A stretch of 43,335 bases of DNA. Origin: a virus. The notes under the pieces are model-generated. The model saw only the letters and a list, made by a program, of their open reading frames with translations. It was not told the DNA's origin and made no database searches. Where the stretch lies: the IMG/VR virus record IMGVR_UViG_3300045988_056175; one strand, written 5' to 3'. The position numbers and the translations under genes are program-made. Of this stretch, positions 1 through 43,335 are shown piece by piece; position 1 is the stretch's first letter, and every line of letters starts with the position of its first letter.

Positions 1-119
1 CAGCCACACGGAGTAGTTATCTTCCATCGGTTGCGCCCTCCTCATAGGCGGTATGAGCGGCTACCCATTTCTGGTTCAGAAGCTGCTTCTGCTGCTTGAT
101 TTGGCGGTTCAGGTCCTCG
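1..119. repeat. Terminal direct repeat, copy 1 (identical to 43217-43335)
   Basis: Base-by-base comparison: cagccacacggagtagttatcttccatcgg...cggttcaggtcctcg occurs at both ends of the window. This is the usual signature of a circular or terminally redundant assembly. Confidence 0.95.
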
Positions 120-334
120 ATCAGTTCCCGCTGGCGGAAGATGGTCAGCCGAAGGGTAGTGGGGCTTGCGCCGGTTGGAATCTGCGCTTTCAGGTAGCAG
201 CACTTTTCTTTCAGAGCCTGAATCCGCTTTGCCTGAGCGGCATTGGCATCCTTCAGGTGGGAAATTTTAATCAGCGCACCCACCAGAGCGCACCCGCAAG
301 CCGCAAGGCTAGCGGTCAAAGCAAGTTCAACCAT
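17..334 (-). CDS. Membrane-anchored coiled-coil protein (hypothetical, early operon)
   Basis: 105-aa ORF with ATG at 334 and AGGAGG upstream. It has an N-terminal hydrophobic helix (LALTASLAACGCALVGALI) followed by a K/Q/L-rich helical segment. Its 3' end lies inside the terminal repeat. Confidence 0.6.
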   Translation of the reverse strand: MVELALTASLAACGCALVGALIKISHLKDANAAQAKRIQALKEKCCYLKAQIPTGASPTTLRLTIFRQRELIEDLNRQIKQQKQLLNQKWVAAHTAYEEGATDGR

Positions 335-539
335 TTTCTCGATTCCTCCTATCGATTCTTTCCATGATTTCCGGGTTAGTCCGCCGGATGCTCCGGGAAA
401 AGGACTGCACGGCCGGTTCCAGCAATGCCCGGAGTTTTTCCGGCGTGTCGCTCATGGGGCCGGTGTACAGCTTGCCGATTCCATACTCGCATTCATAGGT
501 TCCCAGCAGCTTCCGGCCCTCTCTGCTGAACTTCTCCAT
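327..539 (-). CDS. Hypothetical early protein (70 aa)
   Basis: Internal ATG at 539 (MEKFSREGRK...) is preceded by GGGGAGGG with a 6-nt spacer. The ORF overlaps the next ORF by 8 nt. Confidence 0.55.
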   Translation of the reverse strand: MEKFSREGRKLLGTYECEYGIGKLYTGPMSDTPEKLRALLEPAVQSFSRSIRRTNPEIMERIDRRNRENG

Positions 540-553
540 TGTCAGCCCTCCCC

Positions 554-778
554 TTAGATTGCGTTTTCGCAACTTCTAATGCAAAAAAAATACTGGTGAA
601 CTTGGTCGATTGCGATTTCAAGGACGGAACAAGCTTTTTCGATTTCCGGCGTTGTCCAGTCAGAGGCACCGTTAAGTTTCTTGCTCAGTGTCGATGCGTC
701 AATACCAATCGCTTCCGCAAATGCGGCCTGAGTAGCAAACTTTTCCCTGATTCTGCCTCTAAGTTTTGCGTAACTCAT
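554..778 (-). CDS. XRE-family helix-turn-helix regulator (Cro/Aca-like)
   Basis: 74 aa with an HTH signature (QAAFAEAIGIDASTLSKKLNG). AGGAGA RBS. It is the fifth gene of the early operon. Confidence 0.8.
   Translation of the reverse strand: MSYAKLRGRIREKFATQAAFAEAIGIDASTLSKKLNGASDWTTPEIEKACSVLEIAIDQVHQYFFCIRSCENAI
559..572. promoter_or_regulatory. Operator-like palindrome TTGCGTTTTCGCAA (copy a of 4)
   Basis: Same 14-bp TTGC-N6-GCAA dyad as at 1701, 1823 and 1865. The flanking 13-mer TTTTCGCAACTTC is identical to 1706-1718. Confidence 0.45.
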
Positions 779-859
779 TTTTCATTTCTCCTTCCTGGTC
801 TGCCATCATCAGTGCCGGGAGACCATCCCCGGCAGACGGCCCGTTCAGGCCGTTTCGGC

Positions 860-1057
860 TCATTGAAATTCGTTCTTTGTTGTAGACATCACGATTTGCC
901 CGGTTTCAATGTCCATCGCACGGTAAAGGTATTTGTAGCTGTGGCGGTGCGCCCTCATCAGGAATAAGGCGGTGTACTTGTAGTCATCACTCTTAATGCT
1001 GCCAACCACAGTTTCGATTTCGCCATCAACCAGAATGGCCTGAACCAGATATTTCAT
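860..1057 (-). CDS. Hypothetical small early protein (65 aa)
   Basis: ATG at 1057 (MKYLVQAILVDG...) with AAAGGAG 8 nt upstream. The longer track ORF has no RBS. Confidence 0.55.
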   Translation of the reverse strand: MKYLVQAILVDGEIETVVGSIKSDDYKYTALFLMRAHRHSYKYLYRAMDIETGQIVMSTTKNEFQ

Positions 1058-1071
1058 TATTGATTCTCCTT

Positions 1072-1233
1072 TCAGAACGGGAGGGCATCCGGCATCAGAA
1101 AGTGATACCAGATTTTGAAGTTCTTGCGATTGCGCTTGTAAAAGTCCAGCGCTTCGCCCCATGTGTTGAATTCATACCCTTGGGGCAGTTTGCACGGGTC
1201 AGCCTTCCAAATGCCTACGATGTACGGTTTCAT
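1072..1233 (-). CDS. Hypothetical small early protein (53 aa)
   Basis: ATG at 1233 (MKPYIVGIWK...) with GGGGGA 8 nt upstream. Confidence 0.5.
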   Translation of the reverse strand: MKPYIVGIWKADPCKLPQGYEFNTWGEALDFYKRNRKNFKIWYHFLMPDALPF

Positions 1234-1237
1234 GAAC

Positions 1238-1459
1238 TTATTCCCCCTTCTGCGTAATGTCCAAATGTTCAAACATCTTCCGGCCCACGGTGAACAGGGT
1301 CATGTATTGCATATCCTGATAGGTGACGCTTACGTTGTCCACCTTCAGGACCTGGATTTCTCGCCCGTTCCGGTTGCCGATGAATTTCATTCCGACTTCG
1401 ATTTCCATGTGCTGCTTTCCTTTCTGGGCGGTTTTGCCGCCGCCCTTCGGCTTATTCAT
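1238..1459 (-). CDS. Hypothetical small early protein (73 aa)
   Basis: ATG at 1459 (MNKPKGGGK...) overlaps the upstream TAA stop (TAATG), which indicates translational coupling. Confidence 0.55.
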   Translation of the reverse strand: MNKPKGGGKTAQKGKQHMEIEVGMKFIGNRNGREIQVLKVDNVSVTYQDMQYMTLFTVGRKMFEHLDITQKGE

Positions 1460-1671
1460 TAAACAAGTTCCCAGCAAGACCAGAAGTCGTATTGCTCACC
1501 GTGTACGCTGATTTCGTTTCCTTCTTTAAAGTAGTTGGTCAGCCATTCTGAAAAAGCCTCCGGGCTGCCGCATTCATAGTTTTTGTTTTCAAGCCATCTG
1601 CGAAGGGAAGAAACGCTTGTGAAGGTTCTGCAAATTCCGTCTTCCAACTCAAATCCATAAAACTTTGTCAT
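1459..1671 (-). CDS. Hypothetical small early protein (70 aa), first gene after the early promoter
   Basis: ATG at 1671 with AGGAGG upstream. I recognise no family. Confidence 0.6.
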   Translation of the reverse strand: MTKFYGFELEDGICRTFTSVSSLRRWLENKNYECGSPEAFSEWLTNYFKEGNEISVHGEQYDFWSCWELV

Positions 1672-1700
1672 TTCAATTTCCTCCTGCCTGTCGGCTGATG

Positions 1701-1714
1701 TTGCCTTTTCGCAA
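1701..1714. promoter_or_regulatory. Operator-like palindrome TTGCCTTTTCGCAA (copy b)
   Basis: 14-bp dyad located in the 5' leader of the early operon. Confidence 0.45.
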
Positions 1715-1758
1715 CTTCCCGATTAAAAAAATAAGAGTTCTTGATATATTCCACTTGC

Positions 1759-1780
1759 GTGGTTGCGGTATCTCAACCAC
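1759..1780. promoter_or_regulatory. Inverted repeat GTGGTTG-N8-CAACCAC at the predicted early transcription start
   Basis: Perfect 7-bp arms lie directly downstream of the -10 box at 1787-1792. It could be an operator or a 5' RNA hairpin. Confidence 0.4.
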
Positions 1781-1786
1781 ACCGTT

Positions 1787-1814
1787 ATTATAGCGCAATA
1801 ATTTCAAATGTCAA
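1787..1814 (-). promoter_or_regulatory. Early (lytic) promoter, consensus sigma-70 type
   Basis: Read on the minus strand: TTGACA (1814-1809), 16-nt spacer, TATAAT (1792-1787). It is divergent from the repressor gene. Confidence 0.65.
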
Positions 1815-1822
1815 TAGCCTTT

Positions 1823-1836
1823 TTGCGGTTTCGCAA
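1823..1836. promoter_or_regulatory. Operator-like palindrome TTGCGGTTTCGCAA (copy c)
   Basis: Lies between the two divergent promoters. Confidence 0.45.
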
Positions 1837-1864
1837 TATTTTTTTCTGGAAGCGCATTTTCCTG

Positions 1865-1893
1865 TTGCAAAATCGCAATTCTTATGGTAAAAT
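1865..1893 (+). promoter_or_regulatory. Repressor-gene promoter overlapping operator copy d (TTGCAAAATCGCAA, 1865-1878)
   Basis: TTGCAA (1865-1870), 17-nt spacer, TAAAAT (1888-1893), about 30 nt upstream of the repressor start. Confidence 0.55.
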
Positions 1894-1924
1894 TTCCTTA
1901 TCCTGTTGAAAGGAAGTGATTAAG

Positions 1925-2296
1925 ATGAACAGTTGGGACCGTGTTTCAACTCCTGCTATCAGAATCAGGGAAGCTATGGACAGAGCAGGGAAGAAACAAA
2001 TAGACCTTGTAAATGAAACGGGACTGCAAAAAAGTGCTATTAGCAGGTATATTTCCGGGGAATATGAGCCGAAACAAACGGCATTATATAAGATTGGAAA
2101 GGCTTTGGATGTATCGGAAATGTGGCTTGCCGGGTATGACATCCCTATGGAAAGGCCACAGAGCCAAAAAAACAACGATGCCATTTCGGACATCGTTGTG
2201 AGGTTGCGAACAGACGAAAACTTTCTGCTTGCTGTGGAGAAGATATACGCTTTTTCCCCGGATAAGCTGGAAAGTTTCTTACATTTGCTGGACTGA
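1925..2296 (+). CDS. CI-like XRE-family repressor without a peptidase domain
   Basis: HTH segment QIDLVNETGLQKSAISRYISGEYEP. ATG at 1925 follows AAAGGAAG. The gene is divergent from the early operon. No S24 Ser/Lys domain is present. Confidence 0.8.
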   Translation: MNSWDRVSTPAIRIREAMDRAGKKQIDLVNETGLQKSAISRYISGEYEPKQTALYKIGKALDVSEMWLAGYDIPMERPQSQKNNDAISDIVVRLRTDENFLLAVEKIYAFSPDKLESFLHLLD

Positions 2297-2297
2297 T

Positions 2298-2408
2298 TCA
2301 AATGCTTTTCATAAGGATTTGGAGAATGAGGTCAAGCAAATCAAGATCACTGCATTTTTCCAGCAGTTCGATGATTTCTTTAATGTATTCTTCCTTCTGA
2401 TTTGCCAT
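2298..2408 (-). CDS. Small ORF (36 aa) convergent on the repressor gene
   Basis: Not in the ORF track because it is under 60 aa. ATG at 2408 with AAAGGAG 6 nt upstream. Translation: MANQKEEYIKEIIELLEKCSDLDLLDLILQILMKSI. Its stop is 1 nt from the repressor stop. Confidence 0.4.
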   Translation of the reverse strand: MANQKEEYIKEIIELLEKCSDLDLLDLILQILMKSI

Positions 2409-2523
2409 GGCGGGGCTCCTTTCAGTTGTGCAATATTGCGGGTAGCGTCTTTATGTACATCGGAATTTTAACACCATAAGGAATTTTCAGGCAACTGGTA
2501 AATCAAGCCACATTTGAAGAAAT

Positions 2524-2554
2524 GCCCGGCCACCGTGCCACCGAATGGCCGGGC
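2524..2554. other. GC-rich hairpin in a 290-nt non-coding gap
   Basis: GCCCGGCCA-N13-TGGCCGGGC, a perfect 9-bp stem. There is no clear U-run on either strand. Confidence 0.35.
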
Positions 2555-2697
2555 GTAGCAGATACCTGAGTTGCAGCCCCTAACCTGCTATGGCCTTATC
2601 ATATATTGGTAAAGCCGTAAAGTAAATAACCGAACGGGAATGATCTATCCCGTGAGGGGATAAACCTATGTCGGATTGAAATAATGGGGGAAATTTT

Positions 2698-3303
2698 ATG
2701 GAAAAGCAGACGATTATCCAGCAAATCCAGCCAAATTGCGACAATCTCTATAAGTGCATCCGGAAAGCAACGCTTGAACAGCATAAGACACACCGGGACA
2801 TTGTGGAGAATACCGGCGTGGCCCGGTCTACCGTAGCAAAGTTCCTTTCCGGAGGGATTTCTAATCCGACTGTGTTCTTCGTTTCTGCCCTTTGCATCTA
2901 TCTGGGGCTATCCCTGGATGAACTTATGGGAATCGCCCCACCACAGGCTCCCCAGGATGAAACGGCCGTGGAAATTGCAGAATTGAAGGGCCAGCTTGCC
3001 AAAGCTGAAGCGGAAGCTGCCCTGCTCCGGGAGCATAACAAGCGGCTGGAAGCCGGAATTGCAGAACGGAAGCCGATTATTTACGGCCTTGCGGGTCTGT
3101 GCATCTTCCTGGCCCTGGTATTTGTGGCGTATCTGTTTGTGGATGTGTCGGACGCTGACCATGGCTTTATCCGGAATAATCAGGTTTCCCCTACATTGAT
3201 CATCTTGATATTGGCAATCGTAGTGACGGCCCTTGGCACGGCCCACAGTATCGCAAAACGAAAAGCAGCAATGAAAAGGAATGGTGAACATGACAGCAAC
3301 TGA
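2698..3303 (+). CDS. Membrane-anchored XRE-family HTH protein
   Basis: N-terminal HTH (HRDIVENTGVARSTVAKFLSG), a coiled coil (AELKGQLAKAEAEAALLREHNKRLEAG) and two hydrophobic helices (IIYGLAGLCIFLALVFVAYLFV, TLIILILAIVVTALGTA). It overlaps the integrase start. Confidence 0.75.
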   Translation: MEKQTIIQQIQPNCDNLYKCIRKATLEQHKTHRDIVENTGVARSTVAKFLSGGISNPTVFFVSALCIYLGLSLDELMGIAPPQAPQDETAVEIAELKGQLAKAEAEAALLREHNKRLEAGIAERKPIIYGLAGLCIFLALVFVAYLFVDVSDADHGFIRNNQVSPTLIILILAIVVTALGTAHSIAKRKAAMKRNGEHDSN

Positions 3304-4870
3304 CGAAATGATAAAAAAGGCTTGTAATAAGTACAAAAAGACACGGTATGCCATGTATTTACGGAAGTCCCGTGCTGACCTGGAACTGGAAGCCATGGGA
3401 GAAGAAGAGACCCTGGCCCGTCACAAAGCCATGCTGTTCTCCCTTGCGGCAAAGCATGAGATTCACCCGGATCAGATTACCATATACCATGAACTGGTAT
3501 CCGGTGACAGCATAGATGAACGTCCGGAAATGCAGCGGCTTCTGGCAGACGTGTACGCCAAAACCTACGCCGGTGTGCTGGTGGTAGAGGTGGAACGGCT
3601 GGCCCGTGGCAATACGAAGGACCAGGGCGAAGTTGCTGACGCTTTCCAGGCCAGCAATACACACATCATCACCCCGGCGAAGGTCTATGACCCGAACAAT
3701 GAATTTGACCAGGAATATTTTGAATTCGGCCTGTTTATGAGCCGCCGGGAGTACAAGACCATCAAACGCCGTCTGGAAGCCGGGAAGAAACAGTCCGTCA
3801 TGGAGGGGAATTATATTCTTCCGCAGCGGGTGTTCGGTTATGACATTCTCCGGACAACAAAAAAAGACCGGACTTTGATAATCCGGCCTGAAGAAGCAAA
3901 ATATGTGAAGATGATATTCGATTGGCACATAAAAGAAAAACGTGCCACCGGCTGGATGGCCCGTCAAATGACACTGATGGGCATACCCACCACAAAAGGC
4001 CGTCCGGAATGGAACCGTGGCACTATCCGGGATATGCTGGCAAATCCCATCTATGCCGGGAAAGTCACCTGGGGCAAACGCAGGACCGTCAAAGAATATG
4101 ATCCTGAACTTGGGAAGCTGGTGAAGGTTATCAAAGAGGACGGCCAAATGGAAATCTATGAGGGCAAGCATGAGGGCATTATCAGCGAAGAAGAATTTGC
4201 AGAGGCCCAGCGTGTCACGGAGACCATGAAGAACCCGTCTGCGAAGGTCAGCACGGGACTGAAAAACCCGTTTGCCGGGTTAATGGAATGCTGCACTTGT
4301 GGCCGGAACATCATTGCAATGACCTACAATGACGGGCGCAGGGCAAGGCTTTCCCATGCCCGTGATACCATTTGCACGAAAAAGTCCCTTCCGATTGATG
4401 AGGTTTCCGAAGTGTTTATCAGCACCCTTCAGGCATATATAGAGGACTTCCGGACGAAGATGGAAATTGACGATAACAAGGACGAAATGGAAGCCTTCAA
4501 GGCCCGTCTGAACGCCATGGAAACGGAACTGGAAAAACTGGAACGGAAGCGGAAGAACCTGTTTGCCGATTACGAAGATGGCATCTACACCAGGGACGAA
4601 TTCCTGGAACGGAAGCTGCACTACAATGAGAAGATCGACAATACAAAAAAACAGATTCAGGAAGCCCGGAAAAGCACTCCTGAACCTGTTGATTACTCTG
4701 AACAAATCTCAAACCTGCATGCAATGATTGACTGCATGAAAGATGATGGTCTGTCCGTCAAGCAGAAAAACGACTTCCTGAAACAGTTCATTTCAAAAAT
4801 CACCTACGATTCCATTAGCTACGGTCAGCGTAGGGGAGGAAAAGCTATCCTGGAAGTGTTCTTGAAGTAG
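3281..4870 (+). CDS. int: Large serine recombinase (integrase)
   Basis: N-terminal resolvase-type motif YLRKSRADLE, a recombinase domain, a Cys-rich zinc-ribbon segment (CCTCGRN...HARDTIC) and a C-terminal coiled coil. ATG at 3281 or 3290. Confidence 0.93.
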   Translation: MVNMTATDEMIKKACNKYKKTRYAMYLRKSRADLELEAMGEEETLARHKAMLFSLAAKHEIHPDQITIYHELVSGDSIDERPEMQRLLADVYAKTYAGVLVVEVERLARGNTKDQGEVADAFQASNTHIITPAKVYDPNNEFDQEYFEFGLFMSRREYKTIKRRLEAGKKQSVMEGNYILPQRVFGYDILRTTKKDRTLIIRPEEAKYVKMIFDWHIKEKRATGWMARQMTLMGIPTTKGRPEWNRGTIRDMLANPIYAGKVTWGKRRTVKEYDPELGKLVKVIKEDGQMEIYEGKHEGIISEEEFAEAQRVTETMKNPSAKVSTGLKNPFAGLMECCTCGRNIIAMTYNDGRRARLSHARDTICTKKSLPIDEVSEVFISTLQAYIEDFRTKMEIDDNKDEMEAFKARLNAMETELEKLERKRKNLFADYEDGIYTRDEFLERKLHYNEKIDNTKKQIQEARKSTPEPVDYSEQISNLHAMIDCMKDDGLSVKQKNDFLKQFISKITYDSISYGQRRGGKAILEVFLK

Positions 4871-4888
4871 GGCAAATTCTTTTTGCCC
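4870..4888 (+). terminator. Weak hairpin after int
   Basis: GGGCAAA-ttctt-TTTGCCC directly after the stop codon. The U-run is poor. Confidence 0.4.
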
Positions 4889-4890
4889 TA

Positions 4891-4940
4891 TGTTAGTATC
4901 CTGCTCGTTCGACTTTAATCGAACCAGCATGATACTAACA
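4891..4940. other. Candidate attP: 50-bp imperfect palindrome next to the serine integrase
   Basis: TGTTAGTATCCTGCTCGTTCGA-cttaaa-type centre (CTTTAA)-TCGAACCAGCATGATACTAACA. The arms are 22 nt and match at 20 of 22 positions. No U-run follows on either strand. Confidence 0.45.
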
Positions 4941-5021
4941 AACAAAAAAAGCCTTGATACCACTAGAGATTTTAGCTTATTTCCGGTATCGTGTAAATAT
5001 CGAAAAGGGAGAGATTAAACC

Positions 5022-5270
5022 ATGGAAGATGAATTATTGAAAAATCTGATAGGCGAATATGTAAGGCAACAACAGGCAGCGCAAACCGAACGCCGTATTC
5101 GGGGCAGAAAGCCGGACGTGCTGGGCCACCTGGAAAAGCGGATGCTTTCCGGGGAGATCACAGAGGAAGAGTACAGGGTGAAGAAAACCCGGTACGTGGA
5201 TACCCTTTATGAACTGTACATCAAGGATATTATCTCCTATGAGGAATTACAGGGCAAAATAAACCGATAA
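5022..5270 (+). CDS. Small SHOCT-like protein (82 aa)
   Basis: GGGAGAG RBS. The segment LEKRMLSGEITEEEYRVKKTRY resembles the SHOCT short C-terminal motif. A terminator follows. Confidence 0.55.
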   Translation: MEDELLKNLIGEYVRQQQAAQTERRIRGRKPDVLGHLEKRMLSGEITEEEYRVKKTRYVDTLYELYIKDIISYEELQGKINR

Positions 5271-5276
5271 TATACG

Positions 5277-5308
5277 AAGGTGGTGGCAGAATGTCACCAC
5301 CTTATTTT
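5277..5308 (+). terminator. Rho-independent terminator
   Basis: AAGGTGGTG-N9-CACCACCTT followed by ATTTT. Confidence 0.7.
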
Positions 5309-5323
5309 CGTCATTTTGCCAGA

Positions 5324-5352
5324 TTGATTTTCCTTTATCCCCATTATAGAAT
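5324..5352 (+). promoter_or_regulatory. Promoter of the accessory gene at 5386
   Basis: TTGATT (5324-5329), 17-nt spacer, TAGAAT (5347-5352). Confidence 0.5.
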
Positions 5353-5385
5353 ATTTCCACTTTGTATCTTGAATGGGGGATTTCT

Positions 5386-6048
5386 ATGTGGTTCTTTGAC
5401 CTTTTCAAAAAAAGGCGAAAAGAAGCCGTTCTGAATGAATTAGAAAAAGCTGATGACCTTGGTTCTATTGCAAAAATACTCGCTGAAAATGATTTGATTT
5501 CGCCAACGGACGATGCTCACAATTCGTTTGGTGACGATTTAAACCACTTGACCGAATCTGGGGATTTACCTTTCGGGTGGGTAGCTTATAATTCCGAGTT
5601 TACAGAGCGGCAGGAAAAGCGAATTGATTCAAAATGGAACGCTGTTGCTTCTGCTTCTTCAGCATCAGCGAAACTCAGCGCATTCAATGAATACTTCGAT
5701 ACTGTATCGAAGGTCGGAAAAGTATGTAAAAGAGCCGGAGAATGCCACTATAAATGGTTCTGCGAAGACATTATTGATTCTCAATGGTATAACGACCAAT
5801 TAGCAAAATATGAACGTTTCAAGGCCGAAGCCCCCGCTTTAATTAGACGTGATGAATTGCTGCCAACGCTTGAAGCTGACGTAATGCGCAAGTTACAAGA
5901 TTGTCACGGAATCTTGCAATCCGATTTTCTCAAACTATTTGACCCGGTTATAAAAAAGGATATTTCTGAGTTTTTATATAATGCAGAAAAAGCAGGAAGA
6001 ATAAAGAGAACTAAATCTGGGCGAAGTTACATCATTGAACTGAAATAA
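5386..6048 (+). CDS. Accessory (moron) protein of unknown function, 220 aa
   Basis: ATG at 5386 after GGGGGA; the TTG start in the track has no RBS. The gene is AT-rich: I counted 21 G+C in 5401-5460. It has its own promoter and terminator. The C-terminus looks winged-helix-like (ISEFLYNAEKAGRIKRTKSGRSYIIEL). Confidence 0.7.
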   Translation: MWFFDLFKKRRKEAVLNELEKADDLGSIAKILAENDLISPTDDAHNSFGDDLNHLTESGDLPFGWVAYNSEFTERQEKRIDSKWNAVASASSASAKLSAFNEYFDTVSKVGKVCKRAGECHYKWFCEDIIDSQWYNDQLAKYERFKAEAPALIRRDELLPTLEADVMRKLQDCHGILQSDFLKLFDPVIKKDISEFLYNAEKAGRIKRTKSGRSYIIELK

Positions 6049-6051
6049 AAA

Positions 6052-6084
6052 GCGGGGTGGCATTTCTGCCGCCCCGCCTTTCTT
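6052..6084. terminator. Bidirectional terminator between convergent genes
   Basis: GCGGGGTGGC-N6-GCCGCCCCGC, flanked by an A-run upstream and a T-rich run downstream. Confidence 0.7.
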
Positions 6085-6226
6085 AGTCCTCTATGTCGCT
6101 CTGAGTATCTTCAATCAGAGCGTCCACCAGCTTTTCCGCTCTTTCGTAATCCTTCGCCTTTAATGCCTCCCTTATGTCCTTCAAATCCCTTACAAGTTTC
6201 CTCAGATAACTTTTGAACACTGCCAT
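6083..6226 (-). CDS. Small ORF (47 aa), divergent partner of the RHH gene
   Basis: Hand-translated: MAVFKSYLRKLVRDLKDIREALKAKDYERAEKLVDALIEDTQSDIED. AGGAAGG lies 7 nt upstream of the ATG at 6226. Confidence 0.55.
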   Translation of the reverse strand: MAVFKSYLRKLVRDLKDIREALKAKDYERAEKLVDALIEDTQSDIED

Positions 6227-6281
6227 TTTTGTACCTTCCTTTGTTGTTTATTATCAAGTGGTTTCCCTCTCGACTGTCTAT

Positions 6282-6310
6282 ATTATACTACACTTAATAA
6301 GTGTACGCAA
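6282..6310 (-). promoter_or_regulatory. Promoter of the 47-aa ORF with a palindromic operator in its spacer
   Basis: Minus strand: TTGCGT (6310-6305), 17-nt spacer, TATAAT (6287-6282). The spacer is the palindrome TACACTTAATAAGTGTA (6289-6305). Confidence 0.55.
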
Positions 6311-6330
6311 CCCGGAATATTCACCAAAGA

Positions 6331-6372
6331 TACACTTATTAAATTGTGCATATTGTACACTTGTTAAGTGCA
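6331..6372. promoter_or_regulatory. Two further ACACTT-N-AAGTG operator-like repeats
   Basis: TACACTTATTAAATTGTG (6331-6348, imperfect) and TACACTTGTTAAGTGCA (6356-6372). The second overlaps the -35 of the RHH promoter. Confidence 0.5.
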
Positions 6373-6389
6373 TAATAGTGTGATATAAT
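6361..6389 (+). promoter_or_regulatory. Promoter of the RHH gene
   Basis: TTGTTA (6361-6366), 17-nt spacer, TATAAT (6384-6389). Confidence 0.55.
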
Positions 6390-6415
6390 ATCGGCAATCT
6401 AAGGAGGTGTTCCAA

Positions 6416-6739
6416 ATGGCAAACTATTCAGAAGCCAGGAAAACTGCAAACAAGAACTGGGACAGCAAAAACCTTGACAGAATCTCTATTGCACTCCCAA
6501 AGGGAGGCAAGGATGCGCTGAAAGCCCATGCGGAAAAGAACGGGGAAAGCGTGAACTCGTTTATCAAGCGGGCAATCGAAGAAGTGACAGAAATGGACAA
6601 TATGCACACGGCATACCAGCGGGGGCTTCTCCGTCAGCTCGAAAAAATGAATGATGCGCTAGGCCGGAATGAAACGCAGGAACTTCAGAGGATTCTACTG
6701 GGACTGATAGAGGATACAAAAGCAGATATCTCTGGTTGA
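6416..6739 (+). CDS. Ribbon-helix-helix (Arc/CopG-like) DNA-binding protein
   Basis: ATG at 6416 lies 8 nt after AGGAGG. The RHH pattern is LDRISIALPKGGKDALKAHAEKNGESVNSFIKRAIEE. Confidence 0.75.
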   Translation: MANYSEARKTANKNWDSKNLDRISIALPKGGKDALKAHAEKNGESVNSFIKRAIEEVTEMDNMHTAYQRGLLRQLEKMNDALGRNETQELQRILLGLIEDTKADISG

Positions 6740-6749
6740 ACGCAGAAGA

Positions 6750-6776
6750 AGGGGAGGCCCGAAAGCCTCCCCTTTG
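6750..6776. terminator. Bidirectional terminator at the end of the late operon
   Basis: AGGGGAGGC-ccgaaa-GCCTCCCCT followed by TTT, placed between the convergent RHH gene and RBP-B. Confidence 0.7.
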
Positions 6777-6777
6777 C

Positions 6778-8823
6778 TTATATCCCTATTACATACCGCA
6801 GTACATAGGCGGCATTATTGTAAGTTACCCCGTTTGCCGTTCCGGTGTCATCGTTCCCGTCATTTCCGGCTATGGTGGTGTCGTTTATATACAGGTACTT
6901 CGTGGCCACCATGCTGAAATTTACCGTGTTCATTCGGAAGGAAGAACCCACGCCTGGCTTCAGTGCTACAAATGCCCGATGAACGAAAAACGAATTGTAA
7001 TTGTGTTCTGCCGCTCCATTGTCATACCGGCTGAATACCAGCACAATGCCGGACGGCTGCTTGCTGATTGCCTCTGCCAGGGTGATTTTGTGGCCTCCGG
7101 TCATATATAAAGCACCTTCCCATAGTATCTTCCCGCCGCCGTTGTAGACCGTTTTCCAGTCTCCCCAAGTGCCGGTGTAATAGCAGCGCTCATATATTGC
7201 CCCGCTTGGCTTGGATGCAATATGGAAAATCTGTGACCGCTGGCCCCCGTTCCCTTCCCGCAAAACGACCAGGCTTCCGGTAGAAGTCCCAGGATAAGGC
7301 CTATTGAGCAGTGTTCCGGAGATTGCCGTTGATGGGACAGCATAAAAGCCAGGATCAAGAATCGTGTCGAAATCCTGGCCTTCTGTCAGATAGGTCACAG
7401 AAGCCGGTGCTTCCCCGTGTGAGAAAAAAACAGGAAGCCCGAATTCCACCCCTTCCGCCAACTCAGACACTTTGCCGAAGGCCACGGCCCGGCCGGAAGC
7501 ATTGAAGTCCAGCAGCGTGAACGCCGTGGGAATCTCTACCGTTTTCCGGATGGTGGTGAAATAATCGGTAACGGATAGCCGAATTTCATAGGCGGAATCC
7601 ACGTCAAACAGGGAATCCGTGGTGACGGTGGTGTTCAGGGTGTACTCCGTCCCGGCCTGTATTTTCGTCCATGTTGTTCCGGACTTCGCCTTATATTCCA
7701 GTGTGTAGGCACTGGAATTTTTGTTCCCCACCGGAGCGACAGCAAAAGTACACGCAATTTTTGCGTGTTGCCCGTCATAGTTTTCCGTCCCGTCCTCCAA
7801 GGACCGGACAGCGTTCAAAACGCTGATGGTAGGCGCAGTATAGGCCACTACGGAAAATGTCCGTGTGGACTTCGCAGTGCGCCCACGACTATCTGTTACG
7901 GTGACGGTTACGGTTTTGTTACCATTTGACAATGTGCCGGTGGTAGGCGTGGCCCCGGAATAGCTTTTCCCGTCCACCGTGGTTTTGTATGTCTTGATGG
8001 TGGAGCCATAAGCCCCGGCTGCTGTAATGCTGATTTTGACCTTTGACTTGCCCTGGACAAATGCCCCGAACTTTTCGCCCAGTCCCGCAACTGTTTCCGA
8101 AATGGAAACTGCTGAAATTGTCGGCACGACAGAGGCCGGAACTTTTGCGGTGAACGATACGGATTTTGTACCTACAAGGGTACTCCCGTTATAGGTTTTA
8201 CAGGTGATTGTGCAGGTCCCGGAAGTGCCGGATGGAATTTGGCTTGCCAGGGAAAGCGGGACCGTCCATGCCTTGCTTGTCCCCAAATCCGTGCCTATGG
8301 TCCCGGTAGCCTTGCCGAAGGTGTAGGTCAGGGCATGGTCAAAGCTGCCGGAGGCCCTGGGCATATTGATAGTGATGCTTGCGCCCATGTTGACGCTGCT
8401 GGCCGACAGCGTTGGCGTGGTAGCCCGTGGAATGGTGTCAAAAGTACCGCTGCCGGATGCGGTCACGTCCCCGTAGTATGTGCCGCCAAGGGTGACTTTT
8501 ATGCCAATGGTGGACGCAAAAGCGCAGGTTTTTGACCCGTCCGCATTGTGGCCCACGGTAACGGTCTTTGTGTACAGGGTCTTTGTCTGGTTGCCGGAAA
8601 GAGCCGCAGAGAAAGAAAACGTGTACTTCGTCCCGTTGATAGTCAGACTGCCGCTTTTGCTGGCCGTGGAATTGATTGTGTAGCTTGCACCGGTAGAAAC
8701 AAGCTGCACCTTCACCGTGACGCTGGAATTGTTGTTCGCCACGGACTGGCTTCCAACTGTCCAAACGATTTTCATTTGATAGCCTGTCCGAATTGCCTTT
8801 GTAATCGTTCCAGTTTTCGCCAT
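6778..8823 (-). CDS. Tail fiber / receptor-binding protein B
   Basis: 681 aa from the ATG at 8823, just after the Tal-B stop. The N-terminal half is homologous to RBP-A (TIPRA, SGTCTITCKTYNGST). The C-terminal domain is distinct (ILWEG...GIVLVFSRYDNG...YVLRYVIGI). It is the last gene of the late operon. Confidence 0.8.
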   Translation of the reverse strand: MAKTGTITKAIRTGYQMKIVWTVGSQSVANNNSSVTVKVQLVSTGASYTINSTASKSGSLTINGTKYTFSFSAALSGNQTKTLYTKTVTVGHNADGSKTCAFASTIGIKVTLGGTYYGDVTASGSGTFDTIPRATTPTLSASSVNMGASITINMPRASGSFDHALTYTFGKATGTIGTDLGTSKAWTVPLSLASQIPSGTSGTCTITCKTYNGSTLVGTKSVSFTAKVPASVVPTISAVSISETVAGLGEKFGAFVQGKSKVKISITAAGAYGSTIKTYKTTVDGKSYSGATPTTGTLSNGNKTVTVTVTDSRGRTAKSTRTFSVVAYTAPTISVLNAVRSLEDGTENYDGQHAKIACTFAVAPVGNKNSSAYTLEYKAKSGTTWTKIQAGTEYTLNTTVTTDSLFDVDSAYEIRLSVTDYFTTIRKTVEIPTAFTLLDFNASGRAVAFGKVSELAEGVEFGLPVFFSHGEAPASVTYLTEGQDFDTILDPGFYAVPSTAISGTLLNRPYPGTSTGSLVVLREGNGGQRSQIFHIASKPSGAIYERCYYTGTWGDWKTVYNGGGKILWEGALYMTGGHKITLAEAISKQPSGIVLVFSRYDNGAAEHNYNSFFVHRAFVALKPGVGSSFRMNTVNFSMVATKYLYINDTTIAGNDGNDDTGTANGVTYNNAAYVLRYVIGI

Positions 8824-8824
8824 A

Positions 8825-10435
8825 TCAACCACCCACCTTCTTGAAACTCAAATTGTTATTTGCCCTCGGAATGAAAGCAAAGTTTCCAAGCTGAAGGGAA
8901 TGGAGAAAATGGCCGTCTGTCACATACAGCTTATTGTCGGAGAAATAAGCCACTTCAACAGCGTCCTGAAGGAAGGATATGCGGTTATTGCTGATTTTCA
9001 GTTCCAGTTCATTGCCGATTTGGCCCAAAAGAATGGAGCCGTCCACAAAGCGGATATATTTCCGGATTTCCTCAAACTCTGCGTCCGTGCCATTTGCCAG
9101 GGCTTCCAGGTCTGTATTGAATTGGGTGAACTGAATATCCACGCTTTCCTTTGTCTGCGTGATGTCCGTTTGCACAGAGGAAACCAAAGCATCCGTATCT
9201 TCCTTCAGATAGTAGTTTTCTGCCACTGTGGATTTGATATTGTCCGCAGACGCTTTGACGGATGCAAGCAAATTCTGCTCTACGTTGTACAGGGCCTCAG
9301 AAGCCGTTTTCTCGACATTTTCTATTCCAAGTGTAATTTCACGTTGGGCGTTAGAAACGCCAGCCAGCGCACCGGACAGGCTTGACAGCGTACCGCCTAA
9401 CGTCAACGTGTTTTTCCCTGGTTCCAGAAGATTGATTGACAGCTTGGACACAAGAAAATTCTGGTCTATCCCGTGCGGTTTGCTCTCCACCCGGACATAA
9501 GTGCCAAGATGGAAGCCGGAGAAGGAAGCGCCAACGGTGGCCAGGTCTGCCGCTGAAAGGTCGATGGTTTCCGGGAAGTTGACAAGGCCGGAAAGATATG
9601 CTTTGCCCTTCGTCAAAAGGTTTGTGGGGTCTGCTACATCGTCCCAGACCTGGGACTTGCAGATAAACCCATACCGGGAAACGGCATCCGGGTCAGTGAT
9701 ATAATCCAGGCCGTCATTGACGGAGGCCACCGTCAGCCGTTCGCCCGTGTCCTTGCCTTCCTCGTCCTGCAATTTGGCTCCTAAAGGTATCAGAGCGGTG
9801 GCAATGTCAGCCCCTTTTCGGATGCGCTTCAGATCAAGGAGGTTCTGCCCAAAGGTGACCTTCTGGGGGGAAAGCAGCGTGAAGTCCTGAAGATAGTCCA
9901 GGTAATTCACGCCGTTTTCATACCGGACTACCAGATAGCCGCCCAGGAGGTCCAGAAGTTTCTTTTGCAGTTCCTCCCAGGTGTTCACGTAGTCGATACT
10001 TGCCCGGACGATATAATCATTTGGGTCTGATACGGTCACATTCCCAAGGGTAAACTGTTTTCCTGTCTCTACATGGGCGTTGTGGCTTGCCAGTCTGCCT
10101 GTGAGGTATTCTTCAATGCTCCCGGTGAAATCATAGGGGGATTGAATAGAATCCAGCAGAAAGGCCAGGGAGCCTTCACAGACAATGCGCTTTTCGTTGC
10201 GGAATCCAAGTTCTTCTTCCAGTACCCGTCCACGGAAAAGCAAATAGTCATCCTGATAGACTGTGATGATGGATTTCAGCTTTTGAATATGGCTGTATTG
10301 TGGATGCTGGGGATAAAGTGTGAATTGGAAGCTGCCGGTCTTGTTCAGTTCCAATTCTAAAGAGGGGTTAAAAATCTGAAGATTTTCCAGCTTGCTGTTA
10401 TACAGCGTCAGACCGTCACAATATACACGATACAC
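8825..10435 (-). CDS. Tail-tip protein Tal-B (prophage-tail endopeptidase-like family)
   Basis: 536 aa with a GTG start after GGGGGGTGG. It is colinear with and homologous to Tal-A (for example LFRGR and GGY motifs), and follows Dit-B. Confidence 0.75.
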   Translation of the reverse strand: MYRVYCDGLTLYNSKLENLQIFNPSLELELNKTGSFQFTLYPQHPQYSHIQKLKSIITVYQDDYLLFRGRVLEEELGFRNEKRIVCEGSLAFLLDSIQSPYDFTGSIEEYLTGRLASHNAHVETGKQFTLGNVTVSDPNDYIVRASIDYVNTWEELQKKLLDLLGGYLVVRYENGVNYLDYLQDFTLLSPQKVTFGQNLLDLKRIRKGADIATALIPLGAKLQDEEGKDTGERLTVASVNDGLDYITDPDAVSRYGFICKSQVWDDVADPTNLLTKGKAYLSGLVNFPETIDLSAADLATVGASFSGFHLGTYVRVESKPHGIDQNFLVSKLSINLLEPGKNTLTLGGTLSSLSGALAGVSNAQREITLGIENVEKTASEALYNVEQNLLASVKASADNIKSTVAENYYLKEDTDALVSSVQTDITQTKESVDIQFTQFNTDLEALANGTDAEFEEIRKYIRFVDGSILLGQIGNELELKISNNRISFLQDAVEVAYFSDNKLYVTDGHFLHSLQLGNFAFIPRANNNLSFKKVGG

Positions 10436-10448
10436 GGAACCACCCCCC

Positions 10449-11096
10449 TTACAAAGATGCTTCCTGATAGGAAAACATGATACTGCCGGTCCCGTTGACA
10501 GAAACGGTATTGTCTCCGGCCTTCAATTCCAGTTCCGGCAGGGTATAGGAACCGCTGCCCAGGTCCCAGATATTGCTTGCCTCAAAGACAATGTGCAGGG
10601 AGGTGTCGGTTGTGACCGTCACCTCCGGCACAACACGTTTCCGGAGATTAGGCAGTGTAACGGCGGTTTCTCCGTTTATGGCTTTTGTGACGGCGGTTTT
10701 CACCGTCTTGTATTTCCAGGGGTCACAGTCAGCGTCAACGGATATGGTTCCCACGCCTCTAGCATTTGTAAGGCTGGAAACATAGCACCGCCCCATATAG
10801 AAAAAGCCCGGATCATCGTCAAGGACAATCCGGAGCCTTTTCCCATGGATGGCGTTTTTGATGGTTGAATAAAGGGTAAGGAATTCGCTTTGTGGCACAA
10901 TGGTGGAAAACTTGAATTTGTGGGTCACGTCCTCATACTTCGGTTCCCCGAAGTATTCTGTGAGGTCAAGGGCGCTGTCTGCTCCCTCCACATCAATCTT
11001 CACGGTTTTCACGCTTGGGGCTGCAATTTCTTTTTCTCCCAAAATCAAGCTAAAATCTCTATAGCTATGATATTGGCCAAAAGTAATTCCTTTCAT
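10449..11096 (-). CDS. Distal tail protein Dit-B
   Basis: 215 aa with a GGGAGG RBS. It shares GKRLRIVLDDDPG and the C-terminal QEASL with Dit-A. Confidence 0.75.
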   Translation of the reverse strand: MKGITFGQYHSYRDFSLILGEKEIAAPSVKTVKIDVEGADSALDLTEYFGEPKYEDVTHKFKFSTIVPQSEFLTLYSTIKNAIHGKRLRIVLDDDPGFFYMGRCYVSSLTNARGVGTISVDADCDPWKYKTVKTAVTKAINGETAVTLPNLRKRVVPEVTVTTDTSLHIVFEASNIWDLGSGSYTLPELELKAGDNTVSVNGTGSIMFSYQEASL

Positions 11097-11110
11097 GGCT
11101 TACCTCCCTG

Positions 11111-12079
11111 TTAGGGCATAAGCTGATTTACACGGGCCTGGACCGCATCGGCATCATATCCGGCAGCGGTGAGCCGCTTTTCACGCTCTGCGCCGTTGCC
11201 CCAGTCTCCACGGATTACCTCACGGGCGATTTCGTCCAGGGACTTGGTGGGCTGGGAAGTGCTGGGAATACGGATTTTCTGGCCGGTATAAATCACATTC
11301 GGGTTGGCAATGCCGTTGTACTCTGCCAGGGCCTTGTAGGTAGTGCCATATTTGGCGGCAATGCCGGACAGGGTATCCCCGGTTTGCACCGTGTACACGG
11401 TCTCAGGCGTTGCCACAGGGGCGGAGGGCTTGGGCGTGGTGGTTTCACCGGCAGCGGCAAAGCCGTTCTTCCCGGCCTCCCGGACCATGGAAGGATAGTC
11501 CAGATATCCCCAGTTGCAGTCAACGCTTCCGGTCACGCCGGGGACGATGCCGGTGCTGGTGTACTGCCAGATTCCGTATTGACGTTCATCTTCGCAGACT
11601 TTGTAATACTGGGCCACCCATCTGGCCTTGGTGTCATACCAGCTATCGGTCAAATAGGTATTCCACCAATGCAGATTGGCGTAAATACCGGCCCAATAGC
11701 CAGCCGCTTCAATGACTTCCACCCACTTCATGGCCTGTTCCAGAATATGGCCTTTCCCAATAGCGGCAACTTTGGCATCCTCCAAATCCAGATAGACCGG
11801 ATACTCCGGCTTCAGGCCCTTCAGCAAACGCAGGGTGTGCTTTGCTTCGGATGCTGCCTTTTCCACACTGTCGGCGTAGCTGTAGATGTACACGCCGAAG
11901 GGGATTCCCAACCGGGTACACTCTGTCACATTTCGGGCGAAATGTTCATCATCCTGGTCCGCCAAGTCCATGCCGTAGCCGCAGCGCAGGATTGCAAATT
12001 TCACACCTGCATTTTTTGCCTGCTCCCAGTCAATTTTTCCCTGCCAGGTCGATACGTCAATCCCGAATTGCTTTTCCAT
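11111..12079 (-). CDS. Endolysin: GH25 muramidase + LysM + Cpl-7-like repeat
   Basis: GH25 N-terminus GIDVSTWQGKIDWEQAKNAGVKFAILRCGYG. LysM segment YTVQTGDTLSGIAAKYGTTYKALAEYNGI. C-terminal GDWGNGAEREKRLTAAGYDADAVQARVN resembles the Cpl-7 motif. There is no signal peptide. Confidence 0.9.
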   Translation of the reverse strand: MEKQFGIDVSTWQGKIDWEQAKNAGVKFAILRCGYGMDLADQDDEHFARNVTECTRLGIPFGVYIYSYADSVEKAASEAKHTLRLLKGLKPEYPVYLDLEDAKVAAIGKGHILEQAMKWVEVIEAAGYWAGIYANLHWWNTYLTDSWYDTKARWVAQYYKVCEDERQYGIWQYTSTGIVPGVTGSVDCNWGYLDYPSMVREAGKNGFAAAGETTTPKPSAPVATPETVYTVQTGDTLSGIAAKYGTTYKALAEYNGIANPNVIYTGQKIRIPSTSQPTKSLDEIAREVIRGDWGNGAEREKRLTAAGYDADAVQARVNQLMP

Positions 12080-12103
12080 GATAGATACCTCCTAAAAAGT
12101 TGT

Positions 12104-13840
12104 TTATGTTATGCGTTTCCACATATAAACCGCCAAATATGGCGGCATATTGTTGTGAGCAGACCCGCCGCCAGTTGGCAAAATCGTGGAACCGTCCGTG
12201 TAGCCCTGCGTTTTGATTGCAAAATTGCCGATGGTCGTCCGGCTTTGCCCGTAATCATCCGTTCCCCCGTTGACGGCTGCGCTGTGCGTATGGCTGGGCA
12301 TTTCCGCCGTTGTCAGCTTGTGGGTGGCTTCGCCGCCGGTCGCCCCGGCGGAATATCTGTCCCCAGCCGCCAGAAGAAAGCGGTCTTTCAGCCGCTCCCA
12401 GGTCCCACCGAACAGGTCCGCCGGGTCAGTGTCAGCCAAAGACATATAGATGGAGCCAACCGGGTAAATTCGGCTGAGAATGTTTTCACCGTTCAGCAGG
12501 AGCGGGACGTTGAAATTAAAGTCGTTTTTGCCCCAGTCGAACACCGGAATGCCCTGCATGATAACCACGTCTACCGTCACGGTTGCCAGCTTGTCCGTCA
12601 CTTCCAGGCGGATGGTGTGTTCTTGCCGATAGTCCAGGCCGGTGAGATCAAGTGTGGCCGTGTAGGTGTTATCCGTGATTACCGGTGTAGCCGTTACCCA
12701 GGCCAAATCACCCACACGGTAGCGCAGGGCCAGCGTATTGTCTACAGCACCAAAGCCACCGCTGTAATACTGCCCGGATAATTCAATCCGCCCAGAGCCG
12801 TCAGTGGGCTGTGGGCGGTATCCTCTGGCATTGAGCGTCAGACGCACGTAAGGGATTACCGTGGGAACCACGGTTGCGCTTTTGGCATAGCCACGGGAAT
12901 CCACGGCGTAGAACTGGAACCGGGTCGCTTCCACCTCCGGGATGCTGTAGGTACTCCCGGAAACATCCACACCCATGATCTGCTTCTTGGCCAGGGATGC
13001 ACTATTCCGGGCCGCTGCCGAAATTGTACATAGTGCAGTAGAGTAAAACCGAACCAGTTTGCTGCTGTCCCCGGTCAGGGCAATAGTTGTCTGGTTGGTG
13101 TCCACCACCGTGCCGGAAACATCCGGAGCGCAGGTGTCAAGGGACGTTTGAGCCGAAAAAGTCGTGCTTTGTGCGTCTCCTATTTGAGTGCTGCCGGAAT
13201 AGGTACGGCATATCAGCGTACAAGTCCCACTTCTGGAATTTGGAATCTGCCCGTAGAAAGACGCTGGGAGCGTCACAAGAATGGTAGTTTCCGTCATTTT
13301 TACGGGACTGGAAACCATATTCCCGGAGCCGTCAATATACCCGGAAAGCGAACCGAAGATGTACTGAATCGTGTGGGTGAACCCGGAGGATTTCCGGCCC
13401 ACCACAATGGTGGTTTTGCTGCCGATGACGGCATCCGTGGCCCCGATGCTGGAAGCCCGTGGAATGGTGGGCAGCGTGATCGACTGCTCCCCGGAAATCG
13501 TGCTGATATACTTTCCGCCGTAGGTGATGTTCAAGCGGTAACTGCCGCCGATTTTCCCGGACCAGGTTCCATCCGAATTGTGGGCTACGCTGAATCTGTG
13601 TGAACCCAGGGCCACCGTGCCGCCGCTGGAATAAATGTCCGGTCCGGTCCACTTGAACGTCTGCCCACCAATCCAAAGTGAACAGTCATCCGTACCGGCT
13701 CCAACGGATAGGCCACCGTGGTGGAGTGATAAGGACACGTCTACCGGCGTGGTATTGGATGCAATGTCATACTGGCCCACGGTGTAGTTGACAGTGAGAT
13801 AAAGGCCCGATACACCGGATGAAATATCAAAAGATGGCAT
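12104..13840 (-). CDS. Tail fiber / receptor-binding protein A (C-terminal tail-collar type domain)
   Basis: 578 aa. The N-terminal half is homologous to RBP-B (TIPRA, SGTCTLICRTYSGST). The C-terminus (GGEATHKLTTAEMPSHTH...GGGSAHNNMPPYLAVYMWKR) matches the phage tail-collar/MdpB pattern. Confidence 0.8.
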   Translation of the reverse strand: MPSFDISSGVSGLYLTVNYTVGQYDIASNTTPVDVSLSLHHGGLSVGAGTDDCSLWIGGQTFKWTGPDIYSSGGTVALGSHRFSVAHNSDGTWSGKIGGSYRLNITYGGKYISTISGEQSITLPTIPRASSIGATDAVIGSKTTIVVGRKSSGFTHTIQYIFGSLSGYIDGSGNMVSSPVKMTETTILVTLPASFYGQIPNSRSGTCTLICRTYSGSTQIGDAQSTTFSAQTSLDTCAPDVSGTVVDTNQTTIALTGDSSKLVRFYSTALCTISAAARNSASLAKKQIMGVDVSGSTYSIPEVEATRFQFYAVDSRGYAKSATVVPTVIPYVRLTLNARGYRPQPTDGSGRIELSGQYYSGGFGAVDNTLALRYRVGDLAWVTATPVITDNTYTATLDLTGLDYRQEHTIRLEVTDKLATVTVDVVIMQGIPVFDWGKNDFNFNVPLLLNGENILSRIYPVGSIYMSLADTDPADLFGGTWERLKDRFLLAAGDRYSAGATGGEATHKLTTAEMPSHTHSAAVNGGTDDYGQSRTTIGNFAIKTQGYTDGSTILPTGGGSAHNNMPPYLAVYMWKRIT

Positions 13841-15426
13841 CAGTTATCACCTCCAACGTAGAAACAGGCCGTCCGTTTTTCCGGGTAGTCCTCAAACCGG
13901 GCGTGTTTCCCGATTATCAGATAGTTATTGACCTTAACATCCGTGGCAACTACGCCGTCCTTGTCCGCCTGAAGCATGATTTCATCACCACGTTTGACAT
14001 ACATACCCTGGTGGTTCATAAGGTTTTCGATTTCCTCGCCGGACCGCTGGATATGCAAGCCGTCATCGGAAAATTTATACCCCATGGACGTGGTGACTTT
14101 ATCCACGCCGTCCTGTTCGATTTTGGATACCCGGATGGTAACATCCTCGGCGGTCTGCTGGATTTGGGTCAGCTGCTCCTTCATTTTTTCATTGTCCTGC
14201 TGTACTTTGGACACTTCCAGCATGATTGTCTCACTTGTCTGCTGGATCAGGGAGGTCAGCCGGGTTTCCGTGCCGGAAATCTGTTCTTTATTCTTCTCAT
14301 AATCCTTCCGGGCATCGTGTTCCACTTTGTCCAGGGCGTTGGAATTATGCTTGTCATCCGCAGCCGTGCCGCCGGTCAGCGTGGTAAGGGATTTCCCAAG
14401 TGTGACGGTATCATTTGCGGGGTTCAGCAGGTCATAGTCCCGCTCCATCAGCAGATAATCGTCATCGACTTTGTGGGCCTTGCTGATAACGTGTACCTGG
14501 TCCCCCACGGAGAAGGTATCAATATCTTTGTCCAATGCGGAAAGGTCAATCGCCGAAAGGCTTAACTGGGTCGTAATCAGCTTTGCTTTGGACAGATACG
14601 CAATGGCCTTCTTCAAGAGGTTATCCGGTTTGGTCACATCGTCCCAGGTCTTGGTTTTGGCAATCCGGCCCCGGTATGCTATGGCATCGTCCACCTGGAT
14701 ATAATCTTTCCCATCGTTGACGCTGGCAATGGTCACCCGCTCCCCGGTATCTTCGTCCCTGGCTCCATACGGGACCAGGACAGTGGCCAGGTCAGGGGTA
14801 TTCCCATCGTCACGGGCAAAATCCAGCAGATTTTCCCCCAGTTCAATGGCCTGGGTGCTGTAATGGGTCAGTTCCGCATACCAGTTCACGGTTCGGATAC
14901 CGTCCGCATTGGTTTCAAAGACGATATACCCGCCGCAGCGGTCCACCAGTTTGTTGATGGCATCCGCAACAGACCCGGCATTTTCCGCTTCCATGCGGAC
15001 GAAATTGTTATCGTCCGTGACTGTTACCGTGCCAACGGCAAACTGCTTCCATTTGTCCACCTGCTCATTGTAAATCCGGATAATGTCGGCAAAAATGGTC
15101 TGTGGGTCAGTCTGGTACAGATAGGGCCTCATGACGGCATCCTGGAAGAAACAGCGTTCGCTTTCGCAGGTGATCGTCCTGCTGCCATAAAAGTCATCCG
15201 AAGGATACAGCGCACGGCCCCGGAAAATCAGTTCCCCGTCCCGGTAGATTTCCACCAGCGTTTTCAGGCTCACGAACTTGCTATAGGCGGGGTGTGTCAG
15301 CGGTATCTGGATGGTGGCAGAGCCGCCGCTTTCCGCTTTCACACTGGCCGTCAGTTCCAGCAGTTCGTAACCTTCCAAGCGGTTATCATACACAAGGGCA
15401 TTGTCAGCGTAGACTTGTACAATCAC
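13840..15426 (-). CDS. Tail-tip protein Tal-A
   Basis: A GTG at 15426 overlaps the Dit-A TGA (GTGA) and lies 5 nt after GGGAGGGG. This start aligns with the Tal-B N-terminus. The track ATG at 15444 is an alternative. Confidence 0.75.
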   Translation of the reverse strand: MIVQVYADNALVYDNRLEGYELLELTASVKAESGGSATIQIPLTHPAYSKFVSLKTLVEIYRDGELIFRGRALYPSDDFYGSRTITCESERCFFQDAVMRPYLYQTDPQTIFADIIRIYNEQVDKWKQFAVGTVTVTDDNNFVRMEAENAGSVADAINKLVDRCGGYIVFETNADGIRTVNWYAELTHYSTQAIELGENLLDFARDDGNTPDLATVLVPYGARDEDTGERVTIASVNDGKDYIQVDDAIAYRGRIAKTKTWDDVTKPDNLLKKAIAYLSKAKLITTQLSLSAIDLSALDKDIDTFSVGDQVHVISKAHKVDDDYLLMERDYDLLNPANDTVTLGKSLTTLTGGTAADDKHNSNALDKVEHDARKDYEKNKEQISGTETRLTSLIQQTSETIMLEVSKVQQDNEKMKEQLTQIQQTAEDVTIRVSKIEQDGVDKVTTSMGYKFSDDGLHIQRSGEEIENLMNHQGMYVKRGDEIMLQADKDGVVATDVKVNNYLIIGKHARFEDYPEKRTACFYVGGDN

Positions 15427-16070
15427 AAAGACCCCTCCCGCCATGAGATGGTAATGGTTCCGGTTCCTTCGGCGGTTTTCGCCTGAATCACCTGGTCACC
15501 CTGCATCAGCAGGGCCGGAAGAAGGTGGGTTCCCTCAGAAATAGAACTGCTGTATTCGCCCCATTGCAGCGTTGTGTCCTGGCCAACGGTGATTTTCGGC
15601 ACAAGAGGCATAGCACCAATCGGGCAGGAAATCGCCGTGAATTCCGTGCCGATGCTCTTGCTCATCACTGTTTCCTGGTCTCTGCGCTTATACGGAGCGC
15701 AGGTGGCTTCTACGGTGATTTGGTGGTACAACTTATCGCTTTTATGCCCGGATACCGTAATGCGCCCGTCATAGTACCACCCCGGATCATCGTCCAGGGT
15801 GATATGCAGTCGCTTCCCGTTCAGGGCGTTGCTGACTTCACTGCGCTTTTCTACCCAGTCATCACCGGGGAAAAGGGAGAACACCCACGTGATTTTCCGG
15901 TCATTGAAGGTCACAAGGCCCAGGGCCTCGGTCAGGTCCACAGAGCCGTTCCCATACGGGATTTCCACAAGGTTTTTCTTCGGCTCTGCGGGATCAATTT
16001 GAATGCTTTCCGGGACAAGGTGCAAATCCGTCCTAGAATGAATCTCTCCGAAATAAGTATCTATCAGCAT
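15423..16070 (-). CDS. Distal tail protein Dit-A
   Basis: 215 aa. Its ATG overlaps the TMP-2 stop (TAATG). It contains GKRLHITLDDDPG and ends in REGSL. Confidence 0.75.
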   Translation of the reverse strand: MLIDTYFGEIHSRTDLHLVPESIQIDPAEPKKNLVEIPYGNGSVDLTEALGLVTFNDRKITWVFSLFPGDDWVEKRSEVSNALNGKRLHITLDDDPGWYYDGRITVSGHKSDKLYHQITVEATCAPYKRRDQETVMSKSIGTEFTAISCPIGAMPLVPKITVGQDTTLQWGEYSSSISEGTHLLPALLMQGDQVIQAKTAEGTGTITISWREGSL

Positions 16071-18217
16071 TACGCCCTCGCTTTCTGCGCCCGGATTTTA
16101 CCCAGTCGCACGTCCATAGGATTTGCCAATGCGCCAACCAGCGCACCGGTGTCCAGCGTGATACCCATGCCGGAAATAACAATCAGCTGGTCCAGAATGT
16201 CCTGAAGGACCGCCACCACAGCAGAACCGGAGCCGCCCATAGCGTTGTCCATGTCCTCTGCCACGGCGTGAATCCACTTTTTGTTCTGGTGCAGCGGAAC
16301 CACGGCTTCAGCGCCGTTGCCTTCCAGGAAGCCGGTCTGGCCCTTTTCCAGAATGCCGCCCTGTTCCAGTTCGGGAATTTCGGCAATGCTGAAGCCCTTG
16401 CCGCCAACAACGGGAACCCAATTCGGAATCTTGATCCGGTTAATTCCACGGATAAAGGCGTTGATTCCGTCAATAATCCAGTTGATCGGGATTTTGAATG
16501 CCGTCTTGATCCCCTCCCAAATGGAGGAAAAAATATTCTTGATTCCATCCCAGGCAGCTTCCCAGTCACCTGTGAACACGCCCTTGATAAACTGAATCAA
16601 TCCGGAAAATACGCCCTTGATGGTGTCGATGCGGCTCATTATCAGCTCAACCGCAGCGGAAACCGTGTTCGACATTACATCAGACAGAATCGTCCACCAG
16701 TTTTTCAGCGGCACAAGCGCCACCTGAATCAGCTGGGAAATAATGGAAATCAACGGCGTTATCAGGTCAGAAATCAGCGTAGCAATCGGTTCCAGGACCG
16801 CCACCACAAGGTCAAGAATTGGCTGAAGCAACTCTATCAGCGGGGTCAGCAGGTCAAGAATCGGCTGCAACAGGGCCAGCAAGGGCGGCAGCAGCGTTTG
16901 AACGATTTGGATGATTGGCGGCAACAGCGTTTGAATCAGCTGCACGATTACAGGCATCAGCGCAGTAATCAGCTGGGTAATGACCGGCATAATTGCGTTG
17001 AACATATCCATCAGCAGTGGCAGAATATCCGCTGCAAGCTGCAACAGAGGCGGAAGAATGGTGTCAAACAGTGTTGCCATAACCGGCGCAATCTGGTCCA
17101 TCATGCTTTCAATCAGCGGCATATTATCAACAACGATCTGTATGGCCTTTTCTACCACCGGCATCAGCTTTTCACCGATGGAAATTATTATGTTTTCCAG
17201 TTTGTTCTTCAGCTTTTGCGTTCTCTCCGCCATGGTATCCGCCATGGTGGAATAGGCCGTTTCGGTGGCCCCTGAAGAATCCGCCATGGCCTGAATGCTG
17301 CTTGTCAGGTCATCCGTATTGGAGGCCAGCACGTTTGCCGCCTTGGCTGCTTCTGCACTGCCGAACATATCCCCCAGCGCAACGCCGGATTCATTTGCAG
17401 CACTTTGCAGAACTGCCAGCACATCAGAAAGCGAACTGCCGGATTCCATTAGTTCAGAGAAGGATTTTCCGGTTTTCTCTTTTAGCACGTCAGAAGCAGT
17501 CGTTCCGGATTTACCCAGTTCGTTCAGCATACTGTTCATGTACGTGGTGGTTTCTGCCGTGGCAATACCGTTTTTGGTCATCACAGCATAGGAGCCGCAA
17601 AGGGTATCAATGTCAACGCTAAAGGCCTTCGCCGTGGGGATAACTCGGCCCATGGCAGAGGCCAATTCGTTAACGGTGGTTTTACCAAGGTTCTGGGTAG
17701 TAATCAGCTTGTCAGAAATGGACGTTGCAGCATCGGCATCCAGCCCGTAAGCGTTGATTGCCGTGGTCAGCACGTCCACGGCGGTGGCCGCATCCGTAAA
17801 ACCGCCCTTTGCCAATTTAATGGCCTGGGCCGTGAAGTCTACGGCATCCGCCTGATCTACGGATGCGGAAATGGCAGAATAGACAGCTTCGGAAAAGTCC
17901 TCCACGGCAACGCCTGTTTCGTTCGATGCGGCCTTTATGTCGTTGAAATAAGCATCCGTATTCGTTCCGGCTGCAAGTAGGGTGTTCACCTTTGCAAAGG
18001 CGGTTTCTGCTTTGGATGCAGCATCTACACACGCCTGTCCAAAATCAGCAATGGCCTTTACCGACATATAGGTGACCACTGCCGTTCCAACCCTTTTGAG
18101 GGCGCCCACGATGGTATTGCCGGATTTCTTTGCATTGGTCGAGACTTTATCTATATCGGAATTCGCCTTGTCAGCACCGTTCACGGCGATGGTGCCTAAA
18201 ATCTTAAAAAGTTCCAA
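16070..18217 (-). CDS. Tape measure protein 2 (715 aa)
   Basis: TTG start 7 nt after GAGGTG. The N-terminal third matches the TP901-type tape-measure core as I recall it (KLAKGGFTDAATAVDVLTTAINAYGL, TVNELASAMGRVIPTA). It also has an 11-residue-period hydrophobic repeat region and a C-terminal LDTGALVGAL motif. Confidence 0.88.
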   Translation of the reverse strand: MELFKILGTIAVNGADKANSDIDKVSTNAKKSGNTIVGALKRVGTAVVTYMSVKAIADFGQACVDAASKAETAFAKVNTLLAAGTNTDAYFNDIKAASNETGVAVEDFSEAVYSAISASVDQADAVDFTAQAIKLAKGGFTDAATAVDVLTTAINAYGLDADAATSISDKLITTQNLGKTTVNELASAMGRVIPTAKAFSVDIDTLCGSYAVMTKNGIATAETTTYMNSMLNELGKSGTTASDVLKEKTGKSFSELMESGSSLSDVLAVLQSAANESGVALGDMFGSAEAAKAANVLASNTDDLTSSIQAMADSSGATETAYSTMADTMAERTQKLKNKLENIIISIGEKLMPVVEKAIQIVVDNMPLIESMMDQIAPVMATLFDTILPPLLQLAADILPLLMDMFNAIMPVITQLITALMPVIVQLIQTLLPPIIQIVQTLLPPLLALLQPILDLLTPLIELLQPILDLVVAVLEPIATLISDLITPLISIISQLIQVALVPLKNWWTILSDVMSNTVSAAVELIMSRIDTIKGVFSGLIQFIKGVFTGDWEAAWDGIKNIFSSIWEGIKTAFKIPINWIIDGINAFIRGINRIKIPNWVPVVGGKGFSIAEIPELEQGGILEKGQTGFLEGNGAEAVVPLHQNKKWIHAVAEDMDNAMGGSGSAVVAVLQDILDQLIVISGMGITLDTGALVGALANPMDVRLGKIRAQKARA
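16703..17167 (-). repeat. About 13 tandem 11-residue repeats inside TMP-2
   Basis: ILPPLLQLAAD / ILPLLMDMFNA / IMPVITQLITA / LMPVIVQLIQT / LLPPIIQIVQT / LLPPLLALLQP / ILDLLTPLIEL / LQPILDLVVAV / LEPIATLISDL / ITPLISIISQL. The periodicity is read directly from the translation. Confidence 0.8.
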
Positions 18218-18240
18218 TGGCCTTCACCTCTTTCTGTGAA

Positions 18241-18274
18241 GATAAAAGAAAAGAAGGCCACCGGGATGGCCTTC
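18241..18274 (-). terminator. Terminator-like hairpin between the two tape-measure genes
   Basis: Minus strand: GAAGGCCA-tcccgg-TGGCCTTC followed by TTTTCTTTTATC. It starts at the TMP-1 stop codon. Confidence 0.6.
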
Positions 18275-20013
18275 TAACGTGTGTTGCCTCGCTGGGCATG
18301 ATTCCATCTATCGGATAATTGCGTGTCAATGGACGGCACAAGAGCGCCCACAAGCGCACCGGAATCAAGCTGCACGTCCTGAGGGATGGAACGGCCCAGG
18401 AAATCAATCAAAAGCCGGATTTGCTCAATGATGGTTTCCCGAATGCCCTCATTTTCCTTCCGGACTGCATCCCGGACATAGCCTTGCAGCACATCAATGG
18501 GGGCAATGGCTTCTTTCCCGGCCTCGCCGCCGCCCAGATAGGTGTCCCCGGTTCGCCCGAAGATGGTGGCCCGGTCCAGGATACCGCCCTCTGCATTCCA
18601 TTTGACATTGAAAGAGGGCAGCTTGCCCTTCCCGGCAATTCCAAACGGTGCTTTGCCACCGCTCACGGAGATTTTGGGAATTTTCAGATTGCTGAAGATT
18701 TTGCCGATTTTCAGGGGGAAGAAGCCTTTGACCTTATCAACAAATCCCTTGACGGCATCCTTCGCACCGTTGATTTTGTCGGATACAGCGTCTTTGATGT
18801 TGCCGAAAGTTTCCTTGACCTTCCCAACGGCATCCTTCAGTTCGCCGATTTTCTTCTTAATCCACTTTACAGCGGTTCCCGTTGCAGACTGGATTTTGTC
18901 CCACATCTTCAGCCAGAAATTGCGGAATCCCTCGTTGTTTTTCCAGAGGTACACAAACGCCGCCGCAAGCCCCAGAATCAAAGAAACGATAAGCCCTATA
19001 AGATTGGCCCTCATGGCTACATTTAACGCTTTCACGCCCACGGTGACCAGTTTCAGGGCCTTTGCGGCTTTGCTCATGATTGCAGACCATTTTAGCACCA
19101 GCACAAAGCCGGAAACTGTCACGGTTGCCGCCAGTATTCCAGCGGCCCAGGCTTGCACGGTGCTTTTGTTCTGCTTGAACCACTTAATCATATCCTTGAT
19201 TTTTGCGATAAAGACTTCCAGCTTTGGCACGGCAGCGGATACCATTTCAGCGGCTTTATTCTTGATAGCTGTCAAAATCGGTTCTCCGACACGGCCCAAT
19301 TCCGCAAAGGCCCCTGTCAGCTTTTCATTGGCTCTATTTGCGGCCATAACGTCCTTATTGGTTTCCTTATACCGGTCAGACGCTTTCTTGTACACGCCGT
19401 TCAGGGTGTCCATAATTAGCTTTTGCCGTTCCTGTTCCCCGGAGCATTTGGCCAGCTTTTCGTTGAATTCATCTTCAGAAATACCGGCCCAGTTCAGGGC
19501 ATCCGCCAGGGGGCCAGTGACCTGGCCAACCTTTGCGGTTTCGTTTGCCGCCTCGGTCAGTCCCTCAATGGGGAGCGAATCGCCGAAGGTGGCAAAAACG
19601 CCGGTGCAAATATCCGTCCAGGTCTGCAAATCCTTTTCGTTGTCCGTCATAACGGCCAAGTGGTTCGCAGCTTCCACGGATACGTCCGTATCTCCAAGGA
19701 CAGCTTGCAAATCCTGATAGGTTTTCTTTGCGGCCTCGGAAGAATGGCCGTTTGTCTGGAAAGCCGTATCCAGCTTTCCCATTTCCGTCCGGTACTCCCT
19801 GGAACCTTCAATGGCAGCGATCCATGCACCGCCAAGGGCAGCACCGGCAGTAAATACGGCTTTACCGATTTTTACGGCAGATTCTCCGATTTTCTTAAAA
19901 GCGGAATCTGCCTTTTTGCTGCCGGAATCCGCCTTTGTGGTGGTTTCGTCAATAGCCTTTTGGGCCTGTGCATTGTCAATGGCAATCGTGCCAAGCAGCT
20001 TGAATAATTCCAT
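18274..20013 (-). CDS. Tape measure protein 1 (579 aa)
   Basis: ATG 8 nt after GAGGGGG. The N-terminus MELFKLLGTIAIDN parallels TMP-2. It has central transmembrane-like helices (ILAATVTVSGFVLVL, LIGLIVSLILGLAAAFVYLW) and a C-terminal LDSGALVGAL motif. It directly follows the tail chaperones. Confidence 0.85.
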   Translation of the reverse strand: MELFKLLGTIAIDNAQAQKAIDETTTKADSGSKKADSAFKKIGESAVKIGKAVFTAGAALGGAWIAAIEGSREYRTEMGKLDTAFQTNGHSSEAAKKTYQDLQAVLGDTDVSVEAANHLAVMTDNEKDLQTWTDICTGVFATFGDSLPIEGLTEAANETAKVGQVTGPLADALNWAGISEDEFNEKLAKCSGEQERQKLIMDTLNGVYKKASDRYKETNKDVMAANRANEKLTGAFAELGRVGEPILTAIKNKAAEMVSAAVPKLEVFIAKIKDMIKWFKQNKSTVQAWAAGILAATVTVSGFVLVLKWSAIMSKAAKALKLVTVGVKALNVAMRANLIGLIVSLILGLAAAFVYLWKNNEGFRNFWLKMWDKIQSATGTAVKWIKKKIGELKDAVGKVKETFGNIKDAVSDKINGAKDAVKGFVDKVKGFFPLKIGKIFSNLKIPKISVSGGKAPFGIAGKGKLPSFNVKWNAEGGILDRATIFGRTGDTYLGGGEAGKEAIAPIDVLQGYVRDAVRKENEGIRETIIEQIRLLIDFLGRSIPQDVQLDSGALVGALVPSIDTQLSDRWNHAQRGNTR

Positions 20014-20072
20014 AGGAATACCCCCTCAACAGAAATGTTTTAGGGGCTGCAAATCAGATACCTAAAGCCCGG

Positions 20073-20417
20073 TCACGTTGTGGCATTGTGACCGGGCTTG
20101 TTGCTGGGGAACAGGCGCTTCAGGAGGTTGTCAATGTCGGCTTTGGTCATATCGTCATCCCGCTTCCGGGACCGTGCTGGCCGTTCCGGTTCCACAGGGC
20201 TTAATACTTCCGCTTTCCAGTCATTGAAGGACATATCAGAATAACTATGGACATACATATTCCACAGCTTTTCTTCGTCCTCTTTTTCTGCCTGTTCCTT
20301 CCGTCTCTTGTTCTCGGAGGCGATGATCTCACCGACCCACTCGCCAAACCGCCCTTGTTCGATGTACAGGCGCATGAATTCCATGGGATTGCTATACCGG
20401 GAGTACAGCAAATCCAT
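20073..20417 (-). CDS. Tail assembly chaperone, T-extension (probably made as a G-T fusion by -1 frameshift)
   Basis: Its frame is -1 relative to the upstream chaperone ORF and stays open upstream through the slippery site. An internal ATG at 20417 also exists. Confidence 0.7.
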   Translation of the reverse strand: MDLLYSRYSNPMEFMRLYIEQGRFGEWVGEIIASENKRRKEQAEKEDEEKLWNMYVHSYSDMSFNDWKAEVLSPVEPERPARSRKRDDDMTKADIDNLLKRLFPSNKPGHNATT

Positions 20418-20434
20418 GAATTCAAACTCACCGA

Positions 20435-20869
20435 TTAAAGCAATTTGGCAAGCACCTTGAAAAAACTGGTGTTCTTCACCTCGCTGAAGGAATCATAGAT
20501 CATCATGGGCAGGGTGCCGAATTCCATTTCCTTGATTTCATCCGCCGGAATACCGGACAGAGAAGAATAGAACTGGTAGACAGCCTCTCCGGCATCCCCT
20601 TCCAGGTGGGAAATCATAACGTCACCAACACTCAGCAGAGCGTTAATGCCGATTTCCCGAATATCGCCGCCGTTCGCCACAGCAGTGATAACGTCCTTGA
20701 AGTCTTTCAGTCCCAGCTTGCGGAACAGCCCCAGCAGCGGGAACAGGTCCCCGTCCTTCAGCTTTCGCAGGGTGTAGGGCCGTGCAACGGTTTCCTCCGC
20801 TGCTTCAGTTGCCGTGATTTCCTCGGTTACTTCAGTTACCGCTTTGGTGTTCTTCTCGGTGTTTTCCAT
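20435..20869 (-). CDS. Tail assembly chaperone (gpG-like)
   Basis: 144 aa and acidic. It sits between the major tail protein and the TMP genes and carries the slippery site near its 3' end. Confidence 0.75.
   Translation of the reverse strand: MENTEKNTKAVTEVTEEITATEAAEETVARPYTLRKLKDGDLFPLLGLFRKLGLKDFKDVITAVANGGDIREIGINALLSVGDVMISHLEGDAGEAVYQFYSSLSGIPADEIKEMEFGTLPMMIYDSFSEVKNTSFFKVLAKLL
20459..20465 (-). promoter_or_regulatory. Programmed -1 frameshift slippery heptamer T_TTT_TTC
   Basis: In the zero frame of the G chaperone the sequence reads AGT TTT TTC AAG, 8 codons before its stop. Shifting -1 reads through into the 20073-20417 frame with no stop codon. Confidence 0.75.
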
Positions 20870-20891
20870 TTTGCTTTAACCTCTTTCTGGC

Positions 20892-21518
20892 TTATTCAGC
20901 CCGTTTGTCAATGTCGGCAGTCTGGACAGCAGTCCAGCCCTTGGCCTTACGAAGGAACAGCGCATAGGGCAGTTTCTCCACGCCGTAGGTAATATCCGAC
21001 TGGCATTCAAAAGTCCCGGTGAACTTGGTGTTCTCTTTGTTCTTGCTCTCCGTGGCAAAGCCGGAAGTGCAAAGCGCATTTTTGAACAGGCAGATAAAGG
21101 GCCGACCGTCCAGCAGTTCGCCGTAATAGCCGAAGCCCTCATAGAAATGGCCGCTTCTCAGTTCACTGGAAGTCACCACATCATAGTTCTTATCGGTGGA
21201 ATCATTGATTTCGCCGATAACGGAATGCGCCATATACTCGGCAGACAGTTCCACCATGGAGGTTTCCAGGGTGGCAGTCTCGCCGACCTTCTGCTGAAGT
21301 TCCTTCACTGCCACCAGTGCGCCGTCAAGGTCAGGGGCAAAGAATTCCGGGGTAATGGTCAGCTTGCCGCCCTCCTGGGTTGCGCCGATGATAGCGGCCT
21401 TGATTGCTTCCTCCGTGGGTGCAACCTTTTCATCATAGGTCACACCCTGAAAGAATACGCCAGCACCAAAGGCAATCTTTGCCGGAGTGCCGGAAGTAAT
21501 ACCGGTTTTAATGGACAT
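20892..21518 (-). CDS. Major tail protein
   Basis: 208 aa. Its position is immediately upstream of the chaperone pair and downstream of the tail completion genes. Confidence 0.72.
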   Translation of the reverse strand: MSIKTGITSGTPAKIAFGAGVFFQGVTYDEKVAPTEEAIKAAIIGATQEGGKLTITPEFFAPDLDGALVAVKELQQKVGETATLETSMVELSAEYMAHSVIGEINDSTDKNYDVVTSSELRSGHFYEGFGYYGELLDGRPFICLFKNALCTSGFATESKNKENTKFTGTFECQSDITYGVEKLPYALFLRKAKGWTAVQTADIDKRAE

Positions 21519-21519
21519 A

Positions 21520-21912
21520 TTATTTCACGCTCCATTCTTGTACTGACAGATTGATTTGGATGCTTTTCAGTTCTGCATCCTCTTTCGGAATAACAAGGGC
21601 GTTATCGTAAAAAACGATCACGGCGGAACCATCGTCCGCCATGACCGTTTTCCCCGAAACCTTGTTGAAATAGTTCTCGATCTTGGCCTTTGCCGCCTCC
21701 AACTGCTCCCACGTTCCCCGGTGGAAGCCGGTCAGCATGACGGTGGATTCCTGAAGGCCGTTTTCGTACAGCGGCGGCGTTTCCGTGTATTCACCCACAA
21801 AGTAGGGATACACGATTTCCCCGGCAGCATTGCCACGGTACACACCAAAGCCGTACTCAATCCCCAGGGCATCCATGGCATCAGCGATGATTTGTAATGG
21901 TTTACTGGTCAT
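21520..21912 (-). CDS. Tail completion / tail terminator protein
   Basis: 130 aa. The call rests on synteny within the connector module. Confidence 0.6.
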   Translation of the reverse strand: MTSKPLQIIADAMDALGIEYGFGVYRGNAAGEIVYPYFVGEYTETPPLYENGLQESTVMLTGFHRGTWEQLEAAKAKIENYFNKVSGKTVMADDGSAVIVFYDNALVIPKEDAELKSIQINLSVQEWSVK

Positions 21913-22325
21913 TCTTTATCCAACTCCCCAAAGATTTGATTGGCCCGTTTCTGGATCACGGTCTTTTTTTGGCCAAAGGCCCTCTGAAGGGTTCGGTTTG
22001 GGGTTTTACCGTGGGTAAAATGTCCATTCCCTACGTCATCCACATAGTACCAGCCGCCCTTTCTGCCGTCACCATGCAAGGCATATTCGCCGGTTCCGAA
22101 TTCCTCCCAGATTGCATTTTCCAGGGGGCTTCCGATGGTTGCTTCCTGGGCGGCTTCGTCCACGATATGCGCCCAGGAACCTTTCAACTGGCCGGTATCC
22201 ACACGGGAATTTCTCCGGGCCTGGGATTCCACCTCAGACGCAGCTTCTTCCAGGAATTTCAGGGCCTTTTCTTCAATGGCTTTTTTGACCTGGATGCTGA
22301 AATCCTCGAATTCCACTCCGGCCAT
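21909..22325 (-). CDS. HK97 gp10-like head-tail joining protein
   Basis: AASEVESQARRNSRVDTGQLKGSW matches the gp10-family pattern. The ORF overlaps its neighbour by 4 nt. Confidence 0.7.
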   Translation of the reverse strand: MAGVEFEDFSIQVKKAIEEKALKFLEEAASEVESQARRNSRVDTGQLKGSWAHIVDEAAQEATIGSPLENAIWEEFGTGEYALHGDGRKGGWYYVDDVGNGHFTHGKTPNRTLQRAFGQKKTVIQKRANQIFGELDKE

Positions 22326-22326
22326 A

Positions 22327-22668
22327 TCACTGCCCCCCAGTGTATTTCAGATAGATTTCCAGCTGGGAGCCGCTGCCCATCTCCATGGGGTTGTCAATCA
22401 GCAGAATGTCATAGACTTTCCCGTTGATAACCATGCGGCTATTCTCCGGTTCTATCCCGGAAAGGCCCACATAATCGGCAACGAAAACATGGGTGCTTTC
22501 CTGGATTTTGGCGTTGAATGTGGTGTACTTAGAATCACCGCCGGACAGGTCCAGCCAGCCCCGCAGCGTCTTTTTATCGGTCCAGGCCAATACCTGTTCC
22601 CCGATAGAATTTCGCTTCATGGTGGCCGTCTGGATCACCGCAGTGATGTTTCCGCCGATTCCTTTCAT
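22327..22668 (-). CDS. Head closure / head-tail adaptor protein
   Basis: 113 aa. The call rests on synteny (SPP1 gp16-like position). Confidence 0.6.
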   Translation of the reverse strand: MKGIGGNITAVIQTATMKRNSIGEQVLAWTDKKTLRGWLDLSGGDSKYTTFNAKIQESTHVFVADYVGLSGIEPENSRMVINGKVYDILLIDNPMEMGSGSQLEIYLKYTGGQ

Positions 22669-23216
22669 ACGCTCAACCCCTGTCCGAACCTGGCCTTCAT
22701 ATAAGGCTTCAGGAAGCCCAGCAGCGACTTGGGAAAGCCCATGGTGGAATTATCCCCATCCATGTTGAAATACGTCACAGAGTGCCGGGAAATGGTCTCA
22801 GACTGTACGCCAACCTTGTCCCCGTTATCAAGCTGCCATTGTAGCATCCGGGCCACGCCCTGTTTCACGTCAGCGGGGTAGACCACTTTCGTGAGAACTA
22901 CCCCGCTTTCGTCATACAGTTCTTCAGCCACCGTAATGGAGCCATTGGAAACAGCCGATACCGTTACCAGACCGGCGTTCAGTTCGGATTCCGTGATTTC
23001 CAGCGTGTCCCCAGCCTTGAAGGGGGTAGAACCGGGGACAAGCAGCTGGTTCCCGTCTGCCACTGCAACAGCAACAGCCCGGAACGCCCGTTTCTGGAAG
23101 TTGTTGTTTGTGTATGCTCGGATCAGAAGTTCCAGGGCCTGAAGCCGTGCTTCCAGAACGTTGTTGGGAACGTCTGTGGTCACAAACTGCTTCAGTTCAG
23201 TGACGGTCATAATCAT
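22665..23216 (-). CDS. Head-tail connector (gp6-like) protein
   Basis: The N-terminus VTELKQFVTTDVPNNVLEARLQALELLIRAYTNNNF is typical of DNA-packaging / head-tail connector proteins. Confidence 0.65.
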   Translation of the reverse strand: MIMTVTELKQFVTTDVPNNVLEARLQALELLIRAYTNNNFQKRAFRAVAVAVADGNQLLVPGSTPFKAGDTLEITESELNAGLVTVSAVSNGSITVAEELYDESGVVLTKVVYPADVKQGVARMLQWQLDNGDKVGVQSETISRHSVTYFNMDGDNSTMGFPKSLLGFLKPYMKARFGQGLSV

Positions 23217-23461
23217 TCGGATTCCCCCTTCGGCTTTCTGCCCTTCTTTGGCTTGGGTGCTTCGGTTGTGCCGATGCTGTCAAGATGGCCCTGGCATTTC
23301 GCTTTTACGGACAATTCGGACAGCACCAGGAAATCCGTGGGGGAAATACCCTCACGGACAATTTCCCCCACGGTGAAGCCTTTATCATCCCACCGGACAG
23401 CGTAGGCTTTCCCATCGTGGAAAAGGAAGGGCAATCCGTCAATGATGATAAATTCCTGCAT
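23213..23461 (-). CDS. Hypothetical head-module protein (82 aa, basic C-terminal tail)
   Basis: An ORF between the capsid and connector genes. The C-terminus is PKPKKGRKPKGESE. Confidence 0.55.
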   Translation of the reverse strand: MQEFIIIDGLPFLFHDGKAYAVRWDDKGFTVGEIVREGISPTDFLVLSELSVKAKCQGHLDSIGTTEAPKPKKGRKPKGESE

Positions 23462-23474
23462 GGTTTTGGCCCCC

Positions 23475-24503
23475 TTAACCGTTGGTCTTAATCATGCCGA
23501 TTTTGACGTTCTTGGGATTGAACTTCAGGGCGTAGTTGTCGGACGTACCCAGTTCGGTCTTGGTGGGGGATTCATTGGCAATGTTGTCCACTGCCAGGGA
23601 CAGGCCGTTGGGATGCAGCACCTTGCCCTGCTTGGTGTAGAACTTATCCGTACCGGCAGCGGTTTCCGGATCATAGTTCGTGGTGTACTGCTTCTCATAG
23701 TTGGTCTTGTCGCAGGACAGGAAAGCGCCCTCGCCCAGCAGGAAGGTCTTGTACACCGGGAAGCCAGCCTTGGAGTTGTCCAGGGTGTAGTAGTCGGTCA
23801 CCTTGACCGCCTTGCCGCCGATGGTGGGAAGCTGAATGTCCTGCTTGATAGCACCGGAGCCAGCCACGAACTTCTCATACTCCACCAGCCCCAGCTTCTT
23901 GTAGGCGGCGTAAATCTTGGAGTGCATGACCAGGAGGCCCAGACCGCCGGACATATCACCCAAAGCCGCCTGTTCGGCATCGATCAGGGTGGTTGCGCTG
24001 ATTTTGTTTGCGTCACCGATGGTGCCGGTAGTCACGGACAGGTCCGTGACGTGGGAGGACAGCGCAGCCACGCCCAGAACGGCGTTGATGATGTTCATCA
24101 GCTCATCTTCCCACACCTGGGTGTAGTAGTTCTGGATACGGGACTTGATGTAATCCAGAGGCTTTGCACCGGTCAGTTCACGGGTGAAATCCTTCGCCTT
24201 GAACGCCTTCATTCGCTGGATCATCATACAGGTCTGCTTGCTGCCGGAAATCTCCTGCGGCACGTTGTTGGTCAGGCCGTCATTGTTCAGAGCGGCCATG
24301 TTGGAATCATGGATGTTGATGGGGGTGTACATGGGGATGGTTGCCACGTTGCCCTTGCTGCCGATCAGGTCCATGATGGACGCATCCTGCCGGATAACGC
24401 CGGAGGCCAGCACAGGATTGGACCAGTAGTCCGCTTCCTGCATCATGTCGGTGAAAACTTCCTCGTCAAAGGAAAAGCCGCCAAAAAGTCCAGTTCTTGC
24501 CAT
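23475..24503 (-). CDS. Major capsid protein
   Basis: 342 aa, immediately downstream of the scaffolding gene. Confidence 0.85.
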   Translation of the reverse strand: MARTGLFGGFSFDEEVFTDMMQEADYWSNPVLASGVIRQDASIMDLIGSKGNVATIPMYTPINIHDSNMAALNNDGLTNNVPQEISGSKQTCMMIQRMKAFKAKDFTRELTGAKPLDYIKSRIQNYYTQVWEDELMNIINAVLGVAALSSHVTDLSVTTGTIGDANKISATTLIDAEQAALGDMSGGLGLLVMHSKIYAAYKKLGLVEYEKFVAGSGAIKQDIQLPTIGGKAVKVTDYYTLDNSKAGFPVYKTFLLGEGAFLSCDKTNYEKQYTTNYDPETAAGTDKFYTKQGKVLHPNGLSLAVDNIANESPTKTELGTSDNYALKFNPKNVKIGMIKTNG

Positions 24504-24525
24504 AGTTTATTACCTCATTTCTTGA

Positions 24526-25188
24526 TTATTGTGCCTTGTACTGATTGTACAGGGCCTCGTTTTCTGCCTTGAATTTGGAGCGTTCTTCCACGCCCATCTT
24601 GCGGAACTGTTCCAGGGTCACGCCATTGCCGTCACCGCCGAAGGGAGGAAGGCCGCTGTCAGCGAATTTCCGCTGATTCTTGCCCTCAAACATAGTCGGG
24701 AACTGCGTTTTCAGGCCGGACAGCAAACCGTCCCAGCCCTTGATATTGTCGGCATCGTCCAGTTCCAGGGACTTACCTTCTTCCTTCAGCTTGCTTTCCA
24801 GCTTGTAGGACAGGTAATCCACATCCAGTGCCTTTTCAGACAGCAGAGCCACCTTAATGGCAGACTTGACTTTCGTCTCCTGAAGCTGCTGCTGAAGCTG
24901 CTGAATCTGGCCTTCATAGGTGGTGATTTTGCCTTGCAGTTCCTCGTTGCCCTTGGTTCCCTTTTTCAGTTCGGCAATCAGGCCGTTGGCGGTATCCAGT
25001 TCGGTGGTCTTTCCGTCCAGCGCAGCCTGAAGGGCATCATATTTCCCTTTGCCCACATACTCGCCGCTGCCAAGGTTGGCAAGCTTGATCTGCTTGTCCT
25101 TGTTGGCCTCGTTGCCGTTGTAGGCATTCAGGGCCGTTTCCAGTTGTGCGTAGAGGTCATTCCCCAAAATCTCTTTCAGAAATTCCAT
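24526..25188 (-). CDS. Scaffolding protein
   Basis: 220 aa, helical and acidic. The N-terminus MEFLKEILGNDLYAQLETAL and the coiled-coil segment LQGKITTYEGQIQQLQQQLQE are typical of GP20-type scaffolds. Confidence 0.82.
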   Translation of the reverse strand: MEFLKEILGNDLYAQLETALNAYNGNEANKDKQIKLANLGSGEYVGKGKYDALQAALDGKTTELDTANGLIAELKKGTKGNEELQGKITTYEGQIQQLQQQLQETKVKSAIKVALLSEKALDVDYLSYKLESKLKEEGKSLELDDADNIKGWDGLLSGLKTQFPTMFEGKNQRKFADSGLPPFGGDGNGVTLEQFRKMGVEERSKFKAENEALYNQYKAQ

Positions 25189-25308
25189 TGTTTATCCTTC
25201 CTTGCCACTGTTTTTTAGCGTGGTGTCCTCCACTGGCAAACACTTTGTTGAACCCGGAAGTGCGCCGGGAATTTAGGAAAGTTTTAATGCCATTACCTTA
25301 TTGGGCAT

Positions 25309-25336
25309 GAAAAAAGCGCCCTGTTTCCAGAGCGCT
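25309..25336 (-). terminator. Terminator after the holin-like gene
   Basis: Minus strand: AGCGCTCTG-gaaa-CAGGGCGCT followed by TTTTTT. Confidence 0.65.
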
Positions 25337-25350
25337 TGATTCAGTTTGAT

Positions 25351-25575
25351 TCAGGCATCTTTGCTTTCACTGTCACCGGAGCCAATCCCGGCGGCATCCG
25401 TCAGGCCCTCTGCGATGATGTACGCCACCAGAGTGCCACCGGCCATAATGATACCGGTCACCTGGGTAACGGTGTCGTTGGCCACGCCAAAGGCCAGCAG
25501 CAGGGGAGTGATAAAGCCGGTCACAGCCACCCAGAACTTCCGGCTCGTCAGCTTGCGCTTCCAATCGATTTTCAT
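25351..25575 (-). CDS. Holin-like small membrane protein (74 aa)
   Basis: MKIDWKRKLTSRKFWVAVTGFITPLLLAFGV...VTQVTGIIMAGGTLVAYIIAEG: two hydrophobic helices after a basic N-terminus. This pattern resembles the SPP1/LL-H type holins of Bacillota phages. Confidence 0.65.
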   Translation of the reverse strand: MKIDWKRKLTSRKFWVAVTGFITPLLLAFGVANDTVTQVTGIIMAGGTLVAYIIAEGLTDAAGIGSGDSESKDA

Positions 25576-25600
25576 GTTTATTGCCCCTTTCGGTTAATAT

Positions 25601-25748
25601 AAAAAGCAACCTGTCAGATTTCCCGACTGGTTGCCTTTTTACGTATTATCATTTACGTGAGTTGCAACGCACGATAAACGCACGAAAAACGCACACCGTG
25701 CGTTTTTAGGCATAGAAAAAGCACCATGCGGGTTGCATAGTGCTTTTT
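25601..25748. terminator. Cluster of three A-run/hairpin/T-run (bidirectional-type) terminators
   Basis: The three hairpins are 25601-25640 (GCAACCTGTC-N9-GACTGGTTGC), 25685-25707 (ACGCAC-acc-GTGCGT) and 25716-25748 (AGCACCATGC-N5-GCATAGTGCT). Each is flanked by an A5 run and a T5 run. Confidence 0.65.
25666..25694. repeat. Three direct AACGCAC repeats with 11-bp spacing
   Basis: AACGCAC occurs at 25666, 25677 and 25688, upstream of the holin-like gene. Confidence 0.6.
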
Positions 25749-26049
25749 ATTTCCATCTATCAGCCTTCCACCGCTCAAAAAGTGGGGTAGCCCGTCTCCT
25801 TGGGTTCTTTTTCACTCTATCAAGAAAAATCTTGTCCTGTTCCTCAACTTCCTTGTTGAATCCATTATCCCACAGGAATTTCCTTACGGCGTTCAGCTGC
25901 TCCACATATTCTTTGCTTTTGCTTATGAGGCGTTCATAGTTCTTATCAAGCAACTGTACAATGGATGAATTTTCACCGTACTTGTCTGCGATTGAGTAGC
26001 AATATTCATCGCATTCATACCCGTATATTGGGAATTCAAATGGTTTCAT
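25747..26049 (-). CDS. Hypothetical 100-aa protein translationally coupled to the ART fusion gene
   Basis: The ATG at 26049 overlaps the upstream TGA (ATGA). GGTGG lies 5 nt upstream. The gene is AT-rich and is followed immediately by a terminator. Confidence 0.65.
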   Translation of the reverse strand: MKPFEFPIYGYECDEYCYSIADKYGENSSIVQLLDKNYERLISKSKEYVEQLNAVRKFLWDNGFNKEVEEQDKIFLDRVKKNPRRRATPLFERWKADRWK

Positions 26050-27704
26050 TCTATCCACCTACCTTTCACGATTGGCATTCCGCCGCTTGTATCAACCTCG
26101 AAAACCTCAAATTTGGCGTTCCTCTTGAGTAAGAACTCATATTCGTCATTTTGGAAACCGGACAGCTGATTGATATATGCCCCACGCCCAGCACCAGACG
26201 GGACGAAAAGCTGAAGCAGAACGCCATCCTGCCCGTTCTGTGATGCAAATTTTTCTGCAACACTACGAACCGGCGATGTGCTAGAAAACGCATTGTCTGA
26301 GAAGGACTGCCCGACCAAATCGCTAAGTTCTTCTGCGTCAGGGAACAACTGAATGATTGTGTCAAGGTCTATCCCTCGGTATGTTTGAATACCGTCTTTT
26401 AGATTAAAAGACGAAATAGCCTTGTCAATCAGATCCGTTTGATATTTAACCCTATCAGCATCGATATTCTGCCAATCGCCAATTCTCCGCCAATACTTGT
26501 TAATATCATCGTAAGCGTCAGCACAGTAATCAGCAATAGCGGGGCGTGTTCCGTTCTCAAGATTATTCATCCACTTCCCATACTGGGAATTCCTTTTTGC
26601 CAACAAACCACGTTTATCATCGTCAAAATAAAAGAAGTCATTGGCTTCATTCCCGCCGGAAAGACTTTTGAAATTGCTCTCTGAAAAATCCGTCTTTATT
26701 GTAGCACTTCCACCGGAATTTTCAACTGCCTTTTCTGCCGCTGTCAGATACTTTTTCCTGAAATCCTCGAAATTCTCCGTCTTATCCAGTCCAAAGTATT
26801 CCGCCCGGTCCTTCAGCGTCTGAAGTTCATCGTCATCCAACGCCCATCTGGCCCGTGTGTCGCAGGTGCATCGGCAGTTAATGACTTCAGCGGCAGAACC
26901 ATAGGGGTCACCGGGGAAGCGGAGGCCATTGCTGAACTTTTCATCCAGTTCCCGGATTTCTCCGTCAACCCGTGCATGGGAATCCCGTGTTCTGCCGTCC
27001 AAAGCGGCATCCCACTGTTTCAGCACATCGGCCCCCTTGGCCTTTGCAGCGTATTGGGCATCCCGTGCGGAAGTCTGCTGGATGCGGTGGCCTTCCGTCC
27101 GGGTGATTCGCTTGGCGTTATACAGGCCGCTGCCGGATGCGTTGTTGATGTTCCGGGCAATGTCACGATAGGGGAGACCGGATGCTATGCCCCGGCTGAT
27201 CTCCTGGGTGATAACCTTTTTCAGGCTGGCCACATTCACGCCCAGGGCGGCATAATAGCCGCCCCGGACTTTGGAATCTGTCAGAATGGCCTTGACTGCT
27301 GCCGCCTGATCTATGGGGACGATGAGGGGAATACCCTGACCGGCGATGCTGTACATTGTGCCAATATAGCCGGTCTCATAGCATCCCTTCAGGTAGCTGT
27401 CAATGGTGGTGTAATTGTCCCCCTGCATCTTGTCCAGGACGCTGCTGACCTGGCTTTTCAAAGCCTCCTGGTATTGCTTCTGATAGATTTTAGACCGCTT
27501 CTGGGATTTCAGCATGGCCTTGGTGGTATCGTCAAGCCCTTCCTGGTTCATGGCAGCATCCAGCAGGTCAATGTCCGTCTGAAACTGCTTGACCTTCTGA
27601 TTTATGTCCGCAAGCGCCCTCTTGTACTGCTTTTCCAGTTCCTCAATGGCCGCTCCCTCGGAATCAAGGAGGGACTGCTGAACTTCTTTTTCCCATCGGT
27701 TCAC
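26046..27704 (-). CDS. Minor head (SPP1 gp7 / Mu F-like) protein fused to a C-terminal ADP-ribosyltransferase domain
   Basis: The GTG start overlaps the portal stop (GTGA). Mu-F-type motifs are ITRTEGHR, DGRTRDSHARVDGE and INCRC. C-terminal ART motifs are YCADAYDDINKYWR, YRG (R443), FSSTS (475-477) and QNDEYEF (E521, E523). Confidence 0.85.
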   Translation of the reverse strand: MNRWEKEVQQSLLDSEGAAIEELEKQYKRALADINQKVKQFQTDIDLLDAAMNQEGLDDTTKAMLKSQKRSKIYQKQYQEALKSQVSSVLDKMQGDNYTTIDSYLKGCYETGYIGTMYSIAGQGIPLIVPIDQAAAVKAILTDSKVRGGYYAALGVNVASLKKVITQEISRGIASGLPYRDIARNINNASGSGLYNAKRITRTEGHRIQQTSARDAQYAAKAKGADVLKQWDAALDGRTRDSHARVDGEIRELDEKFSNGLRFPGDPYGSAAEVINCRCTCDTRARWALDDDELQTLKDRAEYFGLDKTENFEDFRKKYLTAAEKAVENSGGSATIKTDFSESNFKSLSGGNEANDFFYFDDDKRGLLAKRNSQYGKWMNNLENGTRPAIADYCADAYDDINKYWRRIGDWQNIDADRVKYQTDLIDKAISSFNLKDGIQTYRGIDLDTIIQLFPDAEELSDLVGQSFSDNAFSSTSPVRSVAEKFASQNGQDGVLLQLFVPSGAGRGAYINQLSGFQNDEYEFLLKRNAKFEVFEVDTSGGMPIVKGRWIE

Positions 27705-29149
27705 ACTGCATCACCTTCCGGCTGAATGCCTCCCAAAGCCGCCTGGGCTTCCGCTGTGGCGTTTTCTTCGGGCTTGGGTACTTTGTCCTTGACTTCCGTG
27801 AAATCCAGGTCCAACTGCTCACAGATAAGCTGTAGCTTGGTTTCGTCATCGATGGTTCCGGCCAGATTCAGGATGGTGGTGATCTCCGTCTGCTTGCGCT
27901 GGGCCTCCACCAGTTCGATTTGGGCGTTCTCCTGGGCGTTGGTGGGGATCTCCCGTTCAAACTCAAAATATACGTCCTTCTGCTGATAATCCGTGCCGTT
28001 TTCCTCGTTGACTTCTGCCAGGACTACACCCACCAGCTTCCGGAGGAACGGCTTCAGCCGGTTTTCCAGCTTCTTGGCCCGGAGTTCCAGCAGGGAATAG
28101 GCGGACTGAATGGCCAGGTTTGTGGTTGCCGCTGTGTCCTTCAGGCCAGCCGTATTCAACGCAAAACCGAAGCGATAGATATTCTTCTCGTCAACTTCCA
28201 TCTTCGTTTTACGGGCCTCCACGGGAATGTCAACGGTCTGCACGTCCACGCCGCCATCTTCGTCAACGCCGATATGCTTTTTCGCCCGGATATTGGTCAT
28301 GAGTTCGTCCAGGTTATCCCCCTGGAACCCTCTGACAACGTACAGGGCCTCGTTGGTATCCTGGATGTTATTGGACAGTCCGGCATTCATGAGGTCGTAG
28401 TCATCGATCAGGTCTTTCACCGGGGGCAGGGCCGAAACCTGCTTCTTGTTGTTGTCCATGCGGAAGAACGGGATGAACCCGTAGCTTAAACCACCGGGGT
28501 TCCCGTCCTGGTATGCGCTGTGGGGCTGTGGGTTCGGCTTTACGGCCTTATCCGGGATAATCTCCCCCTCATTCACACGGGTGAAGAAATACACGCCAGC
28601 GTCATCGTAGACCCGGATATTGTAAATCTTGTTCCCGTCCTTGTCGGTCCGGTCCTCATACCAGTAGATGATATATGCCCGGTGGTCAGAGGTGTACTTT
28701 GGCTCACATTCCACCACGCCCATACAGTCAGCCCACTGGAAGCAGGTTTTCCCGTTTTCGTCCCGCTTGGCAAACATCCAATCGAAGCCCTTCGCCTGAA
28801 CCCCGGTGATGGTGTCCGCAAGTTCGGCCATGAACTCGTCATTGTTGTTGAAGTATTCGTCAAGATACCCCTGAAGGGCCGGGTCATCGGACTTTACGAA
28901 CCCATCTTCCCCGGAAAGCAGATACGGAACAATCTGGTCCACGATTTCGGTAAAGAACGGGTGGGAAATGCGGATATTGCTTTTGGTCTTATCCTCTTTC
29001 ACCTCGCCGCTTGCATCGATATAGAAAATCTTGTAGTTCCGTATATCGTGCCGCCCTTCGTAGTAATCCAGCCCGACTTTCGCCAGCCGTTTTTTGGTGC
29101 TGGCACTGTCGTTCTGAATGAACTGCGCAATCTCGCTGGGTGTAATCAT
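27701..29149 (-). CDS. Portal protein (SPP1 gp6-like)
   Basis: 482 aa. The N-terminus (LAKVGLDYYEGRHDIRNYKIFYID...SHPFFTEIVDQ) matches the SPP1-type portal pattern. Confidence 0.88.
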   Translation of the reverse strand: MITPSEIAQFIQNDSASTKKRLAKVGLDYYEGRHDIRNYKIFYIDASGEVKEDKTKSNIRISHPFFTEIVDQIVPYLLSGEDGFVKSDDPALQGYLDEYFNNNDEFMAELADTITGVQAKGFDWMFAKRDENGKTCFQWADCMGVVECEPKYTSDHRAYIIYWYEDRTDKDGNKIYNIRVYDDAGVYFFTRVNEGEIIPDKAVKPNPQPHSAYQDGNPGGLSYGFIPFFRMDNNKKQVSALPPVKDLIDDYDLMNAGLSNNIQDTNEALYVVRGFQGDNLDELMTNIRAKKHIGVDEDGGVDVQTVDIPVEARKTKMEVDEKNIYRFGFALNTAGLKDTAATTNLAIQSAYSLLELRAKKLENRLKPFLRKLVGVVLAEVNEENGTDYQQKDVYFEFEREIPTNAQENAQIELVEAQRKQTEITTILNLAGTIDDETKLQLICEQLDLDFTEVKDKVPKPEENATAEAQAALGGIQPEGDAV

Positions 29150-29163
29150 TTCATCACCACCTA

Positions 29164-29598
29164 TTAGGTCGTTTCGGTATCCGTTGCGGCAATGCTGATT
29201 TTCAGGCTATTCGGGTCAAACAGGGCCACTTCGCCGCTTGCGCAGGTGACAGGGGTTTTCAGCTTCCCGTAAAAGTACGGTGTGCCGCCTGTTTCAGTAG
29301 CGAAAAGGCCGAATCCCTTTGCCTGTTTCCAGTCGGCGGTAGATTTTGCCCAGGTGATCTGCTTGACGTTCTTGATCTCACGGGATGCTGCTGCGCCGAT
29401 AACATCAGGATACGTAGCACCGCTGACGGATACCAGGACACGGGCATAATTGCCGCCGGTCAACTCCGTAAACGTGCCGTTATTGGCTTCCGGGTCATTG
29501 GAGCAGAGGCCGATATAGACCTTGCTGTGGTTGGTCAGGCTGTTCTTGCCGAAAGCCCAGCCCAAAATGTTATTGGCGTAAGTGTTAGAAAATGGCAT
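29164..29598 (-). CDS. Hypothetical protein (144 aa) between terL and the portal gene
   Basis: AGGAGG lies 8 nt upstream. I can name no family. Confidence 0.6.
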   Translation of the reverse strand: MPFSNTYANNILGWAFGKNSLTNHSKVYIGLCSNDPEANNGTFTELTGGNYARVLVSVSGATYPDVIGAAASREIKNVKQITWAKSTADWKQAKGFGLFATETGGTPYFYGKLKTPVTCASGEVALFDPNSLKISIAATDTETT

Positions 29599-29618
29599 AG
29601 TAATGTCCTCCTATAATT

Positions 29619-30638
29619 TTATTGTTCAGCGTAAATTCTCATAGTGTGTGTTGCAGCGGTATCTTTTGCATATGCAACAATACTTGCGGTATTATCGACG
29701 TCACTCAGCAAGAACGGCTCACCTGACGGCGCAACGTTTGGAGTCAATGTATTGCTCAACAGTTTAGATAACACCCCTGTATTACCTAGTGCCACAGCGA
29801 TCTCTGCTGAACCGCTGCTATAGGTATATTTCACGTACTTAGCAACACAGGAATATTTTACTCCGTCCCACTCTACCGTGTACGTTTTGCCTAGTTCAAG
29901 CACCTTGGATAGCGGAAGCTTTGGTGAACAATACACTTTGAACACGAAGTCGTTCTTAAACGTAGCTGTTGTTTCTGGTAAATAGTCATCCGCACCGGGT
30001 TCCGGTTCTGCAAACGTTGTGAGTGTAGCTATGTGGGCCGTAGCGGCAACAGGGAAGCCGTTCACCGCAACCGCAACCACATTTGCGGGGTTAATGCCGG
30101 TTTCGTTCTCCATCGCTCTTGTAGCCGTGACGGGCTTTGTGCCGGAAGTATCCAGCTTTGACGCTGCCGCTGTGTGGATCATGTTGCCCAAATGCAGGAC
30201 TTTCGCCAAAGCACAGGCAAGCAACACAAGCAGTCGGGAGGTCACTTTTCGGATAGACGTTGCAGCCTTTCCGGCGGCGCTCTGCATTTTCCCCAGCAGC
30301 CGGGTTTCAATGCGCTTGACGTACACCAGCGCCGCCCTACGGTAAGAAACAAAGTTTGCCAACAGTTTCCCTTGTACGGATTTTCCCGCTGCCGTAGCCT
30401 TTGCCGTGTGGTGTGAAGCGTTTGCTTGCCGGTGTAACTGGATGCTTTCCGTAAAACTTCCGTTCTCACCGTGGGAAGACGATATTTGTGCCTTCAGCTT
30501 TGTGACGATTTTTGCAGGAGCATCCAGAAAGCGCCAAATAATCCCACGCAGCTTTATCAGGGCCGTAAACGTTGGGACATGGGCAATCTTGCCGCCCATA
30601 TCCGGGCGCACTTTGCGAAATTTCCCGTGTAAGATCAT
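29619..30638 (-). CDS. Hypothetical protein (339 aa) with a basic Ala/Lys/Leu-rich N-terminal half
   Basis: Its ATG overlaps the upstream TGA (ATGA). Confidence 0.55.
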   Translation of the reverse strand: MILHGKFRKVRPDMGGKIAHVPTFTALIKLRGIIWRFLDAPAKIVTKLKAQISSSHGENGSFTESIQLHRQANASHHTAKATAAGKSVQGKLLANFVSYRRAALVYVKRIETRLLGKMQSAAGKAATSIRKVTSRLLVLLACALAKVLHLGNMIHTAAASKLDTSGTKPVTATRAMENETGINPANVVAVAVNGFPVAATAHIATLTTFAEPEPGADDYLPETTATFKNDFVFKVYCSPKLPLSKVLELGKTYTVEWDGVKYSCVAKYVKYTYSSGSAEIAVALGNTGVLSKLLSNTLTPNVAPSGEPFLLSDVDNTASIVAYAKDTAATHTMRIYAEQ

Positions 30639-30979
30639 GCGCCGTCACCCCGCTTTGTTACGTTCGGCATGAGGAGGAACTCACTTTGCTCCACGATGTT
30701 ATAGAAAACATCCTCGCCACGCTGTAAGCCCACATCGTAGTAATACCGCCCCGGGAACAGGCCAATGGTATCCTCCGGGGATAACTCAAAAAAATATTCC
30801 CCATCCACGGAATGGGTGATGGTTTTGATTAAAACCCGGTCTTCATCCCGTTCCCGCCGTTTCAGGCCGAAAACAAGAGAATCGTTTTCGCTGAGTGTGT
30901 ACGGGTTCCCATCGCCGTCCGTTATGGTTAGGCCGAAGGTGTTTGACGTTCCCCGGACGATTTCAAGATTCTGTTTCAC
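30635..30979 (-). CDS. Hypothetical small beta-rich protein (114 aa, possibly Ig-like)
   Basis: GTG start after GGTGGA. The sequence pattern is LEIVRGTSNTFGLTITDGDGNPYTL. The fold call is weak. Confidence 0.5.
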   Translation of the reverse strand: MKQNLEIVRGTSNTFGLTITDGDGNPYTLSENDSLVFGLKRRERDEDRVLIKTITHSVDGEYFFELSPEDTIGLFPGRYYYDVGLQRGEDVFYNIVEQSEFLLMPNVTKRGDGA

Positions 30980-30993
30980 GCTTCCACCGCCCT

Positions 30994-31419
30994 TTACTTC
31001 AGAAAATCATGCTTACGCAGTCTATCATTGTATGAATCTTTAATCTGTGCGATTGCTGCAACAGCAATCTGGTTTTCAAATTCCGGGTGTGCATCGCAGT
31101 ATTTTTCATAGTGCGTAATATCACCCAGAATCTGTTTGAAATGTTCTTGGCTGTGGGGCTGGCCCAGGTAGATTTCATCCGAAAAGCGGAGGATTCGCAC
31201 CCGGCAATCCTTCGCATGGATTTCCCGGTTTTCGTCCCGGATAGTGTCAATCTCGGTTCTCATGGCTGTCACCTGGGACAGCAGGTCTTTGTTTACCTGC
31301 CTCCCCAGCCAGCCCAGCATAGCGGACCAGGGGTTCAGTTTGACCGGGGCAATCTGGATCAACGTCAGCAGGACCAGCAAGCCCCCGCCGCCTCCGTAGA
31401 GGATTTCTTTCATTGTCAT
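30994..31419 (-). CDS. Membrane-anchored hypothetical protein (141 aa)
   Basis: ATG at 31419 lies 8 nt after AGGAAG. It has an N-terminal hydrophobic helix (GGGGGLLVLLTLIQIAPV) followed by a helical soluble domain. Confidence 0.6.
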   Translation of the reverse strand: MTMKEILYGGGGGLLVLLTLIQIAPVKLNPWSAMLGWLGRQVNKDLLSQVTAMRTEIDTIRDENREIHAKDCRVRILRFSDEIYLGQPHSQEHFKQILGDITHYEKYCDAHPEFENQIAVAAIAQIKDSYNDRLRKHDFLK

Positions 31420-31450
31420 TTGTGGCACTTCCTATCATGTGTATTTATGA

Positions 31451-32677
31451 TTAAGTCAGCCACTTCTTGACTTTGCGCCAGCCCTCCACGCCATACCGCA
31501 AGGCTGCCATTGCGTCATCCTGGAAGGGGACAGGTTCATCAAGATATTCGCCTGACTTATCATCCTTCTTCCATTTCCATTGCTGCAACTCTTTGATGGT
31601 GTTTATGCAATGCGGATGAATATATATCCTCCGTTGCTTCAGCCAGTCAATTTGCGCCTTGACGGAACCGGCAGAGCCGCCTTTGTCAACGCCTCTGGCA
31701 CGGAACCCGGCTTTCTGCCACATCTTGATTCTGTCCGGTTCTGCGGAATCACACCACATTTGCTTATTCCGGGGAATACCCGCTGCAAGCTGGATGATTT
31801 CAGCCGTGTCCTTCTCAAACACATATATTTCAGACAGGATGAAAATGTCATCGTCCTTTACGCCCAGCAATAGAATGGCATTTGCATGGTTGAAACCGAA
31901 GTCCTGGCCTATGGCTATATCGTCATAGTCGTTCGGATTTTGGGAAACCTCTTTGATTTCCCAGTTGTGGAGTATCAAGCCGCCGATTTCGCCCCATTCC
32001 CCCAATCCATATATTTGATATCCTTCCGGATCAACCAGCTTTCTGCGCTCCATACGGGCCTTATAGGCATCGTCTATGAAACGGTTCATCAGGTAGGTGG
32101 AGTGATGGGTCAGAACGTTGGGGTCTGGAATATCAAAAAAGACCTTCTTGATCCAGTGATTCTTATTCACCGGGTTGAAGGTCATTCTAATTTGATAAAA
32201 CTGCCCAGGCGGCAACTCACCACGGAGACGGTCATCAATGATTTCCACGTCTGCCTGTGTCAACTCCGTTGCCTCCTCGCACCAAACATCCGTCAATTTG
32301 CCACGCTGGAAGGTGATGGACTTCAGCTTTTCACGCTGCTTGTCATCGTTCATGCCCCGGAAGATTATCTGGTTGCCGTTGGCCTTACAGGTCAGCTTCA
32401 GCGGGGACATATTGATTTGCCAGTATTTATCCGCCTGGTCTCCAAACATTCGGTAGATAGCCCCTGTGAGTTCCGCAAAGGTACTGTCACGGTTGGTTAT
32501 ATCAGATTTGCGAATACAGACCAGGTTCCGGCCCTTATCCTTCATCAGGCGGAGAATGTAATTCTGGGCAGTGTCAACGGATTTCCCGGAACCGGCGCTT
32601 CCACGCATGACAATATAGCGCTTGTCGCTTCGGTCTACTTCCTTGAAACAAGGGTTCGCCTGGACTTTCAGGTTCAC
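31451..32677 (-). CDS. terL: Terminase large subunit
   Basis: Walker A motif RGSAGSGKS near the N-terminus, 408 aa, PBSX/Terminase_3-like layout. The GTG start overlaps the upstream stop (GTGA). Confidence 0.9.
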   Translation of the reverse strand: MNLKVQANPCFKEVDRSDKRYIVMRGSAGSGKSVDTAQNYILRLMKDKGRNLVCIRKSDITNRDSTFAELTGAIYRMFGDQADKYWQINMSPLKLTCKANGNQIIFRGMNDDKQREKLKSITFQRGKLTDVWCEEATELTQADVEIIDDRLRGELPPGQFYQIRMTFNPVNKNHWIKKVFFDIPDPNVLTHHSTYLMNRFIDDAYKARMERRKLVDPEGYQIYGLGEWGEIGGLILHNWEIKEVSQNPNDYDDIAIGQDFGFNHANAILLLGVKDDDIFILSEIYVFEKDTAEIIQLAAGIPRNKQMWCDSAEPDRIKMWQKAGFRARGVDKGGSAGSVKAQIDWLKQRRIYIHPHCINTIKELQQWKWKKDDKSGEYLDEPVPFQDDAMAALRYGVEGWRKVKKWLT

Positions 32678-33015
32678 AAGGCATCCGCCGCCTTGAATGC
32701 TTCCAGCAGCTTCGGGAACTGGATAGCAAAGAAATCAACCATTTCCTCGTTCTGCGCCCACACGGAATTTTCCGCAAGGCCGGATTCAAAGAGGAAAGCA
32801 TGGATAATCTCATGCCTTTTCACTTTGTTTATCTGAATTTGTAATTTCCCCTTGCAAGTCAAGGAATCTCTGCCTTTGCTGTACGATTCTGCGAACAGTT
32901 CCTTTGTAGTCTCATCGCAGAAGCCGTCACACCCATCAAGGCGGGGTTCTTCGGCATCGCTGCACACCTTCAGCGTGTATTCCGAACCCAGAATATTGAC
33001 TTTTTTAATCTCCAT
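32674..33015 (-). CDS. Small HExxH (zinc-metallopeptidase-like) protein between terS and terL
   Basis: 113 aa from the ATG at 33015. It contains VKRHEIIHAFLFESGL plus an N-terminal Cys cluster (CSDAEEPRLDGCDGFC). It overlaps both terminase genes. Confidence 0.6.
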   Translation of the reverse strand: MEIKKVNILGSEYTLKVCSDAEEPRLDGCDGFCDETTKELFAESYSKGRDSLTCKGKLQIQINKVKRHEIIHAFLFESGLAENSVWAQNEEMVDFFAIQFPKLLEAFKAADAL

Positions 33016-33460
33016 TTTCATCACCATAGTCCACTGTAATATTCAGGTCCATGTCAACCACCTGGTCAACCTTATCCGTATAGAGGCCGTAACGCTTGCC
33101 CAGCAGTTCCGCAGCCTTCAGCCGTTCTTTTTCATCGGGGGCCTTTTCCATTTCCCTGGCGGCGCTCATGAAATCGCCGGTGCTTTCCACAACAACGATG
33201 GAGGAACGGGACTGGCCACGCATGACAGAGGTCAGATATTTCAGGACTTCGTCCTGATCTGCAATCAACTGACTTTCCTTTTCCGCCATGCGCTGGGCCA
33301 AGAAGTCCTTGATTGTAGTAATTTGTAGTAATTTTGAAGCGTTTGTGTTTGCGTATTTGGTAGAATACCCGGCTCTGATTGCGGCCTGAGTAGCATTCAG
33401 GTCAATTAGGTATTCGTCACAGAATCTTTGCTGTTTTGCCGTCAGCTTTGCCACAATCAT
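33005..33460 (-). CDS. terS: Terminase small subunit
   Basis: KLTAKQQRFCDEYLIDLNATQAAIRAGYS is the classical Terminase_2 N-terminal HTH. The start is ambiguous (ATG 33460 or GTG 33454). Confidence 0.88.
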   Translation of the reverse strand: MIVAKLTAKQQRFCDEYLIDLNATQAAIRAGYSTKYANTNASKLLQITTIKDFLAQRMAEKESQLIADQDEVLKYLTSVMRGQSRSSIVVVESTGDFMSAAREMEKAPDEKERLKAAELLGKRYGLYTDKVDQVVDMDLNITVDYGDENGD

Positions 33461-33473
33461 CACCTTTCTTCCA

Positions 33474-34211
33474 CTAGAATCTTGATAAATCGGCCTTTTC
33501 TATATCCTGCTGCTGGATTCTCTCAATCTGCTTCAAATCGCCCTTATAGAATACAAGGACATTCTGATGCACTTTCACGGGCTTCCGCTTCGCCGCAAAC
33601 TGTTTCCCGGCCCTCATTGCCGCCGTTGCGTACTGCTCCAAAAACACGGAATCAGCGTAGAGGTGCAAGCCATTTCCCATAAACAGCGATTTTGTCAGCC
33701 CCACAAAGTCACGGTAGGCTCCTTTTGCGTCCCGTACTTCGCCAACAACAAAAACCGCAAACCGATTTTCTTTCAGCTTGCGGCAGGATATATCAATGAT
33801 TTCTTTGTACGCTTCCGAAAAGTCGGAATAGTTCATGTTGGACAGGTCCAGCGGGTGGTTGCTGTACTGCTCCAAATTGTGATAGGGAGGGCAGGAAAAC
33901 ACGAAATCCGCTGTTCCGTCCTCAATGTACCGGTCTGCGTTTCTGCTGTCATCGCACCACCAGACCGGACACACGCCCAAAGCGTCAGCGTTCACCTGGT
34001 TAGCGTCAACTTGCCTTTCGGATAGGTCAATGCCTATGTAATGACGGCCCAGCATTTCAGCCACCACGCCACGCACAGAGCCACCGGCGAACGGGTCAAA
34101 CACAATGCCGTCCTTCGGGCTGTACCAGTTATACAGGATTTCGCAAAGCACCGGGTCAAAGATAGACGTGCCGGACAGGTTCATATTTTTCTTTTCGGCA
34201 AGGCCCTTCAA
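33474..34211 (-). CDS. DNA methyltransferase (N6-adenine/N4-cytosine type); the N-terminus continues upstream without an in-frame start
   Basis: Motif I is VFDPFAGGSVRG and motif IV is FSCPPY. The open frame extends to 34379 and encodes ANYKKFTYTPPVSVFDSKQGYWQKRKREWKNIGLDSSTGR, which is typical of this family's N-terminus. The only upstream ATG (34357-34359) is one base out of frame. Confidence 0.8.
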   Translation of the reverse strand: MKGLAEKKNMNLSGTSIFDPVLCEILYNWYSPKDGIVFDPFAGGSVRGVVAEMLGRHYIGIDLSERQVDANQVNADALGVCPVWWCDDSRNADRYIEDGTADFVFSCPPYHNLEQYSNHPLDLSNMNYSDFSEAYKEIIDISCRKLKENRFAVFVVGEVRDAKGAYRDFVGLTKSLFMGNGLHLYADSVFLEQYATAAMRAGKQFAAKRKPVKVHQNVLVFYKGDLKQIERIQQQDIEKADLSRF

Positions 34212-34394
34212 GCCTTTCCCGATAAGCGCATCCGGCCTCCCGGTGCTGCTGTCCAGCCCTATGTTTTTCCACTCTCGTTTCCGCTTTTGCCAATAGCCCT
34301 GTTTGCTGTCAAATACTGAAACAGGTGGGGTATAGGTAAACTTCTTGTAGTTTGCCCATGTAACCAGCCCTTTCGTAATTTATTCAAAACAAAG

Positions 34395-34431
34395 GCCACC
34401 AAAGGTGGAGGAAAAGAGAACCTTTGGTGGC
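34395..34431 (-). terminator. Strong terminator at the early/late boundary
   Basis: Perfect 12-bp stem GCCACCAAAGGT / ACCTTTGGTGGC with a 13-nt loop. On the minus strand it is followed by CTTTGTTTT. Confidence 0.75.
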
Positions 34432-34500
34432 TAAGAGGGGTAGTATGGTTTTTAGAATTTTTCTAGGATAATAATATCATAGATGGAGTATCAACTTCTA

Positions 34501-34932
34501 TCAACTTTCGGAATTTTTCTGCATAATTTCCTCCGCAGCCTGTAACGCCCTTCCATGCAGCTTGCAGATTCCGAAATAGGAATACCCCATTTCATCCGCA
34601 ATCCATTCCCACGCTTTCCCGCACAAATACCGATATTCCAGACAAAGCCGCTGCTTATGGTTCTCAATCTGCCGGAGAATTTCGTTTGCTTCCCGCTTCA
34701 TATCCACAAACCTACCAATCTCCGCATTCAGGTCCGTTTGCAGGTCAATGATTTTGTCTACGGTGCTTTCCATGGTTCTGGATACCCCGGAGGATTTCCC
34801 GGTATCGCCCGTAATGGTAGCCGTCACCTTCGTGGCCAGGGCCTTCAGGCGTTCCAGCTGCTCATATTTGGAATCAATCTGCTTGTCCAGATTTCTGATT
34901 CCCTGGAAGAATTCTTTTGCGCTTTGCTCCAT
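34501..34932 (-). CDS. Late-gene regulator, sigma-70 region-4-like (DUF1492/RinA-ArpU-type position)
   Basis: The C-terminus RLCLEYRYLCGKAWEWIADEMGYSYFGICKLHGRALQ resembles a sigma region-4 HTH. It is the last gene of the early operon, just upstream of the packaging genes. Confidence 0.65.
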   Translation of the reverse strand: MEQSAKEFFQGIRNLDKQIDSKYEQLERLKALATKVTATITGDTGKSSGVSRTMESTVDKIIDLQTDLNAEIGRFVDMKREANEILRQIENHKQRLCLEYRYLCGKAWEWIADEMGYSYFGICKLHGRALQAAEEIMQKNSES

Positions 34933-34934
34933 GC

Positions 34935-35243
34935 TCATTCCTCCTTAATCGCTTTGCTCAGCATTTCATACGCTTCCTTTATTTTCTCTGCTGATTCTTG
35001 CGCCGCTTCTTGTGCCGCCGAAGATAGCGCCTCCATAGCTTCGAGCAGTTCTTCCCATGACGTGGACGCATATGGCACCATTTTATCCAAATCGGCAATG
35101 GCAGCATCGAGTTCTATTTTTTTCTTCAGCTGGACTTCTTTTTGATATTCCCGGTGCCTGAATGCCCGGTTCCCCTTGCGCCGGTCTGCCTGACTGTTCG
35201 GGATGAATCCGGAGGTTTTCCCCAGCATCCTAGGTTTCCCCAT
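34935..35243 (-). CDS. Hypothetical protein (102 aa): basic N-terminus, acidic helical C-terminus
   Basis: ATG at 35243 lies 8 nt after AAGGAGG. Confidence 0.55.
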   Translation of the reverse strand: MGKPRMLGKTSGFIPNSQADRRKGNRAFRHREYQKEVQLKKKIELDAAIADLDKMVPYASTSWEELLEAMEALSSAAQEAAQESAEKIKEAYEMLSKAIKEE

Positions 35244-35430
35244 CCTGGTCCACCTCCTTGAACGGGTATGCTTCGCAGAAACCGCAGTCAAACCGAACCA
35301 CGTAGAATCTGCCCCGTGGGTGTATGTACGTTACTGTTCCGGGCTGGGGTGCTGGCGCACCCCTCAGATTGCCCCCGGTTTTCGCTTCAAACATGGTGGG
35401 CATCCGCCGCACCCTATCACCGATCCGCAT
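35230..35430 (-). CDS. Hypothetical small protein (66 aa)
   Basis: Internal ATG at 35430 (MRIGDRVRRM...) lies 7 nt after AGGAGG. The longer 130-aa track ORF overlaps the neighbouring CDS. Confidence 0.5.
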   Translation of the reverse strand: MRIGDRVRRMPTMFEAKTGGNLRGAPAPQPGTVTYIHPRGRFYVVRFDCGFCEAYPFKEVDQDGET

Positions 35431-35677
35431 TGCGCGCCCTCCTTTCCCCGAATCTGCAAAAGAAATCGTCCGGAACGACACAGTCCACGCAAGGGCCATA
35501 GGAGCATATCCGCCCGTCAATGCCCTTATAACTGTTTCGGCAATCCCGGCAGCGCACCACCGGCGCAACGTCGGCGGCAGGTGCTTTCCAGATTGGGCAA
35601 CTCTGCCTATCGCAATACTCATTACTGCATCGGCAATAATTTTCGCAGTATTCTTCCCTGTTAATGTATTCAGCCAT
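35417..35677 (-). CDS. Cys-rich hypothetical protein (86 aa)
   Basis: 12 Cys residues, including CENYCRC, CDRQSC, CRDC and CVDC. The ATG at 35677 overlaps the upstream stop. Confidence 0.55.
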   Translation of the reverse strand: MAEYINREEYCENYCRCSNEYCDRQSCPIWKAPAADVAPVVRCRDCRNSYKGIDGRICSYGPCVDCVVPDDFFCRFGERRARNADR

Positions 35678-35867
35678 TGTCAATCATCCTTTTCAGATTC
35701 AGCAGCTCCTGCCGCAGCATGATGATTTTGCGTTTCAGGGCGGTCTTGCTGTGGTTTTTATCCCTGTAATTTGCGTTCCAGCCATCCCCGCCATTCGCCA
35801 GATAGAGCGTGACGTTCTCCTTCAGGTCCTCAAAGAGGAGGGTTACAAACTGTAACTGCCTTTTCAT
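35670..35867 (-). CDS. Hypothetical small protein (65 aa)
   Basis: An ORF in the operon with tightly packed neighbours. Confidence 0.5.
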   Translation of the reverse strand: MKRQLQFVTLLFEDLKENVTLYLANGGDGWNANYRDKNHSKTALKRKIIMLRQELLNLKRMIDNG

Positions 35868-35870
35868 CGG

Positions 35871-36563
35871 TCACACCCCCAACCCCTGGGAAATGCCGAT
35901 CAGTTCCTCACAGAGGGCTTTCAGGTCATCAATGTGGCAAGCTAAAGCGTCCCTCATGCAGCGTGGATCACTGCTCTTCCTCTCCTTCGGCCCTTTCCCA
36001 AAGACCTGATTGTTGATTTGCATTGCCATATTTAATGCCTTTTGTGTGAGATCGTTGGCCTCCTCCAGCATAGCGGCCATCGGAGCAGGGCCTGGCGAAG
36101 GTATTTCGCACGTTGTAGCGCCATAGTTTTCAATCATTTGATTTTCCTCCAAAATCTTGATAATATCGTTGTAAAAACTCACTGCATCGCCTCTTTCGGC
36201 GCACACGATTTCCGGATAACGGTTCCTGACGGCATAATCAAGCCGCTTGTTCGCTGCCGTCAGCTGCTCCCGGAAGAATTTCAGCCGAGATTCCTCATAG
36301 GATACGGCTTTCAGCTTTGGTTCCTTCGGTTTTCCGGCCTGCACGATAATGCACGGCCCGTTCAGATTTTCCGGCTTTTCATGGTCATTTGGGAAGCTAA
36401 CCGGCTTAAATTCTTCATACCGGCGCTTTCCGGGGCCGCTTTCGTCTCCGTAATTATCTTCAATTACGCCGTCCCCAGCCTTCCGTCCGCAGTCCCTGAC
36501 ACTTGTCCCTCGATACAGGTTTCCAGTGTTTTTCATGTTCTGCGCCGTCCCTTCTTTCGACAC
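35871..36563 (-). CDS. Hypothetical protein (221-230 aa)
   Basis: The alternative ATG at 36536 overlaps the upstream TGA (ATGA). I recognise no family. Confidence 0.55.
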   Translation of the reverse strand: MSKEGTAQNMKNTGNLYRGTSVRDCGRKAGDGVIEDNYGDESGPGKRRYEEFKPVSFPNDHEKPENLNGPCIIVQAGKPKEPKLKAVSYEESRLKFFREQLTAANKRLDYAVRNRYPEIVCAERGDAVSFYNDIIKILEENQMIENYGATTCEIPSPGPAPMAAMLEEANDLTQKALNMAMQINNQVFGKGPKERKSSDPRCMRDALACHIDDLKALCEELIGISQGLGV

Positions 36564-36802
36564 TTTTCGCAGCAGTAAATCTGGAATGACCTATTCGGCA
36601 CAAACCAGTCTTTACAATAAGCGCATTGCCGTTCCTCGCTTCCGTGCTGTGCCGCTGTGACGCTCACAGCGTCTTTCTGCATCATGTATTTCCCATATGT
36701 CATATTTAACTGGCTTGCCATGTACACGTCATTGCAGAAGGAGCAGCGGCCATTCTCGTCAAGGTCTGCCATAACGTGGCAGATTCTGCATCTTTTTCTC
36801 AT
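36533..36802 (-). CDS. Zinc-ribbon-rich small protein (89 aa)
   Basis: Four CxxC pairs: CRIC...CSFC...CAYC...CEKC. Confidence 0.6.
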   Translation of the reverse strand: MRKRCRICHVMADLDENGRCSFCNDVYMASQLNMTYGKYMMQKDAVSVTAAQHGSEERQCAYCKDWFVPNRSFQIYCCEKCRKKGRRRT

Positions 36803-36803
36803 G

Positions 36804-37856
36804 TTACATCTCCTGAATTCTTTGTTTCAGCTTCTCCGCCCGTTCGGCAAGATCAGGATTGTTCCCAACGGTGTCGGGTTCATCTTGCAGCACGTTCCGG
36901 ATAGCTTCCAGTTCAGCGTCTCCCAGGGTGCTGGATTGGCACCAGCCGGGGACAGGTTCTTTTCTTCCGTAGCGTCTGGCCTTATCGGCGTAGTTTCCTT
37001 CCAGGACTTTGGCCATGTTGGAATCCTTAATCAGCCAATCAAAGTTAGCGGACCAGTTCCGGTCATTGCTGCCCTTGAGGAAAGAGGACGCTTCAGCATT
37101 TTCAAAAACCGTCCTGAAATCTTCCATGGTATAGGATTTCAACCGGGCTTTAATGGCCTTCCGTCTTGCATCAGACAGGGACCGGACAGAAGGGAAAGAT
37201 TTGCAGATGGAATTGTACAGGTCTGCAATCTGCTGATAAGAAATTTGAGAATCAGTATGGGAGGGGGAGGCCGATTCGGCAGAATCGGAAAAACCGTTCT
37301 CTTTTTCTTCTCTTATTCTTATTTCTTTTTCTTTATCTTCTTCTTTATCTAGGGGGTTTACGTTGGCTTCACGTAAATCTTCACGTAAATGTTTACGTAA
37401 GGATTTATTTTCCACGTTTTCGTCCTCGCTCTCAGCCTCTGTCAAAAGCTTCTGTTTCTTCCGATATTCCCGTTGATATTCCCTCTGATAGCGTTTTTTG
37501 TCCTCTAATTTTTCAAGATTCTGGTGCTTTCCCCAGTTCGGGATTGTAATAACTCCGTCAATGATTTCCACCATGCCGAACTGTTCAAAGGTTTTCAATG
37601 CAAGCTGCACAGTAGATTCTTTGCGCCGGAAAATGGTGGAAAGCATTTTGTCTGTGTATGCGATTTTCTCATTCATCATGAAAACGCCGCTGTTATTCAT
37701 CTTTCCAGCAAGGCAAAGCAGCTTAAACCAGATAACAATAATGGAATCCGCTTCCGGTAGGCTCTCAATCAGGAGGATTTTTTCATCATCGAAAATATCC
37801 GTGGTTATCTTGATCCACTTAACATCCGCCACATCTCGCCGCCTCGCTTTCAGCAA
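36804..37856 (-). CDS. Replisome organizer / replication initiator (phage_rep_org_N-like N-terminus)
   Basis: VKWIKITTDIFDDEKILLIESLPEADSIIVIWFKLLCLAGKMNNSG is the typical N-domain. A charged linker and a C-terminal DnaD-like region follow. The start is uncertain (TTG 37856 or GTG 37832). Confidence 0.8.
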   Translation of the reverse strand: MLKARRRDVADVKWIKITTDIFDDEKILLIESLPEADSIIVIWFKLLCLAGKMNNSGVFMMNEKIAYTDKMLSTIFRRKESTVQLALKTFEQFGMVEIIDGVITIPNWGKHQNLEKLEDKKRYQREYQREYRKKQKLLTEAESEDENVENKSLRKHLREDLREANVNPLDKEEDKEKEIRIREEKENGFSDSAESASPSHTDSQISYQQIADLYNSICKSFPSVRSLSDARRKAIKARLKSYTMEDFRTVFENAEASSFLKGSNDRNWSANFDWLIKDSNMAKVLEGNYADKARRYGRKEPVPGWCQSSTLGDAELEAIRNVLQDEPDTVGNNPDLAERAEKLKQRIQEM

Positions 37857-38073
37857 TTATCTTGTTCCAGTCCAGCGAATACCTGGCGTAGCTGGTAGCC
37901 TCACCATAGCGGTTTTTCCACTTGACCGTCTCCACCAGAATGGGAGTACCCATCCGCTTCAGGTCGGAAATCCGGGAAGCCAGCCGCATGATCCCGTATT
38001 CCTGCATTGCCTCCAAACTGGTAATGCTGCCAAAGTCCTGCATATGTCGGAGAATCTTTTCACACTGTGTCAT
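37819..38073 (-). CDS. Winged-helix DNA-binding protein (HTH_39-like)
   Basis: ILRHMQDFGSITSLEAMQEYGIMRLASRISDLKRMG. The ATG overlaps the RusA stop (ATGA). Confidence 0.65.
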   Translation of the reverse strand: MTQCEKILRHMQDFGSITSLEAMQEYGIMRLASRISDLKRMGTPILVETVKWKNRYGEATSYARYSLDWNKIIAESEAARCGGC

Positions 38074-38456
38074 GCTTGCACCTCCCGAACCTCTACGGCT
38101 ATGTAATTCTCATCATGGAAGTAATGGCATACTCCCTTGACCCATCGGCGGTTATCGTCCTCAATGACCCGGCCCTTCATGGCATCCACAATCATCTTTC
38201 CCATGACGGCGTGGTTGTCAATGTCCAGCCGGTCATTCCAGCGGAAGATAACGATAACCGGTTTCTTGAAGGGCGCACGGCGGACATTCTGTTCATTCAT
38301 GGCCGCTCTGACAAGCCAGTGCCAGTATTCGGCATCCCGCTTTCTGACTGACCAATGTTTCCCGGCATAGTATGAATTCATGCCGTAATCCTTGGCCCAT
38401 TGCTTTTGCCCTGCTTTGCTTTCAGGGTAGGGGATTCGGAAAATCTCATTTACCAT
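38070..38456 (-). CDS. rusA: RusA-like Holliday junction resolvase
   Basis: ATG at 38456 lies 7 nt after AAGGAG. It carries the acidic catalytic pattern RLDIDNHAVMGKMIVDAMKGRVIEDDN. Confidence 0.72.
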   Translation of the reverse strand: MVNEIFRIPYPESKAGQKQWAKDYGMNSYYAGKHWSVRKRDAEYWHWLVRAAMNEQNVRRAPFKKPVIVIFRWNDRLDIDNHAVMGKMIVDAMKGRVIEDDNRRWVKGVCHYFHDENYIAVEVREVQA

Positions 38457-38517
38457 TATTCTGCTCCTTCCTCTGGTTGGTTTGGCGGTTTGACCTCCCA
38501 CCGCCAAGGGCTAGGAA

Positions 38518-39240
38518 TCAAGAAATCACAATATAGCCGTCCATGCCCGCAAGGGCCGCTTCCAGATACGCCTTGATTCTGCGCATAGCATCGATCTTCC
38601 ATGCGCCGCCGTCCGCCTCATAAAGGGCGCACTGAATGCCGTTTCTGTCCTGCATACGGAAAATGTACTTGGATTCCGGCTGCTCCACCTCAATGAAAGT
38701 ACGGTACGCAACCAAGTTGACGGGGTTGGGAATAACCGCTTCCCCCTTCTTGGCAATGCCAACCTTTACCGTGGCTTTCTGGGTAACGCCATCATCCCCG
38801 TATTCGGCAATCGTGCCGCTTTCCACGGTTCCGGCGAACTTCAGCAGCAAGGCCCGGTCTTCGTTGGGCAGGAACTTAGACTGAAGGGCAATACAGAAAG
38901 ATTCATGGTCAATCCAGCGATTAAAACCAAATTCCGGCACATTTGCCGTGACTTCCGCAATGTATTCCCGTTCCCGGTTTGCATTCAAAACGGAATACAT
39001 TCTGACTTTCGTAGGGCTTACAACGTGGATAAACATGGAATCCCCCCAATTCGGTCCCATGTTGTCCACGTTGGACTTGATATAGTCCACCAGGCTTTCC
39101 AGGGTGGAAAGCTGGATAGGCTCCGCAAGGGGCGTATAATCCACCCGGTGCAGCGGCTTATCGGAATAGGTTTCGTTGCCGATTTCCTGGACAACGGGGG
39201 CAGACAGGCCCACAATGTACTGCAATGCTTCTTTAATCAT
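38518..39240 (-). CDS. Hypothetical replication/recombination-module protein (240 aa)
   Basis: A long ORF with a good operon context. I recognise no motif. Confidence 0.6.
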   Translation of the reverse strand: MIKEALQYIVGLSAPVVQEIGNETYSDKPLHRVDYTPLAEPIQLSTLESLVDYIKSNVDNMGPNWGDSMFIHVVSPTKVRMYSVLNANREREYIAEVTANVPEFGFNRWIDHESFCIALQSKFLPNEDRALLLKFAGTVESGTIAEYGDDGVTQKATVKVGIAKKGEAVIPNPVNLVAYRTFIEVEQPESKYIFRMQDRNGIQCALYEADGGAWKIDAMRRIKAYLEAALAGMDGYIVIS

Positions 39241-39260
39241 GTTTTGCCATCCTTTCTTAT

Positions 39261-39674
39261 TTAGGCTTTCATAGCCTTGCGCATATCGATAACGGTTGCC
39301 GGAATCGATTCAATAACCTCACCGGTTTCAGGGTCACACGGGATTTCCGGTTCTGCGTCAATCTGCATCTGACCTGGAAGACGGTTATGCCGCCCATATT
39401 CCTCTGCGAATACCTGGCCGGTTTTCAGGTTCTTCCCGATCATGAAAGCGGTCTGCATAGGGGCTTGTGCCGCCAGCTTTTCGGAAACCTTGATTGCACA
39501 GGATACATCATCCCTGGCTTCGTTCTGGGTGAACTTCAGTTCGATGCAGATTTTCCGACAATCCTTGAACGGGGTGTTCGGGTCAGAAAGATTCTCCACA
39601 ACCCGCAGGAACGATTTTTCAAACTGTTCCTGAAGCGCACCGCCTACCATTTCCTGCAAAGAGATTTTTTCCAT
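39261..39674 (-). CDS. Hypothetical protein (137 aa)
   Basis: An ORF with a GGAAGGA RBS. No family is named. Confidence 0.6.
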   Translation of the reverse strand: MEKISLQEMVGGALQEQFEKSFLRVVENLSDPNTPFKDCRKICIELKFTQNEARDDVSCAIKVSEKLAAQAPMQTAFMIGKNLKTGQVFAEEYGRHNRLPGQMQIDAEPEIPCDPETGEVIESIPATVIDMRKAMKA

Positions 39675-39738
39675 TGTTTATCCTTCCTTTCTGAATGTGT
39701 ACTGTCAATATTTGGCAGAAAAGATTGATTTTTTGATA

Positions 39739-40368
39739 TTAAAACGGCAGTTCCTCGTTGGAATCGTCCATAGCAGTGAAGTCAGAACCGGGTGCGCTGC
39801 CATGTCCGGGGGCCGGGACGGCATAGCTTCCGAAGTCTGCCGGTGCATTGCCGGAAGATTTGTTCTTCAGGGGCTTGTCCTTCGGGACGGTGAAGTTCCC
39901 GTCCTGGACGGCATCCACGGACGTGGCCTTGAACGGGCGGACGGTCCAGCCGGTTTTTCCCTCATACTCCCATTCCTCATTCCGGAAGATAATGCCGATC
40001 AGCTTCCCGGCCAGGGACTTTTCTTCCCAGTCCCAGGTATATCCCCGGTTGGAATCCTCAATGGCAGCGGTCAGGGCCTTGAAGGAAGATTTCGTCCATT
40101 CGTCCTTCTCGGAACCGTCATCCTTCGGGAGCCACTGCCGCAGCACACCCTTCCAATTCTTGTCCTGCCGCTGATTGGCGGCGAAGTCATCCGCATAGAA
40201 GCCAGTGTATTCGCCATCCTCAATGTCAAAGAGAAGGCACAGCTGGGGGCCGTAGTTCGTATCCTGCACGACTGCCTGTTTCACCCGGCAGACGTAAGCC
40301 CCCACGGGCAGCTTGGGCCGGTCGGTGAATGCCTGGACGTTTTCCCAATTCTTCGGTTTGTTAATCAT
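39739..40368 (-). CDS. DUF669-like protein with an SSB-type acidic C-terminal tip
   Basis: 209 aa with a disordered G/P/S-rich tail ending in DDSNEELPF (compare the bacterial SSB tip DDD(I/L)PF). It sits next to the Sak4-like ATPase. Confidence 0.7.
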   Translation of the reverse strand: MINKPKNWENVQAFTDRPKLPVGAYVCRVKQAVVQDTNYGPQLCLLFDIEDGEYTGFYADDFAANQRQDKNWKGVLRQWLPKDDGSEKDEWTKSSFKALTAAIEDSNRGYTWDWEEKSLAGKLIGIIFRNEEWEYEGKTGWTVRPFKATSVDAVQDGNFTVPKDKPLKNKSSGNAPADFGSYAVPAPGHGSAPGSDFTAMDDSNEELPF

Positions 40369-40391
40369 GATGTTTTCTTCCTTTCAGACTG

Positions 40392-41000
40392 TTAGATTTC
40401 ATAATAGGCCCGAATGGCCTGGTCTACTGCTTTCAGGTCGTTGTCAATTTCCGCCGGGAACATTTCCATCGGGCTTTTCGCCGTGGTGATCCCATCGGAC
40501 TGGGTGACAAAGACGTGCTTTTTGCCGTCCGTGTAGCACATCAGGACAATGGCAAACAGCCCTTCCAGGGTAAGCTGATTGTCCAGCATTTTGCCCATTG
40601 TCTTTGCTTTGACCTTCCCGGTATTGCTGTCCGTCTCCGTGTGGTGCAGGAAATAGACAATCACATCAGGCGGGGTTTGCCGGATCACGTATTGCACCAG
40701 ATTGTAAAAGTGCAAGGCCATGTCCGTATATTTGCCGTAGCCCGTTTCCTTGGCCTTGGCGAAGCTTTCAAAGCAGAGAAGGTATTGACTATCGTCTATT
40801 ACAAAAGCCTTTTTCTGGCTCTGCTGAATGCCTTGCACGATGACGTTGTAGTCAGCTGTGGCCTTCATAGGCAGCTTCTTCCGGAAGGGCAGCGGTTTCG
40901 CCGCCACGTTGAAAATGCTCACGTCATTGGGTTCAAAGTTCCGGAGGCTGGCGGACTTGCCGCTGCCGGATTCACCCAAAATCAGAACGGGAATTCCCAT
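40392..41000 (-). CDS. Sak4-like / AAA_24-type P-loop ATPase
   Basis: Walker A VLILGESGSGKS at residues 5-16 and a Walker B-like FVIDDS. About 200 aa. Confidence 0.75.
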   Translation of the reverse strand: MGIPVLILGESGSGKSASLRNFEPNDVSIFNVAAKPLPFRKKLPMKATADYNVIVQGIQQSQKKAFVIDDSQYLLCFESFAKAKETGYGKYTDMALHFYNLVQYVIRQTPPDVIVYFLHHTETDSNTGKVKAKTMGKMLDNQLTLEGLFAIVLMCYTDGKKHVFVTQSDGITTAKSPMEMFPAEIDNDLKAVDQAIRAYYEI

Positions 41001-41013
41001 CTTTGTTTCCTCC

Positions 41014-41481
41014 TCACTTGATTTGCGGGTTCAGGGTGATGACCTTCTCCACGCCCTTGACGTTCAGACCGGCGTTGATAGCCGCCATAATGGCCTTTTT
41101 GTCCGGGCGGTAGGTAATGGCCTTCACCTGGTATTTCTTCGGGATTTTGGCATCGTCCACGATTTTGACGGATGCAGCGGGTTTCCAGGATACCGTACAC
41201 CGGGCAGAAGCGAACTTCTCGCCCCGAAGGGCCTTTTCAAGCCATGCCTTCAGGTCCTCCACCTTCTTCTCTGCCTTGCGCTGCCGGTCTGCGAAAGCAT
41301 CCTTTTCCGCTTTCAGTGCCACGGCATCCGCCTGAAGGTTCTTGATCCAAAGGGCCACGGCCTCGATTTTGCTGTCCCGCTCCATCTTCAGAGCGTCCAG
41401 CCGTTCCGGGTCGATGATCTCCCCGGTTTCCTGGTCACAGCAAGCCAGGATTGCATGGTCAATTTCGTACAGTGTTGCCAT
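41014..41481 (-). CDS. Siphovirus Gp157-family protein
   Basis: 155 aa. The N-terminal TLYEI...D.ETGEI..., the central coiled coil and the C-terminal IPKKY...PDKKAI...G..V.G pattern are typical of Gp157. Confidence 0.75.
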   Translation of the reverse strand: MATLYEIDHAILACCDQETGEIIDPERLDALKMERDSKIEAVALWIKNLQADAVALKAEKDAFADRQRKAEKKVEDLKAWLEKALRGEKFASARCTVSWKPAASVKIVDDAKIPKKYQVKAITYRPDKKAIMAAINAGLNVKGVEKVITLNPQIK

Positions 41482-42306
41482 TTACTTTTCCTCCTTGTTT
41501 ATTCTCAAATTGCAACAATCATCCGGGTTAAAGTTCACTTTTTCCCGGAAATACTGGTATGCTTCCGTTTCGTCCTCGCAGACGGAAAGCTGCTTGAAGC
41601 CCGTAACCCGTTTCAGGTATTCCAGCTTCTTTTCAAGCGGTAAATGCTGATAGCCGGACTGTTTTACCGTGTATTCGGAGTAATCGATTGGTAGCCACTT
41701 CTTGATCCAGTGATTCACCCGCAAGAACTCCACAAGGATTTTGTCACATTGCACCCGGTTCAGCCGGTCAAAGTCAACGTAGGCGGGAACAAACGGGGAA
41801 AGCCGCAGGGTCACGTCATATCCGGCCTTCTGCAATGTTTCAATGGCCGTGATTCGGCGTTCCGTGGGAACGGCCTTTTCACAGGGAAGCCATGTAGTGC
41901 TGATTTGGATATGGGCCAAATCCCGGTCCAGTATGTTCAGGTAATCACATACCAGGTCAGACTTGGTGACAATCAGCTGGTGAACGCCTCGCTTGTTCAG
42001 CAGCCGGATAATGCCAGCCGTCACACGGTAGTTCTTTTCCAACGGCTGGAATGGGTCTGTCATGCCGCCGATTCGCACCACATCGCCGGAGTTCAGCGTC
42101 TTTATCTTCCGGTCTATCCGGTCGATATTTGCCACAGAAGGGGCGTGTGCGTCCCACAGGCCACGAAAATCTAAAAGGGATTTCGCATAGCAGTAGGAAC
42201 AATCGTGCTGGCATCCGCAGCCATACGGGTCGAGCCGCTTGTTGTAGTGGCATTTCCCGCCTTCGTTTCCGGTGACTTCCTTGTAAAAACTCTTGTACTC
42301 TTTCAT
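41482..42306 (-). CDS. Radical SAM protein (SplB / DNA-repair-photolyase-like, COG1533-type)
   Basis: ATG at 42306 lies 8 nt after GGAGG. The motif LDPYGCGCQHDCSYCYA contains the CxxxCxxC cluster in the context typical of SPL-like enzymes. Confidence 0.8.
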   Translation of the reverse strand: MKEYKSFYKEVTGNEGGKCHYNKRLDPYGCGCQHDCSYCYAKSLLDFRGLWDAHAPSVANIDRIDRKIKTLNSGDVVRIGGMTDPFQPLEKNYRVTAGIIRLLNKRGVHQLIVTKSDLVCDYLNILDRDLAHIQISTTWLPCEKAVPTERRITAIETLQKAGYDVTLRLSPFVPAYVDFDRLNRVQCDKILVEFLRVNHWIKKWLPIDYSEYTVKQSGYQHLPLEKKLEYLKRVTGFKQLSVCEDETEAYQYFREKVNFNPDDCCNLRINKEEK

Positions 42307-42359
42307 GTGCCAAACCTCCAAAGATTTGAGATTTAGCAGATTCGGGGCTTTTGGTGGCA

Positions 42360-43055
42360 CTAGAACAGGATTTCCATGGGCTTTTCACAAATATCCACTA
42401 TGTGCTTGCACAGGGCTTCCGGGATCACGCTTCTGTCCTTGCTGCCCTTCATGCCGTACTGAGTGCCGCCCACTTCCATTTGAATGCCCTGGGCCTTCAG
42501 CTTCTTCAATGTCGCTGACCTTGGCGCTCTGTCATGGCACGGGTCACCATTTTTACAAGTCGGCTTGAACCGTGGATAAGGGTGATTTGTCCAAATATCC
42601 GTTGGTTTCATCCGGGTATCGCCATATTGGCAATATGTAACGGTGTACCGTGGAAGCCCCTGCATCCAGGTCATCTTCCGCATTCCACCACGGGGATTCT
42701 CGATGAACCAGAACTTCGGCTCCAGGTCCTGGATAAGCTGAAGCATGTGCTGATCCACCTGGTCACAGAACTTTGCGTACTCGCTGATAGGGTCAAGATT
42801 GCCGGTCACGGGGTTCTTTCGGCGGTGGTGACTGATTGCCGCCACGCTGAAGGTGGTGCAATCCGGACTTGCCCAAATCACGTCCGGTCTGCCGAACTCC
42901 TGGATAATATCGTCCGCCGTGACTGTCAGAATGTCGGCGTAAAGGTCGATATTCTCAAAGTGCTTGTCCCATTCAACGGAAAAGACCTCATGCCCATGGG
43001 CTTCAAACGCTTTGCCAATGCTACGGGTTCCGGCGAATAACTCCAAAACTTTCAT
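42360..43055 (-). CDS. Compact DNA cytosine-C5 methyltransferase-like protein (231 aa)
   Basis: The ATG at 43055 overlaps the upstream TGA (ATGA) and lies 9 nt after GGAGGA. Motif I is ELFAGTRSIG, motif IV variant is SPDCTTFS, motif VI is FIENPRGG, and there is a later QYGDTRMKPT. Confidence 0.7.
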   Translation of the reverse strand: MKVLELFAGTRSIGKAFEAHGHEVFSVEWDKHFENIDLYADILTVTADDIIQEFGRPDVIWASPDCTTFSVAAISHHRRKNPVTGNLDPISEYAKFCDQVDQHMLQLIQDLEPKFWFIENPRGGMRKMTWMQGLPRYTVTYCQYGDTRMKPTDIWTNHPYPRFKPTCKNGDPCHDRAPRSATLKKLKAQGIQMEVGGTQYGMKGSKDRSVIPEALCKHIVDICEKPMEILF

Positions 43056-43243
43056 GGCATGAAATCCTCCGTTTGCTTCCGGTACAGATTGGCGGCGCAT
43101 TCCGGACAGAGCAGCTTTCCGTCAATCTCCCAGGTGTAGTCATCCTGGATATACTCCCCGCAGTGTTCGCACTGGGGCCGCTTTTCCAGGGCCGCTTCCA
43201 TTTCCTGCTCATGCCGCAGCCACACGGAGTAGTTATCTTCCAT
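43052..43243 (-). CDS. Zinc-ribbon small protein (63 aa)
   Basis: ATG at 43243 lies 9 nt after GGAGG. It has two CxxC pairs (CEHC...CPEC). The N-terminal codons lie in the terminal repeat. Confidence 0.6.
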   Translation of the reverse strand: MEDNYSVWLRHEQEMEAALEKRPQCEHCGEYIQDDYTWEIDGKLLCPECAANLYRKQTEDFMP

Positions 43244-43335
43244 CGGTTGCGCCCTCCTCATAGGCGGTATGAGCGGCTACCCATTTCTGGTTCAGAAGCT
43301 GCTTCTGCTGCTTGATTTGGCGGTTCAGGTCCTCG
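43217..43335. repeat. Terminal direct repeat, copy 2 (identical to 1-119)
   Basis: See copy 1. Confidence 0.95.

Follow-up and report, generated by a model that had tools for sequence, protein, structure and literature searches.

Results

The window analysed here, a stretch of 43,335 nt, is a complete genome whose contig ends meet in a 119-nt overlap. On its minus strand it carries, in this order, genes for two tape measure proteins (TMP1 and TMP2), a distal tail protein, a hub protein and a receptor-binding protein (Dit-A, Tal-A and RBP-A), an endolysin, and a second set of the three tail-tip proteins (Dit-B, Tal-B and RBP-B). All are intact: the nine open reading frames (ORFs) of the original prediction were recovered uninterrupted at the coordinates given below, and its assignment of these ORFs to TMP, Dit, Tal, RBP and lysin families is borne out by Pfam and PHROG profile matches, less clearly so for TMP1. 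Inside each cassette, the genes abut or overlap, as in one late operon. We refer to TMP1 with Dit-B, Tal-B and RBP-B as the proposed outer module, and to TMP2 with Dit-A, Tal-A and RBP-A, here plus the lysin, as the proposed inner module.

Apart from the duplicated tail-module genes, all genes of the genome are single-copy, the endolysin included, and portal, scaffold and capsid genes are all present. The major tail (tube) protein, common to both modules, is encoded at 20892..21518 (minus strand; phrog_885 major tail protein, 2.4e-35), and the genome ORF map contains no second major tail gene. Between the tube gene and TMP1 lie two small ORFs of 144 and 114 aa (20073..20869, minus strand) for which no informative HMM match was found; from position only, they are putatively a tail assembly chaperone pair, present as a single set. 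The sole recombinase is a 529-aa large serine integrase (3281-4870), about 2 kb past RBP-B.

TMP1 (579 aa; 18274..20013, minus strand) follows the tube gene and the two small ORFs. Its best PHROG match is an unnamed family and its Pfam TMP_3 score is 17.4 bits, under the cut-off of 41; it also matches the TMP PHROGs phrog_991 (5.6e-31) and phrog_58 (2.9e-26), and its residues 13-276 share homology with a portion of the only protein at the TMP position in phages nd12 and NatCom_11578. The C-terminus bears the motif LDSGALVG...RGNTR, which defines what we call class I. Dit-B (10449..11096, minus strand; phrog_33, 8.1e-17) lies 7.2 kb downstream of TMP1, its inferred partner. Its AlphaFold2 model (pLDDT 79) has the Dit fold, which consists of an N-terminal tube-like domain and a C-terminal beta-sandwich domain: the top PDB match is the SPP1 Dit (2x8k, E 1e-8), and the ten best matches are all siphovirus or monocin tail-tip or baseplate chains (E 1e-8 to 2e-4), among them the Dits of SPP1, NF5, monocin, TP901-1, 80alpha and p2, with TM-scores that are low (about 0.4), probably because domain orientation differs. 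Immediately after Dit-B comes the gene for the hub protein Tal-B (8825..10435, minus strand; Pfam Prophage_tail, PF06605, 63.1 bits against a cut-off of 31.3; phrog_3558, 1.4e-130), and then RBP-B (6778..8832, minus strand; Pfam DUF859, 7e-60; phrog_7389 tail fiber, residues 568-667), the presumed receptor binder of the outer module, whose C-terminal domain is unlike that of RBP-A. The 681-aa length originally given for RBP-B corresponds to an internal ATG, whereas the longest ORF, from GTG 8832, encodes 684 aa.

TMP2 (715 aa, TTG start; 16070..18217, minus strand) matches Pfam PhageMin_Tail (1.7e-30, 106.8 bits against a cut-off of 33.2) and phrog_991 (5e-110), and shares with TMP1 both the N-terminal motif and a class I C-terminus. 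The start of Dit-A (15423..16070, minus strand; phrog_33, 7.8e-16) overlaps the TMP2 stop, and we assign Dit-A the Dit fold because it is 34% identical to the modelled Dit-B. The hub gene Tal-A follows immediately (13840..15444, minus strand; Prophage_tail, PF06605, 84.5 bits against a cut-off of 31.3; phrog_3558, 1.6e-102). Its longest ORF runs from ATG 15444 (534 aa); Tal-B aligns only from residue 8, in agreement with the GTG start claimed earlier, so that the probable start is the GTG at about 15426 (528 aa). RBP-A (12104..13840, minus strand) is a DUF859 tail protein (1.3e-32) with a collar-like Gp10_C C-terminal domain (3e-22) and the presumed receptor binder of the inner module. For both RBPs, the role is inferred from position, the DUF859 and tail PHROG matches, Gp10_C, and the exchange of C-terminal domains between close relatives. 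The module ends with the endolysin (GH25, LysM and CW_7; 11111..12079, minus strand); in relatives, a holin and lysin pair sits in the head module instead.

The paralogy of the two sets is far beyond chance. In BLASTP comparisons, the Dits are 34% identical (E 1e-35), the Tals 30% (E 2e-72), the RBPs 26% over about 450 aa (E 2e-25), and the TMPs 29% over the first 115 aa and 26% over the last 220 aa (E 1e-7 each). Thus, the central claim of the original prediction, two TMPs and two diverged Dit-Tal-RBP cassettes in one genome, is confirmed, with pairs 26-34% identical. The motifs it had quoted are likewise all present, at the TMP N-termini (MELFKLLGTIAIDN and MELFKILGTIAVNG) and C-termini (LDSGALVGALVPSID and LDTGALVGALANPMD) as well as GKRL.I.LDDDPG, TIPRA, SGTCT..C.TY.GST, HTH...NNMPPY and YVLRYVIGI. 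We rejected the possibility that TMP1 and TMP2 are the halves of one split TMP, given that both match the same stretch of phrog_991 (240-884 and 241-912) and that each ORF has both the N-terminal and the C-terminal motif. Frameshifting or readthrough was rejected as well: the TMP1/TMP2 spacers are 18-70 nt or about 500-720 nt long and keep no fixed frame.

In the window, this spacer is 56 nt long and holds a terminator-like hairpin (18242..18275, minus strand) with a 10-bp stem, a 4-nt loop and a T-run, which begins at the TMP1 stop codon. Of 34 distinct TMP1/TMP2 spacers in relatives, 27 hold an equivalent hairpin, 23 with a T-run and with stem cores of 13 different kinds; a score as good is reached by only 11 of 1200 random windows. 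TTG is the start codon of TMP2 in 16 of 27 contexts, compared with 0 of 25 for TMP1, and the ribosome-binding region of TMP2 is base-paired in some minimum-free-energy folds. Being placed after TMP1, the hairpin is upstream of both tip cassettes, including that of TMP1's own partner.

The layout recurs throughout a large, uncultured family of phages from the gut. Of 65 relatives in IMG/VR, 64 have a second TMP-like ORF immediately after TMP1, the 65th having too little DNA, and Dit-B/Tal-B lie 4.4-8.7 kb farther on in all 39 relatives with enough downstream DNA. In the common order, TMP1, which is conserved, is followed by another TMP, by a Dit/Tal/fibre cassette that is highly variable and by Dit-B/Tal-B, conserved again, and the same nested order recurs in ENA and Logan assemblies, that is, in other samples and with other assemblers. 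The double layout is kept in members with down to 59% TMP1 identity. The nesting of a TMP2-to-lysin block between TMP1 and its cognate Dit-B set stands as a structure, but not as a one-off insertion in a single genome: it is a conserved architecture in which the inner block is hypervariable and repeatedly exchanged. Chimeric assembly, named beforehand as a possible refutation, is very unlikely, because many independent assemblies share the layout. One ENA contig (L152), with TMP1 but without cassette B and with two portal genes, is probably chimeric.

Conservation differs between the modules. Among the 65 relatives, TMP1 is 59-99% identical and nearly constant in length (about 578-590 aa), with a 29-aa in-frame deletion in one relative; Dit-B is 54-94% identical across 39 relatives, and RBP-B combines a conserved N-terminal part of about 470 aa with a variable C-terminus. 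TMP2 varies from 537 to 928 aa, compared with about 579 aa for TMP1, and the inner cassettes always encode Dit (phrog_33), Tal-like and fibre-like proteins, of several unrelated classes. Among contigs with TMP2-like proteins, 78 of 80 have a single TMP, of 830-1600 aa. In the closest relative, 94-96% identical, the middle of TMP2 (about aa 19-595) is replaced, the first 19 and last about 120 aa staying with the flanks, so that the last 120 aa were left with Dit-A/Tal-A in the swap; the C-terminal part of RBP-A (12179-12395) is also exchanged. Both cassettes are under purifying selection, with dN/dS of 0.05-0.27 for all genes of both modules (TMP1, 0.06-0.14; Dit-A, 0.24 against L001; Tal-A, 0.05; Tal-B, 0.08-0.16). 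In three relatives (L034, L054 and L065), TMP2 is apparently split, which could mean that the inner module is dispensable or could reflect sequencing error. Some relatives carry, in the same slot, moron-type genes for secreted proteins on the reverse strand.

The two ends of the TMPs follow different partners. In the family, the C-terminal class of TMP2 matches the inner Dit/Tal class by motif in 53 of 54 cases (20/20 for class I and 33/33 for the others), the 54th being a class I variant that the search pattern missed, whereas the TMP1 C-terminus and cassette B are always class I. In unrelated single-TMP phages, the C-terminal class agrees with the Dit/Tal class in 59 of 59 cases (7/7 and 52/52), and the N-terminal motif is accompanied by related tube/chaperone genes in 3 of 4 cases compared with 1 of 59. 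Thus, the N-terminal motif tracks the tube/chaperone family and the C-terminal class tracks the Dit/Tal class. Every imported TMP2 bears the family's N-terminal motif, which in our reading would serve the one tube/chaperone/terminator set of the genome. From the matching of C-terminal classes, it follows that TMP1 would partner the distant cassette B, and TMP2 the adjacent cassette A. The association of TMP2 with the inner cassette could partly reflect linkage of adjacent genes. TMP1 diverges most closely in step with Dit-B (Spearman rho 0.78), followed by Tal-B (0.66) and the adjacent tube gene (0.43). In the window, both modules are class I, so that cross-assembly between them is possible.

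Discussion

As commonly taught, a siphovirus has a single tape measure, a single hub and a single tail, and the length of the TMP sets the length of the tail. The arrangement described here suggests a different organisation, namely, two complete, nested tail-initiator modules that would form two initiator complexes on one shared tube and thereby yield two tail types, a reading to which we assign a probability of roughly one half. The match of the TMP ends to their partners, the purifying selection on both modules and the single tube/chaperone set favour two tail types that would differ in both length and receptor specificity. Each TMP would nucleate its own tip complex, the shared tube protein would polymerise onto both, and each infection would produce two virion types with different receptor-binding tips and with tails of different length, about 87 nm and 107 nm at 1.5 A per TMP residue. 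In the family, the outer module is the conserved component, and the inner slot is refilled repeatedly by recombination with modules of other phages. Speculatively, tails of the variable module may be kept in the minority by the hairpin that follows TMP1 and by TMP2's frequent use of TTG as a start. That this widespread human-gut family of temperate siphoviruses has dimorphic virions, with, in every burst, a TMP1/Dit-B/Tal-B/RBP-B majority and a minority built on a plug-in TMP2 initiator, differing in tail length and receptor, we propose tentatively, at somewhat short of even odds. The position of the hairpin upstream of both cassettes is odd for control of such a ratio and counts against this explanation.

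Indeed, the hairpin conserved at the TMP1/TMP2 boundary, the bias of TMP2 to TTG and the pairing of its ribosome-binding region would also suit a phage in which one module builds the infectious tails in a given situation and the other is conditional or on standby, dependent, for example, on hairpin readthrough or a host-dependent condition. We consider this unlikely, given that full termination at a hairpin upstream of both tip cassettes would strip TMP1 of any hub, that a search of the sequence for an invertible segment or second promoter found none, and that the cassette genes overlap or abut like one late operon. It is more doubtful still that both sets share one tail tip, as stacked Dit rings or with a second hub on the first, so that each virion would display both receptor binders. 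Such a composite might be expected of a single operon that holds both modules and one tube gene common to both, and virions with multiple binders are well known (K1-5/SP6, CBA120 and phi92), but the second tape measure would be superfluous; a TMP2 of 537-928 aa could not run side by side with a TMP1 of about 579 aa as one ruler; and the C-termini of TMP1 and TMP2 each match a different hub class. Furthermore, with a Tal trimer capping the Dit ring, we know of no place for a second Dit/Tal, nor of any solved siphovirus tip with two Dit or two Tal species.

The frequent exchange of the inner module, its interruption in three relatives and the moron-type genes found in its slot could be taken to indicate that one set is a passenger, recent or decaying and kept by linkage, or has a role outside the virion, in phage exclusion or as a headless tail-like particle. 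However, dozens of diverged genomes keep both sets intact, at the low dN/dS values given above, the double layout persists across the whole range of TMP1 divergence, and the family N-terminal motif on every imported TMP2 points to selection to work with the resident tube/chaperone set, so that we regard this possibility as remote. Finally, the window is a metagenomic contig and the related contig L152 looks chimeric, as would be expected if assembly had merged two related phage strains. Such an artefact is hardly credible in view of the order common to the 39 IMG/VR contigs, drawn from many samples, and the ENA and Logan assemblies, the single-copy state of all other genes, the closure of the contig on itself, and the identity of merely 26-34% between paralogues, which are therefore too diverged for a strain-level misjoin.

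We found no published precedent for two initiator sets with a shared tube. In content and order, each module resembles the tail module of SPP1, TP901-1, p2 and 80alpha (chaperones, TMP, Dit, Tal and RBP), the Dit structures of these phages match the Dit-B model, and both Tals have the Prophage_tail domain; these phages, however, have one TMP and one tip set, like 78 of the 80 control contigs, whereas here two nested sets share a tube gene and a chaperone-position pair, each in one copy. From a single genome, Mu (G segment, Gin) and P1 (C segment, Cin) produce particles of two types that differ in host range, the outcome proposed here, but in those phages the invertase, working on inverted repeats, switches nothing but fibre genes, whereas here the whole TMP/Dit/Tal/RBP initiator is duplicated. 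An invertible switch of this type was rejected, because no inverted repeats flank either cassette and the sole recombinase is the large serine integrase. In K1-5/SP6, CBA120 and phi92, host range is widened by more than one receptor-binding protein, as we propose here, but all binders are carried on a single hub, in contrast to the duplicated hub proteins and tape measure of the present phage. The R/F pyocin locus of Pseudomonas aeruginosa similarly combines, in one co-regulated locus with one lysis cassette, two tail structures with their own tape measure and tip; pyocins, however, lack heads, and their two sets, one contractile and one flexible, are unrelated, complete and equipped with separate tube genes. 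A double tailocin was thus rejected, since the genome has a single major tail gene and encodes portal, scaffold and capsid proteins. As in the adhesion devices of lactococcal and streptococcal siphoviruses, Dit/Tal/RBP blocks are swapped as units and RBP C-terminal domains singly, but there the incoming block replaces the resident, whereas here the resident is kept and a second slot takes the incoming blocks.

If our reading is correct, the slot between TMP1 and Dit-B would be an evolutionary test bed for new hosts, with the old host kept, and the two initiator sets on one tube in a common lineage of gut phages would represent a new route to a broad host range, at the level of the tail tip as a whole and not just of the fibre. 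The family would then offer a natural system for studying how the ends of tape measures recognise their partners and how tail length is determined if two rulers vie for a single tube protein. The existence of the variable slot suggests that engineered tail tips inserted there would be tolerated, and both the prediction of hosts and the engineering of phages for gut Clostridia would have to count two specificities per phage.

Two tail-initiator sets in one operon

All nine ORFs named in the original prediction were found uninterrupted on the minus strand, and HMM searches back each of its family assignments. In order, starting upstream, these are TMP1 (18274-20013), which matched several TMP PHROGs but scored under the Pfam cut-off; TMP2 (16070-18217), with strong matches to Pfam PhageMin_Tail and phrog_991; Dit-A (15423-16070; phrog_33), Tal-A (13840-15444; Pfam Prophage_tail, over threshold) and RBP-A (12104-13840; DUF859 plus a Gp10_C domain); the endolysin (11111-12079), last gene of the inner block; and Dit-B (10449-11096; phrog_33), Tal-B (8825-10435; Pfam Prophage_tail, over threshold) and RBP-B (6778-8832; DUF859). 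We refer to TMP1 with cassette B as the outer module and to TMP2 with cassette A, nested within it, as the inner module. The two DUF859 proteins are putative receptor binders. PDB sequence searches with Dit-B, Tal-B and both RBPs returned no match, and only a fold search with the AlphaFold2 model of Dit-B (pLDDT 79) succeeded, its best matches being the Dits of SPP1, NF5, monocin, TP901-1, 80alpha and p2.

The diverged paralogue pairs that had been claimed were borne out: identity is 34% for Dit, 30% for Tal and 26% for the N-terminal 450 aa of the RBPs, and the similarity between TMP1 and TMP2 is confined to both protein ends. These comparisons argue that the Dit, Tal, RBP and TMP pairs are genuine, ancient paralogues. 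A single split TMP can be ruled out because the two ORFs align with one and the same stretch of the profile and each has both ends. Upstream of TMP1 lie a single major tail gene and a single pair of small ORFs placed where chaperone genes would be; beyond RBP-B, lysogeny genes start on the opposite strand. In that direction, a ribbon-helix-helix (CopG/Arc-like) protein is encoded just past RBP-B (6407-6739, +), before the serine integrase, and a 228-aa ORF without a family match (5362-6048, +) also lies between the tail genes and the integrase.

A family-wide layout

An exact 119-nt direct repeat stands at the two ends of the window (1-119 and 43217-43335), which is hence a circularly closed contig of ~43.2 kb. 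Scanning IMG/VR with TMP1 yielded 65 distinct loci (59-99% identity), onto which the nine proteins were mapped. In 64 of the 65, TMP1 is immediately followed by another TMP-like ORF, 537-928 aa long; the remaining locus stops 492 nt past TMP1. Dit-B and Tal-B are present in all 39 loci with sufficient downstream DNA, starting (Dit-B) 4.4-8.7 kb past TMP1, and RBP-B is present too where the contig extends that far. Among these 39 loci, the synteny check proposed with the original prediction found no single-cassette relative. A 59-kb ENA contig, L152, lacks cassette B but was set aside as a single-cassette variant since it carries two portal genes. In L152 (17507-21740), sequence identical to that of a normal family member runs to the end of the inner module and, at the exact point where Dit-B should start, gives way to a collagen-like protein and a P22-type portal. 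L152 is probably a chimeric assembly, the alternative being a real recombinant without cassette B.

As a control, 80 contigs were retrieved with TMP2; 78 have a single TMP (830-1600 aa) followed by one tip cassette, and the other two are family members. NatCom phages with two apparent Tal matches were rejected as further examples, having one TMP and one Dit. When 18 kb was compared by Megablast with the genomes of 50,697 deposited phages, no match was found, protein-level matches were limited to uncultured gut phages and generic TMPs, and no deposited cultured phage has the double layout. A scan of bacterial genomes for a host matched only a metagenome-assembled Clostridia contig, which is the phage itself. 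Judging from the source samples and the distant NatCom relatives, the host is probably a gut member of the Clostridia.

Conserved shell, variable inner block

Throughout the family, TMP1 and Dit-B/Tal-B/RBP-B are conserved, whereas the intervening block is variable. A TMP, a Dit (phrog_33), a Tal-like protein and fibre-like proteins are always present in this block, but these belong to several unrelated classes, some with a Tal of the phrog_3558 type, as in the window, and others with a Tal of the phrog_538 type accompanied by a Dit of 261-293 aa. L001, the closest relative, with 94-96% DNA identity over the region, departs from the window in two stretches, where sequence has been replaced: the centre of TMP2 (about aa 19-595), with identity there of just 34%, and the C-terminal part of RBP-A. 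L001 also has a 135-aa ORF (21207-21614), absent from the window, that lies between its Tal-B and RBP-B genes; similar ORFs of 135-140 aa occupy this position in L023, L024 and L043.

In relatives, holin and lysin reside in the head module, whereas the sole lysin of the window, which has no second one, ends the inner block. This position is consistent with a conventional block, running from TMP to lysin, having been imported from another phage. The inserted-block reading first put forward is partly supported: the layout is family-wide and not a one-off event. A search with Tal-A matched the two closest relatives only, and no donor of the window's inner module was found.

In the head module of the window, a 74-aa holin-like ORF (phrog_297; 25351-25575, -) lies between the Mu_F-like and scaffold genes, far from the lysin; in L149 (4008-4905) and L152 (3866-4893), a holin and lysin pair occupies this same unusual spot. 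The minor head protein (Phage_Mu_F; 26046-27704, -) is fused with an ADP-ribosyltransferase exotoxin domain (PF03496, 7e-26), and the same fusion, followed by an ADP-ribosylglycohydrolase gene, is found in relatives, as in L149 (266-3856). These proteins may be a capsid-delivered effector and its antidote.

The junction between the tape measures

In the window, a 10-bp hairpin followed by a T-run begins at the stop codon of TMP1. Equivalent hairpins occur in 27 of 34 distinct spacers from relatives, 23 with a T-run, and a score this good was reached by just 11 of 1200 random windows. The hairpins were scored sequence by sequence, and a MAFFT alignment of the spacers misaligned those of diverged members. 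With 13 different stem cores at this frequency, it is the structure that is conserved and not the sequence. TMP2 starts with TTG in 16 of 27 contexts, TMP1 never. In minimum-free-energy folds of 18200-18260 (-), the 3' arm of the hairpin and the T-run can alternatively pair with the translation start of TMP2 (ribosome-binding region and TTG codon), where the 5' arm sequence, GAAGGCCAT, recurs; through the modelled alternative pairing, the junction could toggle between terminating transcription and masking translation.

Fusion of TMP1 and TMP2 by readthrough or frameshifting is excluded because the spacer lengths hold no fixed frame, and an invertible switch was rejected given the lack of flanking inverted repeats. 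Speculatively, the junction is a module boundary at which transcription partly terminates, and it may thereby reduce the output of TMP2, although it is puzzling for such control that the hub genes of TMP1 itself, in cassette B, also lie downstream of the hairpin. In relatives with long spacers (~500-720 nt), the two TMP genes are separated by a gene on the reverse strand for a small protein whose N-terminus carries a signal peptide or resembles that of a lipoprotein (L031, 5981-6448, -; L039, 11768-12487, -). These two proteins have no PHROG match, and the gene has the appearance of a moron that has entered the tail operon midway.

Matching of tape-measure ends with partners

The C-terminus of a TMP is located in the tail-tip hub and its N-terminus is head-proximal. 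The N-terminal motif M-E-L-F-K-L-L-G-T-I-A is common to all TMP1 and almost all TMP2 variants. The C-terminus of TMP1 is invariably LDSGxLVG...RGNTR, which, with the Dit/Tal type of cassette B, defines class I, to which both modules of the window belong. TMP2 has a related class I motif where the inner Dit/Tal is of class I (20/20, and one case that the pattern missed) and one of at least 3 other motifs where the inner cassette is of another class (33/33). An independent set of single-TMP phages follows the same rule: every TMP with a class I C-terminus (7/7) is accompanied by class I Dit/Tal, and every TMP with another C-terminus (52/52) by a tip of another kind. The N-terminal motif is instead associated with family-related tube and chaperone genes, in 3/4 versus 1/59. 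Taken with the known TMP orientation, this pattern indicates that the partner of TMP1 is cassette B, distant as it is, that TMP2 pairs with its neighbour, cassette A, and that the two TMPs are fitted to a single shared set of tube and chaperone proteins. In agreement with the pairing of TMP1 and cassette B, pairwise divergence of TMP1 correlates more closely with that of Dit-B (Spearman rho 0.78) and Tal-B (0.66) than with that of the neighbouring tube gene (0.43).

For the window compared with L001, dN/dS is 0.07 for TMP1, 0.24 for Dit-A, 0.05 for Tal-A, 0.27 for RBP-A, 0.10 for the lysin, 0.16 for Dit-B and 0.12 for Tal-B; over more distant relatives, it is 0.05-0.19 for TMP1 and cassette B. 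By this measure, both tail-initiator sets are maintained. TMP1 is uninterrupted in 65/65 loci, and TMP2 is apparently split in three (L034, L054 and L065), through decay or sequencing error.

Discussion

Each module alone is an ordinary adhesion module of a Gram-positive siphovirus. The invertible fibre segments of Mu and P1 provide two host ranges, as proposed here, but switch the fibres alone; multi-RBP phages mount many binders on a single hub; and the R/F pyocin locus gives rise to two headless tails that have separate tubes. On this comparison, duplication of TMP and hub inside one phage tail operon is absent from all three. Phrase matching in open-access papers, where absence is not proof, found no published layout with a second tape measure, a second Dit or more than one type of tail.

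Genome comparison establishes an anatomy of two cognate TMP-hub sets and one tube, with selection on both sets. That such a genome produces two tail or virion types is our leading interpretation, at a probability of roughly 0.5. Conditional use of only one set appears unlikely. We are more doubtful still of a composite tip containing both sets, which would make the second ruler unnecessary and does not fit TMPs of unequal length. That one set is a passenger or has a role outside the virion is improbable, such a reading being hard to square with the selection and with the family-specific N-terminus borne by every imported TMP2. Misassembly can practically be dismissed; ENA and Logan assemblies from other samples have the identical gene order.

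Under the two-virion interpretation, each TMP would nucleate its own tip, and the single tube protein would polymerise on both, resulting in two virion types. Tail length is ~1.5 A per TMP residue, as established from lambda and TP901-1, so that this genome would build tails of ~87 nm and ~107 nm, and L031-like relatives tails of ~87 nm and ~139 nm. In the relative L002, TMP1 (10001-11650) has a 29-aa in-frame deletion (550 versus 579 aa), equivalent to ~4.3 nm at this ratio, or roughly one tube-ring rise, which would fit a ruler changing in ring-sized steps. Together, the family-wide layout and the single-TMP controls make the double layout the architecture that defines a large family of uncultured human-gut phages.

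Follow-up and report, generated by a model that had tools for sequence, protein, structure and literature searches.

A putative MuF-family toxin with an ADP-ribosyltransferase domain and a small overlapping partner gene on an exchangeable cassette of a temperate-type phage

Introduction

MuF toxins are common in gut prophages. The 2017 survey counts 191 members in the family, 14% of which are ADP-ribosyltransferases (ARTs) and 89% of which have an ORF of <150 aa downstream (PMC5576092). The fusion of a MuF (gp7-type) region to an ART is in itself already in the literature, having been published for the EFV toxin (2010), for MuF polymorphic toxins (2017), for Alt/VIP2-MuF proteins (2022), and for Bxa with its immunity proteins (2024). 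The EFV toxin combines MuF with an ExE-type ART and loses its toxicity to yeast when E461A/E463A are introduced (PMC3000352). The MuF-ART Bxa is antibacterial and specific for arginine; an ARH hydrolase and a binding protein, Bsi, both neutralize it (PMC11699363). Head packaging has been predicted for Alt/VIP2 ARTs fused to MuF (PMC9503650). Packaging of MuF-ARTs into the virion and their ejection from it is a standing hypothesis (PMC9503650, PMC11699363, PMC5576092), and the biological role of MuF toxins was still called unknown in the 2024 Bxa paper (PMC11699363).

Here we analyze a MuF-ART gene in the viral record IMGVR_UViG_3300045988_056175, the whole 43,335-nucleotide stretch of which is referred to as the window. 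An initial annotation of the window, made from the sequence alone, had described the gene as a gp7/Mu-F-like head protein carrying an apparently active ART domain.

Results

The gene lies in the head region of a temperate-type phage

The source of the window is best explained as a complete temperate siphovirus-type phage of ~43.2 kb infecting gut Clostridia. The phage was marked as temperate because it encodes a large serine recombinase and an HTH protein. Its head region has the gene order terminase, portal, MuF-ART, scaffold, major capsid, and a holin-like ORF sits between the scaffold gene and the cassette that carries the ART domain.

2698..4870, plus strand: lysogeny module, with an HTH_3 protein at 2698-3303 (HTH_3, 2.8e-6) and a large serine recombinase at 3281-4870 (Resolvase, 1e-12; Recombinase, 2.2e-20)
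27701..29149, minus strand: portal gene, 482 aa (SPP1_portal, 2.4e-56; PHROG 64 portal, 7e-87)
26046..27704, minus strand: MuF-ART gene, putative polymorphic toxin, 552 aa, GTG start, TGA stop at 26046-26048
25351..25575, minus strand: holin-like ORF, 74 aa (PHROG 297 holin, 2.1e-9; Pfam Phage_holin_1, weak)
24526-25188, minus strand: scaffold gene (Phage_scaffold, 3.8e-25)
23475-24503, minus strand: major capsid gene (Gp13-like, 1.2e-7)
23475..25188, minus strand: scaffold and major capsid block, context of the cassette (PHROG hits for the pair: PHROG 194 and PHROG 247)

Related prophages occur, integrated, in genome contigs of Clostridia (Oscillospiraceae, Lachnospiraceae, and Clostridium), and related sequences derive from gut metagenomes and MAGs. 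A megablast search with positions 20000-32000 gave no match in 50,697 phage records, and the phage thus has no close relative among these isolated phages. With the ART module alone, tblastn found only phages of Enterococcus and of Pseudomonas syringae, which align over roughly half of the module at 28-38% identity. The portal stop and the MuF-ART GTG start share four nucleotides (GTGA, 27701-27704), and GGAAGGTGA precedes the GTG. The initial annotation had called the two genes translationally coupled; the overlap and the upstream GGAAGGTGA are compatible with such coupling, short of proving it.

A MuF region is joined to an ART domain with intact catalytic residues

The ORF (26046-27704, 552 aa), the motifs, the residue numbers, and the codon positions were all as the initial annotation gave them, and both domains that it had named were recovered by profile searches at scores above the cut-offs, well outside what chance would produce.

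26740..27704, minus strand: conserved MuF/gp7 N-terminal region, aa 1-322, with the Pfam MuF core at aa 164-280 (26865-27215)
26049..26684, minus strand: ART domain, aa 341-552, with the Pfam match at aa 372-539 (26088-26591)

Phage_Mu_F (PF04233) matched aa 164-280 (E 5.1e-17; 63.1 bits, cut-off 29.6), TIGR01641 phageSPP1_gp7 scored 41.1 bits (cut-off 39.65), and the MuF motifs were found at 200-207 (ITRTEGHR), 236-249 (DGRTRDSHARVDGE), and 275-279 (INCRC). These matches place the N-terminal 322 aa in the SPP1-gp7/Mu-F family. The AlphaFold2 (AF2) model of the MuF core was poor (pLDDT 30-50), so the structure gives no support for portal binding. A PHROG 595 match spans aa 1-544, and the entire fusion therefore represents an existing phage protein family.

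ADPrib_exo_Tox (PF03496) matched aa 372-539 (E 7e-26; 91.2 bits, cut-off 23.4). On the ART fold we found, in order, the arginine, S-T-S, and [QE]xE elements of the R-S-E (cholera-toxin) group: YRG at 442-444 (R443), FSSTS at 473-477 (S475-T476-S477), and QNDEYEF at 518-524 (E521 and E523; E521-Y-E523 codons GAATATGAG at 26144-26136). The NAD-site helix YCADAYDDINKYWR lies at 393-406, with the key residues Y393, Y398, N402, and R406. The signature that the initial annotation had judged complete is indeed intact, with R443, S475, E521, E523, Y398, and R406 invariant in 15/15 ART-bearing relatives, and the catalytic and NAD-site residues are kept in relatives down to ~33% identity. A phmmer search of the PDB aligned R, STS, and ExE with those of VIP2 (1.5e-9), the significant alignment being confined to the C-terminal catalytic domain (VIP2 residues 222-381). 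Most of the ART domain was modeled by AF2 at pLDDT 81-94, and the modeled fold matched C3-type and related ARTs: Foldseek returned Plx2A, Certhrax, C2-I, C3, VIP2, CDTa, and 8za7 at E ~1e-10, with a target TM of 0.65-0.75 for single-domain targets. Of these, 8za7 is a Listeria ART effector-immunity pair. By homology and predicted fold, the last ~210 aa form a mono-ADP-ribosyltransferase of the Alt/VIP2/C3 type (R-S-ExE) in which no catalytic residue is lost, and we regard the identities of both domains as practically certain.

The ART domain and a small ORF form one exchangeable cassette

Comparison with homologs places the C-terminal part of the gene, together with a small ORF that overlaps its stop codon, on a discrete segment of low GC content.

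25752..26739, minus strand: exchangeable cassette, ~0.99 kb, comprising linker, ART domain, and small ORF; GC 43.5% versus 53-55% in the flanks
26736..26795, minus strand: junction motif FGLDKTENFEDFRKKYLTAA, aa 304-323, left recombination flank, past which relatives diverge
25747..26049, minus strand: small ORF, 100 aa, candidate for the cognate immunity protein; its start codon and the toxin TGA together form ATGA, and AGGTGG lies 5 nt upstream

In most of the best 120 homologs, the part held in common runs from aa 1 to ~325-350 only (75-98% identity; total lengths 436-778 aa), similarity to the query stopping at aa 320-355; many proteins with an N-terminal MuF region 75-98% identical to this one thus bear other C-termini. 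The junction motif FGLDKTENFEDFRKKYLTAA is present in 100 of these 120 homologs. At least 14 unrelated C-terminal clusters occur on the same MuF backbone among 100 close homologs. One phage, L002, is 97% identical to the window on both sides of the cassette, up to 26740 (or 26731) and from 25751, with no similarity inside. Conversely, L018, which has an unrelated backbone, has only 26737-25745 in common with the window, at 80% identity. Identities to the window at six related loci were as follows:

L023: N-terminal region 95%, ART 92%, small ORF 88%
L001: N-terminal region 52%, ART 85%, small ORF 85%
L018: N-terminal region 33%, ART 87%, small ORF 73%
L024: N-terminal region 34%, ART 74%, small ORF 71%
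L005: N-terminal region 77%, ART 44%, small ORF 35%
L002: N-terminal region 98%, ART none, small ORF unrelated

The base composition changes along with the alignments. GC3 falls from 0.62-0.78 over aa 1-300 to 0.40-0.54 over aa 301-550, and G+C is 21/60 in 26401-26460 (ART part) versus 35/60 in 27001-27060 (gp7 part). The initial annotation had given exactly these two counts and had taken them as a sign that the ART domain was acquired by fusion; its foreign origin is borne out by the different C-terminus of the 97%-identical L002. As judged from these alignments, the ART part and the overlapping small ORF are one discrete low-GC cassette that has been swapped in sister phages.

The initial annotation had favored a virion-delivered effector for takeover or anti-defence. 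In an Alt-like form of this role, the injected ART would aid the incoming phage, either by redirecting transcription or translation in the host or by inactivating one of its defence systems, rather than serve as a weapon or a means of discrimination. Such a role would suit a gene that adjoins the portal gene and is fused to a gp7-type module; the R-S-ExE enzyme class is common to this ART and to T4 Alt, which is packaged in the head (PMC3000352, PMC9503650, and PMC5576092 make this analogy), and Jamet et al. propose a role of this kind for "low-toxicity" ART and protease modules (PMC5576092). It is weakened, however, by the at least 13 other unrelated modules that take the place of the ART, each with its own small ORF downstream, a pattern that marks a polymorphic toxin-immunity system and not a fixed infection step. 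Since 97%-identical phages work with a metallopeptidase-like or other module instead, this infection cycle does not require the ART. Moreover, a dedicated partner ORF co-varies with the ART, which implies that the ART domain harms the cell that produces it, and PMC5576092 reports MuF toxins only from temperate phages. We consider the takeover or anti-defence role unlikely.

The locus combines a MuF domain, a site in the head module by the portal gene, a toxin domain that also occurs in other toxin systems, C-terminal swapping, and a temperate carrier, and the protein very likely belongs to the MuF toxin family. We hold with good confidence that it is a MuF-family polymorphic toxin with a partner gene in the head-morphogenesis operon of a temperate phage.

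The small ORF follows the ART module

Apart from the C-terminal part of the toxin, the small ORF is the only ORF of the cassette, and across L023, L001, L018, L024, L005, and L002 its degree of identity goes with that of the ART module rather than with that of the MuF backbone. On this ground it is a candidate non-enzymatic immunity protein. As in MuF toxins generally, it is shorter than 150 aa, has an ATGA overlap with the toxin gene, and co-varies with the module; an immunity function is predicted. No credible match was found in Pfam, PHROG, or NCBIfam. The AF2 model consists of four helices (pLDDT 81, pTM 0.75), which had no match among PDB folds (best E 2.7). The family comprises 22 clusters among 1.84 billion representatives, has a conserved C-terminal tail (P-[LM]-x-E-R-W-K), and is thus small, besides being unannotated. 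Profile comparisons with the small ORFs of AE4_2 and L025 were not significant (probabilities 2.6% and 0.9%), and these are therefore not claimed as family members. Immunity of the hydrolase type known for Bxa was rejected, as the ORFs scanned include neither an ARH nor a macro protein (ORFs of <~100 aa outside the head region were scanned in part).

Alternatively, the small ORF might encode a chaperone or packaging adaptor specific to the module, or be a moron that has no relation to the toxin and hitch-hikes in the cassette. It has neither homology to immunity or inhibitor families nor a fold match, and co-variation indicates partnership without specifying its direction, so that a chaperone or adaptor predicts the same pattern. 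In L025, furthermore, an ART ~43% identical to that of the window stands beside an unrelated small ORF, so the linkage between toxin and small ORF is not universal. Against these roles, the position, the 100-aa size, the 4-nt overlap, and the co-variation with the module are hallmarks of immunity genes in the MuF and other polymorphic toxin systems (PMC5576092), and such genes have been experimentally confirmed for Bsi (PMC11699363) and IapK (PMC12226406). We judge a chaperone, adaptor, or moron rather improbable; the small ORF probably encodes the cognate immunity or inhibitor protein.

A promoter-like element and a terminator-like hairpin flank the cassette

26698..26725, minus strand: promoter-like element in coding sequence at the 5' boundary of the cassette, TTGAAA-16 nt-(TG)C-TACAAT
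25710..25748, minus strand: intrinsic-terminator-like hairpin, 14-bp stem, loop AACCC, then UUUUUCU; starts inside the small-ORF stop codon

The promoter-like element matches at 10/12 positions and has a TG extension, and its -10 is made of the rare codons ACA and ATA. It was found 50-73 nt past the junction in 8 of 12 distinct loci, unrelated cassettes included, against a background of 1 per 4.8 kb, and its hexamers are conserved at 0.96/0.96 versus 0.69 for the spacer. Because the element lies in coding sequence near the conserved junction, this conservation may partly reflect shared ancestry. It could be a functional internal promoter, a suggestion from sequence that we put forward with some doubt.

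The hairpin, which was missed by a consensus terminator scan and is seen clearly by direct folding (-18.9 kcal/mol, z -5.8), forms a conserved flank on the right side of the cassette. In L002 and L005 it is found at 92-100% identity, beside different cassettes, and it recurs with compensatory changes in L023 and L025; L018 and L024 are without it. The partner small ORF, the exchangeable cassette, the promoter-like element, the hairpin, and the published MuF-ART precedents were all absent from the initial annotation.

The acceptor residue and the target cell

The ExE motif and the precedents of the EFV toxin and Bxa (PMC3000352, PMC11699363) point, by analogy, to arginine as the rather more probable acceptor. 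In another reading, the protein would be a toxin or colonization factor that is freed upon lysis of induced lysogens and hits cells of the animal host, with the small ORF shielding only the producer before release. The nearest solved relatives modify actin or Rho (VIP2, C2-I, iota, CDTa, C3, Plx2A, and Certhrax), yeast is killed by the EFV toxin (PMC3000352), cytoskeletal proteins of epithelial cells are modified by Bxa, which also supports colonization of the gut (PMC11699363), and sequences of the relatives come from gut metagenomes and MAGs. The protein, however, has neither a signal peptide nor a second (adaptor) ART-like domain, no binary-toxin B component was found among the ORFs scanned, and the many alternative modules on one backbone point to bacterial conflict. 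We regard a primary role against eukaryotic cells as improbable, the two roles not being mutually exclusive. Membership in the binary actin-ADP-ribosylating toxins (iota, C2, VIP2, and CDT), which have tandem ART-fold domains and a separate B component, was ruled out, as there is a single ART domain, the N-terminus is MuF, and no B-component family occurs among the ORFs scanned.

That the ART domain has decayed, or survives as a structural element with no enzymatic role, has a negligible probability and was rejected because the catalytic and NAD-site residues are all present and invariant in relatives (15/15), in an uninterrupted ORF with a confident AF2 fold.

Discussion

We propose that the MuF part would bind the portal, so that the protein would enter the procapsid and exit with the DNA in the manner of SPP1 gp7; by analogy, packaging into virions and ejection are marginally favored. 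In the cytoplasm of the recipient, the ExE-type ART would transfer ADP-ribose from NAD+ onto arginines of bacterial proteins. The 100-aa helical protein would be co-produced with the toxin through the ATGA overlap and would bind the ART and block its active site in the producer cell, as may be compared with Bsi/Bxa and IapK/Apk2. The promoter-like element and the hairpin could allow the immunity gene to be expressed alone, for example in lysogens. A bolder version, which we think unlikely as a whole, is that the cassette is an autonomous promoter-to-terminator unit with a sigma-A-type promoter, that lysogens make the immunity protein without the toxin, that virions poison cells without the matching cassette but leave kin lysogens unharmed, as a kin-discrimination weapon, and that the 100-aa protein founds a new family of ART active-site inhibitors.

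The locus is a very clean natural experiment, as ~97%-identical sister phages differ only in a ~1-kb cassette of toxin and partner with sharp edges. This makes it a good system for studying the packaging and injection of MuF toxins, neutralization by the small ORF, and the survival of lysogens exposed to each other's phages. If functional, the promoter-like element and the terminator would show how immunity is decoupled from late-gene expression, which bears on models of competition and of the lysogeny decision.

Comparison with known systems

SPP1 gp7-type proteins are present in the virion in few copies, bound to the portal, and leave with the DNA; what the window has in common with them is sequence membership and a portal-adjacent position only. 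In colicin operons, the toxin gene is directly followed by the immunity gene, which can have a constitutive promoter of its own within the toxin gene, an arrangement that the promoter-like element of the window suggests as well. Colicins, unlike the proposed toxin, are bacteriocins that are encoded on plasmids, induced by the SOS response, and set free by a lysis protein, and they are not virion components. T4 Alt is a head-packaged R-S-ExE ART that is injected with the DNA of a virulent phage. It is not fused to MuF and enters the head by means of a capsid-targeting sequence and processing by the prohead protease; we know of no immunity gene or module swapping for it. The likeness thus lies in the R-S-ExE class of the window ART, Alt being head-packaged and co-injected with the DNA (an analogy cited in PMC3000352 and PMC9503650).

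With the MuF family at large (Jamet et al. 2017, PMC5576092; Apk2/IapK/Aph1, PMC12226406, PMC10083569), the traits in common are the MuF N-terminus, a variable toxin, a small ORF, an origin in temperate Firmicutes phages, and abundance in the gut. The toxin of Apk2, however, is a (p)ppApp synthetase and not an ART (PMC12226406, PMC10083569). In the available text of PMC5576092, PMC12226406, and PMC10083569, we found no description of cassette edges, of a promoter-like element, or of a terminator. Bxa, from the Bacteroides stercoris prophage PhiBxa, is antibacterial and arginine-specific and is neutralized by the products of adjacent small genes, BAH and Bsi, and its homologs carry alternative toxin domains, as does the backbone in the window (PMC11699363). 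Compared by description, Bxa is longer, its ART lying past residue 620, and is paired with two immunity proteins, of which one is a hydrolase of the ARH1 type, whereas the window has one small helical partner and no adjacent ARH among the ORFs scanned.

The EFV toxin (UniProt Q838U8, Enterococcus faecalis V583 prophage, with homologs in phages EFP1 and AE4_2) has, as here, an N-terminal MuF region and a C-terminal ExE ART. It differs in its host, Enterococcus rather than gut Clostridia, and in its shorter length (UniProt gives 487 aa, the AE4_2 annotation 431 aa); identity to the window protein is 26.5% overall and ~39% in the best ART stretch. Its small ORF is 67 aa long, and the likeness to that of the window is limited to a C-terminal motif of 10 residues and is not significant. 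The layout is nevertheless the same in both: the toxin gene comes right after the portal gene, is overlapped by a small ORF, and is followed by the scaffold and capsid genes.

The MuF protein carries an apparently active ART domain

The initial annotation described a gp7/MuF-like head protein fused to an apparently active ADP-ribosyltransferase (ART). This fusion ORF (MuF-ART) was confirmed as a minus-strand reading frame of 552 aa (27704-26046), each motif named there lay at its residue, the ExE codons (GAATATGAG) fell at 26144-26136, and the reported G+C counts (21/60 and 35/60) were exact. Profile-HMM searches recovered Pfam Phage_Mu_F at aa 164-280 (E 5.1e-17, 63 bits, cut-off 29.6) and ADPrib_exo_Tox at aa 372-539 (E 7e-26, 91 bits, cut-off 23.4). 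The protein also passes the NCBIfam phageSPP1_gp7 domain model, and PHROG 595, annotated as 'head maturation protease', extends across the entire fusion (aa 1-544, E 1e-59). The gene upstream encodes an SPP1-type portal (2.4e-56), the stop codon of which overlaps the GTG start of MuF-ART (GTGA), with a Shine-Dalgarno-like GGAAGGTGA upstream; this start is supported by the homologs, which begin with MNRWEKEV or MNKWEKEV. The portal-MuF coupling is broken in two relatives, by an HNH endonuclease gene in L005 (9500-10000) and by three small genes in L025 (1343-2435).

The best matches in a PDB sequence search were VIP2 (1.5e-9), Plx2A, Certhrax, CDTa, C2-I, and iota-Ia, and the catalytic motifs of VIP2 align with YRG, STS, and EYE of MuF-ART. 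In an AlphaFold2 model built on a 29-sequence alignment, residues ~341-552 reached pLDDT 81-94 in most 10-residue blocks and the MuF core 30-50 only. A Foldseek search of the ART model against the PDB returned Plx2A, Certhrax, C2-I, C3bot, VIP2, and CDTa, as well as the Listeria ART-ARH effector-immunity pair 8za7, with E-values of ~1e-10 and a target-normalised TM of 0.65-0.75 for single-domain targets. The description of the domain as apparently active and ExE-type is justified because R443, S475, E521, E523, Y398, and R406 are invariant across 15 relatives with the ART, whose identity to the query goes down to ~33%, and because the spacing of the helix residues Y393/Y398/N402/R406 equals that of Y345/F350/N354/R358 of the EFV toxin, which its authors assigned to NAD binding (PMC3000352). 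From the ExE motif, the EFV toxin, and the MuF-ART Bxa, we infer arginine specificity.

A stand-alone 256-aa ART, 41% identical to the window ART module, was found in L020 (4001-4962) and also in L021; in L020 it overlaps a 64-aa ORF by 4 nt and is closely followed by a 1010-aa gene, in a block without family hits. The same ART type therefore occurs unfused, elsewhere in a presumably phage-like element.

The ART domain lies in a sharply bounded, exchangeable cassette

Polymorphism was judged on the best 120 homologs of MuF-ART (436-778 aa long), most of which lack the ART domain and show 75-98% identity to the query over its first 59-64% alone. Their common N-terminus extends up to a junction, ...AEYFGLDKTxNFEDxxxKYLxA (aa 304-323), beyond which lie HExxH metallopeptidase-like, JAB-like, other ART, and many unannotated modules. 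These C-termini form 14 or more unrelated clusters, and the ART group accounts for 12 of the 100 homologs with the junction motif among the best 120.

At the DNA level, L002 and the window share 97.4% identity over 29616-26740 and ~97% from 25751 onward, with no DNA similarity between 26740 and 25751. L018, whose MuF backbone is unrelated to that of the window (33% identity over 116 aa), has only 26737-25745 in common with it, at 80% identity. These independent comparisons thus place the cassette edges at the same positions within ~10 bp:

25752-26739 (-), exchangeable cassette
25747-26049 (-), small ORF of 100 aa, within the cassette

The cassette has a G+C content of 43.5% and its flanks 53-55%. 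The initial annotation had suggested that the AT-rich ART part was acquired by fusion; the composition shift is explained by exchange of the whole low-GC cassette, so that the acquired block exceeds the ART domain alone.

The small ORF is a candidate immunity gene

The ATG of the small ORF overlaps the TGA stop of the toxin gene (ATGA), with AGGTGG 5 nt upstream. Across loci, its identity tracks the ART module rather than the MuF backbone, L025 being the exception.

Table. Identity to the window of the MuF N-terminus, ART module, and small ORF in relatives
L023: MuF 95%; ART 92%; small ORF 88%
L001: MuF 52%; ART 85%; small ORF 85%
L018: MuF 33%; ART 87%; small ORF 73%
L024: MuF 34%; ART 74%; small ORF 71%
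L005: MuF 77%; ART 44%; small ORF 35%
L025: MuF 78%; ART 43%; small ORF unrelated (99 aa)
L026: MuF 80%; ART 29% (different ART class); small ORF unrelated (49 aa)
L002: MuF 98%; ART none; small ORF unrelated (61 aa)

The protein had no match in Pfam, PHROG, or NCBIfam. It was predicted to be compact and four-helical (pLDDT 81, pTM 0.75), and the model had no fold match in the PDB. Its family comprises 22 clusters at 50% identity among 1.84 billion representatives, short proteins throughout, with a conserved core and, in most members, a C-terminal P-[LM]-x-E-R-W-K tail:

25750-25782 (-), tail motif P-[LM]-x-E-R-W-K-x-D of the window (aa 89-99)

A similar string, TLLDRWQADA, occurs in an otherwise unrelated 67-aa ORF after the MuF-ART of Enterococcus phage AE4_2 (L022 ~4104-4133), a likeness that hhalign found not significant. 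The motif may be one through which both kinds of protein contact the ART.

The scanned window ORFs included no ARH or macro hydrolase; the small ORF is therefore most likely a non-enzymatic, binding-type immunity protein, for which Bsi against Bxa (PMC11699363) and IapK against Apk2 (PMC12226406) provide precedents. A possible alternative is that it acts as a chaperone.

Signals at the cassette edges

L002 and L005, despite their differing cassettes, match the 39 nt directly 3' of the small-ORF stop at 92-100% identity; this stretch folds as a hairpin with a 14-bp stem and a trailing UUUUUCU (-18.9 kcal/mol, z -5.8). The terminator-like hairpin is retained in L023 and L025 via compensatory changes and is absent from L018 and L024; the unrelated phage AE4_2 has a different hairpin and T-run in the equivalent position. 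At the 5' edge lies a promoter-like element:

26725-26698, TTGAAA-16 nt-TGCTACAAT

In 8 of 12 distinct loci, including cassettes for unrelated domains, such an element lies 50-73 nt past the junction, with TACAAT, TATAAT, or TAAAAT as the -10 and a background rate of one match per 4.8 kb. Conservation anchored on the -35 was 0.96 for the hexamers, 0.69 for the constant-length spacer, and 0.67 and 0.54 for the flanks, and the -10 is always made of ACA/ATA, rare choices in this phage at 15% of Thr and 12% of Ile codons. In these mutually related loci, and close to a conserved junction, this suggests constraint at the nucleotide level, so the cassette may be its own transcription unit and could supply immunity outside the late phase. 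Colicin immunity genes have an arrangement of this kind.

Genome context

The first and last 119 bp of the window (1-119 and 43217-43335) are 100% identical, marking the window as a circularised assembly of a complete ~43,216-bp genome; many relatives' contigs have the same size (~43.2 kb). Its gene content is that of a temperate tailed phage:

Head and packaging: small and large terminase, portal, MuF-ART, scaffold, major capsid
Lysogeny: large serine recombinase with an HTH protein
Other: tail genes, GH25 endolysin, replisome organiser, methylases

Related prophages occur in genomes of Oscillospiraceae, Ca. Caccovivens, Lachnospiraceae, Sporofaciens, and Clostridium, and no isolated phage similar at the DNA level was found.

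A tail-tip triplet (215-aa ORF, Prophage_tail protein, DUF859 protein) is present twice in the same order within 6778-16070 (-), the copies being separated by a GH25-LysM-CW_7 endolysin (11111-12079):

15423-16070, 13840-15444, 12104-13840 (-), set A
10449-11096, 8825-10435, 6778-8832 (-), set B

The sets show pairwise protein identities of 34%, 30%, and 26% and no DNA similarity, and could stem from an ancient duplication or serve as a second module for host range. Within the head module, a holin-like 74-aa ORF (25351-25575, -) separates the cassette from the scaffold gene and lies ~13 kb away from the endolysin; in L005 (12180-13054) and L025 (4690-5563) an r1t-type holin and an Amidase_3-SPOR endolysin occupy this slot. 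Between the terminase and Gp80-like/portal genes lies a further variable slot of low GC (0.43-0.46), 29619-30638 (-), which holds a 339-aa ORF without a family match; L002 similarity ends at its edge (29616), and in the sister phages L002, L003, and L004 the ORFs in this slot measure 302, 502, and 343 aa. In 41482-43100 (-), a radical-SAM-like 292-aa ORF that stays below the Pfam gathering score directly precedes a C-5 cytosine methylase-like ORF, and a separate N6/N4 DNA methylase adjoins the small terminase (33474-34211, -); together they may form a DNA-modification or anti-restriction set.

Proposed role and comparison with known systems

We propose that the MuF part would bring a few MuF-ART copies into the procapsid via the portal, that the partner protein would hold the ART silent in the producing cell, and that the ART, once ejected into a new cell, would ADP-ribosylate arginines of bacterial proteins. 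We favour a role in conflict or discrimination because modules swap and partner genes are dedicated. The initial annotation had proposed host takeover or anti-defence; its MuF and ART identities and intact catalytic set stand, but swapping and partner genes disfavour takeover as a fixed step, and we consider such a role rather unlikely. A Bxa-like role against animal host cells appears quite improbable. Several of these roles could hold at once. MuF-ART was rejected as a binary actin toxin, as it has a single ART domain and the scanned ORFs yielded no B component.

The MuF-ART architecture is already published. Fieldhouse et al. 2010 described the EFV toxin, an E. faecalis V583 prophage protein that joins a phage minor-head domain to an ExE ART and whose yeast toxicity was lost on E461A/E463A mutation; they compared it to T4 Alt and suggested a 'phage infection conduit' (PMC3000352). 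Jamet et al. 2017 defined the MuF family as occurring only in temperate phages, mostly of Firmicutes, and as gut-abundant, with ARTs in 14% and a downstream ORF of <150 aa in 89% (n=191), and proposed toxin delivery with the DNA (PMC5576092). Iyer et al. 2022 noted many Alt/VIP2-family ARTs fused to MuF and probably packaged in heads (PMC9503650). Bxa is an antibacterial MuF-ART with promiscuous arginine modification, neutralised by an ARH1 hydrolase and by Bsi, a binding protein; the 2024 JBC paper that shows this states the biological role of MuF toxins to be unknown (PMC11699363). Enterococcus phages EFP1 and AE4_2 match MuF-ART at 97% coverage, with the same gene order. The window locus carries every sequence-testable defining feature of the MuF toxin family, to which it adds a sharply bounded toxin-partner cassette, a small unannotated family of candidate inhibitors, and conserved promoter-like and terminator elements on either side of the cassette.
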